Source of the DNA: an uncultured virus (IMG/VR IMGVR_UViG_3300035520_000621)
Lineage: Duplodnaviria; Heunggongvirae; Uroviricota; Caudoviricetes
Length of the DNA: 64,000 nucleotides
Virus record (IMG/VR): IMGVR_UViG_3300035520_000621
Strand: one strand, 5' to 3'
Shown: positions 1 to 64,000 of the stretch, piece by piece
Layout: each line of letters opens with the position of its first letter
Numbering within the stretch: position 1 is the stretch's first letter
The notes under the pieces: model-generated
Databases searched by the model: none
Seen by the model: the letters and a program-made list of their open reading frames with translations, nothing else
Told to the model about the DNA's origin: nothing
Translations under genes and position numbers: made by a program

Positions 1-722
1 GTATGGCAATGGGCTTGCTGATGGGAACGGGGGGGGTACAACCCCACTCAGGTTTCATGGAGGCGACAGGTGGAACAAATATCTCAGCAAAGTGGAACAG
101 GTTCGGAGGGCTGTTCGACCGATACAAGACGGACAGAACACCGCAACTTGCGAGGACGATACAACCGATACAATTACCCCCCCCACAATTCACAGAGCAG
201 CAGCAAGTTAGCAGAACAGGCGGCACTTGGGCAACAAAGTACGCCAAAAAAATCATTGGGTGGGATGTCGCGCCCACCGCAGAATATTTTAAAGAACTTT
301 TCCGCGTGGCAAAGCAACAGATTATTTGGGGTGCAAATTACTTCCCGAATATGCCGCCCACTCGTTGCTTCGTTGTTTGGCGTAAGCTGACAATATCGGA
401 TAAGTTCTCAATGGCTATGGCAGAATATGCTTGGACTTCATTCAACCAAAATGCCAAAGTCTTTGAGTTTGCACCGCAGGGCAAGAAGTCAGACCCGCGC
501 TTTCACCCGACACAGAAGCCCGTGGAACTGTACAATTGGTTGCTGACGAATTTCGCCAAAGAGGGCGACAAGATACTCGATACGCACCTTGGCAGCGGTT
601 CATCGGCGGTGGCGTGTGCAGCACTCGGTTATGAGATGTTGGGGATTGAGATTGACGATTATTATTTTACTAAGGCTTACGAACGCCTGAGGCGTGAAAC
701 GAGCCAATTAAGACTATTTTAA
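1..722 (+). CDS. DNA N6-adenine/N4-cytosine methyltransferase (beta class), 5' end outside window; apparently frameshifted at homopolymer tracts
   Basis: C-terminal HPTQKP and ILDTHLGSGSS (SAM-binding motif I), plus QIIWGANYF. Position 2 reads TAT GGC (YG, plausibly the end of DPPYG) in a different frame from the C-terminal part. Confidence 0.85.
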   Translation, partial: MAMGLLMGTGGVQPHSGFMEATGGTNISAKWNRFGGLFDRYKTDRTPQLARTIQPIQLPPPQFTEQQQVSRTGGTWATKYAKKIIGWDVAPTAEYFKELFRVAKQQIIWGANYFPNMPPTRCFVVWRKLTISDKFSMAMAEYAWTSFNQNAKVFEFAPQGKKSDPRFHPTQKPVELYNWLLTNFAKEGDKILDTHLGSGSSAVACAALGYEMLGIEIDDYYFTKAYERLRRETSQLRLF

Positions 723-727
723 ACATA

Positions 728-1015
728 ATGGCACAAAACTTACAGATTAGCGGTATTGTCAAACACATTGCCGCAGAGATTAATGGAATAAGCAATGCAG
801 GCAAGCAATGGCGTAGCAAGACTATCGTGATTACTATCCCCGGTGATTATTCCAAAGATGTAGCCTTTGACCTCAAAGGCGATAAGATTGACAAATTTGG
901 TAACAACCTCAACATTGGCGACAACGTAACTGTTGACCTTGATATTGATGCGCGAGAGTATAACGGCAAGTGGTTTACAACAGTTACAGCTTGGCGCGTC
1001 ACCCGAATAATGTAA
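728..1015 (+). CDS. DUF3127-like OB-fold, putative ssDNA-binding protein
   Basis: 95 aa with GKQWRS...VAFDLKGDKID...IDAREYNGKWFT.V.AW pattern typical of Bacteroidota DUF3127. Confidence 0.75.
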   Translation: MAQNLQISGIVKHIAAEINGISNAGKQWRSKTIVITIPGDYSKDVAFDLKGDKIDKFGNNLNIGDNVTVDLDIDAREYNGKWFTTVTAWRVTRIM

Positions 1016-1135
1016 TATTTAGCAAATTCTTTTTTTCATATTCAATATTTCTTAAAATGGTTGCGCGTGAGCGTAGCTAAGAAATATGCTATACTTCAAG
1101 CAGTTTTATCATGTTTTTTCATAGAATGTAAGGTC

Positions 1136-1166
1136 AAGGGTTGACTTGTGAAAGCCAACCCTTTTT
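1136..1166 (+). terminator. Intrinsic terminator-like hairpin with GTGA loop
   Basis: AAGGGTTGACTT-GTGA-AAGCCAACCCTT followed by T run. Confidence 0.7.
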
Positions 1167-1247
1167 GTTAACACTTCGTACACCCACTGCGAAAGTGGGG
1201 TAACGGTTTGTATGTCCCCGCGATGTTGATTTGCGGTGTTTGCGGTG

Positions 1248-1544
1248 TTACTGTTTGTTGTTTATTCTTTGCCATAGCTCATCGTAAATGTTGTTCAACG
1301 CAATAAGGATTAACCCGACATAATGCGATAGGTACGAGCCTATAATTGATAATGCTACGGCAATGATGATGTCACAACCGAGATATACCAAGGTAGCCAA
1401 CGACAGCCAAAAACTGCTGCATTTAGCGCACGTAGCTATCTTGTGGGCGATTGATGATATTGCCGCCCATAATTGCAAATGCACACCCAATGTAGCAATA
1501 ACAACCGCACACAGCATTATCAATACAGCGCACATATTACGCAA
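1248..1544 (-). CDS. Membrane protein with CxxCxSFW motif (DUF1360-like)
   Basis: Hydrophobic segments flanking TCAKCSSFW; last gene of a co-oriented cluster. Confidence 0.55.
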   Translation of the reverse strand: MRNMCAVLIMLCAVVIATLGVHLQLWAAISSIAHKIATCAKCSSFWLSLATLVYLGCDIIIAVALSIIGSYLSHYVGLILIALNNIYDELWQRINNKQ

Positions 1545-1965
1545 CTGTTATAGTTAGTACAATATCGCTAACGGCATACCTTCCGCATTTTTGGCAATCG
1601 CCCGCGACAACTGTATTCGTCACCTTGCCTGTTTCGCACGTGACGGATGTCGGCGCGGTTGTGGTGTATAGTGGAATGTTTACCGTTGAGTTGACAACTT
1701 GCGAGATACATTGACAACAGTCAGAGCCACATGGCGTATATGAGTACACTCCTTGCAAGTTGAGCGTTACCATATACTCGTTATTCCCCAATGATGCAAC
1801 ATTAGTAACTGACACCGTTGGATTGAAGATATAACCTGTGTCAACGCATACCTTCGTACATAGTTTTGTCGTGACGTTCAACACGCCGATATATGGCGAT
1901 GATGTTGAACCAAGTCCAAGTGTAAAGTTCACTACACTTGGTGTTTGAGAATTATTGCAAGACAT
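1537..1965 (-). CDS. Cys/Thr/Val-rich, probably beta-rich hypothetical protein
   Basis: 142-aa ORF with LCTKVC, PCGSDCCQC, DCQKC; overlaps the next gene by 8 nt. Confidence 0.7.
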   Translation of the reverse strand: MSCNNSQTPSVVNFTLGLGSTSSPYIGVLNVTTKLCTKVCVDTGYIFNPTVSVTNVASLGNNEYMVTLNLQGVYSYTPCGSDCCQCISQVVNSTVNIPLYTTTAPTSVTCETGKVTNTVVAGDCQKCGRYAVSDIVLTITVA

Positions 1966-2009
1966 ATTAGTATGTTTATATTATTTTATTATTAATCTGC
2001 ACTCACATA

Positions 2010-2040
2010 TTGCGCATATCGTTAATATTCGCTATATTTG
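2010..2040 (+). promoter_or_regulatory. Bacteroidota sigmaA-type promoter, antisense to the surrounding operon
   Basis: TTG at 2010-2012, 20-nt spacer, TATATTTG at 2033-2040. Confidence 0.6.
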
Positions 2041-2046
2041 TGCATT

Positions 2047-2104
2047 GCAGTTTGGTTAGAATACTCATAAGGGTAGCGTTGTCGTGAGGCAACGCTATTT
2101 TTTT
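2047..2104 (+). ncRNA. Candidate small RNA
   Basis: Lies between the promoter and hairpin TAGCGTTGTC-GTGA-GGCAACGCTA plus T run; no ORF. Confidence 0.5.
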
Positions 2105-2288
2105 ATTGTTCATCCGCTTGAATTTCTTCGGTTTCAGGTTGTGGATATAGTGCGGTGCGAATATCCTTCAACGTTGCTTCCATTTGTTCAAGACGGAGGG
2201 CAACAGCACATAAATCCTGTGACATCTCGTACACATTAAGGTTGATTAAATCAAAGATGTTGCGTGGGCGCGGTGTTTGAGTTTCCAT
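2103..2288 (-). CDS. Small hypothetical protein (coiled-coil-like)
   Basis: 61-aa ORF 1 nt from its upstream neighbour. Confidence 0.65.
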   Translation of the reverse strand: METQTPRPRNIFDLINLNVYEMSQDLCAVALRLEQMEATLKDIRTALYPQPETEEIQADEQ

Positions 2289-2289
2289 A

Positions 2290-2478
2290 TCACTTTAAAA
2301 ATTGGTTGACAAAATAGTTATTCCCATACTTATTGAGCGCATCGGTTAGCTTACTTGCTGTAACTGCTATCCCATGTTGACGTTTGATGTCAACAAAGGC
2401 ATATAGCGATTGTTGTAGTTCGTCAGCTTGTTGTTGGTTGTCGGCGTAGACGTACATCGTTATCTTGTATGGCTGCAT
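2290..2478 (-). CDS. Small hypothetical protein
   Basis: 62-aa ORF, 1-2 nt from both neighbours. Confidence 0.7.
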   Translation of the reverse strand: MQPYKITMYVYADNQQQADELQQSLYAFVDIKRQHGIAVTASKLTDALNKYGNNYFVNQFLK

Positions 2479-2480
2479 AG

Positions 2481-2825
2481 CTATTGAGGATTAGGTAACG
2501 GAGGAATGTCTGCCGGCGGAATTGTTTCAGTCATCTGACCGGCACCGCGCAGATGCTGAACGAATTGCCATGCTTGCTGCAAGTCTGATTGATTTTCCTT
2601 AAACCACCCGAACAGGGATTGAGCGGTTTGCTGAACTTGCTGCATCGTGGTTGGCGGTTGTGGCGTGAAGTCGGGTAGGGTAGTAATTCCTTCCGATAGA
2701 AAATCATATACTTGTTGCGCTTGCTCAACATTGCCGCGTGTGGCTGCAAGACACGACATTTTCATTGCTATCTTGCTCGATGTGTCAATCATACGAAGGT
2801 CTATTTTGTGACGTTTGAAAAGCAT
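2481..2825 (-). CDS. Gln/Pro-rich hypothetical protein
   Basis: 114-aa ORF in a tightly packed operon. Confidence 0.7.
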   Translation of the reverse strand: MLFKRHKIDLRMIDTSSKIAMKMSCLAATRGNVEQAQQVYDFLSEGITTLPDFTPQPPTTMQQVQQTAQSLFGWFKENQSDLQQAWQFVQHLRGAGQMTETIPPADIPPLPNPQ

Positions 2826-2886
2826 AAAGTTGGCTTAAAAAGGGTAAATCTACGGTTGCCCGTAGAAATACCCAATTAAACAGCGA

Positions 2887-3423
2887 TTAACCACCGCAAC
2901 TATCACAACCGCAATTGCGAGTTGACACACGTTGAACGCGCAACGAGCAGCAGTTATCAATCACAGATGATAGCGGATTGCTACCATTCTGTTGGTTGAT
3001 GAGCGCGAGAGCCTCGGCGGTTGCGAGCGCATTAGCTTGCGAACTACCACCCTGTGCAAGCGCGTTAGCTGTGGCTGTTTGTGATGCAAGTGAGCGCAAA
3101 TTTTGGTTGACATCAATTGTTACACCGTCAGTGCGCACAGCTTCGCGATTGATAGTCTGCGCGAGCAAAGACATCGTTTGCGCCTGTTGGTTGATAGCCA
3201 TTTCACTACCACGTGCGCGAGCCTTAGATGCGCTGTTTAGACCATAAGCGATTGCCAAACCACCGAAGATTGCAACGGCAAGACCTGCCGAACCGAGCGC
3301 AATGCCTGTTGCGGTCGCTCCATTGTGGCGTTTGTAGTAGTGTTGATAGCAGTCGCCACCATTATTAGTGCGATTGCCCCATAAAGCGAGTTCGCCCGCT
3401 GTAACATACGGATTACCTTCCAT
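2887..3423 (-). CDS. Hypothetical protein with Gly/Ala-rich hydrophobic helix, coiled-coil and Cys-rich tail
   Basis: Likely start MEGNPY at 3423; ATGIALGSAGLAVAIFGGLAIAYG; ends NCCSLR...NCGCDSCGG. Confidence 0.7.
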   Translation of the reverse strand: MEGNPYVTAGELALWGNRTNNGGDCYQHYYKRHNGATATGIALGSAGLAVAIFGGLAIAYGLNSASKARARGSEMAINQQAQTMSLLAQTINREAVRTDGVTIDVNQNLRSLASQTATANALAQGGSSQANALATAEALALINQQNGSNPLSSVIDNCCSLRVQRVSTRNCGCDSCGG

Positions 3424-3488
3424 AGTATTATCAGTTATAAGTGTCGAGCCAATATCGGCTCTTGCGACAAAGGTAGCCACGCAGTTAG

Positions 3489-3812
3489 TCATTCGCTCAA
3501 TTCCTTTGCCGTTTCGGTGTCGCAGATGTGTCGCAACTCTTGCAAGCAGTTATCATATAGCGAGCGAAGATATTGCGATGAGCGGATACGTTGTGCAATG
3601 TAAAATTGAGCGCGTTGCACAGTGCGTTTGCTAATTGGCAAATGTAGCGTAATCGCATTGGCGTAAACCCCATAAATTAGCATAATCGACAATGCTGCAT
3701 AACGAGCATCAACTGCATCGTATGCCGTAGATGTGAGTATTCGCTCACGTGTGATGCCCGATCGCTTCTCAATAATAGCCAATACGTTATCAATTATTTG
3801 TCTTTGTGTCAT
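3489..3812 (-). CDS. Putative HTH regulator resembling the DnaA C-terminal domain
   Basis: I...SGITRERILT....DAVDARY...ISKRTV pattern; first gene of the cluster. Confidence 0.55.
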   Translation of the reverse strand: MTQRQIIDNVLAIIEKRSGITRERILTSTAYDAVDARYAALSIMLIYGVYANAITLHLPISKRTVQRAQFYIAQRIRSSQYLRSLYDNCLQELRHICDTETAKELSE

Positions 3813-3960
3813 TACTGAACAAATGTGTTAGATGTTTGTTATGCCGATTATAACGCTTGCCGCGCAGGTATTGCTTATAGGGTAAATAAGAAATGGAGTA
3901 GTTTATAGTTTTTTCCACGGTTATATATGCGCGGCAAAGTGTTATTGTAAGGCACAAAAA

Positions 3961-3987
3961 ATCGCACCAACTTCACAGCTGATGCGA
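3961..3987 (-). terminator. Terminator after the lysis cassette
   Basis: Minus strand TCGCATCAGCT-GTGA-AGTTGGTGCGA followed by T run. Confidence 0.7.
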
Positions 3988-4042
3988 CCATCCTTGAACA
4001 ATTGTGCCTAACCTTAAACAATTATGTCTAAATTCTATCTAA

Positions 4043-4450
4043 TCATTTTCTATATTTTTTGATCAGCCAACGCACGGCGGCGCAGAGGGTAAAAGCACAC
4101 AGTGCGGCGAGGAGGACGTTGGCAAGATAGAGGCGCGTCTGCTGCCACCATGTCAAGGCGCGTTCCACCGTTTGCGTTACGGTAGTGCGCACTCTGACGG
4201 TATCGGCAAGTAGAAGCGTATCACGCACGATGCGGTCACGCAAGCGGTCACGCAGACGGTATTCATAGACCGTATCACCATGAACAGCCACATAGATACT
4301 GTCGTGAAGATAAACGCTGTCTGTGGTAAGCTGTACGCGGTCACGATAGACAACGCGCTCCACGGTATCAGCCGCAGCCGTCACGCCCTGCCGTTGTGCC
4401 GAACAGCCGCAGAGCAAGACAACCGTTAGGAATAACACTAAGTGCTTCAT
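4043..4450 (-). CDS. Lipoprotein with C-terminal TM helix, putative spanin
   Basis: Signal peptide with lipobox LLCGC, beta-rich middle, C-terminal hydrophobic helix and basic tail; follows the endolysin. Confidence 0.65.
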   Translation of the reverse strand: MKHLVLFLTVVLLCGCSAQRQGVTAAADTVERVVYRDRVQLTTDSVYLHDSIYVAVHGDTVYEYRLRDRLRDRIVRDTLLLADTVRVRTTVTQTVERALTWWQQTRLYLANVLLAALCAFTLCAAVRWLIKKYRK

Positions 4451-4929
4451 CGCGCAAGCAATTCAAAGAGTTTGAACAGTGCAACGCCTAAGACGGTGCA
4501 GAAGATAAGCAAGATAAGTCCGAGCGAAGCCGACACTGCATTAAAGCGCGGATAGCGTTCCTGCTCTACGATGTCGTCACAATCTCCGTCACATACCTGC
4601 TCGATAATGTCAGCGAGTGAAGTTTGCGGCATGTAGTTATCCTCGTCGCGCAACTTGGTCGGCTCATGCTTGGGGCGAAATACGCGGTCTTGGCAAATGT
4701 CGATACCATAGCGCAGTGCGATGTCATGCGGTGATACCACGTGTGTGGCGGTACGCTTGTCCGACGACACGCGCCCTTGACGCAGGCGCAGATAAGTCAC
4801 CGTGCGCAGTTCTTGCGTGTCGGGGAAATACACCTCTACGCGCTTATTGTTGTGATACTTGACGATAACGATACGCTGTCCTCGTCCGTTGTAATGCACT
4901 TCTCCCGTGCGGTCTAATTTTTGTGCCAT
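4447..4929 (-). CDS. Hypothetical protein with basic N-terminal domain and C-terminal TM helix
   Basis: Probable start MAQKLDRTGE at 4929, just after the endolysin stop. Confidence 0.6.
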   Translation of the reverse strand: MAQKLDRTGEVHYNGRGQRIVIVKYHNNKRVEVYFPDTQELRTVTYLRLRQGRVSSDKRTATHVVSPHDIALRYGIDICQDRVFRPKHEPTKLRDEDNYMPQTSLADIIEQVCDGDCDDIVEQERYPRFNAVSASLGLILLIFCTVLGVALFKLFELLAR

Positions 4930-4934
4930 AGTTG

Positions 4935-5360
4935 TTATGCTTTGAGTTTTTTTGCTTCCGATGCGGGTAAAATCTGCTTGCGCGGCATATCTGTATGCGA
5001 AATATGCACCCATGTAGAGCTACCCGATTTCTCCCATATAATTTGGTCGTAGGGTAGTTTCAGCGAGATAGCGAGTTGGAACAACTTGTAGTTGTCTGCC
5101 TTGCCACCCACAACTAAATCGGCGGCTTGACCTTGTACGTGCTGTGAGTTCTTGACGCCCCCAACGGCAACGTTGAGGTTGGGTGAGCGATACCCCGAAG
5201 ATACCGTGATAGGTCGCCCCCATGCTTCGCGTAGCGGGTCAAGGACGTTATCAACGAGCTTTGTAAGATTGGCGACAACCGCTTGTGATGGTGTATTGTC
5301 AAGTCCACGCTTCTTTGCCGTTGCGCTGTTGCTTAATTCTGCGATAGTGAAATATTTCAT
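4935..5360 (-). CDS. Endolysin, peptidase M15A family
   Basis: SSGYRS..LN..VGG..NSQH..GQAAD...WVHIS zinc-peptidase signature. Confidence 0.92.
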   Translation of the reverse strand: MKYFTIAELSNSATAKKRGLDNTPSQAVVANLTKLVDNVLDPLREAWGRPITVSSGYRSPNLNVAVGGVKNSQHVQGQAADLVVGGKADNYKLFQLAISLKLPYDQIIWEKSGSSTWVHISHTDMPRKQILPASEAKKLKA

Positions 5361-5806
5361 GGCTGCGCCTCCTTTGTTTCCTGCTGTTGCGCCATTAGCT
5401 TAGCTACGAGTCGCGCGATGTCTTCTTTGTTTTCAATGATTACAGACATCGTGCGGTCTTGCTTATCGAGTTCCGCTTTAGTCCATGCCTTTTCACGGAC
5501 ACTGACAAATTCACAGAATACGCAGTAAGCAGCCCATAGCATAGAAAACGCGGGGAACGGCACAACGACACACGTGATGAGGTCGACGCACACCAATACA
5601 AGATACGGTGAGAAGTATTTCTGTGCCTTTGCGCAGGTCTTTTTGTGACCTTTTGAGGTCGTGGCGATGCCGTTTTCCTTGGCTTTTTTTAGACCGTAGT
5701 AGTAATCGACAATCATAGCCAATACCATTACGGCGGTGAATACAGCGACCAATACCAATCGCGGATATATGTAATCGCTGAGGAAATCCAAAACAATCTG
5801 TGTCAT
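5357..5806 (-). CDS. Holin
   Basis: 2-3 TM helices, D...G..KA and E..SV.E motifs; overlaps the endolysin start. Confidence 0.75.
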   Translation of the reverse strand: MTQIVLDFLSDYIYPRLVLVAVFTAVMVLAMIVDYYYGLKKAKENGIATTSKGHKKTCAKAQKYFSPYLVLVCVDLITCVVVPFPAFSMLWAAYCVFCEFVSVREKAWTKAELDKQDRTMSVIIENKEDIARLVAKLMAQQQETKEAQP

Positions 5807-5866
5807 AGTGTTAGTAGCATAAGTGATTATAGATATTAGAAGAAGTAAGTCGTGTCCTATTCCCTA

Positions 5867-6208
5867 TTATTCCAGCACCGCTTTGGCGATGTCTTTGGCG
5901 TGGCGGCGCAGGGCTTGCATCTGCTCAAACTCGGCGAGCGTTGCGCTGTCCGTTGGATTTGCAAGGTAGTTGTTGACTACCGCTTGCATCTTGTCTGTGG
6001 GGTATTCCGCTGTGATGATAGCGTTGACTATCGCGTCATAGTTCCATACCCCTGCGTCAAGCTGTACGCGCTTGTAGCGGCATGAGTACGGCTGCTCTTC
6101 GGTCGGCTCTACCGCCTCTGCATCGTAGTTGACCGTGCGCCTTTTCAAACCGAGGTGATTTTGCACCTCTACGGCTTCGGGAGCGTGGTCTGTGTATATC
6201 CATACCAT
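5867..6208 (-). CDS. Hypothetical phage protein
   Basis: 113-aa ORF between RT and holin. Confidence 0.7.
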   Translation of the reverse strand: MVWIYTDHAPEAVEVQNHLGLKRRTVNYDAEAVEPTEEQPYSCRYKRVQLDAGVWNYDAIVNAIITAEYPTDKMQAVVNNYLANPTDSATLAEFEQMQALRRHAKDIAKAVLE

Positions 6209-7643
6209 ATTCCTTTATCTCCTTTCTTAGTAAGTATAAATTGAAATTATAATCGTTTTTCACCTTTACCACGTCATAGTCACGTGTGTAGCAGACGCAC
6301 CAAAACACCTTGCACTCGCGCTGAAACAAACGGCGGCGCAAGCGGTAAGACGAGCAACCGCGCAGGAAACCGAGATAGCTGTTCAGCGCACTAATCAAGT
6401 GGCGCAGACTGCCGAGTAAGTCAGCGTTTACTTCGCCTTGCGTCATAGCGCAACATAGCGTTTCCGTGCGGCGCAGTGCGTCAACAAACCCGCCAACGGT
6501 GCGATTGCTGATATAACGACGGTGCGGCTTAATCACTTGTCCGACAAACTTCACGCCCTTGCTGACGTGTTGCAGATAGAACTTATCGGGGTGCATCGTC
6601 AGGTCATAGCGTTGCAATTCGCGGCGTAGCGTATCACGTAGTTGCAGACAAAAGTCCTTGTCGCGTGAGATAGTGCAAATGTCGTCAACAAACTGTTCCA
6701 ATGCCGAGCCGTGTTCGCGCACCAACGTCAGAATGTCGGCAAGAACATGACTCATTAGGAAGTTAGCGGCAAGTTGGTTAATGATATTGCCTATTGCTGT
6801 GCCGTGGTCTTGGTCGCGGTTGTATAGCGACTTGCTTGGGTTGAGGCGTTCCCACATTGCAAGCGGACTGCGGCGTATCGCGTCATGCTGTGGTCGATGC
6901 AGCACCGTTAGGCGCGTCAGATATAGCAATACGTCTTTGTCGCTGTCGTGATATTCTTCGATGATTAGCCGTTCGAGTAATTGCCATAGAATACGCACAT
7001 TGATGCTTGTGAAGAATGACTTGACATCCACCTTGCAGATGTAAGCGTCGCGTGTGTATTGCTGTGTGATATTCCATACGTCACGCTCTACGGCGGCGAT
7101 TGCCGAACTTGTGCCGAACCCCTTGCGGCAGTTGTGGCTGATATTTCCTTGCGCACGATGTCGTGCTTCAAACAGTGGTGTCAGCCGTTGACATATCCAC
7201 GTCTGCACAATGCGGTCGCGGAAGTTGGCAGCAAACACTTCGCGGTATGTAGGTCGCGACACGATGAAGCACGTACTCGGTCGCGGCTTGTAGGTATTAG
7301 AATAAACTTCATCAATCAATCTATATAAGTCCATTTCTGCATCGGCGGTGCGGTAAGCCGAACAATCCGCCGAGCCTTTTTTCTTCTTGCAGTATTCCTT
7401 GTATGCTGCTATCCAACCTTCTTTGACTTTATCTTCTAAGGCTGCCACCGCCCTCACCGCGTTAGTGTTACCCTTGTTGTTGTTGTTGATGTTCGCTGAT
7501 GAGAAGTTCGCGTACCAAGCGTTGCTCTGCGAATAGGACGATGATGCGTACGCTGATTTCTTAGCTGACTCGCTCGCTCCGATTAAGGTATCAAGCTCGT
7601 TAGCGGTACGCCCATTAAATAGTATAAAGTCATTTGCAACCAT
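6057..7643 (-). CDS. DGR reverse transcriptase (ORF includes the TR in frame at its 5' end)
   Basis: REVFAANFRDRIVQ, CRKGFGT, KVDVKSFFTSI, GTAIGNIINQLAAN, FVDD, LTMHPDK, KGVKFVG; adjacent avd and TR/VR pair. Confidence 0.95.
   Translation of the reverse strand: MVANDFILFNGRTANELDTLIGASESAKKSAYASSSYSQSNAWYANFSSANINNNNKGNTNAVRAVAALEDKVKEGWIAAYKEYCKKKKGSADCSAYRTADAEMDLYRLIDEVYSNTYKPRPSTCFIVSRPTYREVFAANFRDRIVQTWICQRLTPLFEARHRAQGNISHNCRKGFGTSSAIAAVERDVWNITQQYTRDAYICKVDVKSFFTSINVRILWQLLERLIIEEYHDSDKDVLLYLTRLTVLHRPQHDAIRRSPLAMWERLNPSKSLYNRDQDHGTAIGNIINQLAANFLMSHVLADILTLVREHGSALEQFVDDICTISRDKDFCLQLRDTLRRELQRYDLTMHPDKFYLQHVSKGVKFVGQVIKPHRRYISNRTVGGFVDALRRTETLCCAMTQGEVNADLLGSLRHLISALNSYLGFLRGCSSYRLRRRLFQRECKVFWCVCYTRDYDVVKVKNDYNFNLYLLRKEIKEYGMDIHRPRSRSRRGAKSPRFEKAHGQLRCRGGRADRRAAVLMPLQARTA
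7441..7546 (-). repeat. DGR template repeat (TR)
   Basis: 106-nt gapless match to 8121-8226 with 13 mismatches, 12 at TR adenines; 9 AAC codons. Confidence 0.97.
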
Positions 7644-7654
7644 ATACCTTGGTA

Positions 7655-8038
7655 TTAGCTGCGGACTGCCGTTGCTGTCTTACATTGCCATGCTCCTGCT
7701 TGCGCTGACAATGTATTAGCCAAATCAAGAAATTCAATCTCACGCTTCACGGACACTACGGGTGCGCCCTTTACGGTACGCGCCTGCACGAGTTGGCGCA
7801 TCGTCATTTTGACGGAAGTCATGCGGACGATAAGCAACTCAATCGCCATGAGCCTCTTTTGGAGGTCTTGCGTGGTGATAGCCATGACAATCGCGTCGAG
7901 GGTAGTCTTGATGTCACGTATCATGTCACCACCAAGGATTTGGAAGGGCAGGGACTTTGGGAGTCGCGAGGTTAGGGCGATTGCCCATTGAAGCAGTCGC
8001 TCCGCCACGCGATAGATTGGAAGTTGTGCAGGTTTCAT
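7655..8038 (-). CDS. avd: DGR accessory variability determinant (four-helix bundle)
   Basis: 127-aa basic helical ORF (QLPIY...LPK...LG) between target gene and TR/RT. Confidence 0.85.
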   Translation of the reverse strand: MKPAQLPIYRVAERLLQWAIALTSRLPKSLPFQILGGDMIRDIKTTLDAIVMAITTQDLQKRLMAIELLIVRMTSVKMTMRQLVQARTVKGAPVVSVKREIEFLDLANTLSAQAGAWQCKTATAVRS

Positions 8039-8084
8039 TTTTATACGGATTGATTGATGAAGTTTAAATGTTAATATTTGGGGC

Positions 8085-8102
8085 GCGGTCTGAAAAGACC
8101 GC
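8085..8102. promoter_or_regulatory. DGR target-recognition hairpin/cruciform downstream of VR
   Basis: GCGGTCT-GAAA-AGACCGC: perfect 7-bp stem, 4-nt loop, 11 nt past the target stop codon. Confidence 0.85.
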
Positions 8103-8113
8103 TTGTTAATTAA

Positions 8114-11100
8114 TTAGAATGCTGCCACCGCCCTCACCGCGCCAGTGAGACCCTTGCTGTAGTAGCCGATGCTCGCTGATGAGAAGCTCGCGTACCATGC
8201 GTAGCTCTGCGAATAGGACGATGATGTCCAATACCAAGCGTTGCTGAGCACGGAAAAACGTGAGGCAGCGAATGGTTTAGCAAAGATAGCATTTTCTACG
8301 GAATTATCATAACCTTTTGCATGATAAAACAACAAGCGTCCTGCTTCGCCGCCGGAAGGTAAGAACCACATACCCGCACGGAATTTGTCCGCTAACGTTT
8401 CGCTTGCCTTAACCGTAGGTTCGTAGGCGGCACAGAGTGATGCGGCGGGGTAATAGTACTCGTTGCCGTTGCTGATTTGCTTGTCTACAGCGGTCATTAG
8501 CAGTTCAAGGTTGGCGTACAGCGACATCCCGCTTGTGGCTGCGGGTACGGGCAGATTTACGCCGCTATCGGTCAAGATTTTGTCGCGGTGCTTGACGATT
8601 TTCAGAGTGTTGGCACGACCCCACGGAAGTTTCTCACCCGTAGCGTAACCGGGCAAGTCAAGTTCGATTGCGTAGCGTCCGAGTTCACCAAGTGCGTATT
8701 TACTGTTCGGTACAACGGCAAAGCCGTCGGGTTGTGACGAGTCGATGTATGCCGAGTTTTTCGGCTGCGGTGAGCCGCTCTCTTTGTTTACCAACCCCGC
8801 GACGTCCTTGCATGAGTATGCGGGGTCGTCTGTCAGTGTCGGGTTGTTGTTATAAAGACCCCACTTGCGATTGCTCTGAATGTCGGAAAGTGCCACCATT
8901 AGGCGGTCTGCCTTGTCGTTGGGGTTGATGTAGAAGCAAATACCGATAACGGTCTTGCCCGTATCGAGAATGTCGGAACTTGTGCCGTCATAGTAGACGT
9001 AATCACCTACGGCACAATCGCGCTGATAGAAGTACACCGTTGCCGATGCGGTCAGCTTGGTGTCGTCCGACATTGTGACTTCCACCGTAGCTACGGCACT
9101 CGGCTTGTCGTCTGACGTGCCTACCTTACTGACTGTGATAACGCCCGTGGCTGCATCTATCGTAGCGTAGTCGTTCTTGGCGAGCGTCCACTTCACTGCC
9201 TTAAAGGTATTGCCGTTGGTGACGTTAGGCACAACTTCAAGTGAGTACGTGCCTATCGCGCCATAGTAGTTCGCGCCCGATACGGTGACGGAAGTAAACG
9301 CTATCTGCTTGTATGATACGTACAGCGCGTTATCCGTGGAGTCTACGTTGCCCCATGCGGCGAGCATCTTGGCTTTCAGAGGTGCGCCCACTACGGCATC
9401 ACTTGCCATTGCAATCACGCCCGTAAGTTCCGCGCCGATGTCGGCAAGTTTCTCAACGGTGTCGGCTGTCACGTCCGACCAATTTGCGCCCGTGATTTTC
9501 ACGGTTTCGAGGTCTGTGGCGTTGTCGATAGCCGCCACAACGATAGGCTGCGGATTGAGTGACGGACAATCTGTAATGACGATTGATGAGATGTTCTTGT
9601 AGCCTTGGATTTCCACATCAAAGAGATTGCGACAGCCGTTGAAATTGATTTTTGTCAAAGTCGCAGGAAGTGCAACGGTGAGAAGTGTATCGGTAGCGGG
9701 TACGGTCAGCAAAGTCACTGACGTGTCGCGCAGGTCTACGTTTTCAATTTGCTCCGAGCTGATTGCGATTTCAGTAGCTACGTTAGGGCAGTTGCAGATA
9801 ACGAGTTCTTTCAGCGCGATGCTGTTGCTGATTTTGGCAACGTTGTCATTGAGCTGAGTGTTGGGCGTTGCGCTGTCGGAATAGTCCACGATAAGACGTT
9901 CAAGACGCTTGCAGTTTTCGAGGTTGTTGATACGGATACCACCGTCGGCAAGGTCTTGCAAACCGTGTGTAGTCTTAACACCGTCCTCTTCACTGTACGA
10001 GCTGATTTCAGTAATTAAGTCGGCATCATAGACGGTCACAGTTGTTTCGGTGTATTGCACGCCCTTTGTTGAGGCGAAATAGCTCGGCGAGTTGGGCGTG
10101 ATTGCGCGTTGGGTATTGGTACCGCCCGCACCCCAATTCATAGAGGCATACAGCGGATAAGCGTATTTGACGCATAAGCCGTTGCCGACCGCGCTGCCCC
10201 ACAGACGAAATTCAAGAGGCTTGGAGTTGTTCGCACCACACTTGCTGTCAAAGTAGCGTTGACGGTATTTGAGATAGTGCCGCATGACTTCGCGCTTGTC
10301 ACCGTGTGCCATGTCGAATTTGCCCGTATTGGCATAGCCCATTCCGTCAGCGTTATAGAGTGCCTCACACCATTGCGACCAAAACGAATTGTACAGCGAC
10401 CACATATCGCTCTCGTTAAGTCCTGCCGTTTGCATTGCGGCATACATCGTATTGATGTCGCTTCCCCATGCTTGCGCTACGCAATCCCACAACCCCGACA
10501 AACGCCCATTAAATACCGCCTCGCCTGCTGTTGTTACAACTGAGTATGTGCTGCCGTTGTAGGTTTCGCCCGACACTACGCCCGTGGTTTCCGTACCGCT
10601 GTCGTAGCTGTCGCCCCACTCGTGATATACCTTGAATGTCAACGCACCCGAATTGTTGTAGCGGAAGCCGGTATCTGAGTCACGTTGAGCAAAACGAGCA
10701 AGCGGCTTGCCTGATGCGGTGTTCTCGAACACGATAGTCATGTTCTTATCCATTGAGTCTGTTCCCAACGTGTAGGTGAAATAGATAAAGTAGAACAGCG
10801 CGGACTCTTTGACGAGATAGTCGGCATATTCGGCGTTGAACTTGGCAATGCGGTATTCGGGGGTGTCGCGGTCATACGTCACAGAGCCATAGGTTACGGA
10901 CTGCGCCAAACGGCGATATTCGCCCTGCCCTGTTTCGGCTTCCGTTTTCAGATAGTAGCGTTTTGCGATAGTGGGGTTGCACGAATACACCCAATTGTGA
11001 AAGCGTCGCAACCATTGTGTTTCCGACCTCGCGAGGTCTACCTGTGTTTCTGACTTGGCAACACCGTACTTGCGCCCCGTGCCGTCGGGAGAATAGCGCG

Positions 11101-13864
11101 GGAAACGTGCGTAGTACAGTCCTGTTGCGCGGTCTACCCATTCACCGTTTACCCATTCGCCCTCGGCAAGCTCTTCTGAGAAGAAGTTGACGTTATCCTC
11201 AACTTCCCATGCCTCGTCTGCCCCACTATTGTCCATGCCGAAGTAGTACGGGTCATACTTGTTGTTAATGAAGTTGTAGATAGACAGAAAGCGCAGCGAT
11301 GCAGCACCGTTGTTGTAGGTGCGCAGATAGCCGATTTCGGGGAAGCCCGACAGCGATTGTCGATAGGTGATGTCTTGCCCTGCGGCTTGCTGTGCCGCTT
11401 GCTTCTCGGTGAGTAAGTTGGGATAAACCTTTGCCGCGCTGAGCAAGATGCTGTGGTAAGCATTGGCGGTGAGAATGTTGAAGATGCCCTCTGATGAAGC
11501 GAAGTTGACCTTATCCACAAACTCTTGTGCCGATGCCGTTACGCCGTTGGCAATTGCATATCCCGTGATTGTCAGCTTTGTGCCGTCTGGGAAATTGACT
11601 TGCCATTGCGTATTGTTGTAGTACATATAGTGGTCAGCCCAATTCTTGTAGGGGTCGGGGTATGACAGTGATGATGTACCGTCAAGTGATACGCCGTGGT
11701 TGGTGCAAGTGAATGACGCTCTTGCCAAGTCCGATGTATCAGTGCCGTTATCCCATGCAGGATTAACAAACTCCGTATTGCACGGCACGTAGGTCTTTTT
11801 GTCGGGTGGCGTCGTTTCCATTTCCCAAATCTTGTAGGGAGTGTTTGGTAATGCTGTCAGCACCTTGTTGAAGTCTACCTCGTTGCTGCTGTTCAGAATG
11901 TCGTTGCGCTGTGCGATAGCGATTTTATCGTCAAGATTGGGCGTGTCGTAGGCGTAGTTACCCATCATCTGACGGTAGTTGAGCGATTTGTCGTAGCACC
12001 GTGCGGTGTAAAACACCACGTCGCAATCTTCCGAACCGATTGTGATAGGTTGTGGCTTGCTCTGTCGCCATGTCGCGCTCTTGTAATCCGCCATGCGCAC
12101 AATCACACCGTTGAGATAGATGTAAGCGATATTGGCATAGGTCGTTTCGGGGTCTTTGCCCACGAGTTGGTTGACGCACGTTGTGGTCGTTCCGTCGATG
12201 CAGAAGCCTACGCGCACACGCTGCTCATCGCTGTATATCGTTTCAATCTTGCCCGATGTGCCGCAGTACAACTCAATGCGGTTGGCGTACAGCACGAAGC
12301 CAACGTTGTTGTACAGACACTCGGCAATCTTGGTGTCGGCATCCACACAGTTCTGCGCTTGTAGTTCGAGTTCTATGGTCTTGCCCGTCTTGTCTGCTGC
12401 CGCCGTAGCGTTCGCGCCGCAGTCCGTAGCAAACGGATAGAAGCCGTCTAAGGTGATATATTTGCCTGCTTTGACAACGAATGTATCATTGATAAAGCCG
12501 TTACTGCTGTTGAGCTGTAAGTTGTCGCTGTACTTGACGGTGCAAGTTGTTTGACCGTTGTATTCCGAGTGCCAATTCTGTGCGTCCGAGTCAGCGTTGG
12601 TGCGCCCTACCGCAGACAGATACACTTTACACTCTGATGCGGCTTCCAATGTTACGCCCGCGTCCGCTACGAGCAACGTTGTTGATGCCGTTGCGTCACC
12701 TACAAGAACGTCAACATTGAGCTGACCGAGGTCGAGGTATGACGTTTCGCCCGCGGTGATACGCACTTCCTGCATACCCGAAGTGCCGTCGGCTGCAAGT
12801 GTAATGCTCTGCGTTGACGGTGAGAACAGCAACTCACCCGTAAGCGGTGAATATACGCCGAAGCGCACCGTAACGGTGTTGCCTGCGTTGTTGGGGTCGT
12901 ACAAGAAGTAGGCGATTGATGCCGTGCCGTACAATTTGACCGAGGTGTCGGAATTGCGCCCGATACATACGCTTGGCGTTGTCAGACCCGCTTTAATGAA
13001 GCGCGTTGTAATGGTGTCGGTGGTGATGCCGTACTCGGTGTTTTCAGCGTAGACCGCTATTGTGTGAACACCGCCCGCAAGCGAGCCGTCCGAGTCGATT
13101 GTGAAGTCATTCGTCGAGTTGGTGATTGTTGACGTGGCGACTTCCTCACCGTCTACCATTAAGTGTACCAATGCCGTTACACCGCTACATCTGGCGCGGA
13201 ACATCCACCCATTCACGTCTGCCGAGTGCAGCACAGACTCATCATAGCCGTCAGCCAACGACAGCACAATTTCCAATGCACGTATCGTAAACGTCCATGT
13301 GCGCGACTTACCATGCTGATTACCAACTTCGAGCTTGACCGTATTCGTTTCCTGCGTCAGGTATTTTCCGAGGTCGATACTGTACTCGTTGCCACCTGCC
13401 GCCAACGATAGCGACAACTCCGATACTTCCGTGTTGTTGATAGTGACCTTGGCGTAGCCGTTCTGTGGGTCGAGGTCTGTCGTATCGCCACCGTAATAGC
13501 AGTTGTACGTAAACTTCAACACATTGCTCGACCCCTTAACCATATCCGTATCGGGATTTTGCGTTATGCGCGTTGACAGGGTGTAGTCTGCGCTTGTTGC
13601 TCCCGAAGAATAGAACTGTACGCTTGCCAACACAAGCGACTCGTTGGCTGTCGGGTCTTTCTCATACGCTTCCTTGCTATCGGTATCAGCAAAGGCGCGT
13701 AACGTGGTCAGACCGTTGTCGTCACTCGTCAACAGCCAATCGCCATGCTTCTTGCTGTCAAGATTTTGCAAGAACTGTTTCAGATACGCCTCGATGCGCG
13801 AGCCGAGGTAGCCCTCCCACTCCGTATCTAAGCTCTCAATAGGCTTGTCAATTTCGTTTGCCAT
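8114..13864 (-). CDS. DGR target: 1916-aa tail-associated/receptor-binding protein with C-terminal CLec-type domain
   Basis: WFLPSGGE...WYWTSS...AW...VRAV C-terminus, LRR-like and Ig-like stretches; last gene of the tail module. Confidence 0.9.
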   Translation of the reverse strand: MANEIDKPIESLDTEWEGYLGSRIEAYLKQFLQNLDSKKHGDWLLTSDDNGLTTLRAFADTDSKEAYEKDPTANESLVLASVQFYSSGATSADYTLSTRITQNPDTDMVKGSSNVLKFTYNCYYGGDTTDLDPQNGYAKVTINNTEVSELSLSLAAGGNEYSIDLGKYLTQETNTVKLEVGNQHGKSRTWTFTIRALEIVLSLADGYDESVLHSADVNGWMFRARCSGVTALVHLMVDGEEVATSTITNSTNDFTIDSDGSLAGGVHTIAVYAENTEYGITTDTITTRFIKAGLTTPSVCIGRNSDTSVKLYGTASIAYFLYDPNNAGNTVTVRFGVYSPLTGELLFSPSTQSITLAADGTSGMQEVRITAGETSYLDLGQLNVDVLVGDATASTTLLVADAGVTLEAASECKVYLSAVGRTNADSDAQNWHSEYNGQTTCTVKYSDNLQLNSSNGFINDTFVVKAGKYITLDGFYPFATDCGANATAAADKTGKTIELELQAQNCVDADTKIAECLYNNVGFVLYANRIELYCGTSGKIETIYSDEQRVRVGFCIDGTTTTCVNQLVGKDPETTYANIAYIYLNGVIVRMADYKSATWRQSKPQPITIGSEDCDVVFYTARCYDKSLNYRQMMGNYAYDTPNLDDKIAIAQRNDILNSSNEVDFNKVLTALPNTPYKIWEMETTPPDKKTYVPCNTEFVNPAWDNGTDTSDLARASFTCTNHGVSLDGTSSLSYPDPYKNWADHYMYYNNTQWQVNFPDGTKLTITGYAIANGVTASAQEFVDKVNFASSEGIFNILTANAYHSILLSAAKVYPNLLTEKQAAQQAAGQDITYRQSLSGFPEIGYLRTYNNGAASLRFLSIYNFINNKYDPYYFGMDNSGADEAWEVEDNVNFFSEELAEGEWVNGEWVDRATGLYYARFPRYSPDGTGRKYGVAKSETQVDLARSETQWLRRFHNWVYSCNPTIAKRYYLKTEAETGQGEYRRLAQSVTYGSVTYDRDTPEYRIAKFNAEYADYLVKESALFYFIYFTYTLGTDSMDKNMTIVFENTASGKPLARFAQRDSDTGFRYNNSGALTFKVYHEWGDSYDSGTETTGVVSGETYNGSTYSVVTTAGEAVFNGRLSGLWDCVAQAWGSDINTMYAAMQTAGLNESDMWSLYNSFWSQWCEALYNADGMGYANTGKFDMAHGDKREVMRHYLKYRQRYFDSKCGANNSKPLEFRLWGSAVGNGLCVKYAYPLYASMNWGAGGTNTQRAITPNSPSYFASTKGVQYTETTVTVYDADLITEISSYSEEDGVKTTHGLQDLADGGIRINNLENCKRLERLIVDYSDSATPNTQLNDNVAKISNSIALKELVICNCPNVATEIAISSEQIENVDLRDTSVTLLTVPATDTLLTVALPATLTKINFNGCRNLFDVEIQGYKNISSIVITDCPSLNPQPIVVAAIDNATDLETVKITGANWSDVTADTVEKLADIGAELTGVIAMASDAVVGAPLKAKMLAAWGNVDSTDNALYVSYKQIAFTSVTVSGANYYGAIGTYSLEVVPNVTNGNTFKAVKWTLAKNDYATIDAATGVITVSKVGTSDDKPSAVATVEVTMSDDTKLTASATVYFYQRDCAVGDYVYYDGTSSDILDTGKTVIGICFYINPNDKADRLMVALSDIQSNRKWGLYNNNPTLTDDPAYSCKDVAGLVNKESGSPQPKNSAYIDSSQPDGFAVVPNSKYALGELGRYAIELDLPGYATGEKLPWGRANTLKIVKHRDKILTDSGVNLPVPAATSGMSLYANLELLMTAVDKQISNGNEYYYPAASLCAAYEPTVKASETLADKFRAGMWFLPSGGEAGRLLFYHAKGYDNSVENAIFAKPFAASRFSVLSNAWYWTSSSYSQSYAWYASFSSASIGYYSKGLTGAVRAVAAF
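8121..8226 (-). repeat. DGR variable repeat (VR)
   Basis: Encodes SSSYSQSYAWYASFSSASIGYYSKGLTGAVRAVAA; TR equivalent is SSSYSQSNAWYANFSSANINNNNKGNTNAVRAVAA. Confidence 0.97.
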
Positions 13865-13884
13865 ATTTGTGTTTTATTGGGTTA

Positions 13885-14052
13885 TTATTTCCACTTATCA
13901 CTCCCTTTCCACACGCGGTTGCTGCGCCATACGCCGCTGCCAAAACAGCTGCTGATAGCTTCGTAGATTTTGACCGCACCGCGCCACATTGCTGCTACCG
14001 CCTTGCCGCCGACCGTGAGCCGACTGACTTTCTTATCACCTATCCACAGCAT
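13885..14052 (-). CDS. 55-aa hypothetical tail-region protein (missing from the ORF track)
   Basis: MLWIGDKKVSRLTVGGKAVAAMWRGAVKIYEAISSCFGSGVWRSNRVWKGSDKWK; ATG overlaps the upstream TGA (TGATG). Confidence 0.8.
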   Translation of the reverse strand: MLWIGDKKVSRLTVGGKAVAAMWRGAVKIYEAISSCFGSGVWRSNRVWKGSDKWK

Positions 14053-14636
14053 CACTCCGACTCCGCTACGTAATAGATTTGTCCTTCAACTGCCATACCT
14101 GCGTCAATCATCTGCTGCATTGCGTCCTCAGACTCAACTTCGATAGGTGTCAGCAGACTTACCGAGGTGATTGCTGCGCGTTCCGCAGGTGTCAGCCCTA
14201 CGCGCACCATTTTATTGCCCGACGTGAAGTGATACAAGCGCAAGCCCGTTGTCGCCACGGCTGTGCCGTTATTTGTCGCACTGTCCTCGATGAATAGGCA
14301 ATCTGTGCGCGGTCGCAGCGTTGTCGCCATATACTCGGAGAATGTCGTCCAATTGGCATAGTAGTTGACAACTAAGCCGCTTTCAACGCGATAGTAGAAG
14401 CGTTTATACACCGTGGAATACACTACCGTACCCTCTACGGTCGAGGTGTTTGCTGTGGCGTTGGTGACGATTACGGGGCTGCTATCTGTGGCAAACCCTG
14501 CGAACTCGATAACGTTGCTTGGCACTGCGTCGAGCAATGTGCCGATAGTTACGCTCTTGTTCTCGCCTGCCAACGCTGTTGGAATTACATAGTCACGGTC
14601 TATCGCCGTGAGCTGTGTCAAGTTGCTTATTTTCAT
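14052..14636 (-). CDS. Hypothetical tail-region protein
   Basis: 194-aa ORF, MKISNL start, co-oriented with tail genes. Confidence 0.75.
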   Translation of the reverse strand: MKISNLTQLTAIDRDYVIPTALAGENKSVTIGTLLDAVPSNVIEFAGFATDSSPVIVTNATANTSTVEGTVVYSTVYKRFYYRVESGLVVNYYANWTTFSEYMATTLRPRTDCLFIEDSATNNGTAVATTGLRLYHFTSGNKMVRVGLTPAERAAITSVSLLTPIEVESEDAMQQMIDAGMAVEGQIYYVAESE

Positions 14637-14645
14637 TGTCGTAGA

Positions 14646-17600
14646 TTATTTTGAGGCAATAATTGCATTTGCTGTACCATATGTTTCCCATACAACGCAC
14701 TCATCTATTCCATTTACGTTTAATACGCAACGCAAGCTGATACATTGATTTTGTCTAAGATATGTCGAACTGTGCGATGTCGCGCCCACCGCAGACGCGC
14801 AATCTATCGTAATAGTTGCTACGGAGTAGTTGTAAATTGTGAGCGTTGTTCCAATATAGGAGCGGACTTGTTCAAGATACTCGTCAGTGTAGGATGCGTC
14901 ATTCTCAAACACGGGCATCTGTATCGTGTAGAATATCATCGTATCCGAGTTGAATTTGGTAGTAGTATCTTTGAAAATAATTCGGTTGGCGCACTTGCTG
15001 AGATTTAGTTTGTAATAGGTTCGGTTCACCGCCGAGAAGTACGATTTTGTCATGTAGTCTAAGTAGTTGTCGGGTGTGATGACTGTGGTGTCATTGGTGA
15101 CAATTCCTTTGAATACGCCTTTATTCGCTCTAACATTGCCCGTCATTAGGTCTACGGAGAAGTTAGGCTCGAACAATTCCATTGAGCCGTCAAACTCTGC
15201 ATAACTGCCATCATCTTCGTACACTACGGGGGAAGGGTATTTGCTCCATGCGCTCAACCAACCGCCCGTTGTGCTTTCCGCTATGGGTTTTGCAGCTTGG
15301 ATGTCGCGAATTTGAAAAGCATACAAGCTAATAGTGTTACCCTCGGTTGAACTTGTATCGAACACAATCTTTTGCGGCGTAGACCAAGACCCCGAATTGG
15401 TGCGAGTAATCAGCCATAGCACATCATCATTGCTGCTGCGTTCCTGCGGAATTACAGACCAACCGACAGGCGTAGTGCCGTTAAGTTCTACGGAAGGTGT
15501 GTCGTCCTCGTCTTTGGTAATCAAGAAACGCGCCTCTACCGTATCGCCGTTGTACGTGCCGTTAATCAGTTGTATGTCTGTATAGCTATAATTTTTGACC
15601 GCCGTACTGCCAACTTTCGTTCCCTCTGCTTTGCTCATCCACATATTCTTCATTACGCGACGTGTTCCTTTCTGCGAGAACATATAATCGCCGCTGAATA
15701 CTGCCGATGCCAACTTTGCGAAGTTAGCCATTAGCAACTCGGTAAATACCGCGTTGAACTGTTGGAATTTAGCCCAACTTGGATTGCTACTGTTAGCGTA
15801 GTCCGATGCAGGGTCGCCATTCGCTGCCGCTTCGCCGCAATACGTCTTATTGGGTAGTAGGTAATAGTAGCTGTTGAGGTATAACACAAACGGCGACAGC
15901 GTTCCCGTTGAGGTGTATTCGGTTGCGCTGTTGTACACGCCTGCGGGGTATAGCATATTGCCGATTTGTCCTCTCTCGCCTGCCGCACCTGCTTCACCTT
16001 GTTTGCCTTGTTCACCCTTGTCGCCTTTCGCTCCGTCGGCTACGAGTGTAACTGTCTCACGCGCGATTTCCGTTTCTGTCGTTGTGTCGGCTTTTTTCAA
16101 GATGAAGTCAAACTGCGTCTTTGTGTCAACAGTAATGCTGCCGCCACTCGTCCAATATGCCTTCTCGTTATTGCTGTAAACAATACTAACTTCGAGGTTA
16201 TCTTTAGATGTTCCATTGGTGATTTCAATCGCGTCGCTGTCACTTTGACTGATACCCTTAACGTACAACTTTAAGTTTGCATCTCTGAGCAATGTGCGCG
16301 TATCGAGTTTGTCCGTCTTACTGCCGTAGGTCTGAACCACGTATGCCGTTACTGTCTTACTGATAGCGTACACTTCACCCGAAGCGGTCACGCGCACTGT
16401 CTGCGGTGACACTACAAGCTGATAGGTGGTTGAGCCGATACCATCCTCGCCCTTGTCACCCTTGTCGCCTTTTTCACCGTCCTTGCCGTCTTTGCCGTCC
16501 TCGCCATTGATGCGCACGGGCGTGGACCACGTTGTTCCGTCTTTGAGCTTGCCGTTGACCTTGACAGCGGTTATCATCCAAATGTATTGCTGTATAGAGC
16601 TGTCGTAATCGAGATAATACGGTGTATCTCTCCATCCACTACCGGGGTTGTCGGAAGTTGCATTATAAGCCACTAAATCGCCTGCTTTTGCGGCTTGGTA
16701 CTTGAAGTCAGTGTATTCGCCATTTTCGCCATCCTCGGCTGTGCATTGTACGGGGGCAGACCAATAATCGCCGTTGCTGTCTTTCTTTGGCAAGCTCGTA
16801 GTGCCGTCAATAGTCGCCTTAGACATATACCATACGCCCTCTGCTGTCGGAGCGTCAGACCAACCGTCGGGAATAGTCTTGTCGCTGTCTGTCGGCTGTG
16901 TGGGTATGCCGTCAGCGTCTGCCGCCTTAAACACGTAGCTAACCCAATCGGCTGTGATGCCGTTGGCTACAAAAGGAACGGTGACGGTTTGCAGTGTAGC
17001 AGCGTACCGACCGTCATAGCCTTTCATGAGGTTAAACGTGACGTATTCCCACGCCTTTGTCGCTGATACCGTAACGGGTTTATCAGAGTCGCCATCAAGT
17101 ATTAGCGCGGTCTTTTTGCCGTTAAGCGAATATATTACCTCAATGTAATAACAATATGCTTCCTCTTGGGTATATTCGCTGTCAATTTCTTCAACCGCGC
17201 CATTACCCGTTTGGTGCATTATTCGTGCTGTGATATTGATAACGCTGCTGTCGCCATAATTATCTACGTTGACGCTCGTGGGATTGACTACAAGCCAATA
17301 GTTTTCTGCGTCTGCGCCATTTTCGCCCTTGATTTTGGCAACAACCCATTCCGACCAATCGCCGTTAGCCGACTTCGAGCAAGTAGCCATCCATACGGCA
17401 TCCTCCGTGGCGTCATTGCTCCACTCTGTGTTGGTGTTCGGGTGTCCTTGCGGTGCGCTGTCGTACTTGGCTTTGGTGCAATACTCAACGTCAAAGTCGG
17501 CAGAGTCAGCCAACACTGCGGGCGTAGTCCATGTGTCCTCTTGCGGTGACGCACCGTCCGAAGTAAAACGGCGGTGTGAATACCATAACTTGGCTGTGCC

Positions 17601-20600
17601 TGACGGTATTCCGTCCGACCATTGTTCCCCATCGGGCAGAGGCTGTGCGAAGCTGCCACCCTGCGGTGTGTCGGGAGTGTCGTCTTGGCGTAGGAATACG
17701 GTGCTGACGAACTGCGATTGTGCGTCCTTGCCGTCCTTGCCGTCTGCGCCCACCTTGTCGGCTTCGCTCTTAGTCCATAGTGGTTTGTCGTTGTCACCCT
17801 CTTCGAGCTTGATGTCGCCTACTACAACGCCTTGGCTGCCACTGCTTGCCCACGTCATGCTGACAAAACGGATATTGACGTAGATGTCGCCACTTATGTC
17901 TGTGCCGTTCTCGGTCAGCGTAAACTTGACAGATAGCTTGTCATATATAGAGTTGATTACTGCTGATGCTTGTGGTGCAAGATAGTCGTCGCCATTGATA
18001 GGCTTGATGTCGCAGAGGACTTTCTGCGGTCTTGTGCCACCAAAGCCCGTGCGGAATGACAGCGTATATGTGCGCCCCTTGATGAGCTTTTCTGAGGCTA
18101 TGGGATAGCGGAAAGCAATACCGAGTGAGTCTGTGGCAATAGTGGGTGTGCCGTCGCTCTGAATGATTGTCAGACCTACGCCCTTACCCTCTGTGGCTAC
18201 CATTTCGGAACGATACGGCTTAATTGACTCGCCCGACGCTGCATTGAGATAAGTGCCGTCGTCCTGCGGTGCATACCATCCGTTAGTGTTGCCGATGTAT
18301 ATATTCCAATTGTCTGTGCCGCAGTTCGTGCCGTCAAGAAGATTGACAGTGTAGCTTGCTCCGTCTGTGCCGTCATCGCCTCTTTCGCCCGATATGCGCA
18401 CGGGTGTAGACCACGTGCCTTTCAGCTTGTCGTCTTGTATCGTGGCTTGTATCATGTACAGCACTTGCCCTACCGACAGCGTGGGTGGTGTGTCTTTCCA
18501 CCCTTCGGGATTGCGCTGTGACTGCTGCGCTTCGGTGAGTTCTACGGTGTCCGTTTCAGCGTATGCGCGGTATTTGAAATCGACATAGCTGCCGTTAACT
18601 CCGTCCTCTGCCGTACACTGAACGGGTTCAGACCAATAGTTCCCGTCGGCGTCAGCGATAGGCTTGGCGGTCGCTCCGTCGATTGTGGCTTTTGTCATAA
18701 ACCACGTGTCTGCGCCCAACGGTGCATCATACCACATATTGCCGTCATTAGGTATTGTGTGTTCCGAGTCTGTCGGGCGTGCGGGTGGATTGCCGTCTGA
18801 TTGTATTGTGGCAAATGCGTAACTCGTCCACTGTCCGCTTGTGCCTTTTTCACCTTTGATGCGGACGATAGTCCAATCGCCCCATTTGCCGTTGCGACAT
18901 ACCTTTTCGGCTCGCCACAACATCTTGGTGAAGTCTACCTTGCCTGCATCATCGGTCGGATCATACCAATTGGCGGGGTTGTCTGTCGGGTTGCCGGGTT
19001 CTTCGTCAACATCGGAAAATTCCACATCGTAGTATGACGTATCAGTCATCTGTGACGGCATAGACCACAGGGTTTCTTCGCTGTCGGAGAATACACGCGA
19101 AGATGCCCACAGTATGGCATCTCCTTCGGGTATTCCGTCAGACCACTGAAACCATTCCTTGTTAATCTGAAACCAGTCGGGTATCGGGTTTTCGTATGTG
19201 CCACCCGACGGCGGGGCGGGCTGCTCCGAGCAACGCACGAATACCGTAGAAGTAAATGCACCACGCGCACCGTCCTTAACAACGGGTACGTGTGTACGCG
19301 CCAATTCGTCACCGCTTGTCTTGTCTATCAAGCGGAATATGATGCGGTCGCCGATAAGGTCTGTGCTGACATTATCGCCGCCGATAGTGATGTATTCTGT
19401 GCCGCTTTCCGTTTCGATGTAGCCGCTGCCGTCCTCTAACTCTATCGGTTCTTCGTTGCCCATAAGGAACTCCGCCCATGCAACATCATCAATGCTGTAT
19501 TGCAAGATTGCGCCTTTTTTGAGCAACGTTGCCGAGTCGTCAATGCTGATTGTTTTGCTGTTCGTTGCCAACGTGACTGTGCATGACAACGTTTCGGGGC
19601 GTATCTCGTTACGGCGTATTGATACGATGTTAGCTGACGGGTTAATCGTCCACACCTTGACTTCTTCGGGTGAGGCTGTCATTTGCCCCCAACCCGACGC
19701 TGTTGTAGACGGTTCTTCTGTGGTTTCGTTGATGAGGCACTGCCATAGCACACCGTTGTATGTTACCGTGTCGTAGGAGCTTGTTGTGGACTCGTAGGGG
19801 TTATCTGACGTGGCTGTGTCATACGACCACATTCCGCGATAGTTGGCGGTGCGTCGAATTAGTCCTTTGTAATTGACTTGAATGAGGTCTTGATATATGA
19901 CACCGCGAGCGTACAGATACGGTTGCCCTGTGTTGAGTTTCGCCATTGTGTCATCATCGAGCAAGCCTGCGGGGATTTGACCGAATACCGCACCGTAGTT
20001 GCCCTCTTCCAACGTGGGTTTGCGTACGCCCATGAGTTCGACAATATTGCCGTCGTCACACGATATATAGAATGACTGCTGCCGCGTGTTGCGGTATTTG
20101 GTCTGCGTCACACCGCTGACTGTTTCCGTGCCGTCGGCTACGATAAAGCTGACGTAATCGGGGTTGCTTGCTGTCGTGGCGTTGGCTTCTATGTTGTTAC
20201 CCCAACGAGTAATTATCATCTCGGCGGTCATTGGGTGGTTGACCTTGGCGGGTACTTCCTCGTCGGGGTATGGTACAAGTGTCAGAGTGTTTAAATCGCG
20301 GTCTACATCCTTGACTTGCGCCCATGCCTTGTAATATTCTTTGACTTCGCTGTCACTTGTGAGGTTGTTGACATAGCCGTAGACAACATCGCCTTTTTGG
20401 AACGCGGTAAAGTCTGCATCCCAACGCTTGCGCATTACGGCTGTCTGTGAGCCGTCCTCGTTGTCCTCTATGGTTTCGATTGTGCCGACATCGGCAAACG
20501 AGGTGTTGCCCTCTAAGGCGTTAAGGCGGTTGTAGATTAGCTCAAAGACTTTGAGGTAGCTTCGTGCGAAAATGCTTTCAAACTCCGCGTTGCCTGCCGA

Positions 20601-22442
20601 GTCGATTGCCGCACCTTGGTAGCCTGCTACGTAGTCGCCTGCGGTCATGCCGCTTGTCTTTGCCTTGCCGTCGGCTGTCATGCCATACGCGCCACTGCCA
20701 ACGGTCAAACCTTGGATAAACTGAATTAAGCCTTTAGCTGTGTCGGCAGACGTCTTGCTCAGGAACATCTCACGCCCGAAGGCTTGTACTAATTGGCGAA
20801 TTTGAACTGCGCTGTAACCACCGATACCGCCCGCACCGACACCACTTATGATGCTGTCGATTTGGTTTTGGATTTTCTCAATCGTGCCAACGGTTTTTTC
20901 GTCTGTCAGAGTTACTTTAATCGTTGGTAATTTACCATCTTCTTCGGTGATTTTGAGTGTATCAATGGTGATACTGCCTGTGACTTTAATATCATCATCT
21001 TCAAACAACATCAAATCGCCCTCTTTGATAGTTAGATAAATACTATCGACAACGCCGTCAGAAGCTATCGCTTCATCATGCTGCCTACGAAGCTGTATCT
21101 CATCAATCTCAGGGGTGTAAATATATTTCGTGTAGTCGTTTTTGGCGAGGTAGGCTTGTGCGGCTGCCAACAACTCTTGGGATGCCTCTTTGATATACAC
21201 ATCGGGCATCTCAATATTGAGCAACGTATATGTGTCACCACTCTTGATGTTGTAGTATTGGTTGGGGAAGTACAAATCAATATCCGTATCCTCAACGCGG
21301 TTACAAGTCAATTCATATTGGTCTGTTTCCTTGTTGTAGGCACATCCGGTGATTTCAAATTCACGCCCCGCACACATACCGCTCTTAAATGATATTGTTG
21401 CGCTTTCTGTTGACAGATAATCATTAATATCAAAGCCAATATTTTTAATGTAGATTTTAAATGACGGAATTTCGTCACCTTCCTCCAACTCGTCCCATGT
21501 GCCATCATCTGTTGCTTGTTCAGCGTCTACAACTTCGCTTTCAAGATGTGGAAAAATCTCATCTAAGTCGTCATCGCTGCCGTCAAAGAATACGGTTGCT
21601 TCTCTAATACCGAGCGTTTCAATATTCGGGCTGTCGATATAGGGGTCGAGCGTTTCATCGGGGAATGATGGTAACATTAGATTGGTTACCGCCATATTGT
21701 TAGGAATACCTGTTGATAGCTTATTGTAATAACGAGAAGGCATGTTGGTCGTTGAACCATACGCGCGGAGACGAGTTATTATCTCTTGATTACTGTCAGC
21801 CTCGCGCTTGATTTGATATAACCCTTTGCCCTTGCCTTGTCGCAATACAGTGTTGATTGGTACGCCCGCCGTTCCGATAGTGATTGTACGCCCTCGGATA
21901 ATGAAATTGGCTTTAAACTTGGTGTTGACAAGTTCGAGCGCACCCCACACTTTGATATTTGATACGGAAATGCTAATATTAGTCTTGTCTACGTATCCCT
22001 CATTGACTTCAACCGTCCATTTTTTATCGTCTGTGTAGATACGGTCAAGGTTAACCTGAATACGCTCCGCCAAATCAGCTATTGATGAAGCATAGAATGA
22101 GAAATTAGGCAGACTTGTGAAGTGGATTTGATTATCTTCAGATACATAATCAAGGAAGTCGCACCGCGTCAACTCGTCACTCAGTGAATTGAATTTGACA
22201 TCGCTGTACTTAAATTCCTCGCCTCGGCTAATACCACTTACCGCCTTGATTACTGTCGGATCATAGTTTATTTCAAACCGCTCATTGCGGTATTCCAAAT
22301 AGTCGCCAATCTCAAAAGCAATTGGGGTGGGGGATTTTATCGTTGTGGTGACATAGCATTCGCCCATCCACGTACCATTGTATTCCAACGAGCCAACTTC
22401 ACACCTTACAATTGTGCCGTCAGCATTATATACCTTCCACAT
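14646..22442 (-). CDS. Large tail tip/fibre protein with collagen-like and duplicated modules
   Basis: 2598 aa; IITRLRAYGS..N tail-tip motif; GEDGKDGKDGEKGDKGDKGEDG and other G-X-Y runs. Confidence 0.85.
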   Translation of the reverse strand: MWKVYNADGTIVRCEVGSLEYNGTWMGECYVTTTIKSPTPIAFEIGDYLEYRNERFEINYDPTVIKAVSGISRGEEFKYSDVKFNSLSDELTRCDFLDYVSEDNQIHFTSLPNFSFYASSIADLAERIQVNLDRIYTDDKKWTVEVNEGYVDKTNISISVSNIKVWGALELVNTKFKANFIIRGRTITIGTAGVPINTVLRQGKGKGLYQIKREADSNQEIITRLRAYGSTTNMPSRYYNKLSTGIPNNMAVTNLMLPSFPDETLDPYIDSPNIETLGIREATVFFDGSDDDLDEIFPHLESEVVDAEQATDDGTWDELEEGDEIPSFKIYIKNIGFDINDYLSTESATISFKSGMCAGREFEITGCAYNKETDQYELTCNRVEDTDIDLYFPNQYYNIKSGDTYTLLNIEMPDVYIKEASQELLAAAQAYLAKNDYTKYIYTPEIDEIQLRRQHDEAIASDGVVDSIYLTIKEGDLMLFEDDDIKVTGSITIDTLKITEEDGKLPTIKVTLTDEKTVGTIEKIQNQIDSIISGVGAGGIGGYSAVQIRQLVQAFGREMFLSKTSADTAKGLIQFIQGLTVGSGAYGMTADGKAKTSGMTAGDYVAGYQGAAIDSAGNAEFESIFARSYLKVFELIYNRLNALEGNTSFADVGTIETIEDNEDGSQTAVMRKRWDADFTAFQKGDVVYGYVNNLTSDSEVKEYYKAWAQVKDVDRDLNTLTLVPYPDEEVPAKVNHPMTAEMIITRWGNNIEANATTASNPDYVSFIVADGTETVSGVTQTKYRNTRQQSFYISCDDGNIVELMGVRKPTLEEGNYGAVFGQIPAGLLDDDTMAKLNTGQPYLYARGVIYQDLIQVNYKGLIRRTANYRGMWSYDTATSDNPYESTTSSYDTVTYNGVLWQCLINETTEEPSTTASGWGQMTASPEEVKVWTINPSANIVSIRRNEIRPETLSCTVTLATNSKTISIDDSATLLKKGAILQYSIDDVAWAEFLMGNEEPIELEDGSGYIETESGTEYITIGGDNVSTDLIGDRIIFRLIDKTSGDELARTHVPVVKDGARGAFTSTVFVRCSEQPAPPSGGTYENPIPDWFQINKEWFQWSDGIPEGDAILWASSRVFSDSEETLWSMPSQMTDTSYYDVEFSDVDEEPGNPTDNPANWYDPTDDAGKVDFTKMLWRAEKVCRNGKWGDWTIVRIKGEKGTSGQWTSYAFATIQSDGNPPARPTDSEHTIPNDGNMWYDAPLGADTWFMTKATIDGATAKPIADADGNYWSEPVQCTAEDGVNGSYVDFKYRAYAETDTVELTEAQQSQRNPEGWKDTPPTLSVGQVLYMIQATIQDDKLKGTWSTPVRISGERGDDGTDGASYTVNLLDGTNCGTDNWNIYIGNTNGWYAPQDDGTYLNAASGESIKPYRSEMVATEGKGVGLTIIQSDGTPTIATDSLGIAFRYPIASEKLIKGRTYTLSFRTGFGGTRPQKVLCDIKPINGDDYLAPQASAVINSIYDKLSVKFTLTENGTDISGDIYVNIRFVSMTWASSGSQGVVVGDIKLEEGDNDKPLWTKSEADKVGADGKDGKDAQSQFVSTVFLRQDDTPDTPQGGSFAQPLPDGEQWSDGIPSGTAKLWYSHRRFTSDGASPQEDTWTTPAVLADSADFDVEYCTKAKYDSAPQGHPNTNTEWSNDATEDAVWMATCSKSANGDWSEWVVAKIKGENGADAENYWLVVNPTSVNVDNYGDSSVINITARIMHQTGNGAVEEIDSEYTQEEAYCYYIEVIYSLNGKKTALILDGDSDKPVTVSATKAWEYVTFNLMKGYDGRYAATLQTVTVPFVANGITADWVSYVFKAADADGIPTQPTDSDKTIPDGWSDAPTAEGVWYMSKATIDGTTSLPKKDSNGDYWSAPVQCTAEDGENGEYTDFKYQAAKAGDLVAYNATSDNPGSGWRDTPYYLDYDSSIQQYIWMITAVKVNGKLKDGTTWSTPVRINGEDGKDGKDGEKGDKGDKGEDGIGSTTYQLVVSPQTVRVTASGEVYAISKTVTAYVVQTYGSKTDKLDTRTLLRDANLKLYVKGISQSDSDAIEITNGTSKDNLEVSIVYSNNEKAYWTSGGSITVDTKTQFDFILKKADTTTETEIARETVTLVADGAKGDKGEQGKQGEAGAAGERGQIGNMLYPAGVYNSATEYTSTGTLSPFVLYLNSYYYLLPNKTYCGEAAANGDPASDYANSSNPSWAKFQQFNAVFTELLMANFAKLASAVFSGDYMFSQKGTRRVMKNMWMSKAEGTKVGSTAVKNYSYTDIQLINGTYNGDTVEARFLITKDEDDTPSVELNGTTPVGWSVIPQERSSNDDVLWLITRTNSGSWSTPQKIVFDTSSTEGNTISLYAFQIRDIQAAKPIAESTTGGWLSAWSKYPSPVVYEDDGSYAEFDGSMELFEPNFSVDLMTGNVRANKGVFKGIVTNDTTVITPDNYLDYMTKSYFSAVNRTYYKLNLSKCANRIIFKDTTTKFNSDTMIFYTIQMPVFENDASYTDEYLEQVRSYIGTTLTIYNYSVATITIDCASAVGATSHSSTYLRQNQCISLRCVLNVNGIDECVVWETYGTANAIIASK

Positions 22443-22444
22443 AA

Positions 22445-22933
22445 CTAATCAGTAATAATTGAATTGTTGTTAAGTTGAACCACACTACTTGGTTTAGTCA
22501 CGCGAAAGGTTAGTTTGAACGGCATAACTTCATCGCAATTTGATTTGTTGAAGTCGTCATCACTTGAACTTTTAAGATAACACCCTGCGTAGCCTTTGCC
22601 GCTGTTGTTGTCGTAGATACACAACTCTGTACCTGAGCCTTCATCTGTGTCTGTACCTGTCAGGTATTGAATAAACGAAGTTAAGTTGGCACAGATTTCC
22701 CCTATCGAACCCTTGTAAGCCAATTCGAGGTCAATGTCAAATGCTTTTTGTGTGAGTTTTAGAGGGAAATAGGTGTCTTCTCCATCCTCGTTGGCAAAGT
22801 CGCGATTTGATAAATCTTTTATGTTCCCAATCAACTGAAACGGAAACGATGTGCAGCCTATCTGCCATTCGACCATAGCATTATGCGCAGATGCTTCAGT
22901 AGGTTTTTGAAACAGGATATCAGATGTGTTCAT
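22445..22933 (-). CDS. Putative distal tail protein
   Basis: Size and position between tape measure and tail tip; F.LTFRVT.P C-terminus. Confidence 0.55.
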   Translation of the reverse strand: MNTSDILFQKPTEASAHNAMVEWQIGCTSFPFQLIGNIKDLSNRDFANEDGEDTYFPLKLTQKAFDIDLELAYKGSIGEICANLTSFIQYLTGTDTDEGSGTELCIYDNNSGKGYAGCYLKSSSDDDFNKSNCDEVMPFKLTFRVTKPSSVVQLNNNSIITD

Positions 22934-22993
22934 GTGCTTTTCACGTGTTAGTTATGATATTGACAAATATAGCCAATTATGCCAATATATTCG

Positions 22994-23509
22994 TCATAAT
23001 GTCAACTTTTTTCTGAAAATTTTAACCTTGTCATTTGCGATTATATCAGCCATACCGTCCGAATAATCGAATACGACAGCCCTTGCCGCGACATCGGTGT
23101 TGACTGTATATTTGCCGCCATTGTAGATTGACAGCGTTAATGACGCAAATGACGATACATGAATATCGAGCGTACTTGCTGATGTTTTAACCGCCACTGC
23201 TTGGAATTGTTTAATATCCAAATTGGCTGTTGAATTGCGAAATACATACGTCCCGTTGTCGATTTGCTCATTGATGTTATCGTCATCAACGAAGACACCA
23301 TGTAGCCTTAACAGAGTTCTGTTGAAGTTATCGAATACCATATCACTTGACGGATAACCTTTGTACAAACAGAATTGTGAGTTGCGCTTGAATAGCTGTA
23401 TCAGTCCTATGAGCGATTTATCGTCACGCCAATCCGCCAACCCCTTCTGACAAGCAGAGAGGTTGATGGCTTGTTGACGTAATTCGTTGTTTAATTGTGT
23501 GATGTCCAT
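22994..23509 (-). CDS. Hypothetical protein downstream of tape measure
   Basis: Probable start MDITQLNNEL at 23509. Confidence 0.7.
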   Translation of the reverse strand: MDITQLNNELRQQAINLSACQKGLADWRDDKSLIGLIQLFKRNSQFCLYKGYPSSDMVFDNFNRTLLRLHGVFVDDDNINEQIDNGTYVFRNSTANLDIKQFQAVAVKTSASTLDIHVSSFASLTLSIYNGGKYTVNTDVAARAVVFDYSDGMADIIANDKVKIFRKKLTL

Positions 23510-23519
23510 AACGAATATT

Positions 23520-26500
23520 TTATGCGATTTTAAATCCTTTACCTGTTGTGATATTGCTTGAAAGCAAATCTTTGATTTCCTCGGCGGCTTTGGCATTATT
23601 CTCTGTGTTGATAGCGATTGCTTCAAGTTGGCGCAACTGTGCTTCGACAATAACAGAGAAACGCGGCATATAATCTTCGACAATCTGACGGATATACTCA
23701 CGTTTAACAGATACATCTGCGCGAATTGCATTAATGTAGCTTGCGAGCAAATCAGCCGTTTCCTCAGTTACGCCTTGAATGGATTTAGTCATACCTGACG
23801 AGTCATCATCTTTGAGGGATATGCCATAATTCTTTTTCATGTAATCCTCGATTTGGTCGAGGTATTCATAATAAGCATCTGTTTTGTCTCTAATACCAAT
23901 CAAGTAGTCTGCAATCGTCTTAATCTCCGTCTCGTCAAGTGCGAAGTCTTTGCCAAACATACCACTCATACCATCCTCACCGAACAACATCGTTTGCAGT
24001 TTTTCAAGCGCGGGTTGGATTACGCCCAACTTTAAAACATTGCTTACAACATCGCTCATGATGTCAGCAACGGTATCATTGAAAGCCCTTGCTCCGTCCT
24101 CACCCTTTTGCCAAGCATCTAACAAAGCGTCGCCAATTTGGCTTGCCCAATCTTTGAGATTGATACCATACAGAGAGTCAGCTGTCTCTTCGGCGTAATC
24201 TATGATTTGGTCTTCGAGTTCTTCAATATCCGCTGTGACTTCATTGATTTCGTCCGTCTTGTCGCCTTTCTCTTTTTCTAATGCCGCAAGTTGAGCCTTT
24301 TTCTCGTCAAGTTCATCTTGCAATAGTTGGCGTTGATAAGCGTATATACCTCCTGATTGGTAAGCCTTGATGCGTTCTGTGTATCTGGCAATATTTGCCT
24401 CAATATCACTGCGCTCAGTATCACCGACTGATGGGTGATAACCTTTGGCAATAGCATCGTCAAGTTCTTTGAGGCGGTCTGTATATTCCGCCAGCTTTGC
24501 AATATCATCATCCAAACTTGCCGGTCTGATTGTGGTGTAATTCGCAAGCGAGCGTTCAAGCAATCTGTCAATTGCATCGCTTATCATTTCGATTTGAGCA
24601 ACACGTTGCTCTGATTGCTTGATTAGTTTTTCAAGTACCGCCTGATGTGCGCTAAATATCTTTGTTAAACCATTCACTGCCACTGTCACTGCCGCCGCAA
24701 TACCGCCATACACGCCTCCTGAAGCAAAGCCTTGTACGATTGCTGCTGCACCCTCTGCGACAAATGATACTGTTTCCATTGCCTTTGCCGCACTCTCATC
24801 ACCCAATACCTCAAACATTTCTTGAAATGAATTTGAGATTTGAGCGATTTGTTCAGCACAAGCGGCAAACGATGCTCCGACCTCGCGCCAAGCCTTACCC
24901 TTATCTACATCCTTCTCGGTACTCTTGTAGAGCTTCTTTAGGTTGTCAATAGAGCTAAATAATGTACTAAATGGATTTTTCTCGACCTTGGTGTCAAAGA
25001 AACCGTCAAGAGAGTCGCGCAACTTTTTAAGTAAGGACTCAGTAAGAGTAACTTCTTTTTTCTCATTGCCGTCCATATAGAATGACCTATAAATAGAAGG
25101 CTTGCCATTCTTAAAATTTTTACCAACCGCGTTCTTGACGAGTTCTTTGGCTCGATTTGCCGACTTGTTCACTGCGCCCCAATCTTGATATTTCATTGAG
25201 CCAAAGATTTGTTGATAAAGTGGTGAGAGTGAGAATAAATCGCTTTTCAACTCGTCAATTTGACTTTGAATTTGTTGGATGCGAGCCTCCTCGCCTTCAG
25301 GGAGTATTGACTCGTCTTTGTATTGGTCGCGAATGGTTTGTATTTGCTGTTCCAATACTTTGATTTGTTCCTCCTTGTCGTATTGCGAAGCGATAGCTGT
25401 TGCACCCTCGGTGAGCATGGTACGCGCATTGGCTCTGATTTGCTTTTGGATTTCTTGATACAACTTTAGCAGAGCCTCGTTGTTGTTGAAAAACGCCTTT
25501 GCCTCTGCGCTATCCATATCCCAATTGATAATCTTGTCGCCAATGTTGAACTTAGACATTTCTTGTTCCAGCTTATCACGCATTGTTTTTGCTGTTTCAT
25601 CCCATATACCCGTTTTGGAGAACGCGAGTTTGGCATAGCTTTTGTTGCCTGTCTTGTTGAGAATATCGTAGTACAACCCCCATTGGTCTGTTGTATCTGA
25701 TACGAATTTCTCGATGGCTTGTTTGGTCTCGTCAAGTTGCTTCTTTGTCTCGTCATAATCGAATTTCAGCAATTCCTCTTCACCTTGACGCGCGAAGGAT
25801 TGAGCCGATGTGTCTTTTAACGCGGCTTTTGCTTGTTTTACAATGCTGACGATGTTGGTGCGAAGTTCTTCGATGTTGAAATTTTTGTCGGAGAACAGAG
25901 CGGAATAAACATTGCTCTCTTTAAGTTTCTGCAATGCCGCGTCTTTGCCAACGAGTTCAGTCCAACGTTGATACTCAGAATAAGCCGATTTAAGCAACGA
26001 CAAACGCTCCTTTAAACGCTTGGTGAGTGCGCTTTCTGCTTGCTTTGCTGCTGCGCGTTGTTGCTTCTCGGTTTCAAGGCTAAACCCTTCGGTGTTTGCA
26101 CCGGCAACGGCTGCGTCAATCTTGTCGATATACTCGTTGTATTGTTCGGCAATTTCCTGATTGCGCGGCGTCATGACGCTAAGACCTGTAATCTTTTTAC
26201 CGGGGGTAAACGAAATACCCGCCTTGATTAATACAGGCTTCAACTTCTCCGCTTCTTCCTTGGCTTCTTTGTGCGCTTTGCGCACAGAGTCGATAACTGA
26301 CGCATAGTCTGCTGCTGCATTGACTACGGTATCGTATTTGCCTTGCAGACTTTGTTTGAGACGTTCCTTCCATTGTTCGATAGCTTTTTCAGAACCCTCA
26401 AAGTCAACCGAAACGCTAATGTTGAATTTTTCGAGCAACTGCTTTTCAATCTCGGCACGGATTTCGGGAGATGCTTCTTTTGCACTGTCAACAAGTGTTT

Positions 26501-29375
26501 TTACCAATGTGCGGACAGCTTGCTCTTGTGCGCCTGTGAGACCTTTCACGAAGTCAAAGCCTTGTTGCGATAACGTAGATTTGACATAGTTTACCCACGT
26601 AGTGATATCGGGGGCTAATTTGTCAAAATCCTCGAAAGCGTTTTTTGATTTATCTATATAGTCAAACAGCACCTTTGACTCGGCAACCATTTTATACAAT
26701 GGTGAAAATACCTTATCCGATGATGCTGAAAGCGTACGATAGAATTGTCTAAGTATATTCAGTTGCTCAGACAAAGATTTACCTTGTGCCTTCTCCTTAA
26801 ATTCAGGGTATTTATCGGCAATCTTTTGGAGCAAGTCTTGCAAGGAAATACCTTCCGATACCGCATCTTCCTCTGCCTTTTTCATCTCCGCCATTGCCGC
26901 AGAATAATCGTTGATGTTCTCAACCAACGAGTCATCAAACCAACCGTCAGTTTTGTCGTTGGCGTTCATTGGCAACTCGGCGTTTTGAGCAACAATGCGT
27001 TGCGCTTCGTACAAATCAAGTATAGCTTGGTGGAGTTCTTTGAATTGGGTAATCAAATCCTTTGTGCCACTTGTGTCTCCAAAGATACTTTCAAGTACAT
27101 TGCCTGCTGCGGGGTGGTAATCCTTAATAGTTTGTACCATCTCGTCAATGGCTGCGCGGATTTGTTCGCGCGTCATGCTTGGCAAGTTTTCAAGTGAGTT
27201 AGTTGTTAAGCTCTCACCTAAATTCTTAAATGTTTCGTTGGCTTTTTGACGTAGATTTTCAGTTTCCTCTTTGGCTTCTTTAACCTTTTCTTTGTACTTC
27301 ATGAAGGCTTCAACCGCAAGTGTAATGCCTGCGAACCATGCAAGTGAAGGTAGTGCTTTAGCAACACTTGCCCGTGCATCGCGCATTGCATTGCTAAATT
27401 GTACCCATGCAATTCTCCAACGATTAGCCGATGCTGCTTGCAGACGCTCTGCTTCGGTAATCATCTTGATGTCTACTAGATATTTAGCTTGTTGCGTTGA
27501 GAGCTTTCTCATTGCAATTAACTGCAACGCTTTTTCTTTAGTGAGTGCGCCACTTGTAATTGCCGCTTGAATATCGTAGACTATTTGTTTTTTTGAATTG
27601 GTGAGTTGGTATCGTTCTACGGCTGTTAGTTGGCGATACGTAGCCGCAAGCCTTATCTTTGCCGCCTCAGAGCGTTTTGTTGCTGCGATCTCCGTGCCTG
27701 TGGCTGTGGCTTCTGCCATTAAACCTTTAGTAAGTAAATAGCTTGCAGCCTTAACGACACCATAAGTACCTGCCGCAACTACCATTGCAGCTGCAACCTT
27801 GCCCCAATTCTTTGTAAGTGAGATGAGGATATCGGCAACGCCCTTTAATGGCGTTGAAAGTGACTCTGCTAAGTCACCATACATCAAGTCGAGTGCATCC
27901 TTTACAAGTTTCCAACGTGTCTTTACCGAGCCTGATAAGACCTCTTGCATATTGTTGAACATACCACCTTCGTCAGTTAAATCCCACAAGACATCTTTTA
28001 CCATGTCGAATGAAATTTGCTTTTTGGAGATACGTTTCATTACTTCGGCAACGCTGACAAATTTGCCTTCCAACTCGGTGAGTTTTTTAGATAACTTGTC
28101 GTAGATAGGAATGTTGGCGTAGGCGAATTGTTTTGCTTCAAGACCGTCAAGGAACGTGCGGTTTTTAGTCTTGCCATAAGCGAGGATGAGGCGTTGCATA
28201 TCCACACCCGTACCTGCTGATATATCGGCAAGGCGTTTCATTGTGTCGTACAATTCGTTGTAAGGTACAGTGAATGCAGAGAGCTGCTTGGCGTATTGGT
28301 TCAAGTCCATTACACCAAACGGTGATTTCAATGCCAATGAGCGAATTTCGCTGAACAAGTCTTGTGTCTTGCCTTTGTCTTTTAGGATAGCATCAAGCGC
28401 GAGGCGTTGGTGTTCCAATTCACCACCGATGTCGACAACTTTGCTTAAGAATTGCTCTGCCGCATATACGGAATAAAGCGATAAGAATTGGTCTTTGAGT
28501 TGCCCTGCAACGCTGATATTAGAACCCAATGCACTATGTAAACGAATACTTGCGCCCGTGTGTTCATTAGCTGCGTCGCGAGCTTGCACGTGTGCCGCCC
28601 TGACTTTTTGAAGTGCGGCTTGTGCATCGCGATAACGTTGCATGGCTTGCTCTGTCTTCGCCTTCTCAGCTAATAAATCGCTTTTTGTGTATTTGCCGTT
28701 CCAAGACACAGCTTGTTGCAAAGCCATTTGCACCGCTTGCGTAGCTGATGCCTTGTCTACAACGATGTTGATTTTGAATGGGTTTTGCCCCAATGTTGTT
28801 TGTATGTCGTTGCGAATATCAGACTTGTCAAAGGTGACTTTTAGCTTAGAGTTTGTTTGTAGAATTTGTTGAAGCTGTTGCGACAACGTAGGTACATCAA
28901 CGGTGAGTTTGAGCGTATGCTTAACCCCGTCAATAGCCATTTTGATACTATTTGATAACTCTGCGACATTGGCTGTTGCATTAACCTTATATCCCTTTGT
29001 GGTGAGTATGTTCGTCAATTGCTGACCTAACACAGTTGCGTCAATTGCTGTGGAGATAGGGTATTTCTTTGTACCGATAGCCTTTGTAATGCTTTCAGCC
29101 AACTCCGTAGCAATTGCTGTAATGTGCGCCGTGTATTGTGTATTGTTGATTGCGGTTTGCAACTGCTGCGTATTGAGTTGCGTGCCGATACTTGCAATAA
29201 ACGTGTTCGCTTTCAACAATGTCTGAATATCCCTAATGAGAGATTGCGGGTCTTTGAGTTTGACTGCAATCTCCGCATTGAGGTCTCTCAGCAATTGCTG
29301 TTTTATGTGGTTCTTCTGTGCGGCTGTTTCGTCCTTCAGAAGTATGTTGAAATATAAATCACCTAAGTTAGCCAT
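23520..29375 (-). CDS. Tail tape measure protein
   Basis: 1951 aa, helical, ALKSPF...KQLSAF...MKRLADIS tape-measure domain; follows tail chaperones. Confidence 0.92.
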   Translation of the reverse strand: MANLGDLYFNILLKDETAAQKNHIKQQLLRDLNAEIAVKLKDPQSLIRDIQTLLKANTFIASIGTQLNTQQLQTAINNTQYTAHITAIATELAESITKAIGTKKYPISTAIDATVLGQQLTNILTTKGYKVNATANVAELSNSIKMAIDGVKHTLKLTVDVPTLSQQLQQILQTNSKLKVTFDKSDIRNDIQTTLGQNPFKINIVVDKASATQAVQMALQQAVSWNGKYTKSDLLAEKAKTEQAMQRYRDAQAALQKVRAAHVQARDAANEHTGASIRLHSALGSNISVAGQLKDQFLSLYSVYAAEQFLSKVVDIGGELEHQRLALDAILKDKGKTQDLFSEIRSLALKSPFGVMDLNQYAKQLSAFTVPYNELYDTMKRLADISAGTGVDMQRLILAYGKTKNRTFLDGLEAKQFAYANIPIYDKLSKKLTELEGKFVSVAEVMKRISKKQISFDMVKDVLWDLTDEGGMFNNMQEVLSGSVKTRWKLVKDALDLMYGDLAESLSTPLKGVADILISLTKNWGKVAAAMVVAAGTYGVVKAASYLLTKGLMAEATATGTEIAATKRSEAAKIRLAATYRQLTAVERYQLTNSKKQIVYDIQAAITSGALTKEKALQLIAMRKLSTQQAKYLVDIKMITEAERLQAASANRWRIAWVQFSNAMRDARASVAKALPSLAWFAGITLAVEAFMKYKEKVKEAKEETENLRQKANETFKNLGESLTTNSLENLPSMTREQIRAAIDEMVQTIKDYHPAAGNVLESIFGDTSGTKDLITQFKELHQAILDLYEAQRIVAQNAELPMNANDKTDGWFDDSLVENINDYSAAMAEMKKAEEDAVSEGISLQDLLQKIADKYPEFKEKAQGKSLSEQLNILRQFYRTLSASSDKVFSPLYKMVAESKVLFDYIDKSKNAFEDFDKLAPDITTWVNYVKSTLSQQGFDFVKGLTGAQEQAVRTLVKTLVDSAKEASPEIRAEIEKQLLEKFNISVSVDFEGSEKAIEQWKERLKQSLQGKYDTVVNAAADYASVIDSVRKAHKEAKEEAEKLKPVLIKAGISFTPGKKITGLSVMTPRNQEIAEQYNEYIDKIDAAVAGANTEGFSLETEKQQRAAAKQAESALTKRLKERLSLLKSAYSEYQRWTELVGKDAALQKLKESNVYSALFSDKNFNIEELRTNIVSIVKQAKAALKDTSAQSFARQGEEELLKFDYDETKKQLDETKQAIEKFVSDTTDQWGLYYDILNKTGNKSYAKLAFSKTGIWDETAKTMRDKLEQEMSKFNIGDKIINWDMDSAEAKAFFNNNEALLKLYQEIQKQIRANARTMLTEGATAIASQYDKEEQIKVLEQQIQTIRDQYKDESILPEGEEARIQQIQSQIDELKSDLFSLSPLYQQIFGSMKYQDWGAVNKSANRAKELVKNAVGKNFKNGKPSIYRSFYMDGNEKKEVTLTESLLKKLRDSLDGFFDTKVEKNPFSTLFSSIDNLKKLYKSTEKDVDKGKAWREVGASFAACAEQIAQISNSFQEMFEVLGDESAAKAMETVSFVAEGAAAIVQGFASGGVYGGIAAAVTVAVNGLTKIFSAHQAVLEKLIKQSEQRVAQIEMISDAIDRLLERSLANYTTIRPASLDDDIAKLAEYTDRLKELDDAIAKGYHPSVGDTERSDIEANIARYTERIKAYQSGGIYAYQRQLLQDELDEKKAQLAALEKEKGDKTDEINEVTADIEELEDQIIDYAEETADSLYGINLKDWASQIGDALLDAWQKGEDGARAFNDTVADIMSDVVSNVLKLGVIQPALEKLQTMLFGEDGMSGMFGKDFALDETEIKTIADYLIGIRDKTDAYYEYLDQIEDYMKKNYGISLKDDDSSGMTKSIQGVTEETADLLASYINAIRADVSVKREYIRQIVEDYMPRFSVIVEAQLRQLEAIAINTENNAKAAEEIKDLLSSNITTGKGFKIA

Positions 29376-29377
29376 GT

Positions 29378-29644
29378 CTAAAAGATGTCTTTGAATGGAA
29401 TTTTTTCATTTTCATGACCTTCATATTTCGCTTTCCAACGCCTTGTGACTTCTTCAATTTTGCTGAGTGATGGAGAACTAAAAGTCTTGGATTTTTTACC
29501 TCTGTCTTTATCGCCACCATCTTTGCGTTTTGAATTAGTCACTAATATGCAAGTGTCAATCGCGAGCAATTCAACTTGTGCCGCCGAGAGCAGCCAATTC
29601 AAGCCGTACATTGGGGGCGTTACAGTAATGCCGAGTATTCGCAT
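29378..29644 (-). CDS. Tail assembly chaperone second ORF (T-like), probably reached by frameshift
   Basis: In the -1 frame relative to 29674-30114; that frame is open back to the A10 run at 29802-29811. Confidence 0.55.
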   Translation of the reverse strand: MRILGITVTPPMYGLNWLLSAAQVELLAIDTCILVTNSKRKDGGDKDRGKKSKTFSSPSLSKIEEVTRRWKAKYEGHENEKIPFKDIF

Positions 29645-29673
29645 TGGTTCCGCAAGCCATTGCCGTTCTTTGG

Positions 29674-30114
29674 TTAATTCCCAGCTTTGCCCCCAGACTG
29701 TTCTTGACGGATATTGACTACTTCTTGCTTCGTCATCTGCATCGTCGTGTCCCTTATCGCGGTCAAGAATATGGTAGCAAGATAATAGTCTTTCACAGGA
29801 ATTTTTTTTTTAGCTTCTGCCAAAATATCCTTCAATTCGTCATCACCTACTTGGTAGATGTAGTAATACCAACGCCATTTAAGCCACCATAGAAATTTGA
29901 TTTTCCAATAGCCGTTGAGCAGGATAGCTGCGACAGCTTGACAAGTTGCCTTGTCGTCATTGTCTTCTTGCGCCATGATGTGGCTTATCTTGCGGATTGT
30001 GCCGCGACGTATCCAACCGAGTTTGCGTTTGCGCCCTCTGAAGGTAATCTCTGTGGGTTCGTCTTCTATTAGCTGACTGAGAAGTCTCTCGTCATTTTCG
30101 TTGGGTAGTTCCAT
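29674..30114 (-). CDS. Tail assembly chaperone (G-like)
   Basis: Position between major tail and tape measure genes. Confidence 0.65.
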   Translation of the reverse strand: MELPNENDERLLSQLIEDEPTEITFRGRKRKLGWIRRGTIRKISHIMAQEDNDDKATCQAVAAILLNGYWKIKFLWWLKWRWYYYIYQVGDDELKDILAEAKKKIPVKDYYLATIFLTAIRDTTMQMTKQEVVNIRQEQSGGKAGN

Positions 30115-30197
30115 ATTGTGTTGGGCTAATTAATAGAAAACGGTGACGTGGCATTTGAAGCCGCGCCACCGCTGAGTATATATAATATCACACTATC

Positions 30198-30758
30198 CTA
30201 CGCTGCTTTTTTCTGCAAGATGTAGAGGGCAACGCCGTTGTCTTTGAGTGGAGTCCACTGAGTGTTGAAGTAAGCGGGCTTGCCTTGTTCGCTGATGAGC
30301 GAGCCGTAGCCTTCCACCTTAGTGAGCAACACTGCGGTCTCCTTGTCTTCGCTGACAAGTAAGAGTGAACCTGTAACCTTCTTAGGTTCGAGGTCGTAGC
30401 CGAAGCCTTCATAGGTGACACCTTCCAAAGTATTCTCCATTGCCTCTGCAGTCTCGGTGACTTTGTTGAGGAAGATTGCGTTGATTACGTTGGCGATAGA
30501 CGCAACTTGGAATTGGATATCAGCATCGCCTGCATCGGCAAGTGAAGTCCATGTGCTACCTGTGGTGAGCTTAACGCGAGTGATGTCGGGTGCGCCCGTG
30601 TCGAAGGTCACACCGTCAGAGAGGACGGGGAACTCAACATCGAATGACTCGATAGTTTTAGGCGTCAAGTTTTCAGTCTTGCTGAAATATACGTTGGTGA
30701 GCTTATTGAAGATGACATCAAGGTCAGCCAACTTAGAGGTGATTGTAATTGCTGCCAT
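30198..30758 (-). CDS. Major tail (tube) protein
   Basis: 186-aa acidic beta-rich ORF followed by a hairpin at about 30140-30172; synteny. Confidence 0.7.
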   Translation of the reverse strand: MAAITITSKLADLDVIFNKLTNVYFSKTENLTPKTIESFDVEFPVLSDGVTFDTGAPDITRVKLTTGSTWTSLADAGDADIQFQVASIANVINAIFLNKVTETAEAMENTLEGVTYEGFGYDLEPKKVTGSLLLVSEDKETAVLLTKVEGYGSLISEQGKPAYFNTQWTPLKDNGVALYILQKKAA

Positions 30759-30772
30759 TGCTATATTACGTT

Positions 30773-31165
30773 TTAATATTTTCTTATTGTTATCTTAAAC
30801 TGAATTATCACTGAGTGGAAACCTAATGAGTCGTTGCCTCCATTCATCAATCGCGGAGATAAGCCTGTGAGCAAATCTGTGGAGATTGGGAATTTAGCCA
30901 ATGCTAATTGCTCCATCTCATCGAGCGTTTTGGTGTCTTCGTATCCGTATTCTTTGTTGCGGGCGAATAAGACTATTTGCGCGTATGTTTCGTTACGGAT
31001 AGAGCTTGCTGTGCGTATGCCTTGCGGTAGTCGTATAACTGCGAATTTATCCACTTGTGACGGAGAGATTTCTGTCCTGTCAGTGAAAATTATCGTGTCT
31101 ACGACATCGGTAAAGACTTGTTGCAAGTCTGCCAAAATTGCTTTGCGATTAAACGATAGTGCCAT
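30773..31165 (-). CDS. Putative tail terminator
   Basis: Size and synteny. Confidence 0.5.
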   Translation of the reverse strand: MALSFNRKAILADLQQVFTDVVDTIIFTDRTEISPSQVDKFAVIRLPQGIRTASSIRNETYAQIVLFARNKEYGYEDTKTLDEMEQLALAKFPISTDLLTGLSPRLMNGGNDSLGFHSVIIQFKITIRKY

Positions 31166-31695
31166 TACTCAATTGGTCTAATGTACGATTGTATAATTGC
31201 AGGTGCTTCCATGAAAGTACTTGTTAACACGTCGATATCACATTCTCTCTCTTGGAATAATGCGTATTCAACTCCTGACATTACGCATATTTGGAAGCCG
31301 TCTTTTATGGGGATTAAACCTTGCAGCCAATCTTTTACTGAGTTATATCCGTAATCTCCGTCTGTTTGAACCCCCGCGGTAAAAGTCATTTCCTGAACAT
31401 CACCATCCCAACGCTCGCGCCCTACGGAGAATTTTTGTCCTACCGTCAGTTTTCGTTGGAGCGGTTTCATTCTGCCATCTCTATGAACCTTTTGTAGCGA
31501 GCCATTCACATATACCCCCGCAGCGTATGATGTAGCTGTATTGCCTGTCATGTTATGACCTGAATATATTCTGCGTTCAAGTGCATCGGCAACTAAACCG
31601 TCAGCTGCTTCGGACAGCATCTTGCTAAGATGTTGACTAATGAGCTTGGCGGCTTTTGCCATGCCTTTATCGAATAATGCAGCGTTATCTTTCAT
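31165..31695 (-). CDS. Putative neck/tail-completion protein (HK97 gp10-like)
   Basis: NMTGN...S and EYA.F.E motifs; probable start MKDNAALF. Confidence 0.55.
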   Translation of the reverse strand: MKDNAALFDKGMAKAAKLISQHLSKMLSEAADGLVADALERRIYSGHNMTGNTATSYAAGVYVNGSLQKVHRDGRMKPLQRKLTVGQKFSVGRERWDGDVQEMTFTAGVQTDGDYGYNSVKDWLQGLIPIKDGFQICVMSGVEYALFQERECDIDVLTSTFMEAPAIIQSYIRPIE

Positions 31696-32021
31696 GTCTT
31701 TGATAGGTTGAAATATATGCTTGTGCCGAGGTTTGACGGATACACTTCTGCGATTAAGCATCCGGTGTAAGCCCCGCTAAAGTCAGTTACATCAACAAAA
31801 TCGCCTGCTTTGATATCGCATTTGCCTTTGATTGGTAAGGCTACGCGATAGTCAGCTTTGATGACATTATTAGTCTTGAATGTGCGCAAGTTTGTCGAAG
31901 ACTCCTTGCGGCATTCACCCTCGTACAATACACTTTTCTCACCGTCATTGAGGTTTGTTACACCCACCAAACGATAGATTGCGCAAGTATGCGGGAAGCG
32001 AGGATTGTTGATGCCTGACAT
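31692..32021 (-). CDS. Putative head-closure protein
   Basis: Size, beta-rich composition, synteny. Confidence 0.55.
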   Translation of the reverse strand: MSGINNPRFPHTCAIYRLVGVTNLNDGEKSVLYEGECRKESSTNLRTFKTNNVIKADYRVALPIKGKCDIKAGDFVDVTDFSGAYTGCLIAEVYPSNLGTSIYFNLSKT

Positions 32022-32024
32022 AGC

Positions 32025-32405
32025 TTAAAAGTTAACAATTCGTACAGTTGATGCCTTAGTGATAGTCTCACCCCACTTCTCATATAATTCTTTAGCCATT
32101 GCGCGAAGCTGACGTTTATCGTATGCGCTCGTTTGCCAACCACCCTGTTTGTGTTTCCAACCGCCATCGGAGTCCTCTGTGTCGTTGCGCGTCGAAGGTG
32201 TCGATGCACACCACATATAGAGGTCTGCTGTGGCAAGGTCAATCAATTTCAAGCCTTCGTTATCAGGCAAGTTCTTGATTTCCTCGAAGGGTGTTAGTAA
32301 ATCAAATCCGCGCTTAACGCTTATTGTCACCAACGCGCTATCTGCAATATCGTAGGCTGTTACACCTTTGAGATATTCCTGCATTGTAATGGCTTCAGAA
32401 CTCAT
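32025..32405 (-). CDS. Putative head-tail adaptor
   Basis: Small helical ORF directly after the capsid gene. Confidence 0.55.
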   Translation of the reverse strand: MSSEAITMQEYLKGVTAYDIADSALVTISVKRGFDLLTPFEEIKNLPDNEGLKLIDLATADLYMWCASTPSTRNDTEDSDGGWKHKQGGWQTSAYDKRQLRAMAKELYEKWGETITKASTVRIVNF

Positions 32406-32423
32406 GATATGTGGAGCTTATTG

Positions 32424-33614
32424 TTAGACAGTTACCGTACTGATGAACATTTGCTCGATTGCTGAGGGTACGCAGAGTTGTGCGGCTTCCGACTCGATAT
32501 ACAGAGAGTGGGTTTCTTGATTAACTCGTTGATAGAGCTTCAAGCGACCATCATGGAATGAGCCGATGTCTTCAGCTTTGTAACCGAGGTCGAGAGGCTC
32601 AACACCTTGAATACCGCCAATCTTGCCAACAGGGACAAATGCGATGTTTTCCTTCTTGAAGTTTTCAACTTGTGAGGTAATCAAGTCGGGTACGCCGTCA
32701 GCGTCTTTGCCGGGTTTGTCAACGTATGCGTAGCTGTCGCGACCAACGATTTCGTCAACCCTGACGAGTTTCTTCAGCATTGCCAAAAGTGCTTCGTCTG
32801 TTTGGTTGCGAGCATTGTCGAGAGCATTCTCTGCTGACGCATTAGGATAGAGAGCCTTACCAATACGGCTAAGAACCTTTGAATGGGTCAAAAGGTCGTC
32901 AAGCAAATCTTGCGTTAATTCCAAGCGAATTGCACCATAATAGTGGTATGTTCGGCGGATTGCTTTGACACGGTTTTTGATGTATTCAATCGGGTCTGAG
33001 TCGCTACCTTCGTTCTCGGTGGTGTGGTCTTCTTTAGTCCACCAACGCTTATTGCCTGTGAGGTTGTCAAAGTGGGAGTCTTTGATGCCGAAGTTGATTG
33101 TAATACCTCGGAGACCACGCGGGTTGTTGGTTTCGTCGATAATAAACTTACCTGTCGAAACGATTTGGTGACGTTGATGAGTGAGCGCATTGAGGTAAGA
33201 CTTAATCAAACCTTCAGAGCCTTCATCGAGCAAATTCATGAAGACATCCTCCATACCTTGCGAAACACCACCCAACTTTTGAATAAGTTGAAGTTGTTCG
33301 CGCACTGTTGTGCGGTTGAGGCGGTAGAATTTCTTTAAGGTAGGAATGTTGCCTGTACGACCTTGAACTTCACGGAGAGCTGCCTCGTAACCGGGAGACT
33401 CAGGGTCAACGTAAGCGGGCAAAGTTGTTGCGCCGGTGCTTGCTATGATTTGTGCAAATGTATAGCTGACACGAGTTGGCTCAAATTCGAAGCCGTCGAT
33501 TTCGAGTTTGTCGTATTTTTCATTGTAGTGGTCGATGAACTCTTGGAATGTTTCACCCCCAAGACCCAAAGCCATCACTTGATACAAATCAACGGGAAGT
33601 GTGTTTGCTGCCAT
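32424..33614 (-). CDS. Major capsid protein
   Basis: 396 aa; position after scaffold and decoration genes, resembles lambda gpE-like capsids. Confidence 0.8.
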   Translation of the reverse strand: MAANTLPVDLYQVMALGLGGETFQEFIDHYNEKYDKLEIDGFEFEPTRVSYTFAQIIASTGATTLPAYVDPESPGYEAALREVQGRTGNIPTLKKFYRLNRTTVREQLQLIQKLGGVSQGMEDVFMNLLDEGSEGLIKSYLNALTHQRHQIVSTGKFIIDETNNPRGLRGITINFGIKDSHFDNLTGNKRWWTKEDHTTENEGSDSDPIEYIKNRVKAIRRTYHYYGAIRLELTQDLLDDLLTHSKVLSRIGKALYPNASAENALDNARNQTDEALLAMLKKLVRVDEIVGRDSYAYVDKPGKDADGVPDLITSQVENFKKENIAFVPVGKIGGIQGVEPLDLGYKAEDIGSFHDGRLKLYQRVNQETHSLYIESEAAQLCVPSAIEQMFISTVTV

Positions 33615-33633
33615 AGTTTTAAATCTTTAAGGG

Positions 33634-34038
33634 TTAATAAACAATAGTTACCTGTGCGATGCCACCTGCTGCGTTAATTGCTGCCAATACGTCAGCATCG
33701 AGCATATAGCCATACAACTCACCGTCATATACAACGGTGGCAGAACCGATGGTTTTGCCATCTTTAATCGGCAAGTCTTCCTGAATGTAGCCGTTGGCAC
33801 CGAGATCTGCGAATGTTTCAGCCTCGGTGATTTCATTTTTAGTGAAGGCTTTAATGGTTTTTGCCTCCATATCAAAGATTGCGGGAGTACCGGCGGGGAT
33901 AACCTTCGCGTCTACCCAATCAGCAACATTAGATATGAGACCACCACCGGGGTAGCGATGACGTGTTTCGCGCCATACCTTCCGTGCATGACCTACACTA
34001 AACTCATGAACATCAAATGTGTTACCTAAGTTAGCCAT
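33634..34038 (-). CDS. Putative head decoration protein
   Basis: IPAGTP motif, 134 aa, directly upstream of capsid gene. Confidence 0.65.
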   Translation of the reverse strand: MANLGNTFDVHEFSVGHARKVWRETRHRYPGGGLISNVADWVDAKVIPAGTPAIFDMEAKTIKAFTKNEITEAETFADLGANGYIQEDLPIKDGKTIGSATVVYDGELYGYMLDADVLAAINAAGGIAQVTIVY

Positions 34039-34072
34039 TGCTGTTAATGTTTTACGTTAGTTAATGTAATAG

Positions 34073-34711
34073 TTATTTTTCCTGACCCCATCCTTCGCGG
34101 GCTTTCTTCCGAGCAAAAAACGTATCAACGGCGCTGCTTGTTTTACCGGGATTGTTCGTTGTGATACGAGGTTTCGCACCATTACCACGGCACGCGGTCA
34201 ACTCTTTGTCGTAGCGTTCGAGCTGTTCTTTAACAATTTCATCCGTTGATTTTTTGGCGTCGAAAGTCACACCCTGAAGTGTCTTATCAAGTACGTAAGT
34301 GTCGTCCGCGTGTTTTTCAAGCATCTTCTCTCTTACTTCCTTGTAGATAGCCGATTGCTTCTCTTGGCTCTGTTTTTCAGATAGCATTGTTTTCAATTCG
34401 GCTAATTCTTTTTTCAACCCTTGGAGCTCTGTATCGTCGCCCTGTGGGTTGGTTGGCGTAACGACTGTTGGCTGTGGTGCCGGTTCGGGCTTGTAGTTTT
34501 TCTTGAATGTATCAACCTGTGCTGCAACATCATGATTGAAATTACCTGACAAAGACTTTAGGAAAGTCGTGTGCTTACTGAAATAAGCATCGTCAGGCTC
34601 TACACCCTCCGCGGGTAAATTAGCGTCAACATAGTCGCCGATTGTTTTTGCTGACAGCCCGGTCGTTCCGAGTTGTTCAGTAATAGTGGATAAGATTTTT
34701 TCTTTTTCCAT
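34073..34711 (-). CDS. Putative capsid scaffolding protein
   Basis: Charged coiled-coil with Pro-rich linker, first gene of the head operon; probable start MEKEK. Confidence 0.65.
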   Translation of the reverse strand: MEKEKILSTITEQLGTTGLSAKTIGDYVDANLPAEGVEPDDAYFSKHTTFLKSLSGNFNHDVAAQVDTFKKNYKPEPAPQPTVVTPTNPQGDDTELQGLKKELAELKTMLSEKQSQEKQSAIYKEVREKMLEKHADDTYVLDKTLQGVTFDAKKSTDEIVKEQLERYDKELTACRGNGAKPRITTNNPGKTSSAVDTFFARKKAREGWGQEK

Positions 34712-34908
34712 ACAAACCAAAAAAGTGTGTTCTTCATATTATTAGATAACCTCTCTTGATTATCTACCTATTTTGCCGCAAATATAATAGTTTTGTGTCT
34801 ATTTAGAAAAATATTTTGGTAAAAAAGTAATGTTTTTCGACTTAAAATCTTTATTTTTGTCCAAAATATCTTATTTGGCGGTTTAAAACTGCCACGCACC
34901 CAATACGA

Positions 34909-36489
34909 ATGATAGACACATCAACACATTTGAGCTACAAGGATTTATGTAAAATCCGCAAAATCGCAAACAAACATCCTGCGAGCAAATCCATCTTTGC
35001 CCAAAAAGGTGGGCAGGAAAATATGCTTAAATCCGCAGCCGACATTACAATTGGCGGTGGCTGTCGTGGTGGGTCTAAAACATTCTCGTTGTTACTCGAA
35101 GCTGCGTATGACATGAATAACCCCAATTTTCGTGCGCTAATACTTCGTAATGAGATTGAGGACTTATCTGATATTGCAGAAACGTCCGACCAAATATTTG
35201 GCGAGTTTGGAGAACGATTGCGCTCGAAGACAGACCAACGTTGGGTGTTTAATCGCGGCGGCTTTCTACGCTTCTCGTATCACGCTGACTCTTACGACGA
35301 ATTTAAAAAACGCTTTCAAGGTCGTCAGTTTTCGTACATCGGTGTCGATGAAATAACACATATGGAATACTTAAAGTTCAAATATTTGATTACTTGTAAT
35401 CGTAACGCTTTTGGTATTCGCAACAGATTTTTTGGTACGTGTAACCCTGACCCAGATAGTTGGGTTGCAAAATTCATTGATTGGTGGATTGGCGAAGACG
35501 GTCTGCCAATTGCCGAACGCGATAGCGTTGTGCGTTACTGCTTCATGGACGGCGATAGTGTTGACTCTATTTATTGGGGTAACACTCGCAACGAAGTGTA
35601 CGAGCAATGCCACAGCATTATCGACCGATATTGGCTTCCTGAGTATAGCGTATATGGTGAACCACAAGATTTGTTTATTAAATCAGTTGCCTTTGTCGAA
35701 GCAAAATTGCATGACAACGTTAAACTCTTAGCTTCCGACCCGACTTATTTGGCAAACTTGGCTAACCAATCAGAGGAGCAACGCGCTCGTGACCTCGAAG
35801 GTAATTGGAAGTACAAAGATGTTGGCGATGATTTTATTAAGCAATCTCACTTAGAGGCGTTTTTCAACAACTCTGTGCAAGTTGGTGACGGCGTAAGACG
35901 CTGTTCATGTGACGTTGCTTTTGACGGTGGCGATGCTTGTGTGCTTTGGCTTATTGTTGGACATCATGTAGAGGACTTATTTGTTAGCCGATTAGACTCA
36001 CGTAGTACGGTGAATGTAATCAAGGCAAAACTCGAAGAGTGGGGTGTGCGTGAGGAGAATTTCACCTACGATCTTAATGGTTTGGGGCAGACGCTCAAAG
36101 GCTTTTTCCCACGCGCATTGCCATTTTGTAATACTGAGGCGGTTGATGATAAATACAAAAACGTATATCATGACTTAAAATCACAAGCCGCTTATCTATT
36201 TGCCCGCGACATTATCAATGGCGAATACTCAATCAACCCTGAATTGCTTAAACGCAAATATAGCGGTAGGGGGTATGAGAATACGCCATTGGCTCAAATC
36301 TTGAATAGGGAGCGCAAGGCTATTCGCCAAGATGATAATGACGACGGACACGGTTGGAAAATTATCAAAAAAGTAATCATGAAACGATTGGTAGGACACT
36401 CGCCCGACTTCATGGAAGGGTTACTAATGATTAAAATATTCGACATTAAAAAACGTAATAGACACTTTAAGGGATTAGGATTATTATGA
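34909..36489 (+). CDS. Terminase large subunit
   Basis: GGCRGGSKT (Walker A), YIGVDE (Walker B), TCNP, DVAFDGGD and SPD nuclease motifs. Confidence 0.93.
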   Translation: MIDTSTHLSYKDLCKIRKIANKHPASKSIFAQKGGQENMLKSAADITIGGGCRGGSKTFSLLLEAAYDMNNPNFRALILRNEIEDLSDIAETSDQIFGEFGERLRSKTDQRWVFNRGGFLRFSYHADSYDEFKKRFQGRQFSYIGVDEITHMEYLKFKYLITCNRNAFGIRNRFFGTCNPDPDSWVAKFIDWWIGEDGLPIAERDSVVRYCFMDGDSVDSIYWGNTRNEVYEQCHSIIDRYWLPEYSVYGEPQDLFIKSVAFVEAKLHDNVKLLASDPTYLANLANQSEEQRARDLEGNWKYKDVGDDFIKQSHLEAFFNNSVQVGDGVRRCSCDVAFDGGDACVLWLIVGHHVEDLFVSRLDSRSTVNVIKAKLEEWGVREENFTYDLNGLGQTLKGFFPRALPFCNTEAVDDKYKNVYHDLKSQAAYLFARDIINGEYSINPELLKRKYSGRGYENTPLAQILNRERKAIRQDDNDDGHGWKIIKKVIMKRLVGHSPDFMEGLLMIKIFDIKKRNRHFKGLGLL

Positions 36490-37973
36490 TAGCAGATACT
36501 TTAACGAGACCACCTTTCACAAGGATACGTCCCGATTATTTCACTCAACAGCGCACTGTGCGAGACCCGCGCAAGCCCCTGTATATGCCCGAAAAGATGT
36601 TATACGATGTTGTAACACAATCGGACTTTCTGAGAGAATATTACCCGACAGGGCATAAAATTAACTCAAAAGAGTATTACCCTGATAAGGTGAAGTATGA
36701 CGAGAATACCAAACAGTATTTCAAAGAGAGTGTATTTCGTGCTTGCTTCCCGCTGCAAATGATAATCACAGCGCAGCAGCTCGTCCACCTTTGTGGTAAT
36801 GATATTCGTCATGAGCTTACCAACAGCAAGACTGTTAGTGACGAGGAAAATCAATTATTCTTAGAGTTCCAAAAGGGTTGGCTCGATAAGAATATAGACA
36901 TTAAACTATACGACTTCTTTAAATCCGTCAAGATTACAGGTGATGCCGCAATGGTGCTGTATATGCACGAAGGCAAGGTTTATTCAAAGGTTTTATCTTT
37001 CCTCAACGGCGATACTTTATTCCCGCATTACGACAGTATAACGGGAAAATTAGACGGACTTGCCCGTCATTACTACGACTATGATGAAGACTCGTCAGAG
37101 AAAGTGTCATGGGTTGAAATTTGGGACAATCAATACCTTCGCACATATCGCATGGATATGAAGGGTTTAAAGGGGACATACAATAAAATCAAATCATGGT
37201 TTCACCTTGAAGGCTACACCCTTGTCAGCGAGGAATTACATGGGTTTGGCTCAATTCCTGTAATATATCATCGTGACGAGATTGGTGCTTGTTGGTCTCC
37301 TGTCCAAGATGCAATCGACAAATATGAACTTGCCATTTCACACCTTTGCCAAAACAATATGGCATACGCCTTCCCGATTATGATACTCAAAGGTGAGGAT
37401 ATCGAGATACAAGGCGATATGTATGGTGCTGTCAAAGCTATCACAATGGGGCAAGATGATGATGCAAGTTTCCTCAGTCGCGAGAATGGCACAACAGCAT
37501 TTGAGCTACAAATCAACACCCTACTTAAAATGATTTTCATGGGTGCATTCATTGTGATGCCCCCTGAGGTCAAGTCGGGCGACTTACCCGGTGTTGCCAT
37601 TAAACTCATCTATTCTCCGTCGCTTGAACGCGCGTTGCTCGACGCAAAAGAGTACGACCATGTGATCGATGAACTCAAAGAACTATTCTTGTATGGCTAC
37701 GGTATTGAAACAGGCAAATTCACGCAGATGCAAAACCTCAATATCTTGTCATACATCGTGCCTTATGTCCACCAAAACACAGCGGAACTCATCAATAATC
37801 TCGTTAGTGCGGTCAACGCCAATATTCTCTCAAAGGAGACTGCTTCGGAACAGACAACCTACGATAAGAATAATGAATTTGACCGCATTATGCGAGAGAT
37901 GAAAGAAGAACAATCGGCAGACTTATTGTCACAGATTGCAGCGAAACAAGCCCAGCAAGTAAGCAATGAGTGA
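36486..37973 (+). CDS. Portal protein (SPP1-like)
   Basis: 495 aa overlapping the terL stop; HGFGSIPVI, IDKYE, LPGVAIK, LSKETA motifs. Confidence 0.88.
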   Translation: MIADTLTRPPFTRIRPDYFTQQRTVRDPRKPLYMPEKMLYDVVTQSDFLREYYPTGHKINSKEYYPDKVKYDENTKQYFKESVFRACFPLQMIITAQQLVHLCGNDIRHELTNSKTVSDEENQLFLEFQKGWLDKNIDIKLYDFFKSVKITGDAAMVLYMHEGKVYSKVLSFLNGDTLFPHYDSITGKLDGLARHYYDYDEDSSEKVSWVEIWDNQYLRTYRMDMKGLKGTYNKIKSWFHLEGYTLVSEELHGFGSIPVIYHRDEIGACWSPVQDAIDKYELAISHLCQNNMAYAFPIMILKGEDIEIQGDMYGAVKAITMGQDDDASFLSRENGTTAFELQINTLLKMIFMGAFIVMPPEVKSGDLPGVAIKLIYSPSLERALLDAKEYDHVIDELKELFLYGYGIETGKFTQMQNLNILSYIVPYVHQNTAELINNLVSAVNANILSKETASEQTTYDKNNEFDRIMREMKEEQSADLLSQIAAKQAQQVSNE

Positions 37974-38742
37974 CAGTAAAAAACCGAAACAAGACGCAAT
38001 AGATACAGCCAAGGCTTATGTTTTGGCTCGTCTTGCGTTGCAAAGGAATATTGTCAGTGCCGTCCGTCAGATAGTTGGGCGTTTGGTGGATGGTGCTGTA
38101 CAATATGCCTTTACACACAAACTCACAGCCGTTAAAATTCTCAGACATAAGCACCCTAAGTTTCGCAGTTATCTTATAACAACAATTCACCAATTACTCG
38201 CGCTTATCCGGCAACAAATAGAAGAGTACGTTTACGAAGATTGTACCGAAGATGAGCAAGATGAATTGGAGCAAATTGTATTCGGCGAGGTAGCGGGATT
38301 GACGTTTGATGAGCGTATCAACATATACGCTGACAGATTGGCTCGTGAAATGGAAATTATGATTGCAGCAGAGCTATTCGCAAGAGCCGCACAAGATGAT
38401 GCAACTAAAGATATTAAAGCAACTCTCGACCACCCTTATTTGAACGAGGTAGTCAAAGAAGCTATGCGTGAAGGTTTACCGATAGTTATACCGTCATATG
38501 GGCGTGGCGTGTCAACATCAATGACAACGGCAATATCGACACTTGCATCATATACTGTTGCGCGTGGCGTAATGAGAAAGCTCTATTTAGCAAATGATAA
38601 TGCGTTTGGTTGGTACGTTATGCGCGGCTCTTCTTATCCATGCACTATGTGCGACAATGAAGTTGGTTGGCATCACGACACTTCAGATTTGCCGCCTTAT
38701 CACCCAAATTGTTGTTGTATTGCTATCCCTGTTATAGAATAA
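37966..38742 (+). CDS. Minor head/morphogenesis protein (Mu gpF / SPP1 gp7-like)
   Basis: C-terminal CTMC...PPYHPNCCC. Confidence 0.75.
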   Translation: MSDSKKPKQDAIDTAKAYVLARLALQRNIVSAVRQIVGRLVDGAVQYAFTHKLTAVKILRHKHPKFRSYLITTIHQLLALIRQQIEEYVYEDCTEDEQDELEQIVFGEVAGLTFDERINIYADRLAREMEIMIAAELFARAAQDDATKDIKATLDHPYLNEVVKEAMREGLPIVIPSYGRGVSTSMTTAISTLASYTVARGVMRKLYLANDNAFGWYVMRGSSYPCTMCDNEVGWHHDTSDLPPYHPNCCCIAIPVIE

Positions 38743-38759
38743 ATTTATATCTTTGCAAT

Positions 38760-38872
38760 ATAGGATTATTTATTAAAATTGCACTGTAACGTTGTGAGAC
38801 GTTTTGTTTTTTCATTGGTTTATAAGTTAGTAAGAAACATATCGGTATAGATATCTATATCGGTATGTTTTC
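38760..38872 (+). ncRNA. Candidate small RNA
   Basis: TATCTTTG at 38748-38755, GTGA-loop hairpin at 38788-38803, inverted repeat at 38833-38872; parA has its own TATATTTG downstream. Confidence 0.45.
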
Positions 38873-38992
38873 TATTATTAGTATGCTATTGCGTTAAATA
38901 TTACTAATTACATAGTATGTTTATATTATTAGTATGCGCGATATTACTATTATTACTATATTTGCATACCAAACCAAATAAACTTAAAAACC

Positions 38993-39757
38993 ATGTCAAA
39001 AATTTTTGCAATCGCCAACCAAAAAGGCGGTGTCGGCAAAACGACCACAACGGCATCGCTTGGCACAATCCTTGCTAATCGCGGATACAGAGTATTGCTT
39101 GTTGACCTTGACGCACAAGCCAACCTTACAACTTCATTGTTGCAAATCGAGCCTTCGGTAGAAATTTCAATCTATTCGGCAATGCGAGTTAAACGCGGTC
39201 AGCTCCCCATTGTTCCTGTCCCTTCAACTCCCAACCTGAGCCTTGTAGGTTCATCAATCGAAATGGCTTCAATCGAAATGGAGTTGTCATCACGTATCTC
39301 ACGCGAGTCTGTTTTGAAAGACTTACTCAAACCCCACTTGAAAGACTTCGATATTATCTTGTTGGATTGTTCACCGGCATTGGGCTTGCTCACAATCAAC
39401 GCCTTTGTTGCAGCAGAAGCCGTGTTAATCCCCATGACAGCAGAAACGCTGCCTTTCCGCGGGCTTGAACTAATCTCTCAATCCATAGATATGGTGCGCG
39501 AACACCTCAATGAGAAGTTGCGTATCAGTGGTGTTGTAATCACTCGTTGGAATAGCCGCAACCTCAATAGGGTTGTTGAAAGCACTTTGCGTACATCGGG
39601 AAGATACTACGTATATTCATCACACATACGCGAGAATATCGCTATCGCAGAAGCACCGTCAATGTCGGCATCAATCACTGCGTACGCACCACAAAGCAAC
39701 GGAGCGAAGGATTACCAAAGCCTTGCTGACGAATTTATTGAACACGAGCAATTGTAA
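38993..39757 (+). CDS. parA: ParA/Soj family partition ATPase
   Basis: NQKGGVGKTTT, DLDAQANLT, ILLDCSPAL, IRENIAIAEAP. Confidence 0.95.
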   Translation: MSKIFAIANQKGGVGKTTTTASLGTILANRGYRVLLVDLDAQANLTTSLLQIEPSVEISIYSAMRVKRGQLPIVPVPSTPNLSLVGSSIEMASIEMELSSRISRESVLKDLLKPHLKDFDIILLDCSPALGLLTINAFVAAEAVLIPMTAETLPFRGLELISQSIDMVREHLNEKLRISGVVITRWNSRNLNRVVESTLRTSGRYYVYSSHIRENIAIAEAPSMSASITAYAPQSNGAKDYQSLADEFIEHEQL

Positions 39758-39798
39758 TATTAAGCATACAAGTAATATTTATTATCTAATATATCAAT

Positions 39799-40071
39799 AT
39801 GGCAAGTAAGAAAGATTTACAATCGTCATTCTCTTCGATGTTTCAATCTACATCGCAACAAAAGGAGAATGCAAGCGAGCCAAAATACGTGCGCATCTGC
39901 ACTATTGCCAATCTCGAATTAATGGAGAAGCTACGCGCTATCGCTCGCAAAGAGAATATCCAAATCAAGCACGTAATAGAAGCTGCTATGCAATTAGCAG
40001 TGTCTTCCTATGAAGCTAAAAACGGCAAGGTCAAATTACCTAATAAGGGTAACGCAGAAGGACTTTTTTAA
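39799..40071 (+). CDS. Small ParA partner (ribbon-helix-helix-like)
   Basis: 90 aa directly after parA; RICTIAN.ELMEKLRAIA. Confidence 0.6.
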   Translation: MASKKDLQSSFSSMFQSTSQQKENASEPKYVRICTIANLELMEKLRAIARKENIQIKHVIEAAMQLAVSSYEAKNGKVKLPNKGNAEGLF

Positions 40072-40272
40072 TGCACATTATAACGTACATTAAAACACTC
40101 TATTTTTACTTATAAAAATTCTCTAATATTTAAGGGGTAGAACATTTGAGAAAGTTTCCCAGAGTTCCACCCCTAAATATACAATAATTAACATTATGAA
40201 TTATATAGACTATTGGGCACAATAAAGGTAAAATCACCAAAAATCACTATGGCTTAACGTTTGTTGTTGTTT

Positions 40273-40312
40273 AGTTTGACATAAAATGCAAAAAGTTTGA
40301 CATAAAATGCAA
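40273..40312. repeat. 19-nt perfect direct repeat, 2 copies
   Basis: AGTTTGACATAAAATGCAA at 40273-40291 and 40294-40312. Confidence 0.85.
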
Positions 40313-40643
40313 GGTAAGCAACTATTCAAATATAAGCGAGTGAAAAACAAGCAAAAAAATACGCTCCAGCACTTGCAATGCCATAGCGTTAGAAGCAAAA
40401 TTATCAGGTTGAAATATTAAATATGATAAACCTCAAAACAAAAAACACATATTACTAAGCGATAAAATCATTTCACAATGACGATGCAAATATACATAAA
40501 ATTCACTATATTTACAACATATCCATGTGAGTTTATGAGTTCAGAAAAAAGCATCCTTTCATCACGAGAGGGTGCTTTTTAAAACAAAACCTTAAAAACA
40601 AAATTAAGAGTAACCAAACCTAATCTTAAAAATACCATGATTT

Positions 40644-41030
40644 CTATATATCTTTTTTACCCATGATTTCAAGACGTTTAAGTTCTGTTTCAACTGCTTT
40701 GTCAGACTCTACTTGAGAATATTCGGGTTCTAAGCGTTGTTGACGCTCTGACAACTCTATATGAGCCTTTGCAAAGTCAATCATGAAGTCACTATCATAC
40801 CTATTGTGACAAATAGTGTACATCATGTTGATATGTGCTTCTAAGATGCTGTGGTATTGACTATCATTGAGCATATCAAGTAACTTGACAGCCATAACAT
40901 CATCATCACGAAACCTCAACACCCAAGTTGAAGAAACAGATTGTATGCGCAACCACGAGTGGCTCGACGTTTTGTCGATACACAAAATGTAGTTGCCTAT
41001 ATGATATTGATTTTTAATCTTCTTAGCCAT
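40644..41030 (-). CDS. Hypothetical protein
   Basis: 128-aa ORF coupled to the helicase gene. Confidence 0.7.
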   Translation of the reverse strand: MAKKIKNQYHIGNYILCIDKTSSHSWLRIQSVSSTWVLRFRDDDVMAVKLLDMLNDSQYHSILEAHINMMYTICHNRYDSDFMIDFAKAHIELSERQQRLEPEYSQVESDKAVETELKRLEIMGKKDI

Positions 41031-41031
41031 A

Positions 41032-42702
41032 TTATGTCGTTATTCTTTTTATACCAAGTTTATGCAACTTTGTAGTTATCTCTGAAAGGTGGAAATACTT
41101 CCTACGTCCCTGTGTGTGATACATACCCTCAAACTCGCCGTTTCTAAACAGTTTCTTAACTGTGTTGATTGATATGCCACAGATAGCAGCCAAGCCTTCA
41201 AACCCGACAGCGCATTGTTTCCTGCCGTTTATAACGACTTTGCCAACCTTTTCACGCCATTGTTCTTCAGGGCTGTTATTCACTTTGTTGTAGTGGCTTG
41301 CTGTGTCATCGGGAATGTAGATTGAATACACATTGCCTTTTGATGTTCTTGTACGTTGATAGCCTTCGTCTGTAAGCATACGCCCAAACGTCCTAACATC
41401 TTCAGGTTGACACGTGTGGTCTGTTCCCGGTTCTTGACACCATGCAACATATCTCTTGTATAGTGTATTTGCAGGGACTTCTTTCCTGTAAGTGTTGACA
41501 GATGAGTCAAAAATTGGTGCATATCCCTTTGACCACATAAATTGTGCAGCAGTATTCGCTGATGCATACCATTCATCAACTGACGAGCTTATTTCAGTGC
41601 AGACAGTGAATTTATACTTGTTTTTAATAAGGCGTTGACGACCTTCTATAATCCAATTGAATATCCCTGAGTACTCAGGCACTAAGTGTTGCGCCATTTC
41701 CTTGTCTTGTTGTTCAAGTGGGATACGCTTTTCAAACGGGATGATGATTATGCGGCGTTTTAGTGATGCTGATGGGTCTAAAATACGCGGCATTTTATTG
41801 GCATTCATCATCAACAACGGTATATTGTGTGCTGTAAACGCCTCTTTATAGAGTTGCCTTGCTACAATAGGCTCTCCCGATATGAGTGTTTTAATAGTAT
41901 CAGCATTTGTATTGTCTATTTGAATACAACGCGCCTCTGAGCTGTAATTAAGACGTTTGCCGTTGATAGATGCAATACTATTTAACTTCTCAGTGCCTTT
42001 AACGAGGTTGTCGAGACTAAATGTAGTGACATTGTGCTTTCCCAATACACCTAAGACAGTTTCAAAGACTACACTCTTGCCATTGGCACCTGTACGCCCT
42101 AACAACACTAACATAGACTCTATCTTGACTTTTTCGTCGTTTCTATTGATAAATGCCGCTCCTAAAAACTCTTGCAGCACCATTTGTAGTCTCTTATTAG
42201 GGAGAACAAAGTCTAAGAAATCTTGCCATTGGCGGCAAAACTCGTGAGAGTCATAATCGTAGTCTACGTATGTTGTCTGTATAAACTCAGGGCTAAAACT
42301 ATGCAGTTGATTATCGTTGAATGAATAAACACCATTACGCATAACGACAATATTGTTGTCTATAATCAGTTCTTTGCCTGCAACTGTCGCGCAAAGGTAG
42401 TTCTTAATAGTACCATATTTACCATTATCCTTTGCAGGCAGACCTGCATATTGCATCATGTCTTGTACAAACGCAGTAAACTCTGTCCAAGGCATTTTCT
42501 CATAGACCTTGCCTGTAAAATAGTATGGATCATTATTAAATACACCAATAGGGCTAAGTTTTAGCGCGTCCATGGCAATCTCTTGAAAACTGCCTGTACG
42601 TTCACTCGACTTCTTTTGCGACATTGCTTGTGCAAGCTTGTCTCTGTCAATATTCGCAAATACGAAGTCTAACAATTGCTGATGTTTGTAAGCTGTTGCC
42701 AT
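41032..42702 (-). CDS. D5/P4-family SF3 helicase (no evident primase domain), C-terminal HTH
   Basis: GRTGANGKS, GKRLNYSSE, KTLISGEPI.AR, NANKMP, RRIIIIPF. Confidence 0.88.
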   Translation of the reverse strand: MATAYKHQQLLDFVFANIDRDKLAQAMSQKKSSERTGSFQEIAMDALKLSPIGVFNNDPYYFTGKVYEKMPWTEFTAFVQDMMQYAGLPAKDNGKYGTIKNYLCATVAGKELIIDNNIVVMRNGVYSFNDNQLHSFSPEFIQTTYVDYDYDSHEFCRQWQDFLDFVLPNKRLQMVLQEFLGAAFINRNDEKVKIESMLVLLGRTGANGKSVVFETVLGVLGKHNVTTFSLDNLVKGTEKLNSIASINGKRLNYSSEARCIQIDNTNADTIKTLISGEPIVARQLYKEAFTAHNIPLLMMNANKMPRILDPSASLKRRIIIIPFEKRIPLEQQDKEMAQHLVPEYSGIFNWIIEGRQRLIKNKYKFTVCTEISSSVDEWYASANTAAQFMWSKGYAPIFDSSVNTYRKEVPANTLYKRYVAWCQEPGTDHTCQPEDVRTFGRMLTDEGYQRTRTSKGNVYSIYIPDDTASHYNKVNNSPEEQWREKVGKVVINGRKQCAVGFEGLAAICGISINTVKKLFRNGEFEGMYHTQGRRKYFHLSEITTKLHKLGIKRITT

Positions 42703-42929
42703 AGGATGTGCCTTTTAGATGTTGCAAATATAGTCAAAAATACCAATAATTTCGCAGTTTTTACCTAAAAAATTAAAGTTATATACACAACAAAGAATAA
42801 TTAAGAAAATAACAAAGTATTGATAATAAACGTATTAGCGGTTTTGGTTTCTTCGTTTGTAGTCGTTTTTACGTGCAAATTTTCAAGATAAAATGTTGAT
42901 AATCAAGCGTGTATAAAAAAATGGAAAGT

Positions 42930-43170
42930 ATCCATGTATATAAAATGTATATAAATCGCTTTGTAACTCATTGATTATCAAGCAAAATGTATATAATGTA
43001 TATAATGTATGATAAAAAACTTTTATATATAATTTACTATATTTTTCTTTTTTACGACAATATATCATACATTATATACACTACTAACGTAATATATTGA
43101 TATACATATAATTATACGTTAATTTATATACATTAATATATACATAATAGGTACATTTTTATATACATAG
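42930..43170. repeat. AT-rich region with ATGTATATAA repeats, candidate replication origin
   Basis: Direct copies at 42934, 42945, 42987, 42996; inverted copies at 43124 and 43159. Confidence 0.55.
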
Positions 43171-43467
43171 TGGAATTTTAGGGGTGTGCAAAAAAGTTGC
43201 CCAGCTAACAAAGTACTGCGAGAAGGGTGTCTGACGCGGTTTTGGAGTAAAAAAAATAAAAAAATAAAAAATTTTGAGGGATGCTGACTGTGTTGTATAA
43301 CGGCGTATGTGGGGGGGGGGTGGGGTAGGCTACGCTTACTGGCTAACGTTAGGCGATATCTATCTCCCTGTCCCCGTCACATTCGCGTGGGGGCGGAATT
43401 TTTTTTAACATTTGGGTTAATTTTGGTTTTATATTTAATGTTATACATAGTAATATAAAGTCATTTT

Positions 43468-43965
43468 TCATTGCTTCAATTGTTCTTTGCCGAATGCAGA
43501 TTTATACTTACAATTCGCGCATGACTGCGGCAAATAGATGTGGACTCGTTCCTCCTCCTCCTTGTTTTCTTCTTGTTTCATTCTCATTAGGTCGGCAATT
43601 AGTTTGACGGTTTCCAATTGCTCTTTGCCAATAGTCGACTTTACGCGGCGTTGGAGGAACTCGATAACGCCATCCTTGGTTGTGATGTCCATCCCCTCCA
43701 TCTCTCCGTTTAAATCTTCCTTTACCTGTTTCAGGGCTTCACCTTTCAAAGCATTAATCAACCTATTAATATTCGGCTTCTCCTTCGCCTTGCTCGTGGC
43801 GAGTGTTGCAAGTGCTGTCTCACTTGTTCGCCCTGCCGGGTGGTAAGCATAAAAAGCGGACTCAGCCCGCCCCGCTCCACCTGCTACGAGGATAGCAAAA
43901 AATACATCATCAGGATGCAGAGCATATAACGTTATTAACTCATCAACTTTTTTTGTGTATTTCAT
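43468..43965 (-). CDS. Possible terminase small subunit
   Basis: Helical; N-terminal HTH-like part and TKDGVIEFL...LETVKLIADL segment reminiscent of TerS; no other TerS candidate near terL. Confidence 0.4.
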   Translation of the reverse strand: MKYTKKVDELITLYALHPDDVFFAILVAGGAGRAESAFYAYHPAGRTSETALATLATSKAKEKPNINRLINALKGEALKQVKEDLNGEMEGMDITTKDGVIEFLQRRVKSTIGKEQLETVKLIADLMRMKQEENKEEEERVHIYLPQSCANCKYKSAFGKEQLKQ

Positions 43966-44397
43966 TTTGATGCCGATTTATTTATTCGTTTCGTTATTGG
44001 CAAAGATATGAAATAAATCGCTACTTGCCAAACTGCCGGCGGTGTTATCTCCTTTGCTCGTCAGTGGCGGCGAGTGCTGCCATGAGTGGCGGCGTTATGT
44101 TGATGGTTTGCGATGATCGCAGTTCTTGCCGGTTTTCTTGTTTGATCCGCTGCCGGTCGTGGTTATCTCGATGCCGTTTGTAATACATAATCATACCTGT
44201 TGCGCTGTCATACACTGTTATCTTTGTGCGTGGGTTAATCTCCTGAATATTAGTTGGTTAAATAGTGTTAATTGGCAGAAAATAGTTGTATTTTTACTTG
44301 CTTTTTTTTGTGGGGTCAAAAGATTTTCGTACCTTTGTAATACAGAAATCAACCGTTAAACGGTTGGTAGTTTACTAACTTATAAAGCAAATCAATT

Positions 44398-44628
44398 ATG
44401 AAACGTTTATTTAATTCAATCCACAGCGACGATATTATTTCTCTTCTCGTCTGCCTGTTCGGTGGTTTCGTACTCGTCGCCGTCTCATCCACTTACTTCT
44501 CGTTGGCTACGAACTCAGCACAACTCTTCACTGCGTGGCTATCAGCTTTAACCGGCTGTTTCGTTGCTGCCCTCGGTCTGATTATCGCAATCGTTAACAC
44601 TGTTGACCATTATAAAGATAACAAATAA
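44398..44628 (+). CDS. Small two-TM membrane protein
   Basis: Two hydrophobic helices; first ORF after the TACCTTTG promoter element near 44330. Confidence 0.6.
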   Translation: MKRLFNSIHSDDIISLLVCLFGGFVLVAVSSTYFSLATNSAQLFTAWLSALTGCFVAALGLIIAIVNTVDHYKDNK

Positions 44629-44639
44629 ATACAACCATC

Positions 44640-44885
44640 ATGGAACACACTGAATTATATAATAGGTTGATTAAATGGTTAGACGAGGAATTCGCCACCG
44701 TTGAGGACGTAAAGGAATGGTTTAAAATCTCCGATGCCTACCATGTTGTAACAGACAATAGCGTAAGGGTTGCTTATCTCGTGAAAATTGGCGGCGGCAC
44801 ATTTAAACAAGTGGCAGCATTTAACGCTGAAATCGTCGATTTATCCGACATCGTTACGGTATTCATCGACTTATCAAGTAAATAA
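44640..44885 (+). CDS. Hypothetical protein
   Basis: 81-aa ORF with A-rich leader. Confidence 0.65.
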   Translation: MEHTELYNRLIKWLDEEFATVEDVKEWFKISDAYHVVTDNSVRVAYLVKIGGGTFKQVAAFNAEIVDLSDIVTVFIDLSSK

Positions 44886-44966
44886 AAAACGCGCTGCCGG
44901 TGTACCCTCTCAGGCTCGCCGGCAGCAAAAAGTCAAATAAACAAATAGTTTATTAGCTTATAAAGC
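44884..44966 (-). ncRNA. Candidate antisense sRNA to early-gene 5' UTRs
   Basis: Minus-strand TATCTTTG (44972-44979) with TTG 20 nt upstream; GCTGCCGG/CCGGCAGC stem plus T6. Confidence 0.6.
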
Positions 44967-45010
44967 GACGGCAAAGATAATAAATAAAAGTCAAATAAAC
45001 AATATAAGCA

Positions 45011-45958
45011 ATGAAAAACGAAACAAATTTAAAAAGCGACGTTTACACAAAGGTAGCTAATCGCCTGCTCGAAATCATGGATAAAGGGCTAATTCCATGG
45101 CGCAAACCGTGGCGCGGTGTCCATGGTGAGATATTCGCCGGTTGCATCTCCTACTCCACCGGTAAACCTTACTCGCTCCTTAATCATGTGTTATGTGAGT
45201 TTCGCGACGGCGACTATATCACATTCGCGCAAGCGAAGAAGCTCGGCGGTAACGTCAAGCGCGGCGCAAAAGGTTACCCCGTTGTATTTTGGTCGTTCGT
45301 CGAAAAGGATGCAACAGACCAAGACGGAAACAAGCGATATAACGAGCGCGGCGAGGTCGTCAAAGCGTCTTACCCTGTTTTAAAGTGGTATCATGTCTTT
45401 AACGTTGAGGACTGCGAGAATATACCGGCAAGAAAGAAATCAGGCGTTAACGCCGGCGATGATACGCCCGCCGTGGAACTTGACCCAATCGAAGCAGCCG
45501 ACAAAGTGGTATTTGATTACGTGGCAAGAGAAAGTATCGCGTTACATATAACCAAATCTAACGATGCATATTATAGACCCTCGGATGATAGTGTAACAGT
45601 ACCGGAGCTCTCACAATATAACGAGGTTAGTGAATATTACGCCACCCTCTTTCACGAGCTGACGCACTCAACCGGTATTAAAACCCGTTGCAATCGCGAA
45701 GATATGCAAAAGATTAAATCATTCGGCGATGCAAGTTATTCGCGCGAGGAACTTACCGCAGAAATGGGAGCGGCGTTTATACTCGGTTATCTCGGCATCC
45801 AACAAGATAATACAATGACAAATAGCGCGGCATATCTCCAAAGCTGGAAATCAGCAATCAAAAACGACCCCAAGTGTGTTGTCCTCGCTGCCGGTCGTGC
45901 TGAAAAAGCGGTTAACTATATCCTTAACGGCAAACCTCAAGACGATGAAACGATTTAG
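45011..45958 (+). CDS. ardC: ArdC-like antirestriction protein (ssDNA-binding plus zincin-like domain)
   Basis: IPWRKPW, GKPYS..N, TFAQAK..GG.V..GAKG, VFNVE, HELTHSTG, Y..EEL.AE. Confidence 0.92.
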   Translation: MKNETNLKSDVYTKVANRLLEIMDKGLIPWRKPWRGVHGEIFAGCISYSTGKPYSLLNHVLCEFRDGDYITFAQAKKLGGNVKRGAKGYPVVFWSFVEKDATDQDGNKRYNERGEVVKASYPVLKWYHVFNVEDCENIPARKKSGVNAGDDTPAVELDPIEAADKVVFDYVARESIALHITKSNDAYYRPSDDSVTVPELSQYNEVSEYYATLFHELTHSTGIKTRCNREDMQKIKSFGDASYSREELTAEMGAAFILGYLGIQQDNTMTNSAAYLQSWKSAIKNDPKCVVLAAGRAEKAVNYILNGKPQDDETI

Positions 45959-46153
45959 TCTAACAACTCATGTTATTATCCCGGTAATAATCACCGGGAT
46001 AATAGCCACAGCGGCGGCGGCTGTCTATTACGGCTTATACTCATACGCCTGCAAGCTCGTTATTATCGCTGCTCCGTGCGTGTTGCTCAATCATTTGCAA
46101 ATAAAACTAAACAATAAACAAACAAATAAATAGCTTATAAAGCATCCTTAACC

Positions 46154-46411
46154 ATGACAAAAGAAGACTTTATTAAAAAATGTATGGACTGCATCCCTAC
46201 CGAAAAATGGGTGCAATTTCGTATCGAGAGTGTGTTATATAACAGCCACATCAATCTTGATAACGTCCCCAATGATTACCGCGCGGTATATCCTTTGATG
46301 GCTGCCATTTTTGAGTGTGTGGCATCTGATATGATTAACGGCGGTAGTGACAAACAAACCAACGATAAAGCAAACAGACTCAAAAACAGACTCAAAAAGG
46401 TGATTTGGTAA
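46154..46411 (+). CDS. Hypothetical protein
   Basis: 85-aa ORF with A-rich leader. Confidence 0.65.
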   Translation: MTKEDFIKKCMDCIPTEKWVQFRIESVLYNSHINLDNVPNDYRAVYPLMAAIFECVASDMINGGSDKQTNDKANRLKNRLKKVIW

Positions 46412-46497
46412 CACCTGATAATAGCTCCGGGGTGTCCTCAGGGCATCCCGGAAAGAGATAAAAAAGCAAATAAACAACAACAAATAAACATAATACT

Positions 46498-47190
46498 ATG
46501 GTATCGTTAAATAAACTTGTCGAGCAGCTTGTAAAAGTCTTCGATAGTTACGAGCTAATGGAAGACTATAACCGAGACGATGTTATTTATATCTGTTTCG
46601 GTTGGGACGGTGAGGTAATGTCGCCGGCATCACGTGGCGCGTATCTTGAAACATTCGGCGCGGATATCCTTAACGCAGCTGAAGACATCGCCAAAGAAAG
46701 AGTACAGGCGCAACAGGAACAAAGGAACAACAGCCATTACGCGCGTTATTCGCGTCTCGCTGAAATGTGGTACAACAATGGTTGTACCACTCCAAAAGAG
46801 GGTGAATATATAACCCTGATTAATTCGGGGTTGAAAGGTGAGGGCGGATTAACCGGCGAGCTTGGCTCTATAAGCGAATACGGCTATCACTCGGCGCTGT
46901 GTAGGGTTGAACGGGTCATTAACCTGGAACACCTTCCGAGTTACGAGGAACTCGTTAACTTTATCCAATTATATAATATTGTCGGCGGCTCCCAATCTGA
47001 TGACATACCCGACAACTTACACATGTGGGACTTGACACCCGAACAGGTGAAAACATTTTTCCAATGTGTTACCGTCATCGTGGCGGGTGGTCAATGGTTT
47101 GCTATTGACCCACAGGGGTATGACTACCCGCGCTATATCTACGTATCACCCAAATATAAAGAGATGTTTAACCTTTGCACGGCGGAATAA
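46498..47190 (+). CDS. Hypothetical protein
   Basis: 230-aa ORF; C-terminal IDPQGYDYPRY. Confidence 0.75.
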   Translation: MVSLNKLVEQLVKVFDSYELMEDYNRDDVIYICFGWDGEVMSPASRGAYLETFGADILNAAEDIAKERVQAQQEQRNNSHYARYSRLAEMWYNNGCTTPKEGEYITLINSGLKGEGGLTGELGSISEYGYHSALCRVERVINLEHLPSYEELVNFIQLYNIVGGSQSDDIPDNLHMWDLTPEQVKTFFQCVTVIVAGGQWFAIDPQGYDYPRYIYVSPKYKEMFNLCTAE

Positions 47191-47261
47191 CTTAATAAAT
47201 AACTAATCAGGCGGGGCGGCTGCTTCTGTGGCTGCTCCTCCTGAAACAAACAAATATAACT

Positions 47262-47489
47262 ATGAAATCAAATGAAGAATTGAAAGTGTCTTACAAGATG
47301 CGCAAAGCGATTGAAAGACTTGTAAAGAAATACGGTGAACTACATACAAGTTACCGAATTGAAGACATCGCAGAAAATAGGCATAACGTCAATTATTACG
47401 ACTACTGCGATATTACGATGGACTTCGTATTTCTTAAATGCCGTGTCGCTTATGATGGCACCGTTACCCCTCTTGGATTTGTATATTAA
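47262..47489 (+). CDS. Hypothetical protein
   Basis: 75-aa ORF after a GC-rich hairpin. Confidence 0.65.
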   Translation: MKSNEELKVSYKMRKAIERLVKKYGELHTSYRIEDIAENRHNVNYYDYCDITMDFVFLKCRVAYDGTVTPLGFVY

Positions 47490-47767
47490 TTAATAAAAAA
47501 TACTATCATGGAACGATATATTTATACAATCGAACGAAATGTACATGAAAGCAGCCATATTACCGGCTGTAATATTGCAAGCTTCGATAACTTGCATTTA
47601 TACAGTTGTATAAAAATAGCCCGTATTACAATACTCCTGATATGGAGTATCACAACACCGAAGACGATCCCGACAACGATATTTATATAACTTGTTTGCG
47701 TATGTTTCCGTGGATCTTGGGGCATCTCATGTAAATTATCACTTAATTAGAGGAATGGTTTAAACTC

Positions 47768-48049
47768 ATGGAACAAAAAATCATCTACACCATCAGCTTG
47801 TTTATCCGACCAAATAGGCATGAAGACGCCGGAACGCGCAAAGAGTTGATTAATTTCAACTCATTCGCTAATGCTTGCAATTACTTGCACAACTTGCGCG
47901 TGCAATGGTTTAAGGTCCCCTCCAAACCTTCCTTATATAATCGTTACGATGAAATATCAGATTATAAAAACTCCTCATGTGTGATGCGTGAATTATACGA
48001 CCCGTTTAACTCTCGCGTATCTTATGAGTTAGTTAGAACGCCCAAATAA
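47768..48049 (+). CDS. Hypothetical protein
   Basis: 93-aa ORF. Confidence 0.6.
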   Translation: MEQKIIYTISLFIRPNRHEDAGTRKELINFNSFANACNYLHNLRVQWFKVPSKPSLYNRYDEISDYKNSSCVMRELYDPFNSRVSYELVRTPK

Positions 48050-48068
48050 TAAATAATATAATAAGACG

Positions 48069-49586
48069 ATGAAGCAATTTAAACAAACCTTCCAAACGTG
48101 GTTATTAAGCCATGTTAGCGACTGCGCTGCTGCTCTCGGCATCATGCCGGGGCAGTGCGTGACGGCTAAAACTTTCGACTTTGCAAAGTACAAGTTAAAA
48201 GACAATGCACTCGATATGCTAACATTTGAGTATGACAGTTATACGGCATCCTTCCCGGTGTGTCGTGTGTTTAATGTGTTGTTTCAGCTCGGATACAAAA
48301 AAGAAATCGTGGTTAAACAAACGATTGACAATGTTACGACTAATAACGTTGTTGCTGATGTTGATATGCAGCTACCCGACCTAACTAAAGTGAAATCATG
48401 CTTCTGTGATTGGTCGGAAACGTACAATTGTATCCATATAGACTTATTGCATGGTGCTATCGTAGCCTCCAATCGCCAAGTGATAAAGTATTATCATGCT
48501 CCGTTGTTGTCCACACACAAACAAGATTATCGTTTTGGCACGATTGACAAAAAAGATATCCAGGCATTAAGCAATCAGAGAGTGCGCGTAATCGTTGACG
48601 AGGTTGTAACAAACAATTATATTACATACATCATTACGGAGGATGGCACATTGTATGCTCATGGCTACGTTGGCAGACCTTTTGACTACAACTATGTTTT
48701 TAGGCATATAGCCTATAATCCGGATGATGCTGTTATACTTGACAAGTCAGGATACAAGCAGCTCTTAGTTGTTAAACCTGCACCCAAAGCAAATCACGTT
48801 GATAAAATGGTTATTGTCAAATATCAAGACGGCGAGATTACGGCAGAATATAATGATACAAACTTAATTGAGACCACAAAGCGCACTATTACAGCGGCTA
48901 ATAATCCCGACGTGCATTATAACGGTAATATCGAGATTAACAATCTCGTGTCGCTTAAAGAGTTTCAAGCAGATAAGTTGTATTTTGCTGATGACTGTTA
49001 TTTGTTGGCAACCAATAAGGATGGTATATTTGTTTCGGCTGTCCATGGCTGTCGATGTGATACTAAAGCGACAAATAACGCTATCGAGCTAATTGAGACC
49101 GTTTCAGGCGATGAAATCATTAAAGTTGCGGAAGTTATCACGACATTTACAGAAGTCGCTGAAATCGCAATAAAACGCGCTCAATTGACAAACAAAGCAA
49201 ACGAGTTACGACAGCTCGCAAAGGAAGCCGGCGTAAGTCTTACAGATTTATTTCCTGAGCTTACACAAGCCAAACAAGAGCAAGAGCCAATACCATCTGT
49301 TAATTGTACCAATGATGCTAATTTGTCACAAAATGACAAACGAGCAAAAGCAAGAGTAAGGCGATGGCACCGACATAGAAGTTTACAGCGTATCGGACAA
49401 ACAAAACGGAGAGTTGTAAAAGCTTGCAGCAGCCGGATATCTCACTTTGTGGTTAAAAATGCGGTTATTGCTCCAATTGTCAAGACCGCACCAAGACCGC
49501 CGACAATAAAATATCATATAATCCGACAGCCAACAACCGGGAAACCCGACTATTATATGCAAACAACAAAAAAACGCTTAAAATGA
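48069..49586 (+). CDS. Hypothetical protein, possibly with a beta-clamp-like domain
   Basis: 505 aa; GAIVASNRQVI and GRPFDYNYVF loosely recall the DnaN ATDGHRL and G.FP.Y..V motifs. Confidence 0.6.
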   Translation: MKQFKQTFQTWLLSHVSDCAAALGIMPGQCVTAKTFDFAKYKLKDNALDMLTFEYDSYTASFPVCRVFNVLFQLGYKKEIVVKQTIDNVTTNNVVADVDMQLPDLTKVKSCFCDWSETYNCIHIDLLHGAIVASNRQVIKYYHAPLLSTHKQDYRFGTIDKKDIQALSNQRVRVIVDEVVTNNYITYIITEDGTLYAHGYVGRPFDYNYVFRHIAYNPDDAVILDKSGYKQLLVVKPAPKANHVDKMVIVKYQDGEITAEYNDTNLIETTKRTITAANNPDVHYNGNIEINNLVSLKEFQADKLYFADDCYLLATNKDGIFVSAVHGCRCDTKATNNAIELIETVSGDEIIKVAEVITTFTEVAEIAIKRAQLTNKANELRQLAKEAGVSLTDLFPELTQAKQEQEPIPSVNCTNDANLSQNDKRAKARVRRWHRHRSLQRIGQTKRRVVKACSSRISHFVVKNAVIAPIVKTAPRPPTIKYHIIRQPTTGKPDYYMQTTKKRLK

Positions 49587-49783
49587 AAAATAAAACACCC
49601 CGACCAATAAAAACCTTCAGGGTCACGACAAACTCGGAGAATTATTTGGCGTATCTCCGAGCGCGTATCCCGAATTTTGAGTTAACGGCATATCTAAATA
49701 AGCTGATATATCAAGAGAGTATTGACGATCAATTGTACAATCCCCAAAGAGATTACAGGAGGCAACAAGATGATAACGCTTAA
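49583..49783 (+). CDS. Small putative RHH-like DNA-binding protein
   Basis: 66 aa, IKTFRV followed by two helices; coupled to both neighbours. Confidence 0.5.
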   Translation: MKNKTPRPIKTFRVTTNSENYLAYLRARIPNFELTAYLNKLIYQESIDDQLYNPQRDYRRQQDDNA

Positions 49784-50594
49784 AGATGCTTTCGCGGCGA
49801 AATATCCGCAATATGTACATATCCTTAATTACTTCGAGGAAGCCACAGGCTTAGCAGCGACATGGGAAAATCTCAGTCGGTCAAGACTCGAACTGATGGT
49901 AGACTATATGCACAATCTTCATGAGCTTTCGCCCAATACGGTGTCACAGTATTGCACGAAGTTGAAAGCAGTGATAAACCGTTACCGCGATGATATAGAC
50001 TTACCGCGTGATTACGGCAAAACGCTGTCACCCCGCAGAGTTAAGTCTGTCGCGACATGGCTAACGGATGATGAGCTATCGAAATTAGCAGCATACAAAC
50101 CGCAGACCCTGACGGAGCGAATAGTCAAGACGCAGTTCCTCCTCGGAGCTTATACCGGCGCGAGACATTCTGACTTTATGACATTCGATTTCACAAATGT
50201 TGTCGATGGTTATATTAGTTACGTCTCAATTAAGACCCACATATTAGCCACAATCCCACTAAAACCAATTGTAAGGGATTTGCTAAACGACATGGTGAGG
50301 AAGGAGGTGACTTTGCCGACATTCAATAGCACATTGCAGCGCATGGCTCGTAGCTGTGGCATTACATCTAAAGTCAGGATATACAAAGCGGGTAAAGATA
50401 TTACGGCTGAAAAATGTGATATAATCAGCAGCCACACAGCGAGACGCTCGTTTGCTTCAAATCTCTATCTCCATGGCTGTGACATATACAGTATTTCTAA
50501 AATGATGGGTCACACTAATATAGAGACGACTAACAAGTATATAGTCTGTGGCATCCGTCACCATTCGGAGCAGGTATTACAATATTTTGCGTAA
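49770..50594 (+). CDS. Tyrosine recombinase (short, no arm-binding domain)
   Basis: TGARHSD, SHTARRSFA, MMGH, KY catalytic residues; probable start MITLK. Confidence 0.9.
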   Translation: MITLKDAFAAKYPQYVHILNYFEEATGLAATWENLSRSRLELMVDYMHNLHELSPNTVSQYCTKLKAVINRYRDDIDLPRDYGKTLSPRRVKSVATWLTDDELSKLAAYKPQTLTERIVKTQFLLGAYTGARHSDFMTFDFTNVVDGYISYVSIKTHILATIPLKPIVRDLLNDMVRKEVTLPTFNSTLQRMARSCGITSKVRIYKAGKDITAEKCDIISSHTARRSFASNLYLHGCDIYSISKMMGHTNIETTNKYIVCGIRHHSEQVLQYFA

Positions 50595-50621
50595 TTCAAC
50601 ATTATTAGCTATATTCGCAAC

Positions 50622-50855
50622 ATGATAATCGGTATAATAGTATGGCTCGTAATAATATTGATGATGGCTTATGTAGCTTGCCCTGATTTGCTAATAGTCT
50701 TCTTGATATTAGCGACTATCGGCGCGATAAAAATCGCGTTGGTAGCTCGCAAGGATGCCAAAGAGAGAAAACGTATTTTGGCTGAATTTGAGGATGCCCA
50801 AACTCAACAGCCGAAAGAAGAATATGAAATTGAACATCTAATAGATATATTTTAA
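50622..50855 (+). CDS. Small membrane protein
   Basis: Two TM helices followed by a charged tail. Confidence 0.6.
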   Translation: MIIGIIVWLVIILMMAYVACPDLLIVFLILATIGAIKIALVARKDAKERKRILAEFEDAQTQQPKEEYEIEHLIDIF

Positions 50856-50876
50856 CTAAACTAACCCTAAAACAAA

Positions 50877-51581
50877 ATGAAAGAAGAACTTTATTGTATC
50901 GTGCGAAGCGGTGGCGGCAAAGATGCTGCGAGAACCAAACTTTGTAAACCCGGCAATGTGTACCTATGGGATAATAATGACGGCTTGGGCTATTTGCTCG
51001 AAGAAGCTAAAGAGGCTCTACGAAATATCGCTGCATACGATAATACGTACTACGATGATGATGATTTCGAAACCATCGTCAAGGCTTACGCCGAAGACCA
51101 AGAAATTACAACCGAGGAAGCGAGAAAATCAGCCACATGGTACAAAGGTGCCGGCTATTATGATAATGAGTGCAATCTTGTGTATCGCGAGGGTGAAACA
51201 AGCTACTCGGAGGATGGCGTCACTTACAGCATCGAAGACCATCTTATTAGTCTAAAAGTTAAGCTTGGAGCTTATGGCTTCGAAACAAAAGAGGATTTTG
51301 CTAAAGCAGCGCTCGGCGGGGTAGCGACTACGAACGGAGACCCTTTCGCTCTCGAAGAAGATGCTTACGAAGACTTCAAACTCGAACTTGTCAGAGCGTT
51401 TTGTATCGAAAAATTGACTCCGGAAGACGATGACTTTGATGAATATGAATGGGAAAGTGCTACCCGACGACTCGACTTCGAGAACCCTGCTGATGTGACA
51501 GCTATCTATATCGTACAAGGCTATGACCCAAGCGACAAGATTTTTGTCTGTCTCGATGACGACAATCTGCTATGGAGATAG
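50877..51581 (+). CDS. Acidic hypothetical protein
   Basis: 234 aa, very D/E-rich. Confidence 0.7.
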   Translation: MKEELYCIVRSGGGKDAARTKLCKPGNVYLWDNNDGLGYLLEEAKEALRNIAAYDNTYYDDDDFETIVKAYAEDQEITTEEARKSATWYKGAGYYDNECNLVYREGETSYSEDGVTYSIEDHLISLKVKLGAYGFETKEDFAKAALGGVATTNGDPFALEEDAYEDFKLELVRAFCIEKLTPEDDDFDEYEWESATRRLDFENPADVTAIYIVQGYDPSDKIFVCLDDDNLLWR

Positions 51582-51727
51582 ATTATCGCAACTTTAAATA
51601 AACAGAATATGGGCGAGGGAAGTTATATGGTATGATTACGCTGACGTTGTGCCTGATGAAGCAATCGACGCAGCAGCTTCAATTCTTGCGCATTACTTGT
51701 TTAAGCGAAGAAGATAACTCAAAAACC

Positions 51728-52201
51728 TTATACGACAGCAGAGGCATAGTTATTTTGCTTCTGCTGTTGTTTTTGTACTAACTGCGAGTGCTGCTTCTGC
51801 CTAATCATAGAAACAATTTCATCTGCTATTTGTGCAACAGAGTCTATTGCCAAACTAAACACGGTAAATCCCATTTCTTCAATATCAGATATTCGTTGGC
51901 TATGGTATATCCATTTGACATTGACAACAGCAACATCTATACAACCAACAACAAGGTCAATAAACCTCAACCGCTTCTCGTCCCAACCAACAGGGAAACA
52001 CAGCTTAAACGAGACTCCACGTCTACGCAATATTTCGGCTAAAGCAATAACCTTCGGGGATATTCCATTCGCATTTACAGCCCTAAACTCTAACAAACGC
52101 TCAGGTAAAACATTCTCGTAATCATCAAACAAACAGAACTCATTAGCGAAGTCCTTTCTCCAATCATATTCAGGTTCAACAAATCTTAGCTTCTGTTTCA
52201 T
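51728..52201 (-). CDS. Hypothetical protein, possible degenerate Vsr/DUF559-like nuclease fold
   Basis: SP...LAEILRRRGVSF...RFIDL...MGFTV pattern. Confidence 0.5.
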   Translation of the reverse strand: MKQKLRFVEPEYDWRKDFANEFCLFDDYENVLPERLLEFRAVNANGISPKVIALAEILRRRGVSFKLCFPVGWDEKRLRFIDLVVGCIDVAVVNVKWIYHSQRISDIEEMGFTVFSLAIDSVAQIADEIVSMIRQKQHSQLVQKQQQKQNNYASAVV

Positions 52202-52317
52202 ATCCTATACTATACTTTGATGATAATTGTCGGAGGCTACCGCCTCCTCCATTGTTTTTTCTCTCTTCACAACTAATAAAAGGTGTTTTTTATGGGAACA
52301 CGTGTTCCACCCTAATT

Positions 52318-53217
52318 TCAAAATTCGGGAATTTTAAAATCAAACGCCTTTTCAAGCTCGCCAAAGCTGCCAACGCCAAAGGTATAACCTGACAAATATT
52401 GCTTATGACGAGTGCGAGCTTCGTCGCGATTAAAACGATACTGACAAATATCAGTCACACTATACATTGGGGGTTTTCTTAAATACAAATAATTACCCCA
52501 TCGGAATAGATAACCGGGTAAGCCGTAATCGTCTTTATTGTACATGATAGTGTCAAATCGCCAACCGTCATCGGTTATCTTCATGATGCGGGCTGAGTCG
52601 TCTTTCCTTGTGAGTAATCCGCGCTCAACAACATCTGCAATAAGCTGACGAGCCTTGCTCTTTGACACGTGCATATTCTCTGCTGCTCGTTGTGCTGATA
52701 ATCCCTGTAATACGCTTTCCTTCGTTTCAGGCACGCGTTTTAGAAGCTTCACACTCCTCCTGTATTGAGAGATAGTGCGAGCATCCTTCACAACTATTTC
52801 TGCATCCTGAATACTTCGGTTAAGCCTAACCAAGTTAATCAGCACAATCTGACGGAGACGGTTTTGAACATCTCGCAGAGTATATTGACATTTATGATTT
52901 TTAATTTTCCCGACGTTGCGCAACGGCATATTATAGAGAGCCATGATACCTTTCTTCTCAACCTCTAATGGATTGGCGATGATATTGTTCCCCTCGCGGC
53001 GAAGGTAACCATTTTCAACGCCATGCCGTAATATACGCGACATCTTAGTAGACCCAATGCCAAACAACGCCTTACAACGTCTGACTGTGGCGTTATGGAT
53101 ACATGATGAGCCATAGGTCAATTTGACCAACACAGCAAAAGCGAAGCACTCAAATTCATGAGAGCCTGCGCTTATAGCTAATTCGGCTGTTTTTATCGGT
53201 ATCCGTAGATCTGCCAT
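52318..53217 (-). CDS. Basic protein with two wHTH-like segments, possible replication initiator
   Basis: ALFGIGSTKMSRILRHGVENGYL and AENMHVSKSKARQLIADVVERGLL. Confidence 0.55.
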   Translation of the reverse strand: MADLRIPIKTAELAISAGSHEFECFAFAVLVKLTYGSSCIHNATVRRCKALFGIGSTKMSRILRHGVENGYLRREGNNIIANPLEVEKKGIMALYNMPLRNVGKIKNHKCQYTLRDVQNRLRQIVLINLVRLNRSIQDAEIVVKDARTISQYRRSVKLLKRVPETKESVLQGLSAQRAAENMHVSKSKARQLIADVVERGLLTRKDDSARIMKITDDGWRFDTIMYNKDDYGLPGYLFRWGNYLYLRKPPMYSVTDICQYRFNRDEARTRHKQYLSGYTFGVGSFGELEKAFDFKIPEF

Positions 53218-53643
53218 AGGGTTACTTTAAATTTGCGGCAAAGATAATTCACGCTTTTCAAAAAAACAAATGCCAAAAATCGCAAAATTCTTGTATTACA
53301 GAAAATTTGCAAATAGCTATATATCAATATTTTACAAAATTCTTGTAATACAAAAATAGATATTGTAGTTTGTACAATAAGCCCCTAAATTTTAACAGAA
53401 TTTGTGAACCCCAAAGATATTGTATTTTCAACAAAGTTTAAATTTTTGAATTTCAGTTGATTTATAGAGTACTTATTGTAAATTTAACATATTCATTTTC
53501 TCAAATTATATAAATGTTTTGGGATATATCGGGATATATCGGGATAAATGAAATTTGCACAAAATAGGCAAAAATGGGGCAAACACAAAAAGAGCCTCAA
53601 AAACAACGTTTCGAGGCTCGTTATTTATGGTTTTTTAACAAAT

Positions 53644-54789
53644 TTACTTCTGTTTCAGCAGGTTTTCAAGCCTGTCAAACTCTTTTTCAACAGACTCGTT
53701 AAGTACTTTGGCGTAGATTTGTGTTATTTGAATATTAGTGTGACCCATCATTTCAGCGAGAGTTTCGATACTACACCCATTATTCAAACACCACACAGCA
53801 AACGAGTGCCTTGCCATGTGTGATGATAGTGCTACATTGATTTCAGCAGCTTCAGCAATTACCTTCAGACGCATATTGTATTGTTGATTGCTAATTACAG
53901 GCAGTTTGTAATTGTATTTCTTGAGAATTTCCAACGCAGGAGACAGCAAGACAATGTAAAAATCCTCGTCTGTCTTCTTGCGCACATCGTGTACAATATA
54001 TTTGCCGTCACGCTCGATAATTTGGGAAAAATCAAATTTCGCCAAATCAGCGTATGCCATGCCGGTATAACATTGAAACAAAAACAAGTCACGCGCTCTG
54101 TCAACCGTTGGCATGGTGAGTTTTACAGCCGCCAAACGGTTAATTTCAGGTTGCGTCAGGTATTTGCGAATACGAGATTTGCCGCGATCAATCTTCACGC
54201 CTTGATATGGGTTCTTGTCAATCAGTTCCTCATTAAGTGCAAGATAAACATAAGTCTTCATCGTCTTGTGATACGATTGCACAGTAGCCTGAACATAGTT
54301 GCGGTCATGCAGCCAATTGTCAAATGCAAGTATGTTCGAGCGGTTCAAATCTGTCATATACTTGATTTTGCCATACTGTTTCAGTACAGTAATAAGTTTG
54401 AGTTGCGTCTTCTTTGTCGATAAACGCAAGTCAGCCCTGTTTTTGATTTTGTTCTCAGCGTACTCGATGAAGTTGTCAACCTTCCGTTCATCGGCGGTCA
54501 TGAAGCGAGCGAGTTTATCAAAGTTAAACTCTTCGCCCTTGATGGAAAGCTCATTTATCCACGTGATAACTCGATTATATTGCACTTGTAAGCTCTCATT
54601 GTAATCTAATAAGTGGATATTGCGTATAACTTTACCGTCCTTCCATTGGTCGGAGAACAGCCTGATGCCCGTCGAGAAATATCTTCGTTTTCTCTGATAG
54701 GTTACTTCAAGTTGGACGAGTGCCAACTTTGTTTTCGTGGCTTGGTGCTTTCGGTCAAACACAAGCCTCACAGTTGGGTAGTTAGTCAT
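53644..54789 (-). CDS. Integrase (tyrosine recombinase with arm-binding and SAM-like domains)
   Basis: RLVFDRK...YFSTGI arm domain; YTGMAYADL, SHMARHSFA, MGHTNI.ITQIYA (Bacteroidota IntN/IntDOT-like). Confidence 0.95.
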   Translation of the reverse strand: MTNYPTVRLVFDRKHQATKTKLALVQLEVTYQRKRRYFSTGIRLFSDQWKDGKVIRNIHLLDYNESLQVQYNRVITWINELSIKGEEFNFDKLARFMTADERKVDNFIEYAENKIKNRADLRLSTKKTQLKLITVLKQYGKIKYMTDLNRSNILAFDNWLHDRNYVQATVQSYHKTMKTYVYLALNEELIDKNPYQGVKIDRGKSRIRKYLTQPEINRLAAVKLTMPTVDRARDLFLFQCYTGMAYADLAKFDFSQIIERDGKYIVHDVRKKTDEDFYIVLLSPALEILKKYNYKLPVISNQQYNMRLKVIAEAAEINVALSSHMARHSFAVWCLNNGCSIETLAEMMGHTNIQITQIYAKVLNESVEKEFDRLENLLKQK

Positions 54790-54810
54790 TTTGATTGGAT
54801 TATGTAAGGT

Positions 54811-55082
54811 GGTATCACACTCGGTATCACATCGGTATCACATAATCGGGAAATATCGGGATAAATCGGGATAAACCGAAACAGCGTTAAAAGGTGTAAA
54901 ATGCCAATTTTATAGCCATAACAGCTTATTAACCCGATACATAGACCCTGAAAATGCCAAAAAAGCCACCTCAGTGTAAGGTGGCTTTGTGACCTCGGAG
55001 GGGTTTGAACCTTACTTTTAATTGGTTGGTTTATAATATTTTCAGAATATCGGTATCACATTGGTATCACATTGGTATCACA
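54811..55082. mobile_element. Probable attP: arm-type repeats flanking a tRNA 3' fragment core
   Basis: GGTATCACA x3 at 54811/54823/54834 and x3 at 55052/55063/55074; core GGTTCAAACCCCTCCGAGGTCAC on minus strand at 54989-55011; hairpin at 54962-54988. Confidence 0.8.
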
Positions 55083-55084
55083 GC

Positions 55085-55534
55085 TCATTTTCTATTTAAC
55101 ATTTCAAGTAAAGTAGAGATTTGCGCATCCTTTGTTTTTAGTAAGTCAAGCAGTTTGTCTACGTAGTCAGGAGTGTTGCGATGATAGCTCATGGCTTGAT
55201 AATCCTCGACCTCTCCAATTTCAGGAAAATCGTCATTCGTCTCAACATTTTCGGTGGGTTCGTTGTTGTCTTGGCAACTATCACCATTTAACTCGTTTGT
55301 ATGAATAAGCATATCACCGTCACCAAGCAGCACCCAATATATAGACAATTCAGGAAATTGTTGAATAAGTTGTGCCAACCCTTCTGCACTGATGCTTGGA
55401 GTTTTGGCGATATATCCGGGGGCTTTATTTAGAGCCTTATCAATAGTGGAATTATTATGCCCACATTCGTTGGCGAATTTTCTAACTCTATCGGCAATTG
55501 CCAAAGATATGGCTTTGTTTTTCTCATTAACCAT
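55085..55534 (-). CDS. Putative CI-like repressor
   Basis: HTH-like N-terminus, FPELSIYWVLLGDGDM motif; divergent from the early lytic genes. Confidence 0.7.
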   Translation of the reverse strand: MVNEKNKAISLAIADRVRKFANECGHNNSTIDKALNKAPGYIAKTPSISAEGLAQLIQQFPELSIYWVLLGDGDMLIHTNELNGDSCQDNNEPTENVETNDDFPEIGEVEDYQAMSYHRNTPDYVDKLLDLLKTKDAQISTLLEMLNRK

Positions 55535-55761
55535 AGCGAATAAACTAATAAAAATTGTTAATACTTTGTCTGTTACCCAAACATATTTGGAAAGTTGGGA
55601 TATTCGCTATATATTTGCATCGAAAAAAGAAAATTATAGCGAAAAAGACATAGGAATAGCCGACAGCTTAAAAGTAGCTATCTTATTAATTCTCAGTGCA
55701 AAATTAGTTGTCGGCTTTACATTTTGCAAACATAAAAGTGTTAAAATTTCAGCGAGAGAAA

Positions 55762-55962
55762 ATGTCGACATTAAAATATCATTTGGATGTAATGTCAAAG
55801 CGGGATACATTGTTGCTCCCGTGTACGGATGCGAAGCAAGCAGACAACCTAAAGAGTCGCATCTATTATTACGGAAGAACGTACCCGCGAAAGGACGGTA
55901 TGCGATATTCAATTGATGTTGACAAGTATTTTAAATTCGTTAAAGTAACGCTCAAAAAATAA
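55762..55962 (+). CDS. Small basic protein (Cro position)
   Basis: Probable start MSTLKY; first gene of the rightward operon. Confidence 0.55.
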   Translation: MSTLKYHLDVMSKRDTLLLPCTDAKQADNLKSRIYYYGRTYPRKDGMRYSIDVDKYFKFVKVTLKK

Positions 55963-55973
55963 AACTTACTACC

Positions 55974-56231
55974 ATGTTGACGAATGAAGACTTGGAAGCG
56001 ATAACCGAAGCATTCCGTAATGTTATCAAAAACGAGATGCACGATATGATTGACGATGCACTGCAAGAGAAACGTAATACATTTCTCTCTGCTGCTGAGA
56101 CCGCCAAGTTAATAGGTTGCTCGGTCAAAACCTTATATTCCAAGTCGTGCAAAATTCCCCACACCAAAGTAGGTAAGTACCTTCAATTCTCGCGCGATGA
56201 TGTGCTGAGATATTTGGGTATTTTGAAATGA
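55974..56231 (+). CDS. Excisionase-like HTH protein
   Basis: FLSAAETAKLIGCSVKTLY...IPHTKVGKYLQF. Confidence 0.8.
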   Translation: MLTNEDLEAITEAFRNVIKNEMHDMIDDALQEKRNTFLSAAETAKLIGCSVKTLYSKSCKIPHTKVGKYLQFSRDDVLRYLGILK

Positions 56232-56510
56232 TTTTATCAAAAAGAGAACATTGAAATATTGGATATGAAATAAAATGATGCGAGTACGGACTCGACATCA
56301 TGCACGTAACATACCAACGTGTGCTACAATGGGTATGCGCTGATTATATAGCGACCTATATAATGTAATTCTATGACAATTCAACTTTATCGTTGGATTT
56401 TTAAACTGTTCAAAATAATTACAACATATACAACGCGGTGGCTTCCACAGATATATTTCTGACTGTTTCTTGCAAAGTTAAGTGGGTCACCGCGTTTTTT
56501 TTAATTTGGA

Positions 56511-57461
56511 ATGGAAAGCACAATATATAATCTTCCGAATGAAGAATATCATCGCGGCGAATTGTACAAAGATTATTTATCAAGCACCCAGCTTAAACAT
56601 TATCTTGTATCGCCCAAATTCGCCAAATGGTGTTTTGACAATCCTGACGAGAGCAAAATCAATCCCGAAAGCGCTGAAATCGGTTCTCTATTCCACTCGG
56701 CAATGGAGAGCATGGCGAATACAGGTGATTTAGCTCAGTTCCGCAACGAATTATTCGTATTTGACCCGCCAATCAACATGAAGACAGGTCAACCGTATGG
56801 CTCAGGGACTAAGGTTTATCAGATTGCACTCGAATTTGCCAAATCGCAGCATACAGGGAAATTCCCGACATCTCAGGCAAAAATCGAACTGATTGAAAAA
56901 ATGGTGAATGAACTTCTCCACAATTGCGGAGAGACATCAAAACAAGTTCGCCAAGTCCTTAAATGGGGGACAGCCGAGATAAGCCACTTTTGCGAATACG
57001 AAGGTGCAAAGTTCAAATTTCGCCCCGATTTGGAAACAAAATCAAAAATCATAGATTGGAAAACACTTGCGATTGATGACCTTCATGAGGATACAATAGC
57101 CAAAGTGATAATCAAGTTTGGCTATGATATTTCTGCTGCATTTTACCAATTCTTTTGCCACGAGATTACAGGCAAATGGAAATCTTTCTATTGGGTTATG
57201 CAACAGAAACAACCACCCTATGATGCAGTAATGGTTTGCGCTGACAATTGGGGCTTCTCACTTAATGACGAAATTGTTGAGATGGGATGTGGAGCATTAA
57301 AATTCTCCAAACTACTCGAACAGCATATTTACTGCACTCAGCATGGCAAATTCCCCGGTGCTGAGGTTATGATACAACCGGGTTTCCGTGGTCGCCGAAT
57401 AATGACCGCTGAAACTCCGTCTTTTGAGAAAAACAAACTTATCAACTACTACAATGACTAA
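56511..57461 (+). CDS. RecE/ExoVIII-like PD-(D/E)XK exonuclease
   Basis: NEEYH, LSSTQLK, GSLFH, KFRPD, IIDWKT, YDISAAFY. Confidence 0.85.
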   Translation: MESTIYNLPNEEYHRGELYKDYLSSTQLKHYLVSPKFAKWCFDNPDESKINPESAEIGSLFHSAMESMANTGDLAQFRNELFVFDPPINMKTGQPYGSGTKVYQIALEFAKSQHTGKFPTSQAKIELIEKMVNELLHNCGETSKQVRQVLKWGTAEISHFCEYEGAKFKFRPDLETKSKIIDWKTLAIDDLHEDTIAKVIIKFGYDISAAFYQFFCHEITGKWKSFYWVMQQKQPPYDAVMVCADNWGFSLNDEIVEMGCGALKFSKLLEQHIYCTQHGKFPGAEVMIQPGFRGRRIMTAETPSFEKNKLINYYND

Positions 57462-58323
57462 CGACGCACAAGCACAGCCGGAACAAGCGGCAGTACAGCA
57501 AGCACCGGCTAAACAACAAGAACGATTAACGTCACTTCCACCGCAGTTAAAAGACCTTGCGGGATGTTTTTCTGCATCCAAAAAAACTTTTTTATCGGCA
57601 TTTGCCGACCATGCGGAAGGTGAACGGATTTTTAGCAAAGAGGTGAACTTTGTGGCACAGGCGATGATGGGCAATCCTTATCTAATCACGTGTGCTAAAA
57701 ACGACCCCAATGCGCTTATTGACTCGATTAAGAATGTGGCATTGACAGGCTTAACGCTCAACCCTGTTTTGAAGTTGGGTTACTTAGTACCGTTTAAGGG
57801 CAAAATTACCTTCATGGCATCGTACATGGGGCTAATCGATATTCTCGTCAACAATGGCATTGCAAAGAAAGCCGAAGCCCACGCCGTATTTCGCGGCGAT
57901 GACTTCGATATTGTTCACGGCACTAACGGCTACATTAAACATCATCCCGATCCATGGGGCAACCGCACGGTAGATACTTTCTGCGGGTGCTATTATTATA
58001 TCTTACTCGCTGATGGTACAGAACTTTTTGACACTCTTAATAAAGAGGAAATCGAGTTGGTCAAGAAGCGCAGTGCATCTGTGTCATCAGGCAAGACAAG
58101 CCCGTGGGATAGTGACTATCTTGAAATGGCAAAGAAGACCGCGCTTCGCCGTGGCTTTAAACTTTGTCCGAAATCAAATATCTCTGAGAGTAAGCTCAAA
58201 TCCATCGAAGCCATGCTCGACTATGACAGCAAGGTTGAAAAAGAGTGGTACAAAGAGCAAGACAAACCCAAAGATGATGGTTTTGACGAAGAGATTGAAT
58301 ACGAAGAAATCAAGATTGATTAA
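57454..58323 (+). CDS. recT: RecT-family recombinase
   Basis: GLTLNP...GYLVPF...YMGL, SPW.SDY.EMAKKT; follows the exonuclease. Confidence 0.9.
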   Translation: MTNDAQAQPEQAAVQQAPAKQQERLTSLPPQLKDLAGCFSASKKTFLSAFADHAEGERIFSKEVNFVAQAMMGNPYLITCAKNDPNALIDSIKNVALTGLTLNPVLKLGYLVPFKGKITFMASYMGLIDILVNNGIAKKAEAHAVFRGDDFDIVHGTNGYIKHHPDPWGNRTVDTFCGCYYYILLADGTELFDTLNKEEIELVKKRSASVSSGKTSPWDSDYLEMAKKTALRRGFKLCPKSNISESKLKSIEAMLDYDSKVEKEWYKEQDKPKDDGFDEEIEYEEIKID

Positions 58324-58409
58324 TTATAATATTCTACAAAGTAAGGTTTTTACAAAGTTCGTGGACGTGGTTATATGCGAATATAGCCACGTTTGTTAAA
58401 AGCTATCCT

Positions 58410-58865
58410 ATGGCAAAACACATAATTGGAATTGACCCCGGAGCTAACGGTGGCATTGCAATCATTACTGACGGTGAATTAACTCACGTCATAAAGATGC
58501 CCGACACTCCGTTAGATATATACGAAGCATTGCACAGCCACGCAGATGACGCAATCTGCTACCTTGAAAAAGTTGGTGGTATGCCCGGACAAGGTGGTAT
58601 GGCAATGTTTAACTTTGGTAAGAACTTCGGTTGGCTTGAAATGGCGTTGCTCGCGGCGGGTATCTCAACAATAACCGTCACGCCGCAGAAGTGGCAAAAG
58701 CACTACCAACTCGGCAAGAGTAGCGACAAGACAAAAACCGAATGGAAGAACATCCTCAAAGCAAAGGCACAATCGCTATTTCCAAAGACAAAAGTCACAT
58801 TAGCAATTGCCGATGCTATTCTAATAAGCTATTATGGAGCGGTACAGGAGCGACTTATTTGCTAA
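58410..58865 (+). CDS. RuvC-like Holliday junction resolvase
   Basis: IGIDPG..GG, YLEKV, FNFG, VTPQKWQK, ADAILI. Confidence 0.8.
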   Translation: MAKHIIGIDPGANGGIAIITDGELTHVIKMPDTPLDIYEALHSHADDAICYLEKVGGMPGQGGMAMFNFGKNFGWLEMALLAAGISTITVTPQKWQKHYQLGKSSDKTKTEWKNILKAKAQSLFPKTKVTLAIADAILISYYGAVQERLIC

Positions 58866-59045
58866 CGGCGAATTATGTAACGGTGGCAAATGCCGATTGA
58901 AAACATCCTGCCAACGCTATATGCGAAATGTCAAATGGTGGGAAATTCCCATGCCGTACATAATATTCAACAAGACAGAACGCACAACATCCTGCCCATA
59001 TTTCAAAAAGGTTTGTAAAAATTTCTCACCCTCAAATATGCGAAA

Positions 59046-59471
59046 ATGAAGACTCTACAAGACACCGCAGCAGATTACGCTCTGAGCCACACAGACGTTA
59101 CTCAGGCATACATTGACGGATATAATGCCGCCATTGCTGCCAAACGCCCAAAGAAACAGTCGCTCGATTTAGATTTTGTTGATAAAAGGTATATTGAGAC
59201 GGTTTCTATATGGATTAATTACAAGAAGGAGCGGAAATGCAGCTATACGCAGTCTGGTGTAAAAACCATGTACAAGCGTTTAGTTGAACTATCTCGCGGC
59301 GATGCGCAAGTTGCTGCGGCTATTGTGGAGCAATCAATCGCTAACAACTACCAAGGATTATTCCCATTGAAAAATGAAAGACAACTCACTAACTACACGC
59401 ACCAACAGCGAGGAATTGCAAAACTTGAAGACCTCGCCAACGCAGTATTATCAGGACATCCAACCGCGTGA
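59046..59471 (+). CDS. Replication-associated protein (resembles C-terminal domain of phage initiators)
   Basis: W..YKKE...Y...IVEQSIANNYQGLF motif. Confidence 0.55.
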   Translation: MKTLQDTAADYALSHTDVTQAYIDGYNAAIAAKRPKKQSLDLDFVDKRYIETVSIWINYKKERKCSYTQSGVKTMYKRLVELSRGDAQVAAAIVEQSIANNYQGLFPLKNERQLTNYTHQQRGIAKLEDLANAVLSGHPTA

Positions 59472-60054
59472 TGTCATTGCTACAATTAAACGCCCTTGCG
59501 CTACGATTGCAGATATCAAACGAGAGTTGGGAATAGCCGGAGCGCGAGCAATAATCGTCATTGCACTTATTGATGTTGTGAAATCGCTCAACATTAGCCG
59601 CAACATGAACGATGTGCAAGTTGCTAAGACAGCCGATTTGATAATTCGCGAGTATTGGTATTACACAATTCCCGAAGTCAAAGATTGCTTGCAAAATGCA
59701 ATTCTCAACGAGCAATTGTATGAGCGGCTTGACGTTAACATTGTGATGAAATGGTTTAAGGATTACGACATCAAACGCGATGAGAAAATCATTGGATATC
59801 GAGAGCAAGAGAAATCTAAACTCGAAAATGAAACAAAAGAACCGATAATTGAAAACGGTGGATTTGAGACCTATCGCCAACGTGTAGAAGCCAAAGCTGC
59901 CGAAGGTGACCCACAAGCCATTAGGGATTTGGAGAATATCCAAACCGTTATGGCATCCTCTTCCTTATCTCCTGAAGCCCAACGCCGCAAAGAAATCGAA
60001 TACAGAATATTTAAGGCGAATTATGACAAAAGTAAAAAATATCAAGGCGGATAA
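59374..60054 (+). CDS. Hypothetical replication-module protein
   Basis: 226 aa, LYERLD....MKWF..Y motif; overlaps the previous gene. Confidence 0.6.
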   Translation: MKDNSLTTRTNSEELQNLKTSPTQYYQDIQPRDVIATIKRPCATIADIKRELGIAGARAIIVIALIDVVKSLNISRNMNDVQVAKTADLIIREYWYYTIPEVKDCLQNAILNEQLYERLDVNIVMKWFKDYDIKRDEKIIGYREQEKSKLENETKEPIIENGGFETYRQRVEAKAAEGDPQAIRDLENIQTVMASSSLSPEAQRRKEIEYRIFKANYDKSKKYQGG

Positions 60055-60330
60055 TGGTAACAATCAGCAATGCGACAGCAACAATGATACTCTCAATCAC
60101 GCGCAAAATCAAAATAAGGTTAGCGAGTTCAACACGAACAGCCGACCGCGAACTACTAAGGCAATGTTCGGTTTTGAATACACTCGTTACGAAGAAGCTC
60201 GTATCCAAGCCGCCTGCCAAACGGCGTTAAATTACATGAGGCAAACCACAACCAAAAAGAGAGTTAATTTTATTGGTATTGACCGCAGCCATTACTTTGA
60301 CAAGCCAATTCAACACGAAGATGATTGATT

Positions 60331-60654
60331 ATGAGGATATGTGAATTTATGACGATTGATATTGGTGGCAATATTTTCAAGTGGATTACAAAGCCACAAT
60401 ACGATGTTGACGGCAAAGTTTGGTTTAGCCCACGTGGTGAACATCCACAACGGCTTACCGAGCTCGATGTGCGCTATATGTTCTCAGACTTTGATTACAG
60501 TGTTGGCGTTGGTATTTACCCACTTAAAGCCAAACACAAAATCCCGTTTTTCGAGGTATGTTGCAATCGTGGCAAGCAAAACGAATATACGCAGCGAGTG
60601 CCGATAGCTAACACCAAGATATTGGCAGAAGCTGCAAGGAAAGATAAACGTTGA
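60331..60654 (+). CDS. Hypothetical protein
   Basis: About 107-aa ORF in a co-oriented run. Confidence 0.5.
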   Translation: MRICEFMTIDIGGNIFKWITKPQYDVDGKVWFSPRGEHPQRLTELDVRYMFSDFDYSVGVGIYPLKAKHKIPFFEVCCNRGKQNEYTQRVPIANTKILAEAARKDKR

Positions 60655-60714
60655 CCAAGAGAGGTTGACAATTTTTTATTTTTACTGTGGGGCGTGGTCC
60701 ACGCGTCCCTACAA

Positions 60715-60792
60715 GGGCGGTAAACTAAATTTAATTAAATAGAGTTTTTTTGTTGAAGGTTAGTTGTGGGGGTTCGACACCCCCACCGCCCA
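60715..60792 (+). ncRNA. tRNA-like structured element (acceptor stem plus T-arm, no D or anticodon arm)
   Basis: GGGCGGT/ACCGCCC-A 7-bp stem; GGGGG-TTCGACA-CCCCC T-arm. Confidence 0.55.
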
Positions 60793-60803
60793 CTACTTAT
60801 GTT

Positions 60804-61094
60804 ATGGTAAGCAATCACACAAAGCAAGTGCGAAAACTCGCAGGGTTTTATCTCAATGTGGCTGACTTAATCCGCAAGGATATTCAGCATCGCACCACGC
60901 TCGACAAAATAGCCGATAAGTACGACCGCAATATGGCGTATTCGTGGATGCAATGGAGCGATGCCAAGCAATGGTTTACAAGTGGTATTGGTGCTGATAA
61001 TACACTTGAATACTATCTCAAATCACACTTGCTTCTTGTGTCACTTACTGAATTATACCATATCATTAGAGAATACTATAACTTAAATTATTAA
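60804..61094 (+). CDS. Hypothetical protein
   Basis: Probable start MVSNHT downstream of the tRNA-like element. Confidence 0.6.
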   Translation: MVSNHTKQVRKLAGFYLNVADLIRKDIQHRTTLDKIADKYDRNMAYSWMQWSDAKQWFTSGIGADNTLEYYLKSHLLLVSLTELYHIIREYYNLNY

Positions 61095-61100
61095 CATACA

Positions 61101-61410
61101 ATGAATTACCCCCCCCCACCGTCATCAAGACCCACATCTTGATGATTTACTCCTCCATTTATACAATACGGAGGCAGAGCTAAAAAAGATTGGAAACCTC
61201 CGCAGTGAATTGCGCAGCCAAATTCTCAAAGCGATGCAATCTAATAAAATAGAAAAATACCGCACCGATTTCGTTTGCTGTGAAATATGCCCACCAAAAA
61301 CACGGCATAAGGTAGACACAGATAGACTAAAGAAGTTCTACTCTGACGTATTTTTAGACTGCACAGAATTGGTTGAGGTTGCTGCATATATAAATTGCAA
61401 ATGGGATTAA
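61101..61410 (+). pseudogene. Gene interrupted at a C9 tract (phase-variable or sequencing error)
   Basis: ATG at 61101 stops at 61140-61142; removing one C at 61109-61117 joins it to the frame ending at 61410. Confidence 0.55.
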
Positions 61411-61424
61411 AATCAATAAAAACC

Positions 61425-61853
61425 ATGCAGCCACAAAGAATGATATACAGAGGTAAAGACTTACAATCAGGTGAGTGGGTTTACGGCGCACTCGTTGATA
61501 TTTTTATTGAGTTTATAATTATAAGCAAGACAATTGCGCACCAGTCAGGAAATAAAATCATCTTTGACAAGTCAGCAGGCGCACAATTCTACCATGTTGA
61601 CCCCAAAACGATTGGAATGTACTCAGGTTTTGAAGATGTCAACGGTACAGACATATACGAAGGTGACATCTTGCAACTTGTATCTGATTGCCACGGCAAC
61701 GAGCCGAAATACAAAGACAATCGCAAAGTGCTTTTTACCCGTGGCGCGTTTCGTCTTGAATTTAAGCGATACGACACCAGTACGTTGCTCTGTGACCACG
61801 AGGTGAACAGGTTTTGGCGCGTGATAGGAAACATATATGACAATGCGGAGTGA
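61425..61853 (+). CDS. YopX-family protein
   Basis: YRGK...WVYG...TIGMYSG..D.NG.DIYEGDI...VIGNIYDN. Confidence 0.85.
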   Translation: MQPQRMIYRGKDLQSGEWVYGALVDIFIEFIIISKTIAHQSGNKIIFDKSAGAQFYHVDPKTIGMYSGFEDVNGTDIYEGDILQLVSDCHGNEPKYKDNRKVLFTRGAFRLEFKRYDTSTLLCDHEVNRFWRVIGNIYDNAE

Positions 61854-61933
61854 ATAATATAAAGACGCACATATAGCGTTTAGCTCTGATGAACGGCGAA
61901 GCACAAGAATAATAACCCTTAAAGTATAGATAT

Positions 61934-62122
61934 ATGTGTTACTTAAATCGCGAAAATACAAGACGCATAGACACGTTAGAGGATATTGAAGATGCGCTCC
62001 GTCTGTTGCGTATGATAAAGAACTTCGTCGCTGATGCAGAAGAAGCAGGCGTAAGCCGTCGGCAAATTGCTGATATGGTTAACGAAAAAGCTGATAATTA
62101 CCTAACATTATATGGCGTATGA
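61934..62122 (+). CDS. Hypothetical protein
   Basis: 62-aa coupled ORF. Confidence 0.55.
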   Translation: MCYLNRENTRRIDTLEDIEDALRLLRMIKNFVADAEEAGVSRRQIADMVNEKADNYLTLYGV

Positions 62123-62319
62123 CACAACTTAGACCAACCGACCAAGCCAAGCGCGAGCGCATTGCGCAGCTTGAACGCGAGATAACCAACGCACCAACCA
62201 CATGGTACAATATGACATTGTGCGGTTGTTCCACCGATGAGATGCGCGGCTTCGATGATTATATTCGTGAATGTGAGCAAGAATTAAAAGAATTGCAAGA
62301 TGACACGCGAACAATTTGA
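62119..62319 (+). CDS. Hypothetical protein
   Basis: 66-aa coupled ORF. Confidence 0.55.
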   Translation: MTQLRPTDQAKRERIAQLEREITNAPTTWYNMTLCGCSTDEMRGFDDYIRECEQELKELQDDTRTI

Positions 62320-62617
62320 CAAGATTTTAGTCTTAACGAGCGAGGTAGACAGCCGACCGAAGAACATTGACTTAGCTGTCGGACGCCCTTACACGTCAAG
62401 CATGACGAAACAGCAGTGTATCGACCAATTCGTAGCCGAAATGGGCAAACGCTTATCGCTGCGCAACCTTGACTACGTGGCGCATCTTGACGGCAGCGTT
62501 GAGTCTACATTTTCCCAAGACATATCGCACTGCCTGACCGCTGATGAGTTCTTTGACTTCATGAGGCGCGTTGACGAGGCACAAATCAAATATAGACAAT
62601 CAAGGCATAACATATGA
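62300..62617 (+). CDS. Hypothetical protein
   Basis: 105-aa coupled ORF. Confidence 0.6.
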   Translation: MTREQFDKILVLTSEVDSRPKNIDLAVGRPYTSSMTKQQCIDQFVAEMGKRLSLRNLDYVAHLDGSVESTFSQDISHCLTADEFFDFMRRVDEAQIKYRQSRHNI

Positions 62618-62988
62618 GAACGATAAAATTCAGAGGCAAGGTATTCCCACAAAACAAATGGCTATACGGGGATTTGTTGACCTCAGATGATTTTAAAGTA
62701 GCCGTTATACGCGACCATAATAGCTGCGTTGAACAGCGCGTTGTCACTGATACAATCGGTCAATTCACGGGCTTGTTGGACTGCAACGGCAAGGAAATCT
62801 ACGAGGGCGATGTGATTGAAAGTATGAATGGCTTTAGGCGCAAGGTCGCTTTTGTCGAAGATGCCGCGTCACCTATGCTGATATGGCTCAATGATGAAGA
62901 TATAGACTCCCCTAAGACTATATCTTGTAGCTTTATAAGAAAATATGGCTATCGTGTTATCGGCAACATCCACGACAACGTGTTTTAA
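62614..62988 (+). CDS. YopX-family protein
   Basis: IKFRGK...GQFTGL.D.NGKEIYEGDV...VIGNIHDN. Confidence 0.88.
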   Translation: MRTIKFRGKVFPQNKWLYGDLLTSDDFKVAVIRDHNSCVEQRVVTDTIGQFTGLLDCNGKEIYEGDVIESMNGFRRKVAFVEDAASPMLIWLNDEDIDSPKTISCSFIRKYGYRVIGNIHDNVF

Positions 62989-63009
62989 GCAAATCTAAAT
63001 AGTTTAGAT

Positions 63010-63285
63010 ATGGATGAAACACAAATAAAGATGTTCATCAAAGGTATGATGTATGAACGTGTACACGGCAATTGGCGGTCTGTTGAAGATGAGCTACCCG
63101 AATTTGGCGAGCGAGTGCTGATAGTATCACTCTTGCCAAGCGGATACAGAGAAATGCGAGTAGCAAATCTGTTTCGGTGTCGCAACGAGGAAACGGGCGA
63201 AGAAACAACGTCATGGACTAACCCGGTTAAGAACGAAACTGTCACCCATTGGATGCCACTTCCGCAGCCACCCGAAGAAGATTGA
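63010..63285 (+). CDS. DUF551-like protein
   Basis: WRSVEDELP...VTHWMPLPQPP. Confidence 0.85.
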   Translation: MDETQIKMFIKGMMYERVHGNWRSVEDELPEFGERVLIVSLLPSGYREMRVANLFRCRNEETGEETTSWTNPVKNETVTHWMPLPQPPEED

Positions 63286-63393
63286 ACTTGTCGAAAATCC
63301 CGACAAGTTGACGTATGCAAAAATTGCACACATCGCAAATTGTGAACATCAAGCAAATTTACTGTTCACAAAACACCTAAAAATGAACACAAA

Positions 63394-63630
63394 ATGAATA
63401 AAGAAACATTTAAAAAAGCAATCAAATTGCATAAGGAACTTATAGACCTCGAAGCGATAAAGAACGGAAGATATGAACTCGAATACACAATGTGCTACGG
63501 AACTATGTGTTTGCAAGCAGGTGCGGGAAACGCAAGGTTTAGAGAAATCCTCAAGCCGCACGAAGAACAAATCAAAAAAGAGGTTGACGATGCAATTGAG
63601 GACGTTAAACAACAGACAGCTGAATTGTGA
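63394..63630 (+). CDS. Hypothetical protein
   Basis: 78-aa ORF. Confidence 0.6.
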   Translation: MNKETFKKAIKLHKELIDLEAIKNGRYELEYTMCYGTMCLQAGAGNARFREILKPHEEQIKKEVDDAIEDVKQQTAEL

Positions 63631-63632
63631 TT

Positions 63633-63848
63633 ATGGGGAATAAGCCTAACAAAAAGCGAGATATAGAAGTCACGATATTCGCTTTATTAGCTGTTATATC
63701 GTTCCTTGCTTTTTGCCTCCTATTTGTAGATTTCGTACACGAGCATTGGGGCTACAAGCCGTTATACGCGCTGTTGGCGTTGCTGTTCTCAATAATATTT
63801 TTTATGATAAGCGTTAAAACATTTGACGATAATGGAAGTAAAGATTGA
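63633..63848 (+). CDS. Small two-TM membrane protein
   Basis: Two hydrophobic helices. Confidence 0.55.
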   Translation: MGNKPNKKRDIEVTIFALLAVISFLAFCLLFVDFVHEHWGYKPLYALLALLFSIIFFMISVKTFDDNGSKD

Positions 63849-64000
63849 CAACAAATGGCGTGAAGTCACAGAAGTAGGCATTAAAGATAATGATGGCTAC
63901 AATGTCGCACCCGAACGCATAACAGACGTTAAGCTCAACGGCAAGCAGTTATTCGGTAATTCCGAACAAGTGATAGTACAACTTCAACATTGGTACATGT

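Follow-up and report, generated by a model that had tools for sequence, protein, structure and literature searches.

The first 722 nucleotides of the window, a stretch of 64,000 nucleotides from an uncultured virus of the Caudoviricetes (IMG/VR IMGVR_UViG_3300035520_000621), hold the 3' portion of a phage gene for a beta-class N6-adenine DNA methyltransferase; in this gene a G8 and a C8 tract bracket a segment that is open in all three forward frames. Comparison with relatives indicates that this is probably a two-tract contingency locus, which would combine ON/OFF switching with three alternative ON isoforms of one loop of the enzyme.

Results

The portion of the methyltransferase gene inside the window (positions 1–722, + strand, stop codon at 720–722) represents its 3' two-thirds, and the 5' end with the DPP of the catalytic motif lies to the left. 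The frame-3 product matched PF01555 (N6_N4_Mtase; 54.3 bits against a cut-off of 26.7, residues 157–226 of this product) and the phrog_67 DNA methyltransferase family (E 5e-31), and protein P0001 aligned with it at 97% identity over 100%. Of motif IV, which would precede motif I in the beta permutation, the window contains only the Y and the G of DPPYG (position 2, frame 2); motif I, DTHLGSGSS, is found at 579–605. In relatives, DPPY is located 40 to 130 residues N-terminal to the core motif. No res or hsd partner was seen within 3 kb downstream of the gene, and the enzyme is small and stand-alone. A distant blastn search of window positions 1–3000 against named phage records returned a single 102-nt match of 76.5% identity, in an unannotated record.

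Forward stops occur in frame 1 at 19 and then 388, in frame 2 for the first time at 209, and in frame 3 not before 720, frame 3 being open from 3 to 722 as sequenced. At 2–28, frame 2 reads YGNGLADGN, which covers the end of catalytic motif IV and the first residues of the loop after DPPY; it begins with the Y-G that an earlier note made from the sequence alone (the sequence-only reading) had placed at position 2. Because the gene begins to the left of the window, the frame of DPPY was deduced from relatives; the match of YGNGLADGN to DPPYGNGLQDGN of the in-frame relative P0033 supports the earlier proposal that DPPYG is in frame 2. This frame ends at a TAG at 209–211 and the C-terminal part of the enzyme is in frame 3, both in accordance with the sequence-only reading and with the computed list of stops. 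The frame-3 part comprises the core motif RTGGTWATKY (213–242), which according to the alignment and the list of inserts is kept in almost every relative, even where the insert is lacking, and the conserved C-terminal body (246–719), with HPTQKP at 504–521, the AdoMet-binding DTHLGSGSS motif and invariant alignment columns. Going by relatives, DPPYG belongs to frame 2 and the conserved C-terminal domain to frame 3, which makes the sequenced G8/C8 allele OFF, as had been claimed, and arithmetic on the stop positions agreed with the further claim that G7/C8, G8/C7 and G9/C9 each produce one continuous ORF. The junction of the frame-2 N-terminus with frame 3 is the sole defect of the window allele.

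Two near-identical sequences, P0001 and P0002, were compared as proteins, their DNA being absent from the loci returned. Both start with ...LLTRRMAMGLL, which is the frame-3 reading, and codon overlap suggests that the preceding frame fits ...DPPYGNGLADG. P0002 is identical to the window product on both flanks and reads frame 2 between the tracts, which implies a G tract of about G12 and a C tract of C7. By the frame-2 DPPY reading, the window, P0001 and P0002 are all OFF. Three OFF alleles among three near-identical sequences would arise by chance in approximately 30% of cases, and a lineage-specific dead gene fits this observation too. An exact search of viral_contigs with the first 28 bases of the window gave 0 matches, in a search that may omit the window's own or a very near genome. 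A circular join of the window ends was also considered and dropped, the 3' end being an unrelated open ORF with no DPPY.

The G8 tract is located at 29–36, where relatives have G6 to G13, and the C8 tract at 177–184. The 140-nt cassette that they bracket (37–176) has no stop in any forward frame, as noted in the sequence-only reading, and the stop-free stretch is even wider (20–208, 189 nt). Each frame of the cassette codes for a hydrophilic peptide that relatives translate in-frame. The four motif units described earlier, three within the cassette and RTGGTWATKY after it, were all confirmed by direct reading in the expected frames and positions. RFHGGDRWNKY (frame 2, 50–82) is in-frame also in P0095, P0032, P0101 and P0108. 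RFGGLFDRY (frame 3, 99–125; motif HMM 26.9 bits) is the commonest form in the family, and its counterpart in P0033, FNRFGGLFDRYK, is in-frame. RNLRGRYNRY (frame 1, 142–171) is 69% identical over 13 aa to an in-frame segment of P0075, and similar forms are in-frame in P0007, P0028 and P0034. An HMM of the strict RFGGxFDRY motif detected the frame-3 copy alone in the window, and it is by their own variant forms in relatives that the frame-2 and frame-1 copies are supported.

When cassette frames 1, 2 and 3 were compared by blastp with the inserts of 54 in-frame relatives, they scored 26.6, 33.1 and 38.1 bits, respectively, against 13.5–14.6 bits for the reverse frames and a maximum of 24.6 for 900 shuffled frames. 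By this comparison, all three forward frames of the cassette are coding-like. Shuffling positions 22–208 left no stop at all in 2 of 20000 mononucleotide shuffles and in 14 of 20000 shuffles that preserved dinucleotides. The first 245 nt are T-poor (37 T), a composition that lowers the number of stops by itself, and other stop-free stretches exist in the window (189 nt at 12173–12361 on the + strand, and 263 nt and 245 nt on the − strand).

Regarding the origin of the cassette, the window contains a 22-nt direct repeat (106–127 and 152–173, spacing 46 nt), and a four-way DNA alignment has a mean column identity of 56%. Comparison of the window frames with each other gave weak matches (E = 0.007 for frame 2 with frame 3, and E = 0.56 for frame 3 with frame 1). 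Tandem Repeats Finder returned 0 rows for positions 1–400, so a tandem-unit model is based on the 22-nt repeat, the four-way alignment and the clearer copies in relatives. Together these give moderate support to the idea that the three-frame pattern arose from tandem units of approximately 40–49 nt with a period of 3n+1. With such a period, successive motif copies fall automatically in successive frames, and the unit has to be open in all frames for the array to be translated.

The G8 and C8 tracts form a 10-nt inverted repeat, and RNA pairing of G8UA with UAC8 is predicted (z = −2.66). A long-range G8:C8 RNA stem was considered as a conserved element; it is predicted in the window but does not extend to the family, in which many members carry G...G. 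Inversion of the segment between G8TA and TACCCCCCCC, in the manner of a shufflon, was rejected since 2 of the 3 reverse cassette frames carry stops, the reverse frames are unlike the inserts of relatives (13.5–14.6 bits) and many relatives are of the G...G type.

To place the cassette in the fold we used a structure model of the relative P0005, not of the window protein (pTM 0.69, core confident). This model matched CcrM, M.BceJIV, TTHA0409, MboIIA and RsrI (Foldseek E 1e-7 to 1e-6), and the P0005 profile matched CcrM with an E of 2e-18, its C-terminal body aligning with CcrM residues 192–261. In the profile comparison the cassette aligns to Loop-2B of CcrM, the base-reading loop. The phage enzymes have the motif order of CcrM and M.BceJIV (6pbd, 9c3u), DPPY ... 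HPTQKP ... GxGxx, and in P0005 also a similar fold, with the variable cassette at the Loop-2B position. In contrast to CcrM and M.BceJIV, to which it is only 12–18% identical, the phage family is without the CcrM C-terminal DNA-binding domain and has this loop enlarged by a repeat-derived, frame-variable insert. Insert residues 39–69 and 80–116 of the P0005 model have a pLDDT < 50, the loop being predicted disordered. Relatives without an insert exist, of the form DPPYSKA..RTGGTWAAKY. Loci L140 and L142 lack the canonical RTGGTW core, and their single motif of that sort is a RFGGRFDRY copy; because this copy stands in place of RTGGTW, the motif copies may be functional equivalents of the core.

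From 8000 candidate relatives we fetched 180 loci, of which 150 were scorable after dropping 17 with no DPPY, 8 with no anchor and 5 duplicates. According to the record titles, relatives are from metagenome-assembled genomes labelled Bacteroidales, Spirochaetes, Bacillota, Fusobacterium and others. On the conservation of the tracts in homologues, which the sequence-only reading had named as a check, repeats were found to recur: 79 of the 150 loci have a simple repeat in the segment from DPPY to the C-terminal domain, among them poly-G, poly-C, (AG)n of up to 16 units, (AC)n of up to 21 units, and (CCAGA)7. G/C runs of at least 7 amount to 2.58 per kb in the DPPY-to-C-terminal segment and to 0.085 per kb elsewhere in the loci, a 30-fold difference. 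The gene was out-of-frame in 42 of the 79 repeat-bearing loci and in 1 of the 71 repeat-free loci (Fisher p = 5e-14), and in 40 of the 42 the repeat was placed exactly at the required frame change. Both +1 and +2 shifts were present among these 42 loci (about 16 and 26 by hand count). All 42 out-of-frame alleles are otherwise intact, with a C-terminal ORF of 129–156 aa after the anchor, like the ON alleles. The remaining 37 of the 79 are in-frame (ON), a fraction near to but somewhat higher than the one third that free-running tracts would give.

Near-identical loci differ in these repeats. L161, with G10, is in frame and L163, with G9, is out of frame; the two are 98.7% identical, and their sole indel is in the tract. 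L027 (G11) is out of frame, and its partner L033 has an interrupted ('locked') tract and is in frame. L003 has G10 and L010 has G8; L010 carries additional stops downstream. The window G8/C8 repeats resemble a simple sequence repeat (SSR) contingency locus in that they lie inside the ORF and determine its frame by their length, and repeat length differs between near-identical sequences (window/P0002, L161/L163, L003/L010 and L027/L033). We also considered strong family-wide selection against stops in all insert frames and rejected it as a general rule: the ratio of observed to dinucleotide-expected stops is 165/269 = 0.61 in the inserts and 1069/1472 = 0.73 in the C-terminal domain, and enrichment of open frames is limited to the segments between paired tracts.

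Pairs of G...C tracts recur in L089, L136, L140, L142, L146, L152, L170 and L172, and many relatives have G...G instead of G...C pairs. Openness of all three frames, another check named in the sequence-only reading, was found in 10 of the 15 loci with a tract spacing of at least 60 nt, where approximately 3.2 were expected (p = 6e-5), and in 7 of 12 (2.6 expected, p = 0.003) when one of each related pair was dropped. The earlier claim that the window locus chooses among overlapping frames rather than being simply ON or OFF stood in part: full-length relatives do read homologous cassettes in different frames, L146 versus L152, L172 and L136 in one lineage, and L107 (G10) versus L001 (G9) in another, and the change of specificity attached to that claim is weighed below. 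In addition, intact motif copies are hidden in untranslated frames in 11 of 21 ON loci that carry a repeat and in 0 of 9 ON loci that lack one.

Discussion

We propose that the post-DPPY loop, the counterpart of CcrM Loop-2B, was expanded by a short repeat-derived cassette, and that replication slippage at either of the two hypermutable homopolymers that bracket it, G8 and C8, would change the frame. In the G8/C8 allele, the frame-2 catalytic N-terminus would run into the TAG at 209–211, which would leave the allele OFF with no full enzyme, and a net one-base shift would restore the full-length protein. As every forward frame of the cassette is free of stops, three ON allele classes would exist, G7/C8, G8/C7 and G9/C9, together with lengths equivalent modulo 3. 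These isoforms would differ only in approximately 47 loop residues, each combining one RFGG-x-FDRY-like copy with the constant RTGGTWATKY. The outcome would be a stochastic, heritable and reversible ON/OFF switching of phage DNA methylation, and its likely advantage a hedge that weighs protection from methylation-sensitive restriction against exposure to methylation-dependent restriction. Differences between assemblies suggest that switching takes place within populations, and we infer an adaptive role for it and activity of the isoforms.

Frame breaks at such tracts could have other causes. Polymerases and ribosomes tend to slip on runs of 8 G or longer, and the 'broken' allele might be expressed by frameshifting of ribosomes or by slippage during transcription at the G run, with no switch involved. 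The intactness of the OFF alleles and the predicted G8UA/UAC8 pairing (z = −2.66) agree with recoding of this kind, as does the low-level expression that a Mycoplasma bovis mod gene fragment showed in E. coli from its frameshifted SSR alleles, as described in the accessible part of that report (bioRxiv 10.64898/2026.04.01.715767). However, recoding is a very unlikely explanation, since +1 and +2 shifts both occur among relatives, 37 of the 79 loci with a repeat are in frame without any shift, and the kind, length and position of the repeat vary (G, C, AG, AC, pentamer). Neither a conserved slippery heptamer nor a conserved downstream structure was seen, the G...C pairing is missing from many G...G loci, and the repeat-bearing loci do not share the conserved site with one fixed direction in all members that characterizes programmed frameshifting or slippage. 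The breaks could also be homopolymer sequencing or assembly errors in an otherwise normal gene, or the loop could be a mutational hotspot of a gene on its way to loss, without adaptive switching. Several sequencing platforms make errors at homopolymers, and some frame breaks in the metagenome assemblies, which may come from any of these platforms, could be such errors; the OFF state of the window, P0001 and P0002, the extra downstream stops of L010 and the mostly compositional depletion of stops are also compatible with artefact or decay. Nonetheless, we consider this quite improbable, given that the tracts are conserved in relatives from several phyla and 30-fold enriched at a single spot, that the 42 OFF alleles (42/42) are without any other lesion, and that the ON fraction (37/79) is near, and somewhat above, one third. 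Moreover, the two-base (L003 vs L010) and four-base (P0002) differences and the dinucleotide and pentanucleotide repeats are atypical of consensus errors, and the tract of L033 is interrupted.

A special case of the contingency-locus reading is a three-way specificity switch, in which each ON frame would lead to a different methylated motif or to a clearly different activity. The alignment of the cassette to the base-reading Loop-2B of CcrM would fit such a switch, as would the presence in each frame of a distinct variant related to RTGGTWAxKY that relatives use in-frame, the replacement of the RTGGTW core by RFGGRFDRY in L140 and L142, and the alternative ON frames of relatives. We nevertheless judge it unlikely, since all three window ON forms would keep the constant RTGGTWATKY, relatives of the form DPPYSKA..RTGGTWAAKY have no insert, insert residues 39–69 and 80–116 of P0005 are predicted with a pLDDT < 50, and an origin from 3n+1 repeats yields one motif per frame without selection. 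From the sequences compared, it is similarly doubtful, and in our view improbable, that the 140 nt constitute a frame-multiplexed recognition loop with three overlapping frames, of which the joint tract lengths would choose one version or none. The preferred reading is the two-tract contingency locus with ON/OFF switching and alternative loop isoforms.

Phase-variable methyltransferases of bacteria include the Type III mod 'phasevarions' and the homopolymer-controlled methylases of Helicobacter and Campylobacter. As far as the sources available describe them, they share with the window a simple repeat inside the ORF that shifts the frame of an N6-adenine methyltransferase and switches it ON and OFF heritably and reversibly. 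Unlike them, the window enzyme is phage-borne, small and stand-alone, its repeats fall within the recognition loop that follows DPPY rather than close to the 5' end, and it has two tracts, intervening DNA that is translatable in three frames, and several ON forms. Among phages, the accessible part of the report by Gomez, Barrick and Waters (PMC12633550) describes contingency loci with single poly-A runs in T2 agt and T4 rIIA of lytic coliphages. Homopolymer slippage in agt leads to reversible loss and regain of DNA modification, which is read there as a hedge between opposing defences, some needing DNA modification and others being blocked by it. On this description, T2 agt resembles the window in the slippage of a homopolymer in a phage DNA-modification gene; the two systems differ in that agt and rIIA are glucosyltransferase and rII genes, whereas the window family has its G/C tracts in pairs, a hotspot that is conserved throughout, and alternative frames in the ON state. 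No occurrence of the word 'methyltransferase' was counted in PMC12633550.

In the accessible part of the report on Mycoplasma bovis mod1, a shift in (AG)n is rescued at an upstream A5T site, as seen at the level of reporter expression (bioRxiv 10.64898/2026.04.01.715767). As described there, mod1 is likewise a methyltransferase ORF with two slippage-prone sites, compensating shifts and an output beyond binary, but the window reading implies heritable alternative protein segments rather than rescue of expression level. Type I hsdS inversion would be a further parallel if the specificity reading were true, as several enzyme forms would likewise arise by stochastic heritable change; in the hsdS systems, as far as the sources available go, this occurs by recombination between duplicated target-recognition domains, whereas in the window repeat length would pick an overlapping frame. 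The passages retrieved from PMC10333322, PMC8008677 and PMC11741434 version 2 mention no repeat-controlled phage methylases. A full-text search of a limited collection found no description of a methylase segment with two tracts and three readable frames whose natural alleles use different frames.

That bacteria phase-vary methyltransferases by means of repeats is textbook knowledge. Judging by the accessible part of the source, phage contingency loci were first reported in a 2025 preprint, for other genes (PMC12633550). Here, a slippery repeat persists at one spot, in the loop adjoining DPPY, in a clade of phage methylases from several bacterial phyla, and about half of the assembled repeat-bearing alleles are out-of-frame yet intact, which points to widespread bet-hedging over phage DNA methylation. 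This bears on how phages cope with hosts that have both methylation-sensitive and methylation-dependent restriction. It also matters for annotation, as gene callers split such genes or begin them in the wrong frame, as in P0001 and P0002. If the specificity reading were true, a phage population would mix genomes that are unmethylated with as many as three kinds that differ in their methylation, and this design would recur in phage methylases across genomes labelled Bacteroidales, Spirochaetes, Bacillota, Fusobacterium and others. If the isoforms differ in target, the family would have a new route to diversity in enzyme specificity, by choice of frame and not by recombination.

Reading frames of the methyltransferase gene

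The methyltransferase gene lies on the + strand and ends at window 722 (stop codon 720-722). Frame 3 contains no stop from position 3 until this codon, frame 2 reads from position 2 into a TAG at 209-211, and frame 1, interrupted by a stop at 19-21, meets no further one until 388. A G8 tract (29-36, +) and a C8 tract (177-184, +) flank a 140-nt cassette (37-176). The sequence-only reading had described a stop-free segment between the tracts and four related motifs; the stop-free stretch is present and spans 189 nt of the + strand (20-208), and the four motifs were all read at the positions and in the frames proposed. Shuffling 22-208 gave stop-free sequences in 2 of 20,000 mononucleotide and 14 of 20,000 dinucleotide-preserving trials. 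This indicates that the three-frame openness is genuine and unusual for its surroundings, yet not decisive by itself, because the stretch merely ties as the longest on the window's + strand, the - strand has longer ones (263 and 245 nt), and the segment is T-poor.

The frame-3 product matched Pfam PF01555 (N6_N4_Mtase; 54.3 bits, cut-off 26.7) and PHROG phrog_67 (DNA methyltransferase; E 5e-31), both from approximately residue 82-85, past the C tract. Full-length relatives read DPPYG, a variable insert, the RTGGTWAxKY core, and the conserved body in a single frame. The frame-2 start of the window, YGNGLADGN, matches DPPYGNGLQDGN of the related protein P0033. The gene calls of P0001 (97% identical to the window product) and P0002 start MVIVLKYFGNFQVARLTWRLLTRRMAMGLL..., apparently a frame-3 reading whose preceding frame would fit the family's ...DCLEVLR.LP...VDPPYGNGLADG by codon overlap. 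The match to P0033 and this overlap place the catalytic motif probably in frame 2 and the body in frame 3, so the G8/C8 enzyme is predicted to be truncated at 209-211 and OFF as sequenced. Both conclusions agree with the sequence-only reading, and its three ON combinations also proved correct by frame arithmetic: deletion of one G switches reading from frame 2 into frame 3, deletion of one C makes this switch beyond the cassette, and adding one base at each tract takes reading through frame 1. The G8/C8 allele would thus be a single slip from ON.

The tracts also belong to a perfect 10-nt inverted repeat (29-38 and 175-184; GGGGGGGGTA / TACCCCCCCC), which RNA prediction pairs to close a 136-nt multiloop (z = -2.66 vs shuffles). 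This pairing is not common to the relatives, many of which have G...G, and loci L140 and L152 lack the TA extension.

Repeats and frame breaks in relatives

We examined 180 loci of relatives (80 viral contigs, 20 species genomes, and 80 metagenome contigs) using a script that sought the DPPY heptad and the IIWG(A/G)NY anchor. After removal of 17 loci without DPPY, 8 without anchor, and 5 duplicates, 150 were scorable. A repeat was defined as a G/C run of at least 6, an A/T run of at least 8, a dinucleotide of at least 5 units, or a 4-5-mer of at least 3 units. Such a repeat was found between DPPY and anchor in 79 loci, 37 in frame and 42 out of frame; among the 71 loci lacking one, 70 were in frame and 1 was out of frame (p = 5e-14, Fisher's exact test). 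Among the repeat-bearing out-of-frame loci, all but L010 and L113 (40 of 42) had a repeat inside the interval of the required frame change. Repeats were mostly poly-G, with poly-C, (AG)n of up to 16 units, (AC)n of up to 21 units, and (CCAGA)7 also present, and in this segment G/C runs of at least 7 reached 30 times their density in the flanking 613 kb (2.58 vs 0.085 per kb). The sequence-only reading had proposed looking for the tracts in homologues, and in this sense they recur in about half of them.

Near-identical loci differ at the tract. L161 (G10, in frame) and L163 (G9, out of frame) are 98.7% identical with the tract as sole indel; L027 (G11) is out of frame and L033, whose tract has a T interruption, is in frame; L003 and L010 carry G10 and G8. 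P0002 is identical to the window product on either side of the tracts and between them reads the window's frame 2, implying tracts of about G12 and C7. The relatives occur in MAGs labelled Bacteroidales, Muribaculaceae, Sphaerochaeta, Treponema, Fusobacterium, Bacillota, and Omnitrophota. Judged from sequence, the pattern of repeats and frame breaks appears to be the signature of a contingency locus.

Relatives (e.g., L058, L070, L078, and L094) often carry a second G7-G8 run, formed by the W-G-G codons of the conserved IIWGGNYF motif at the anchor, 140-280 nt past DPPY. This run may be an additional slip-prone site within the gene.

Use of the alternative frames

We compared translations of 37-176 with the inserts of 54 relatives having DPPY and core in one ORF. 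Forward frames 1, 2, and 3 gave best scores of 26.6, 33.1, and 38.1 bits, the three reverse frames 13.5-14.6 bits, and 900 shuffled-frame controls a mean of 15.3, a 99th percentile of 20.0, and a maximum of 24.6 bits. All three cassette motif copies have in-frame counterparts: RFHGGDRWNKY in P0095, P0032, P0101, and P0108, RFGGLFDRY in P0033 and many others, and RNLRGRYNRY-like forms in P0075, P0028, P0007, and P0034. What else the three frames encode, namely segments resembling VEQVRRAVRPIQ and GS..STDTRR, is likewise found in frame in relatives. Alternative ON frames are directly exemplified in two lineages. L146 reads homologous G-tract-to-C-tract DNA in a different phase from L152, L172, and L136, the readings fall back into step at the C tract, and each of the 4 is full-length. 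In the other, L107 (G10) has VRFGGIFDRYK as unit 1 and LEPIRTTVRQIQ as unit 2, and L001 (G9) has YDSGDGSTNTRK and WNRFGQRFDRYK; both are full-length.

With a strict motif HMM (reverse-frame maximum 6.6 bits), 8 of 90 loci showed strong copies in two distinct forward frames. Intact untranslated copies were present in 11 of 21 ON repeat-bearing loci vs 0 of 9 ON repeat-free loci. The segment between tracts was open in all three frames in 13 of the 24 loci having at least 2 tracts. At spacings of at least 60 nt this held for 10 of 15, an enrichment over the approximately 3.2 expected if a single frame needs to be open (p = 6e-5), and for 7 of 12 after dropping one member per related pair (p = 0.003); the openness noted in the window is thus enriched in homologues as well.

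Motif copies in relatives are spaced 40-49 nt, a period of the form 3n+1. In a tandem array of such period, consecutive copies would fall in consecutive frames, and the array would be translatable only with a unit open in all three. This repeat geometry is therefore the probable source of both the one-motif-per-frame layout and the three-frame openness, and frequent tract-driven frame changes would keep stops purged from every frame. Counting against a strong three-frame claim, stop depletion over all repeat-bearing inserts (observed/dinucleotide-expected 0.61) barely exceeds that of the C-terminal domain (0.73), and the window's own three copies resemble one another weakly.

Position of the cassette and competing explanations

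The relatives' profile matches CcrM, M.BceJIV, M1.HpyAVI, MboIIA, and RsrI, and the same structures were matched by an AlphaFold prediction for P0005 (pTM 0.69), a relative whose gene is in frame. In the profile alignment the insert lies opposite CcrM residues ~35-89, directly after DPPY. This part of CcrM is Loop-2B (residues 31-61), which according to PMC6787082 reads the first three bases of GANTC and lacks order when not in use. A role of the cassette in DNA recognition is thus possible; it is also possible that it is a tolerant, flexible loop, because insert residues 39-69 and 80-116 of P0005 are modelled at pLDDT <50. A switch in which the ON isoforms differ in target, as the sequence-only reading had suggested, seems to us unlikely: relatives without the insert exist, and RTGGTWATKY stays constant downstream of the C tract in all ON forms of the window gene. 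On its side, L140 and L142 lack the core at its usual place and have an RFGGRFDRY copy as sole such motif, which hints that copies may replace the core. Several full-length relatives (L140, L142, P0032, P0108, and P0057) share this lack; the only copy they carry is of the RFGGRFDRY or RFHGGDRW type and lies earlier in the loop.

Artefact or decay would also yield out-of-frame genes. All 42 retain a normal C-terminal ORF past the anchor, 129-156 aa long, so they do not look like old pseudogenes, and we hold this explanation improbable. Recoding would leave the gene out of frame as sequenced; the out-of-frame repeat-bearing loci include both directions of shift, and we give recoding a similarly small chance. 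We consider it likely that this phage methyltransferase gene is a contingency locus with two tracts, OFF as sequenced and with three alternative ON loop isoforms.

Other features of the phage genome

The next ORF (728-1015) encodes a DUF3127/phage ssDNA-binding-like protein, and the remaining sequence is that of a tailed temperate phage with terminase large subunit, portal, major head protein, tape measure, primase, RecT, exonuclease, two tyrosine-integrase-like genes (49722-50594, +; 53644-54789, -), a reverse transcriptase, and an anti-restriction-like protein (45011-45958, +; phrog_7245, E 2e-74), the last of which would fit a genome pressed by host restriction systems. Elsewhere in the 64 kb, long homopolymers are limited to T10 (29802-29811), G10 (43311-43320), and C9 (61109-61117); the last two lie in gene-poor stretches outside ORFs of at least 60 aa and may be additional slippage points in promoters or small genes.

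A diversity-generating retroelement comprises 6057-7643 (-), 7438-7546, 8118-8226, and an ORF at 8114-13864 (-), and its reverse transcriptase matches phrog_1423 (E 1e-51). The 109-nt repeats 7438-7546 and 8118-8226 are 87% identical. Read on the - strand, the 7438-7546 copy has an A at 12 of the 14 mismatched positions; it is therefore the putative template repeat and 8118-8226, at the 3' end of the gene for a 1915-aa protein, the putative variable repeat. Besides the methyltransferase tracts, the phage would therefore carry a second, separate diversification device.

Relation to known systems

The proposed locus resembles bacterial phase-variable methyltransferases in its way of working, and the phage contingency loci reported in the available text of PMC12633550; two-slip-site logic is proposed for a Mycoplasma mod gene in the available part of bioRxiv 10.64898/2026.04.01.715767. 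As far as those two texts describe their systems, the window gene is distinguished by being phage-borne and stand-alone, by paired tracts and repeats within the putative recognition loop, and by the natural use of alternative frames among its relatives. A full-text search of the main texts in one literature collection found no description of a paired-tract, alternative-frame phage methyltransferase. For the out-of-frame alleles P0001 and P0002, automatic calls use an out-of-frame upstream start that creates a spurious N-terminus (MVIVLKYF...) and masks the frame break and the absent DPPY. As expected from these two, database entries of this methyltransferase family would often be mis-started or split.

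Follow-up and report, generated by a model that had tools for sequence, protein, structure and literature searches.

A predicted small antisense RNA gene in the early operon of a relative of Bacteroides LoVEphage

The window analysed here, a 64,000-nt stretch of DNA from an uncultured virus (IMG/VR record IMGVR_UViG_3300035520_000621), carries capsid, terminase, portal and tape-measure genes and comes from a temperate tailed phage of gut Bacteroidales that is kin to Bacteroides LoVEphage. The two share 67% amino acid identity in TerL and 41% in the primase, together with synteny and the rightward early promoter, in which the 19-mer TACCTTTGTAATACAGAAA occurs exactly at the equivalent position in LoVEphage. 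A tRNA search found none. The features of the early operon to which the analysis refers are the following.

44307..44337, plus strand: P_right, the rightward early promoter, TTTG-N19-TACCTTTG, from a motif scan, with a predicted start near 44343
44350..44366, plus strand: small 5'UTR hairpin CAACCG-TTAAA-CGGTTG (fold -10.6 kcal/mol, z -4.2)
44368..44388, plus strand: predicted target 1, 21 nt within the orf76 5'UTR, 19/21 to the RNA template and ending 9 nt before the ATG
44398..44628, plus strand: orf76, small hydrophobic protein without family match
44640..44885, plus strand: orf81 cassette, without family match, missing from the close relative
44884..44969, minus strand: predicted antisense small RNA of ~83-86 nt, from sequence signals and fold
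44893..44926, both strands: GC-rich hairpin with an 18-nt loop on a 9-bp stem (7 G-C pairs), followed on the minus side by a 2-3-nt spacer and T6
44928..44944, plus strand: 17-nt copy A, an exact repeat within the RNA template
44946..44966, plus strand: 21-nt template of the predicted RNA 5' end, an orphan of the orf76/orf85 leader motif with no start codon after it
44972..45002, minus strand: predicted small-RNA promoter from a motif scan, TTG at 45002-45000, N20, and the -7 box TATCTTTG at 44979-44972
44986..45002, plus strand: predicted target 2 at the start of ardC, copy B, a 17/17 match that stops 8 nt short of the ATG
45011..45958, plus strand: ardC, anti-restriction gene with ArdC-N and zincin-like peptidase domains
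46113..46143, plus strand: predicted target 3, in the orf85 leader, 26/31 in blocks of 10 + 13 nt and ending 10 nt before the ATG at 46154
46426..46452, plus strand: intercistronic hairpin, -22.1 kcal/mol on the plus strand versus -14.7 on the minus strand
46461..46490, plus strand: candidate target 4, weak, in the A-rich leader of orf230, which contains two copies of CAAATAAACA
47207..47244, plus strand: intercistronic hairpin, -28.2 kcal/mol on the plus strand versus -14.5 on the minus strand

The gene at 45011-45958 has the domain make-up of an ArdC anti-restriction protein, its predicted product containing both the N-terminal ArdC ssDNA-binding domain (PF08401, 1.9e-23, 83.4 bits against a cut-off of 22.6) and the C-terminal zincin-like metallopeptidase domain (PF18818, 1.4e-32, 112.9 bits against a cut-off of 27.5), and it also matches PHROG 7245 at 2e-74.

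The 125-nt spacer 5' of ardC appears to house a gene on the opposite strand, whose 3' end falls directly after the orf81 stop codon. A first-pass annotation of this DNA had described a minus-strand unit here, and its parts are found in the expected order: a promoter of the form TTG-N20-TATCTTTG, a 9-bp GC-rich hairpin and T6 (44889-44884), with 82 nt between the -7 box and T6 and, at the sequence level, a defined 3' end at a putative intrinsic terminator. The -7 box and its flanks match the leftward promoter region at 43999-44017 in 17 of 19 positions, including TATCTTTGCC, which occurs four times in the window, three of them intergenic. Folded as RNA, the 89-nt minus strand reaches -29.9 kcal/mol (z -3.7), and the predicted transcript, with its 5' end expected at 44966-44969 and its 3' end at 44884-44889, opens with an unpaired 5' tail, followed by a central hairpin (AAUAAAC-UAUUU-GUUUAUU), a linker rich in U, a terminator hairpin and U6. 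Units of promoter, hairpin and T-run are rare: a search of 128 kb of real sequence gave 10, at ~7 promoter boxes, versus a mean of 0.5 in 40 Markov simulations. A scan for sigma-70-type promoters was uninformative for this host type (19 found versus 16.9 expected). The promoter, hairpin and T6 are well read as a small minus-strand transcription unit, although two details count against an antisense reading, namely a -33 element consisting of TTG only and a GCG spacer between the hairpin stem and the T-run.

The hairpin at 44893-44926 escaped a standard terminator scan, its loop being longer than 8 nt. Its two strands fold equally well (-24.1 versus -23.6 kcal/mol), and on the plus strand it is followed by A-rich sequence that offers no terminator reading. 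The two other GC-rich intergenic hairpins pointed out in the first pass, at 46426-46452 and 47207-47244, are real and fold far better on the plus strand, which identifies them as mRNA features rather than minus-strand terminators; the stem of the former is kept in the close relative L001 through a U.G-to-U-A change. Since the other operon hairpins are clearly plus-stranded and the one at 44893 is equally stable on either strand, the latter may serve the mRNA as well, and the idea that it is a dedicated minus-strand terminator is weakened. Rfam 15 returned no match at gathering score across the whole window and none at E up to 1 in 44300-45100. Two metatranscriptome runs contain 6-9% of the sampled words of the window and yield seven unstranded contig pieces at depth 2-4, none of which delimits the small RNA. 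One RNA-library contig passes through the 44893 hairpin, joining 44564-44622 to 44880-44970, and fits plus-strand read-through or DNA equally. The contig end at 44970 and the uncovered stretches are uninformative at depth 2-4.

The template of the predicted RNA recurs along the operon, and every repeat that had been reported there was recovered, in numbers above chance. AAAAGTCAAATAAACAA is present exactly at 44928-44944 and again at 44986-45002, just before the ardC ATG at 45011, and at up to three mismatches it has 4 matches in 64 kb versus 0.54 expected, a count that 0 of 100 shuffles reached. TAGTTTATTAGCTTATAAAGC (44946-44966) agrees with 44368-44388 at 19 of 21 positions, where no such match is expected by chance. 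TAGCTTATAAAGC has exact copies at 44954 and 46131 and a copy with one mismatch at 44376; at up to two mismatches there are 8 matches versus 1.83 expected (0/100 shuffles reached 8). The four exact copies of CAAATAAACA in the window all lie within 44934-46490 and, as sequence, are generic A-rich Bacteroidales leader.

By the position of its gene inside the operon the predicted RNA is fully complementary to the early-operon mRNA at its own locus, and its unstructured 5' half is also complementary to three sites beyond that locus, before orf76, ardC and orf85, each ending 8-10 nt before the start codon. When start regions were ranked by ungapped score, and local duplexes were compared with shuffled controls, these genes took the first three places among 128 start regions (ardC 37, orf76 36 and orf85 35; mean 16.2, sd 4.5), all in one operon, and their predicted duplexes (-20.7, -23.7 and -25.1 kcal/mol, respectively) compare with -8.5 +/- 2.7 kcal/mol for shuffled RNAs. 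The orf230 site scored 27 (z 2.4), with a duplex of -15.3 kcal/mol. In a whole-window RNAduplex scan, which was swamped by long-loop artefacts, the trans sites were not distinct by energy alone. Of the several targets initially proposed for one RNA, those before orf76, ardC and orf85 stand out clearly, and orf230, with its CAAATAAACA copies, is a weak fourth candidate, generically A-rich and diverged in the close relative. These trans sites, as the three best of 128 start regions with a common distance to the start codon, are hard to reconcile with a minus-strand RNA that is real but acts at its own locus only, through convergent transcription against P_right or RNase cleavage of the duplex in the orf81-ardC spacer, the similarity of the leaders being incidental. 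Such restricted action is considered rather improbable, though the perfect 86-nt complementarity to the operon mRNA, which holds by construction, would serve it, and two more minus-strand -7-like boxes within the 5' end of ardC, kept in the close relative, would be the source of longer cis-antisense transcripts across the start of ardC.

The close relative L001 has no difference from the window across the small-RNA region 44884-44969 (100%), whereas the flanking genes are 92-95% identical, with differences at 49 of 948 columns in ardC and 21 of 258 in orf85. It keeps the small-RNA promoter apart from a 1-nt deletion after the -7 box. The orf85 site in L001 has a 4-nt insertion and a G-to-A change that is not compensated, and the orf230 leader has diverged there with the RNA template unchanged. 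L001 also lacks orf81, precisely, through a deletion between AAATAAA repeats (joint 44622/44880), and the window segment 47420-49582. Losses of this kind are what would be expected if early genes and their A-rich leaders were gained and lost together by recombination at short A-rich junctions, in which case the repeats would be relics of gene-cassette shuffling, the orphan copy a lost gene's leader and the minus-strand signals fortuitous. The uncompensated drift of the orf85 and orf230 leaders fits this account, as do the LoVE-like loci L227 and L229, in which an extra gene has been inserted with a duplicated leader element, and the generic nature of such A-rich leaders in Bacteroidales: a search of 401 sampled Bacteroidales genomes found short A-rich matches only, and 13 of 17 weak matches cover only the A-rich stretch before the ardC ATG. 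What it leaves unexplained is that the orphan copy is flanked by a 17/19 promoter and a hairpin with T6 in the right order and spacing, that LoVEphage, L203 and Dulem virus 40 share this arrangement despite unrelated sequence, and that single-base changes appear in both copies together in the LoVE types B2 and B3 described below; an origin as relics is therefore judged unlikely.

Because the one close relative found for the window type is nearly identical over the small-RNA region, no co-variation can be read for the window's own RNA. An ArdC search of IMG/VR gave one locus of window type and one of genome and metagenome collections gave none; the 72%-identical ArdC P0002 as query returned distant loci only, a primase search one short contig, and blastn against phage records no close kin of the window type. 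Short-motif scans of IMG/VR gave mostly chance matches among those listed, and of the 18 loci found by an 18-mer promoter scan of genomes, 17 were judged from their flanks to be chance.

The strongest backing for the antisense reading comes from comparison. LoVEphage, a third lineage (L203) and Dulem virus 40 each carry in this operon a minus-strand unit of promoter, hairpin and T-run whose sequence is unrelated to that of the window. In LoVEphage (MW660583.1), where 11.5 kb were searched on both strands, just one such unit was found. It is encoded on the minus strand within the spacer that comes first in the rightward operon, has its -7 box at 10803-10810 and its T-run near 10718-10723, and would yield an RNA of ~80 nt. 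Its sequence repeats 18 nt of the 5'UTR exactly and, at 17/18, a stretch of the start region of the gene that follows. The minus-strand units of L203 and of Dulem virus 40 (TerL 58%) lie over the first gene's 5'UTR, an overlap with its leader that would suit action at the unit's own locus; Dulem virus 40 has no exact repeat, so purely cis action may be enough in some relatives. Four further loci, L257, L259, L261 and L238, share the promoter core and show no unit within the flank examined, and may be unrelated elements. The LoVE-like L227 likewise shows none within its 800-nt flank, where the extra gene pushes the spacer beyond the flank. The LoVEphage operon that bears the module is without ardC, which argues that the module belongs to the operon and not to the anti-defence genes. 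Read from these sequences, the RNA module belongs to the LoVEphage-like phages as a family, with ardC as cargo at the 'second gene' position.

Co-variation, which the first-pass annotation had named as a check on its proposal, is positive among LoVEphage relatives, in which the 5'UTR site and the copy in the RNA gene have changed together in three separate steps. In the set of 30 LoVE-like loci that hold both sites, 29 are concordant and one, L236, is discordant. Type A/A is represented by 6 loci, A/A1, with one change that gives a G.U pair, by 4, B/B by 13, B2/B2, with T-to-A in both copies, by 5, and B3, with T-to-C in both copies and otherwise imperfect, by 1. Cognate pairings are predicted at -32 to -35 kcal/mol and A-by-B crosses at -12.5 to -17. 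Variation is concentrated in the UTR site, the 5' hairpin of the RNA and the terminator, and the promoter and linker are invariant. RNAalifold finds compensatory double changes in 5 of 28 pairs of the LoVE-like RNAs, which are not independent events, since the A-to-B difference is a single split. In 6 of 9 unique sequences, one of the terminator pairs reads G.U on the minus strand and would be A.C on the plus strand; counted against the antisense reading is the variant L241, in which a terminator pair is broken on the minus strand and intact on the plus strand. Also against it, the start-region motif of LoVE-like loci varies without compensation, for example in PV4-TP1. The LoVE leader motif TAAAYTTTG, which lies 4 nt before the ATG, might instead be a promoter for leaderless mRNAs. 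That the LoVEphage 5'UTR site still co-varies with the RNA copy at a distance of ~370 nt from the RNA gene is a further point against action confined to the RNA's own locus.

A concerted change at two sites is also what a switch in the immunity specificity of a protein would produce, and the repeats could be binding sites of a phage protein, either DNA operators or mRNA sites such as those of antitermination (nut-like), that co-vary to fit that one protein. The 13-mer among the repeats does hold a small palindrome, GCTT-ATA-AAGC, and the sequence CTTC(C)ACA, common to the 5'UTR hairpin loops of LoVEphage, L203 and Dulem virus 40, resembles a protein-binding loop. The two LoVE copies, however, lie in different structures, one in a large 5'UTR hairpin loop and the other in the arm and loop of a tight 5-7-bp hairpin, which argues against one RNA-binding protein reading both, and the concerted single-base changes and the G.U pair of type A1 are predictions of RNA pairing. 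No regulator gene is recognised beside the sites, where orf76, orf81 and a 165-aa leftward protein are all without family match, and a protein site would leave the minus-strand promoter and terminator unexplained. Protein binding has little chance of being the correct account.

The explanation that comes out ahead, with confidence a little above even, is that the spacer 5' of ardC holds the gene for an ~85-nt small antisense RNA acting on the early operon. The RNA would be read from its Bacteroidales-type promoter on the minus strand and would end at the hairpin and U6. Pairing would most likely block translation initiation, or else trigger cleavage or termination, and RNA that has accumulated, or that is already present in a lysogen, would damp or shut off the early operon, ardC included. 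So understood, the small RNA is probably an antisense regulator of the early operon and a variant of the immunity-type antisense RNAs of phages. An anti-defence role for it, linked to zygotic induction, can only be inferred.

Among the nearest known counterparts is the sar RNA of the P22 immI region, a small antisense RNA that is transcribed against its operon from a promoter of its own, in the spacer ahead of the gene it regulates, ends at a terminator and is complementary to the ribosome-binding region. At the motif level the window unit resembles sar in having its own promoter opposite to the operon, in the early-operon spacer before ardC, a putative terminator and complementarity to a start region. 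Sar has a single overlapped target, no repeated trans sites and an enterobacterial sigma-70 promoter, whereas the template of the window RNA copies leaders 58 to ~1200 nt away and its predicted promoter is of the Bacteroidales TAnnTTTG type. The c4 RNA of P1/P7 and the CI RNA of P4 are each one small RNA that acts on at least two short repeated sites on its own early transcript and co-varies with them between phages; P4 CI acts by transcription termination. The repeated targets of the window RNA and the co-varying specificity types A, B and B2 of the LoVE-like loci resemble this pattern. Both, however, are cut from a same-sense transcript and have targets that are inverted repeats, while the window RNA has a convergent promoter and targets that are direct repeats of its template, so that a complementary RNA can come only from the opposite strand. 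The window RNA would thus work like the c4 and P4 CI RNAs and, on its sequence, is not a member of their family.

Lambda OOP, CopA/CopT and RNA I/RNA II are short structured antisense RNAs with intrinsic terminators and loop-loop specificity, of which LoVEphage is reminiscent in that a conserved RNA loop UGUGGAAG faces CUUCCACA in the 5'UTR hairpin loop. These RNAs are strictly cis-encoded with one target, whereas the window RNA would pair through a single-stranded 5' tail and one hairpin arm, with no kissing loop. Conjugative plasmids show zygotic induction of leading-region anti-defence genes through single-strand promoters on the incoming DNA, and by analogy the phage might express its ArdC-type anti-restriction in a brief burst as it enters the cell and then shut it off; the plasmid mechanism differs, and in contrast to plasmid leading regions, the element is a tailed phage and the RNA module is also found in relatives without ardC. 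Within the same host group, a transcriptome atlas of Bacteroides thetaiotaomicron annotates intrinsic terminators and cis-antisense RNAs (PMC10994844). The antisense and intergenic small RNAs of that species share the kinds of signal considered here but are chromosomal regulators, unlike the window RNA. Literature searches found no such RNA described for LoVEphage-like phages.

A broader model is put forward tentatively, as possible but short of probable. It holds that LoVEphage-like phages, which rank with the most frequent temperate phages in human gut Bacteroidales, rely on a small convergent antisense RNA to determine immunity or early shut-off, that leader pairing sets exchangeable types (A, B, B2 and others), and that cargo such as ardC joins the system by copying the pairing sequence into its start region. 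LoVEphage is reported from ~8% of 1,241 gut viromes (PMC12629997). Gene regulation in temperate Bacteroidales phages is almost uncharted, and the model, if true, would give a handle on early-gene timing, on the exclusion of relatives by lysogens and on the restraint of constant expression of the ardC cargo; it would also signify that RNA-based phage immunity, so far known from enterobacterial phages, reaches a distant phylum with different promoters and translation signals. Experiments are feasible in cultured LoVE-type phages with known hosts, BI-TP1 (Bacteroides intestinalis BG4) and PV4-TP1 (Phocaeicola vulgatus BM8).

The window is a temperate tailed phage that encodes a major head protein, large terminase, portal, tape measure, DGR-type reverse transcriptase, ParA, primase/helicase, RecT/exonuclease and two integrases. 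Its nearest named relatives are the Bacteroides phages LoVEphage, BI-TP1, and PV4-TP1 (TerL 67% and primase 41% at the amino acid level), with which it has in common the order terminase, portal, primase, and divergent early region; Dulem virus 40 is a remoter relative (TerL 58%). A motif scan of the window shows promoters of the Bacteroidales type, composed of TTTG, about 20 nt, and TAnnTTTG, the consensus in the Bacteroides literature. Two elements of the early region are central here:

44307-44337, + strand: P_right (TTTG-N19-TACCTTTG), the promoter that drives the rightward early operon
44884-44969, − strand: candidate small RNA, in the spacer upstream of ardC

The operon runs in the order orf76, orf81, ardC, a 62-aa membrane ORF, orf85, orf230, more small genes, and an integrase at 49722, and the ardC product carries ArdcN and MPTase-PolyVal domains (Pfam). 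The P_right 19-mer TACCTTTGTAATACAGAAA is exact in both the window and LoVEphage.

The first-pass annotation described a minus-strand promoter, GC stem and T6 terminator in the ardC spacer, and these signals are present as sequence motifs. The putative promoter, TTG-N20-TATCTTTG with its −7 box at 44979-44972, is followed 82 nt downstream by a T6 run behind a 9-bp stem with seven G-C pairs, and the predicted RNA, which has no Rfam family, would form a short stem at its 5′ end, a hairpin in the middle, and the terminator (fold energy −29.9 kcal/mol, z −3.7). The 44893 hairpin is equally stable on both strands and thus does not alone choose between them. The GC-rich hairpins previously noted between the genes are all real, though the two others lose 7-14 kcal/mol on the minus strand and are therefore plus-strand RNA elements. 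TAnnTTTG occurs 69 times on both strands of the window, so that the presence of a box on the chosen strand of a particular 125-nt spacer is, by arithmetic, only about a 1-in-15 event. The box of the candidate RNA and its flanks are identical at 17 of 19 positions to the phage's own leftward promoter, and the extended −7 box TATCTTTGCC is found four times in the window, at 44008, 44979, and 53246 (minus) and at 27654 (plus); three copies stand between genes, pointing at minus-strand genes or at the candidate RNA, and the fourth is antisense within the tape-measure gene. A box followed after 35-130 nt by a perfect stem and T-run gives 10 matches from about seven boxes in the real window and averages 0.5 matches over 40 first-order Markov simulations, a comparison that overstates the rarity of the unit because real genomes hold more hairpins than such simulations. 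The RNA template (44884-44969) bears leader motifs that are not followed by a gene and is unchanged in L001/L188, an IMG/VR contig that is the sole close relative of the window's type and whose neighbouring genes are 92-95% identical. The likeness to the leftward promoter, the rare combination of box, stem and T-run, and the unchanged orphan-leader template raise the odds of a minus-strand unit above chance. Two further minus-strand TAnnTTTG boxes (45024-45031 and 45048-45055) lie near the RNA promoter within the first 45 nt of ardC, both kept in the related contig, one with a substitution at an "n" position; longer antisense RNAs over the ardC start codon could start from them.

The repeats that had been reported in the leaders are all present at the coordinates given, each above chance. 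The 17-mer has two exact copies, and its number of matches at up to three mismatches (four) was reached by 0 of 100 shuffles; the 21-mer occurs a second time at 19/21 where the chance expectation is nil, three copies of the 13-mer are present with no more than one mismatch, and the four exact copies of CAAATAAACA in the window all fall within 44934-46490. The first 44 nt of the RNA were scored for ungapped complementarity to positions −40 to +6 around the start of every ATG ORF of 60 aa or longer (128 start regions; mean 16.2, sd 4.5). The earlier claim of a multi-target RNA is supported for ardC, orf76, and orf85, which score best (37, 36, and 35) and whose sites each stop 8-10 nt upstream of the start codon. 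Local duplex energies are −20.7 (ardC), −23.7 (orf76), −25.1 (orf85), and −15.3 kcal/mol (orf230), compared with about −8 for orf81 and orf75 and −8.5 ± 2.7 kcal/mol for shuffled RNA. As a target, orf230 (score 27, fourth of 128) is doubtful, since A-rich leaders like its own are generic in Bacteroidales and it differs in L001/L188 at 24 of 88 columns with the RNA template unchanged; the orf85 site has drifted there likewise, having gained 4 nt and changed a G to A without compensation. That the RNA is real and acts in cis only, these distant matches notwithstanding, is decidedly improbable.

The same layout is found in related phages. In 11.5 kb of LoVEphage scanned on both strands, there is a single promoter-hairpin-T-run unit, a minus-strand one that occupies the rightward operon's first spacer and is made up of TTG-N20-TAACTTTG, about 80 nt, and a hairpin with T5. 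An 18-nt segment of the P_right 5′UTR, about 370 nt off, recurs exactly in its template, which also has a 17/18 copy of the sequence directly upstream of the next gene's ATG, in which the single difference would be a G.U pair; two more LoVEphage genes are preceded by similar motifs. The unit is identical to that of the window in layout but does not resemble it in sequence, and the link to ardC is incidental, since LoVEphage has the RNA module without ardC. A 30-aa hypothetical ORF annotated across the hairpin and template (L197:4190-4282; MW660583.1 10689-10781) is probably not a gene. In a third related lineage (L203) and in Dulem virus 40, the 5′UTR of the first rightward gene is overlapped by minus-strand units in which a hairpin and T-run come after a TATCTTTG/TAACTTTG box, and L203 has a 15-nt exact repeat whose second copy is 10 nt upstream of the ATG. 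No such unit was found within the flank scanned of L257, L259, L261, and L238, which have only the promoter core in common, or within the short flank of the LoVE-like locus L227. In a Paraprevotella MAG (L205:2500-2745), the promoter core TACCTTTGTAATACAGAA lies upstream of about 230 nt without an obvious ORF that end in a strong hairpin and T7; they probably encode a non-coding RNA of the host, expressed from a consensus promoter. Given these loci, the promoter alone is no marker of relatives.

Co-variation between UTR and RNA, named in the first-pass annotation as a check, is seen in the LoVE-like relatives. The LoVE leader start was found at 30 IMG/VR loci, which with four phage records make 34. 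Of these, 30 have both a 5′UTR site and an RNA-gene copy; in the other four, L227 and L229 among them, the spacer is outside the flank or the layout is another. Site and gene copy are both of type A in six loci and both of type B in 13. Four are A/A1, with a T-to-C change in the gene copy only that gives G.U with the unchanged UTR; five are B2/B2, with CTTCCACA replaced by CTACCACA in both copies; and one is B3, with T-to-C in both copies, a 1-nt deletion, and an edge mismatch. Only L236 is discordant (UTR type A, gene copy type B). The 29 of 30 concordant loci thus represent three concerted steps (A to B, B to B2, and B to B3) in lineages, not 29 independent events, and the 16-18-nt repeats are probably too short for ordinary gene conversion. 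The repeats could instead be protein-binding sites, which we consider very unlikely. Predicted RNA-UTR duplexes reach −32 to −35 kcal/mol for cognate pairs and −12.5 to −17 for A-by-B crosses. Variation over the 500-nt LoVE region clusters in the UTR site, the RNA 5′ hairpin, and the RNA terminator, and the promoter, linker, and start region of the next gene are nearly invariant. RNAalifold, run on nine unique LoVE RNAs, shows five of 28 pairs kept via two-sided changes, each of which separates type A from type B; L241 breaks one pair. Most wobble pairs that bear on the strand point to the minus strand (pair 60-89, G.U in 6/9; GUCAC/GUGAU and the A1 variants); the L241 variant favours the plus strand. 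The LoVE types keep an RNA loop, UGUGGAAG, opposite CUUCCACA, which is exposed in a 5′UTR hairpin loop; classical kissing antisense pairs have this loop-to-loop geometry. No second type of the window's own lineage was found in IMG/VR, genome and metagenome collections, or 401 Bacteroidales genomes, so that the case from co-variation is built on the sister lineage and the common architecture.

Two gene cassettes of the window are missing in L188, 44623-44879 (orf81), deleted exactly between AAATAAA repeats at gene boundaries, and 47420-49582 (three genes including a 505-aa ORF). Such indels at A-rich junctions, together with the uncompensated leader drift in that contig, favour an explanation of the repeats as relics of cassette shuffling accompanied by fortuitous signals, which we regard as unlikely. 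About 560-620 nt past P_right, L227 and L229 show an insertion: a further gene of about 160 aa stands behind the 5′UTR, and a second exact 18-nt target copy, again within a hairpin, precedes the old first gene; the target thus travels with cassette insertions.

Somewhat better than even, in our judgement, is the reading of the unit as a convergent antisense small RNA. Besides its own locus on the early mRNA, it would pair with the orf76 leader and the start region of ardC, and probably with the orf85 leader, and would block initiation or trigger cleavage or termination. It may serve to shut expression off after entry, to confer immunity in lysogens, or to do both. Like P22 sar, the unit has a putative convergent promoter of its own and a start region as predicted target; with P1 c4 and P4 CI it has in common repeated predicted targets and, in its LoVE-like relatives, co-varying specificity types, whereas their defining feature, same-sense processing, is absent from it. 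Term searches of the text of the LoVEphage paper (PMC8525569) and of the Nature 2025 temperate-phage paper (PMC12629997), and full-text literature searching, found no description of such an RNA.

Two gut metatranscriptomes contain 6-9% of sampled words of the window and yield seven unstranded contig pieces of depth 2-4 along it. One contig joins 44622 to 44880, the relative's form without orf81, and continues through the hairpin to 44970; it could come from plus-strand read-through, from a minus-strand RNA that reads through, or from DNA.

Elsewhere in the window, a second candidate small RNA (2033-2105, + strand) lies in a spacer between minus-strand genes, with TTG-N20-TATATTTG and a 10-bp hairpin plus T7 55-57 nt downstream. 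The reverse transcriptase (6057-7643, − strand; PHROG 1423, 1.3e-51) adjoins very large tail or fibre genes, which suggests that it is part of a diversity-generating retroelement; LoVEphage reportedly has one. Between the primase operon and a 165-aa gene (42880-43180 and 43250-43330), an AT-rich stretch holds many TATATACA/ATGTATATA iterations and is followed by long A runs and a G10-rich tract; replication might begin here, or the region might serve packaging or attachment.
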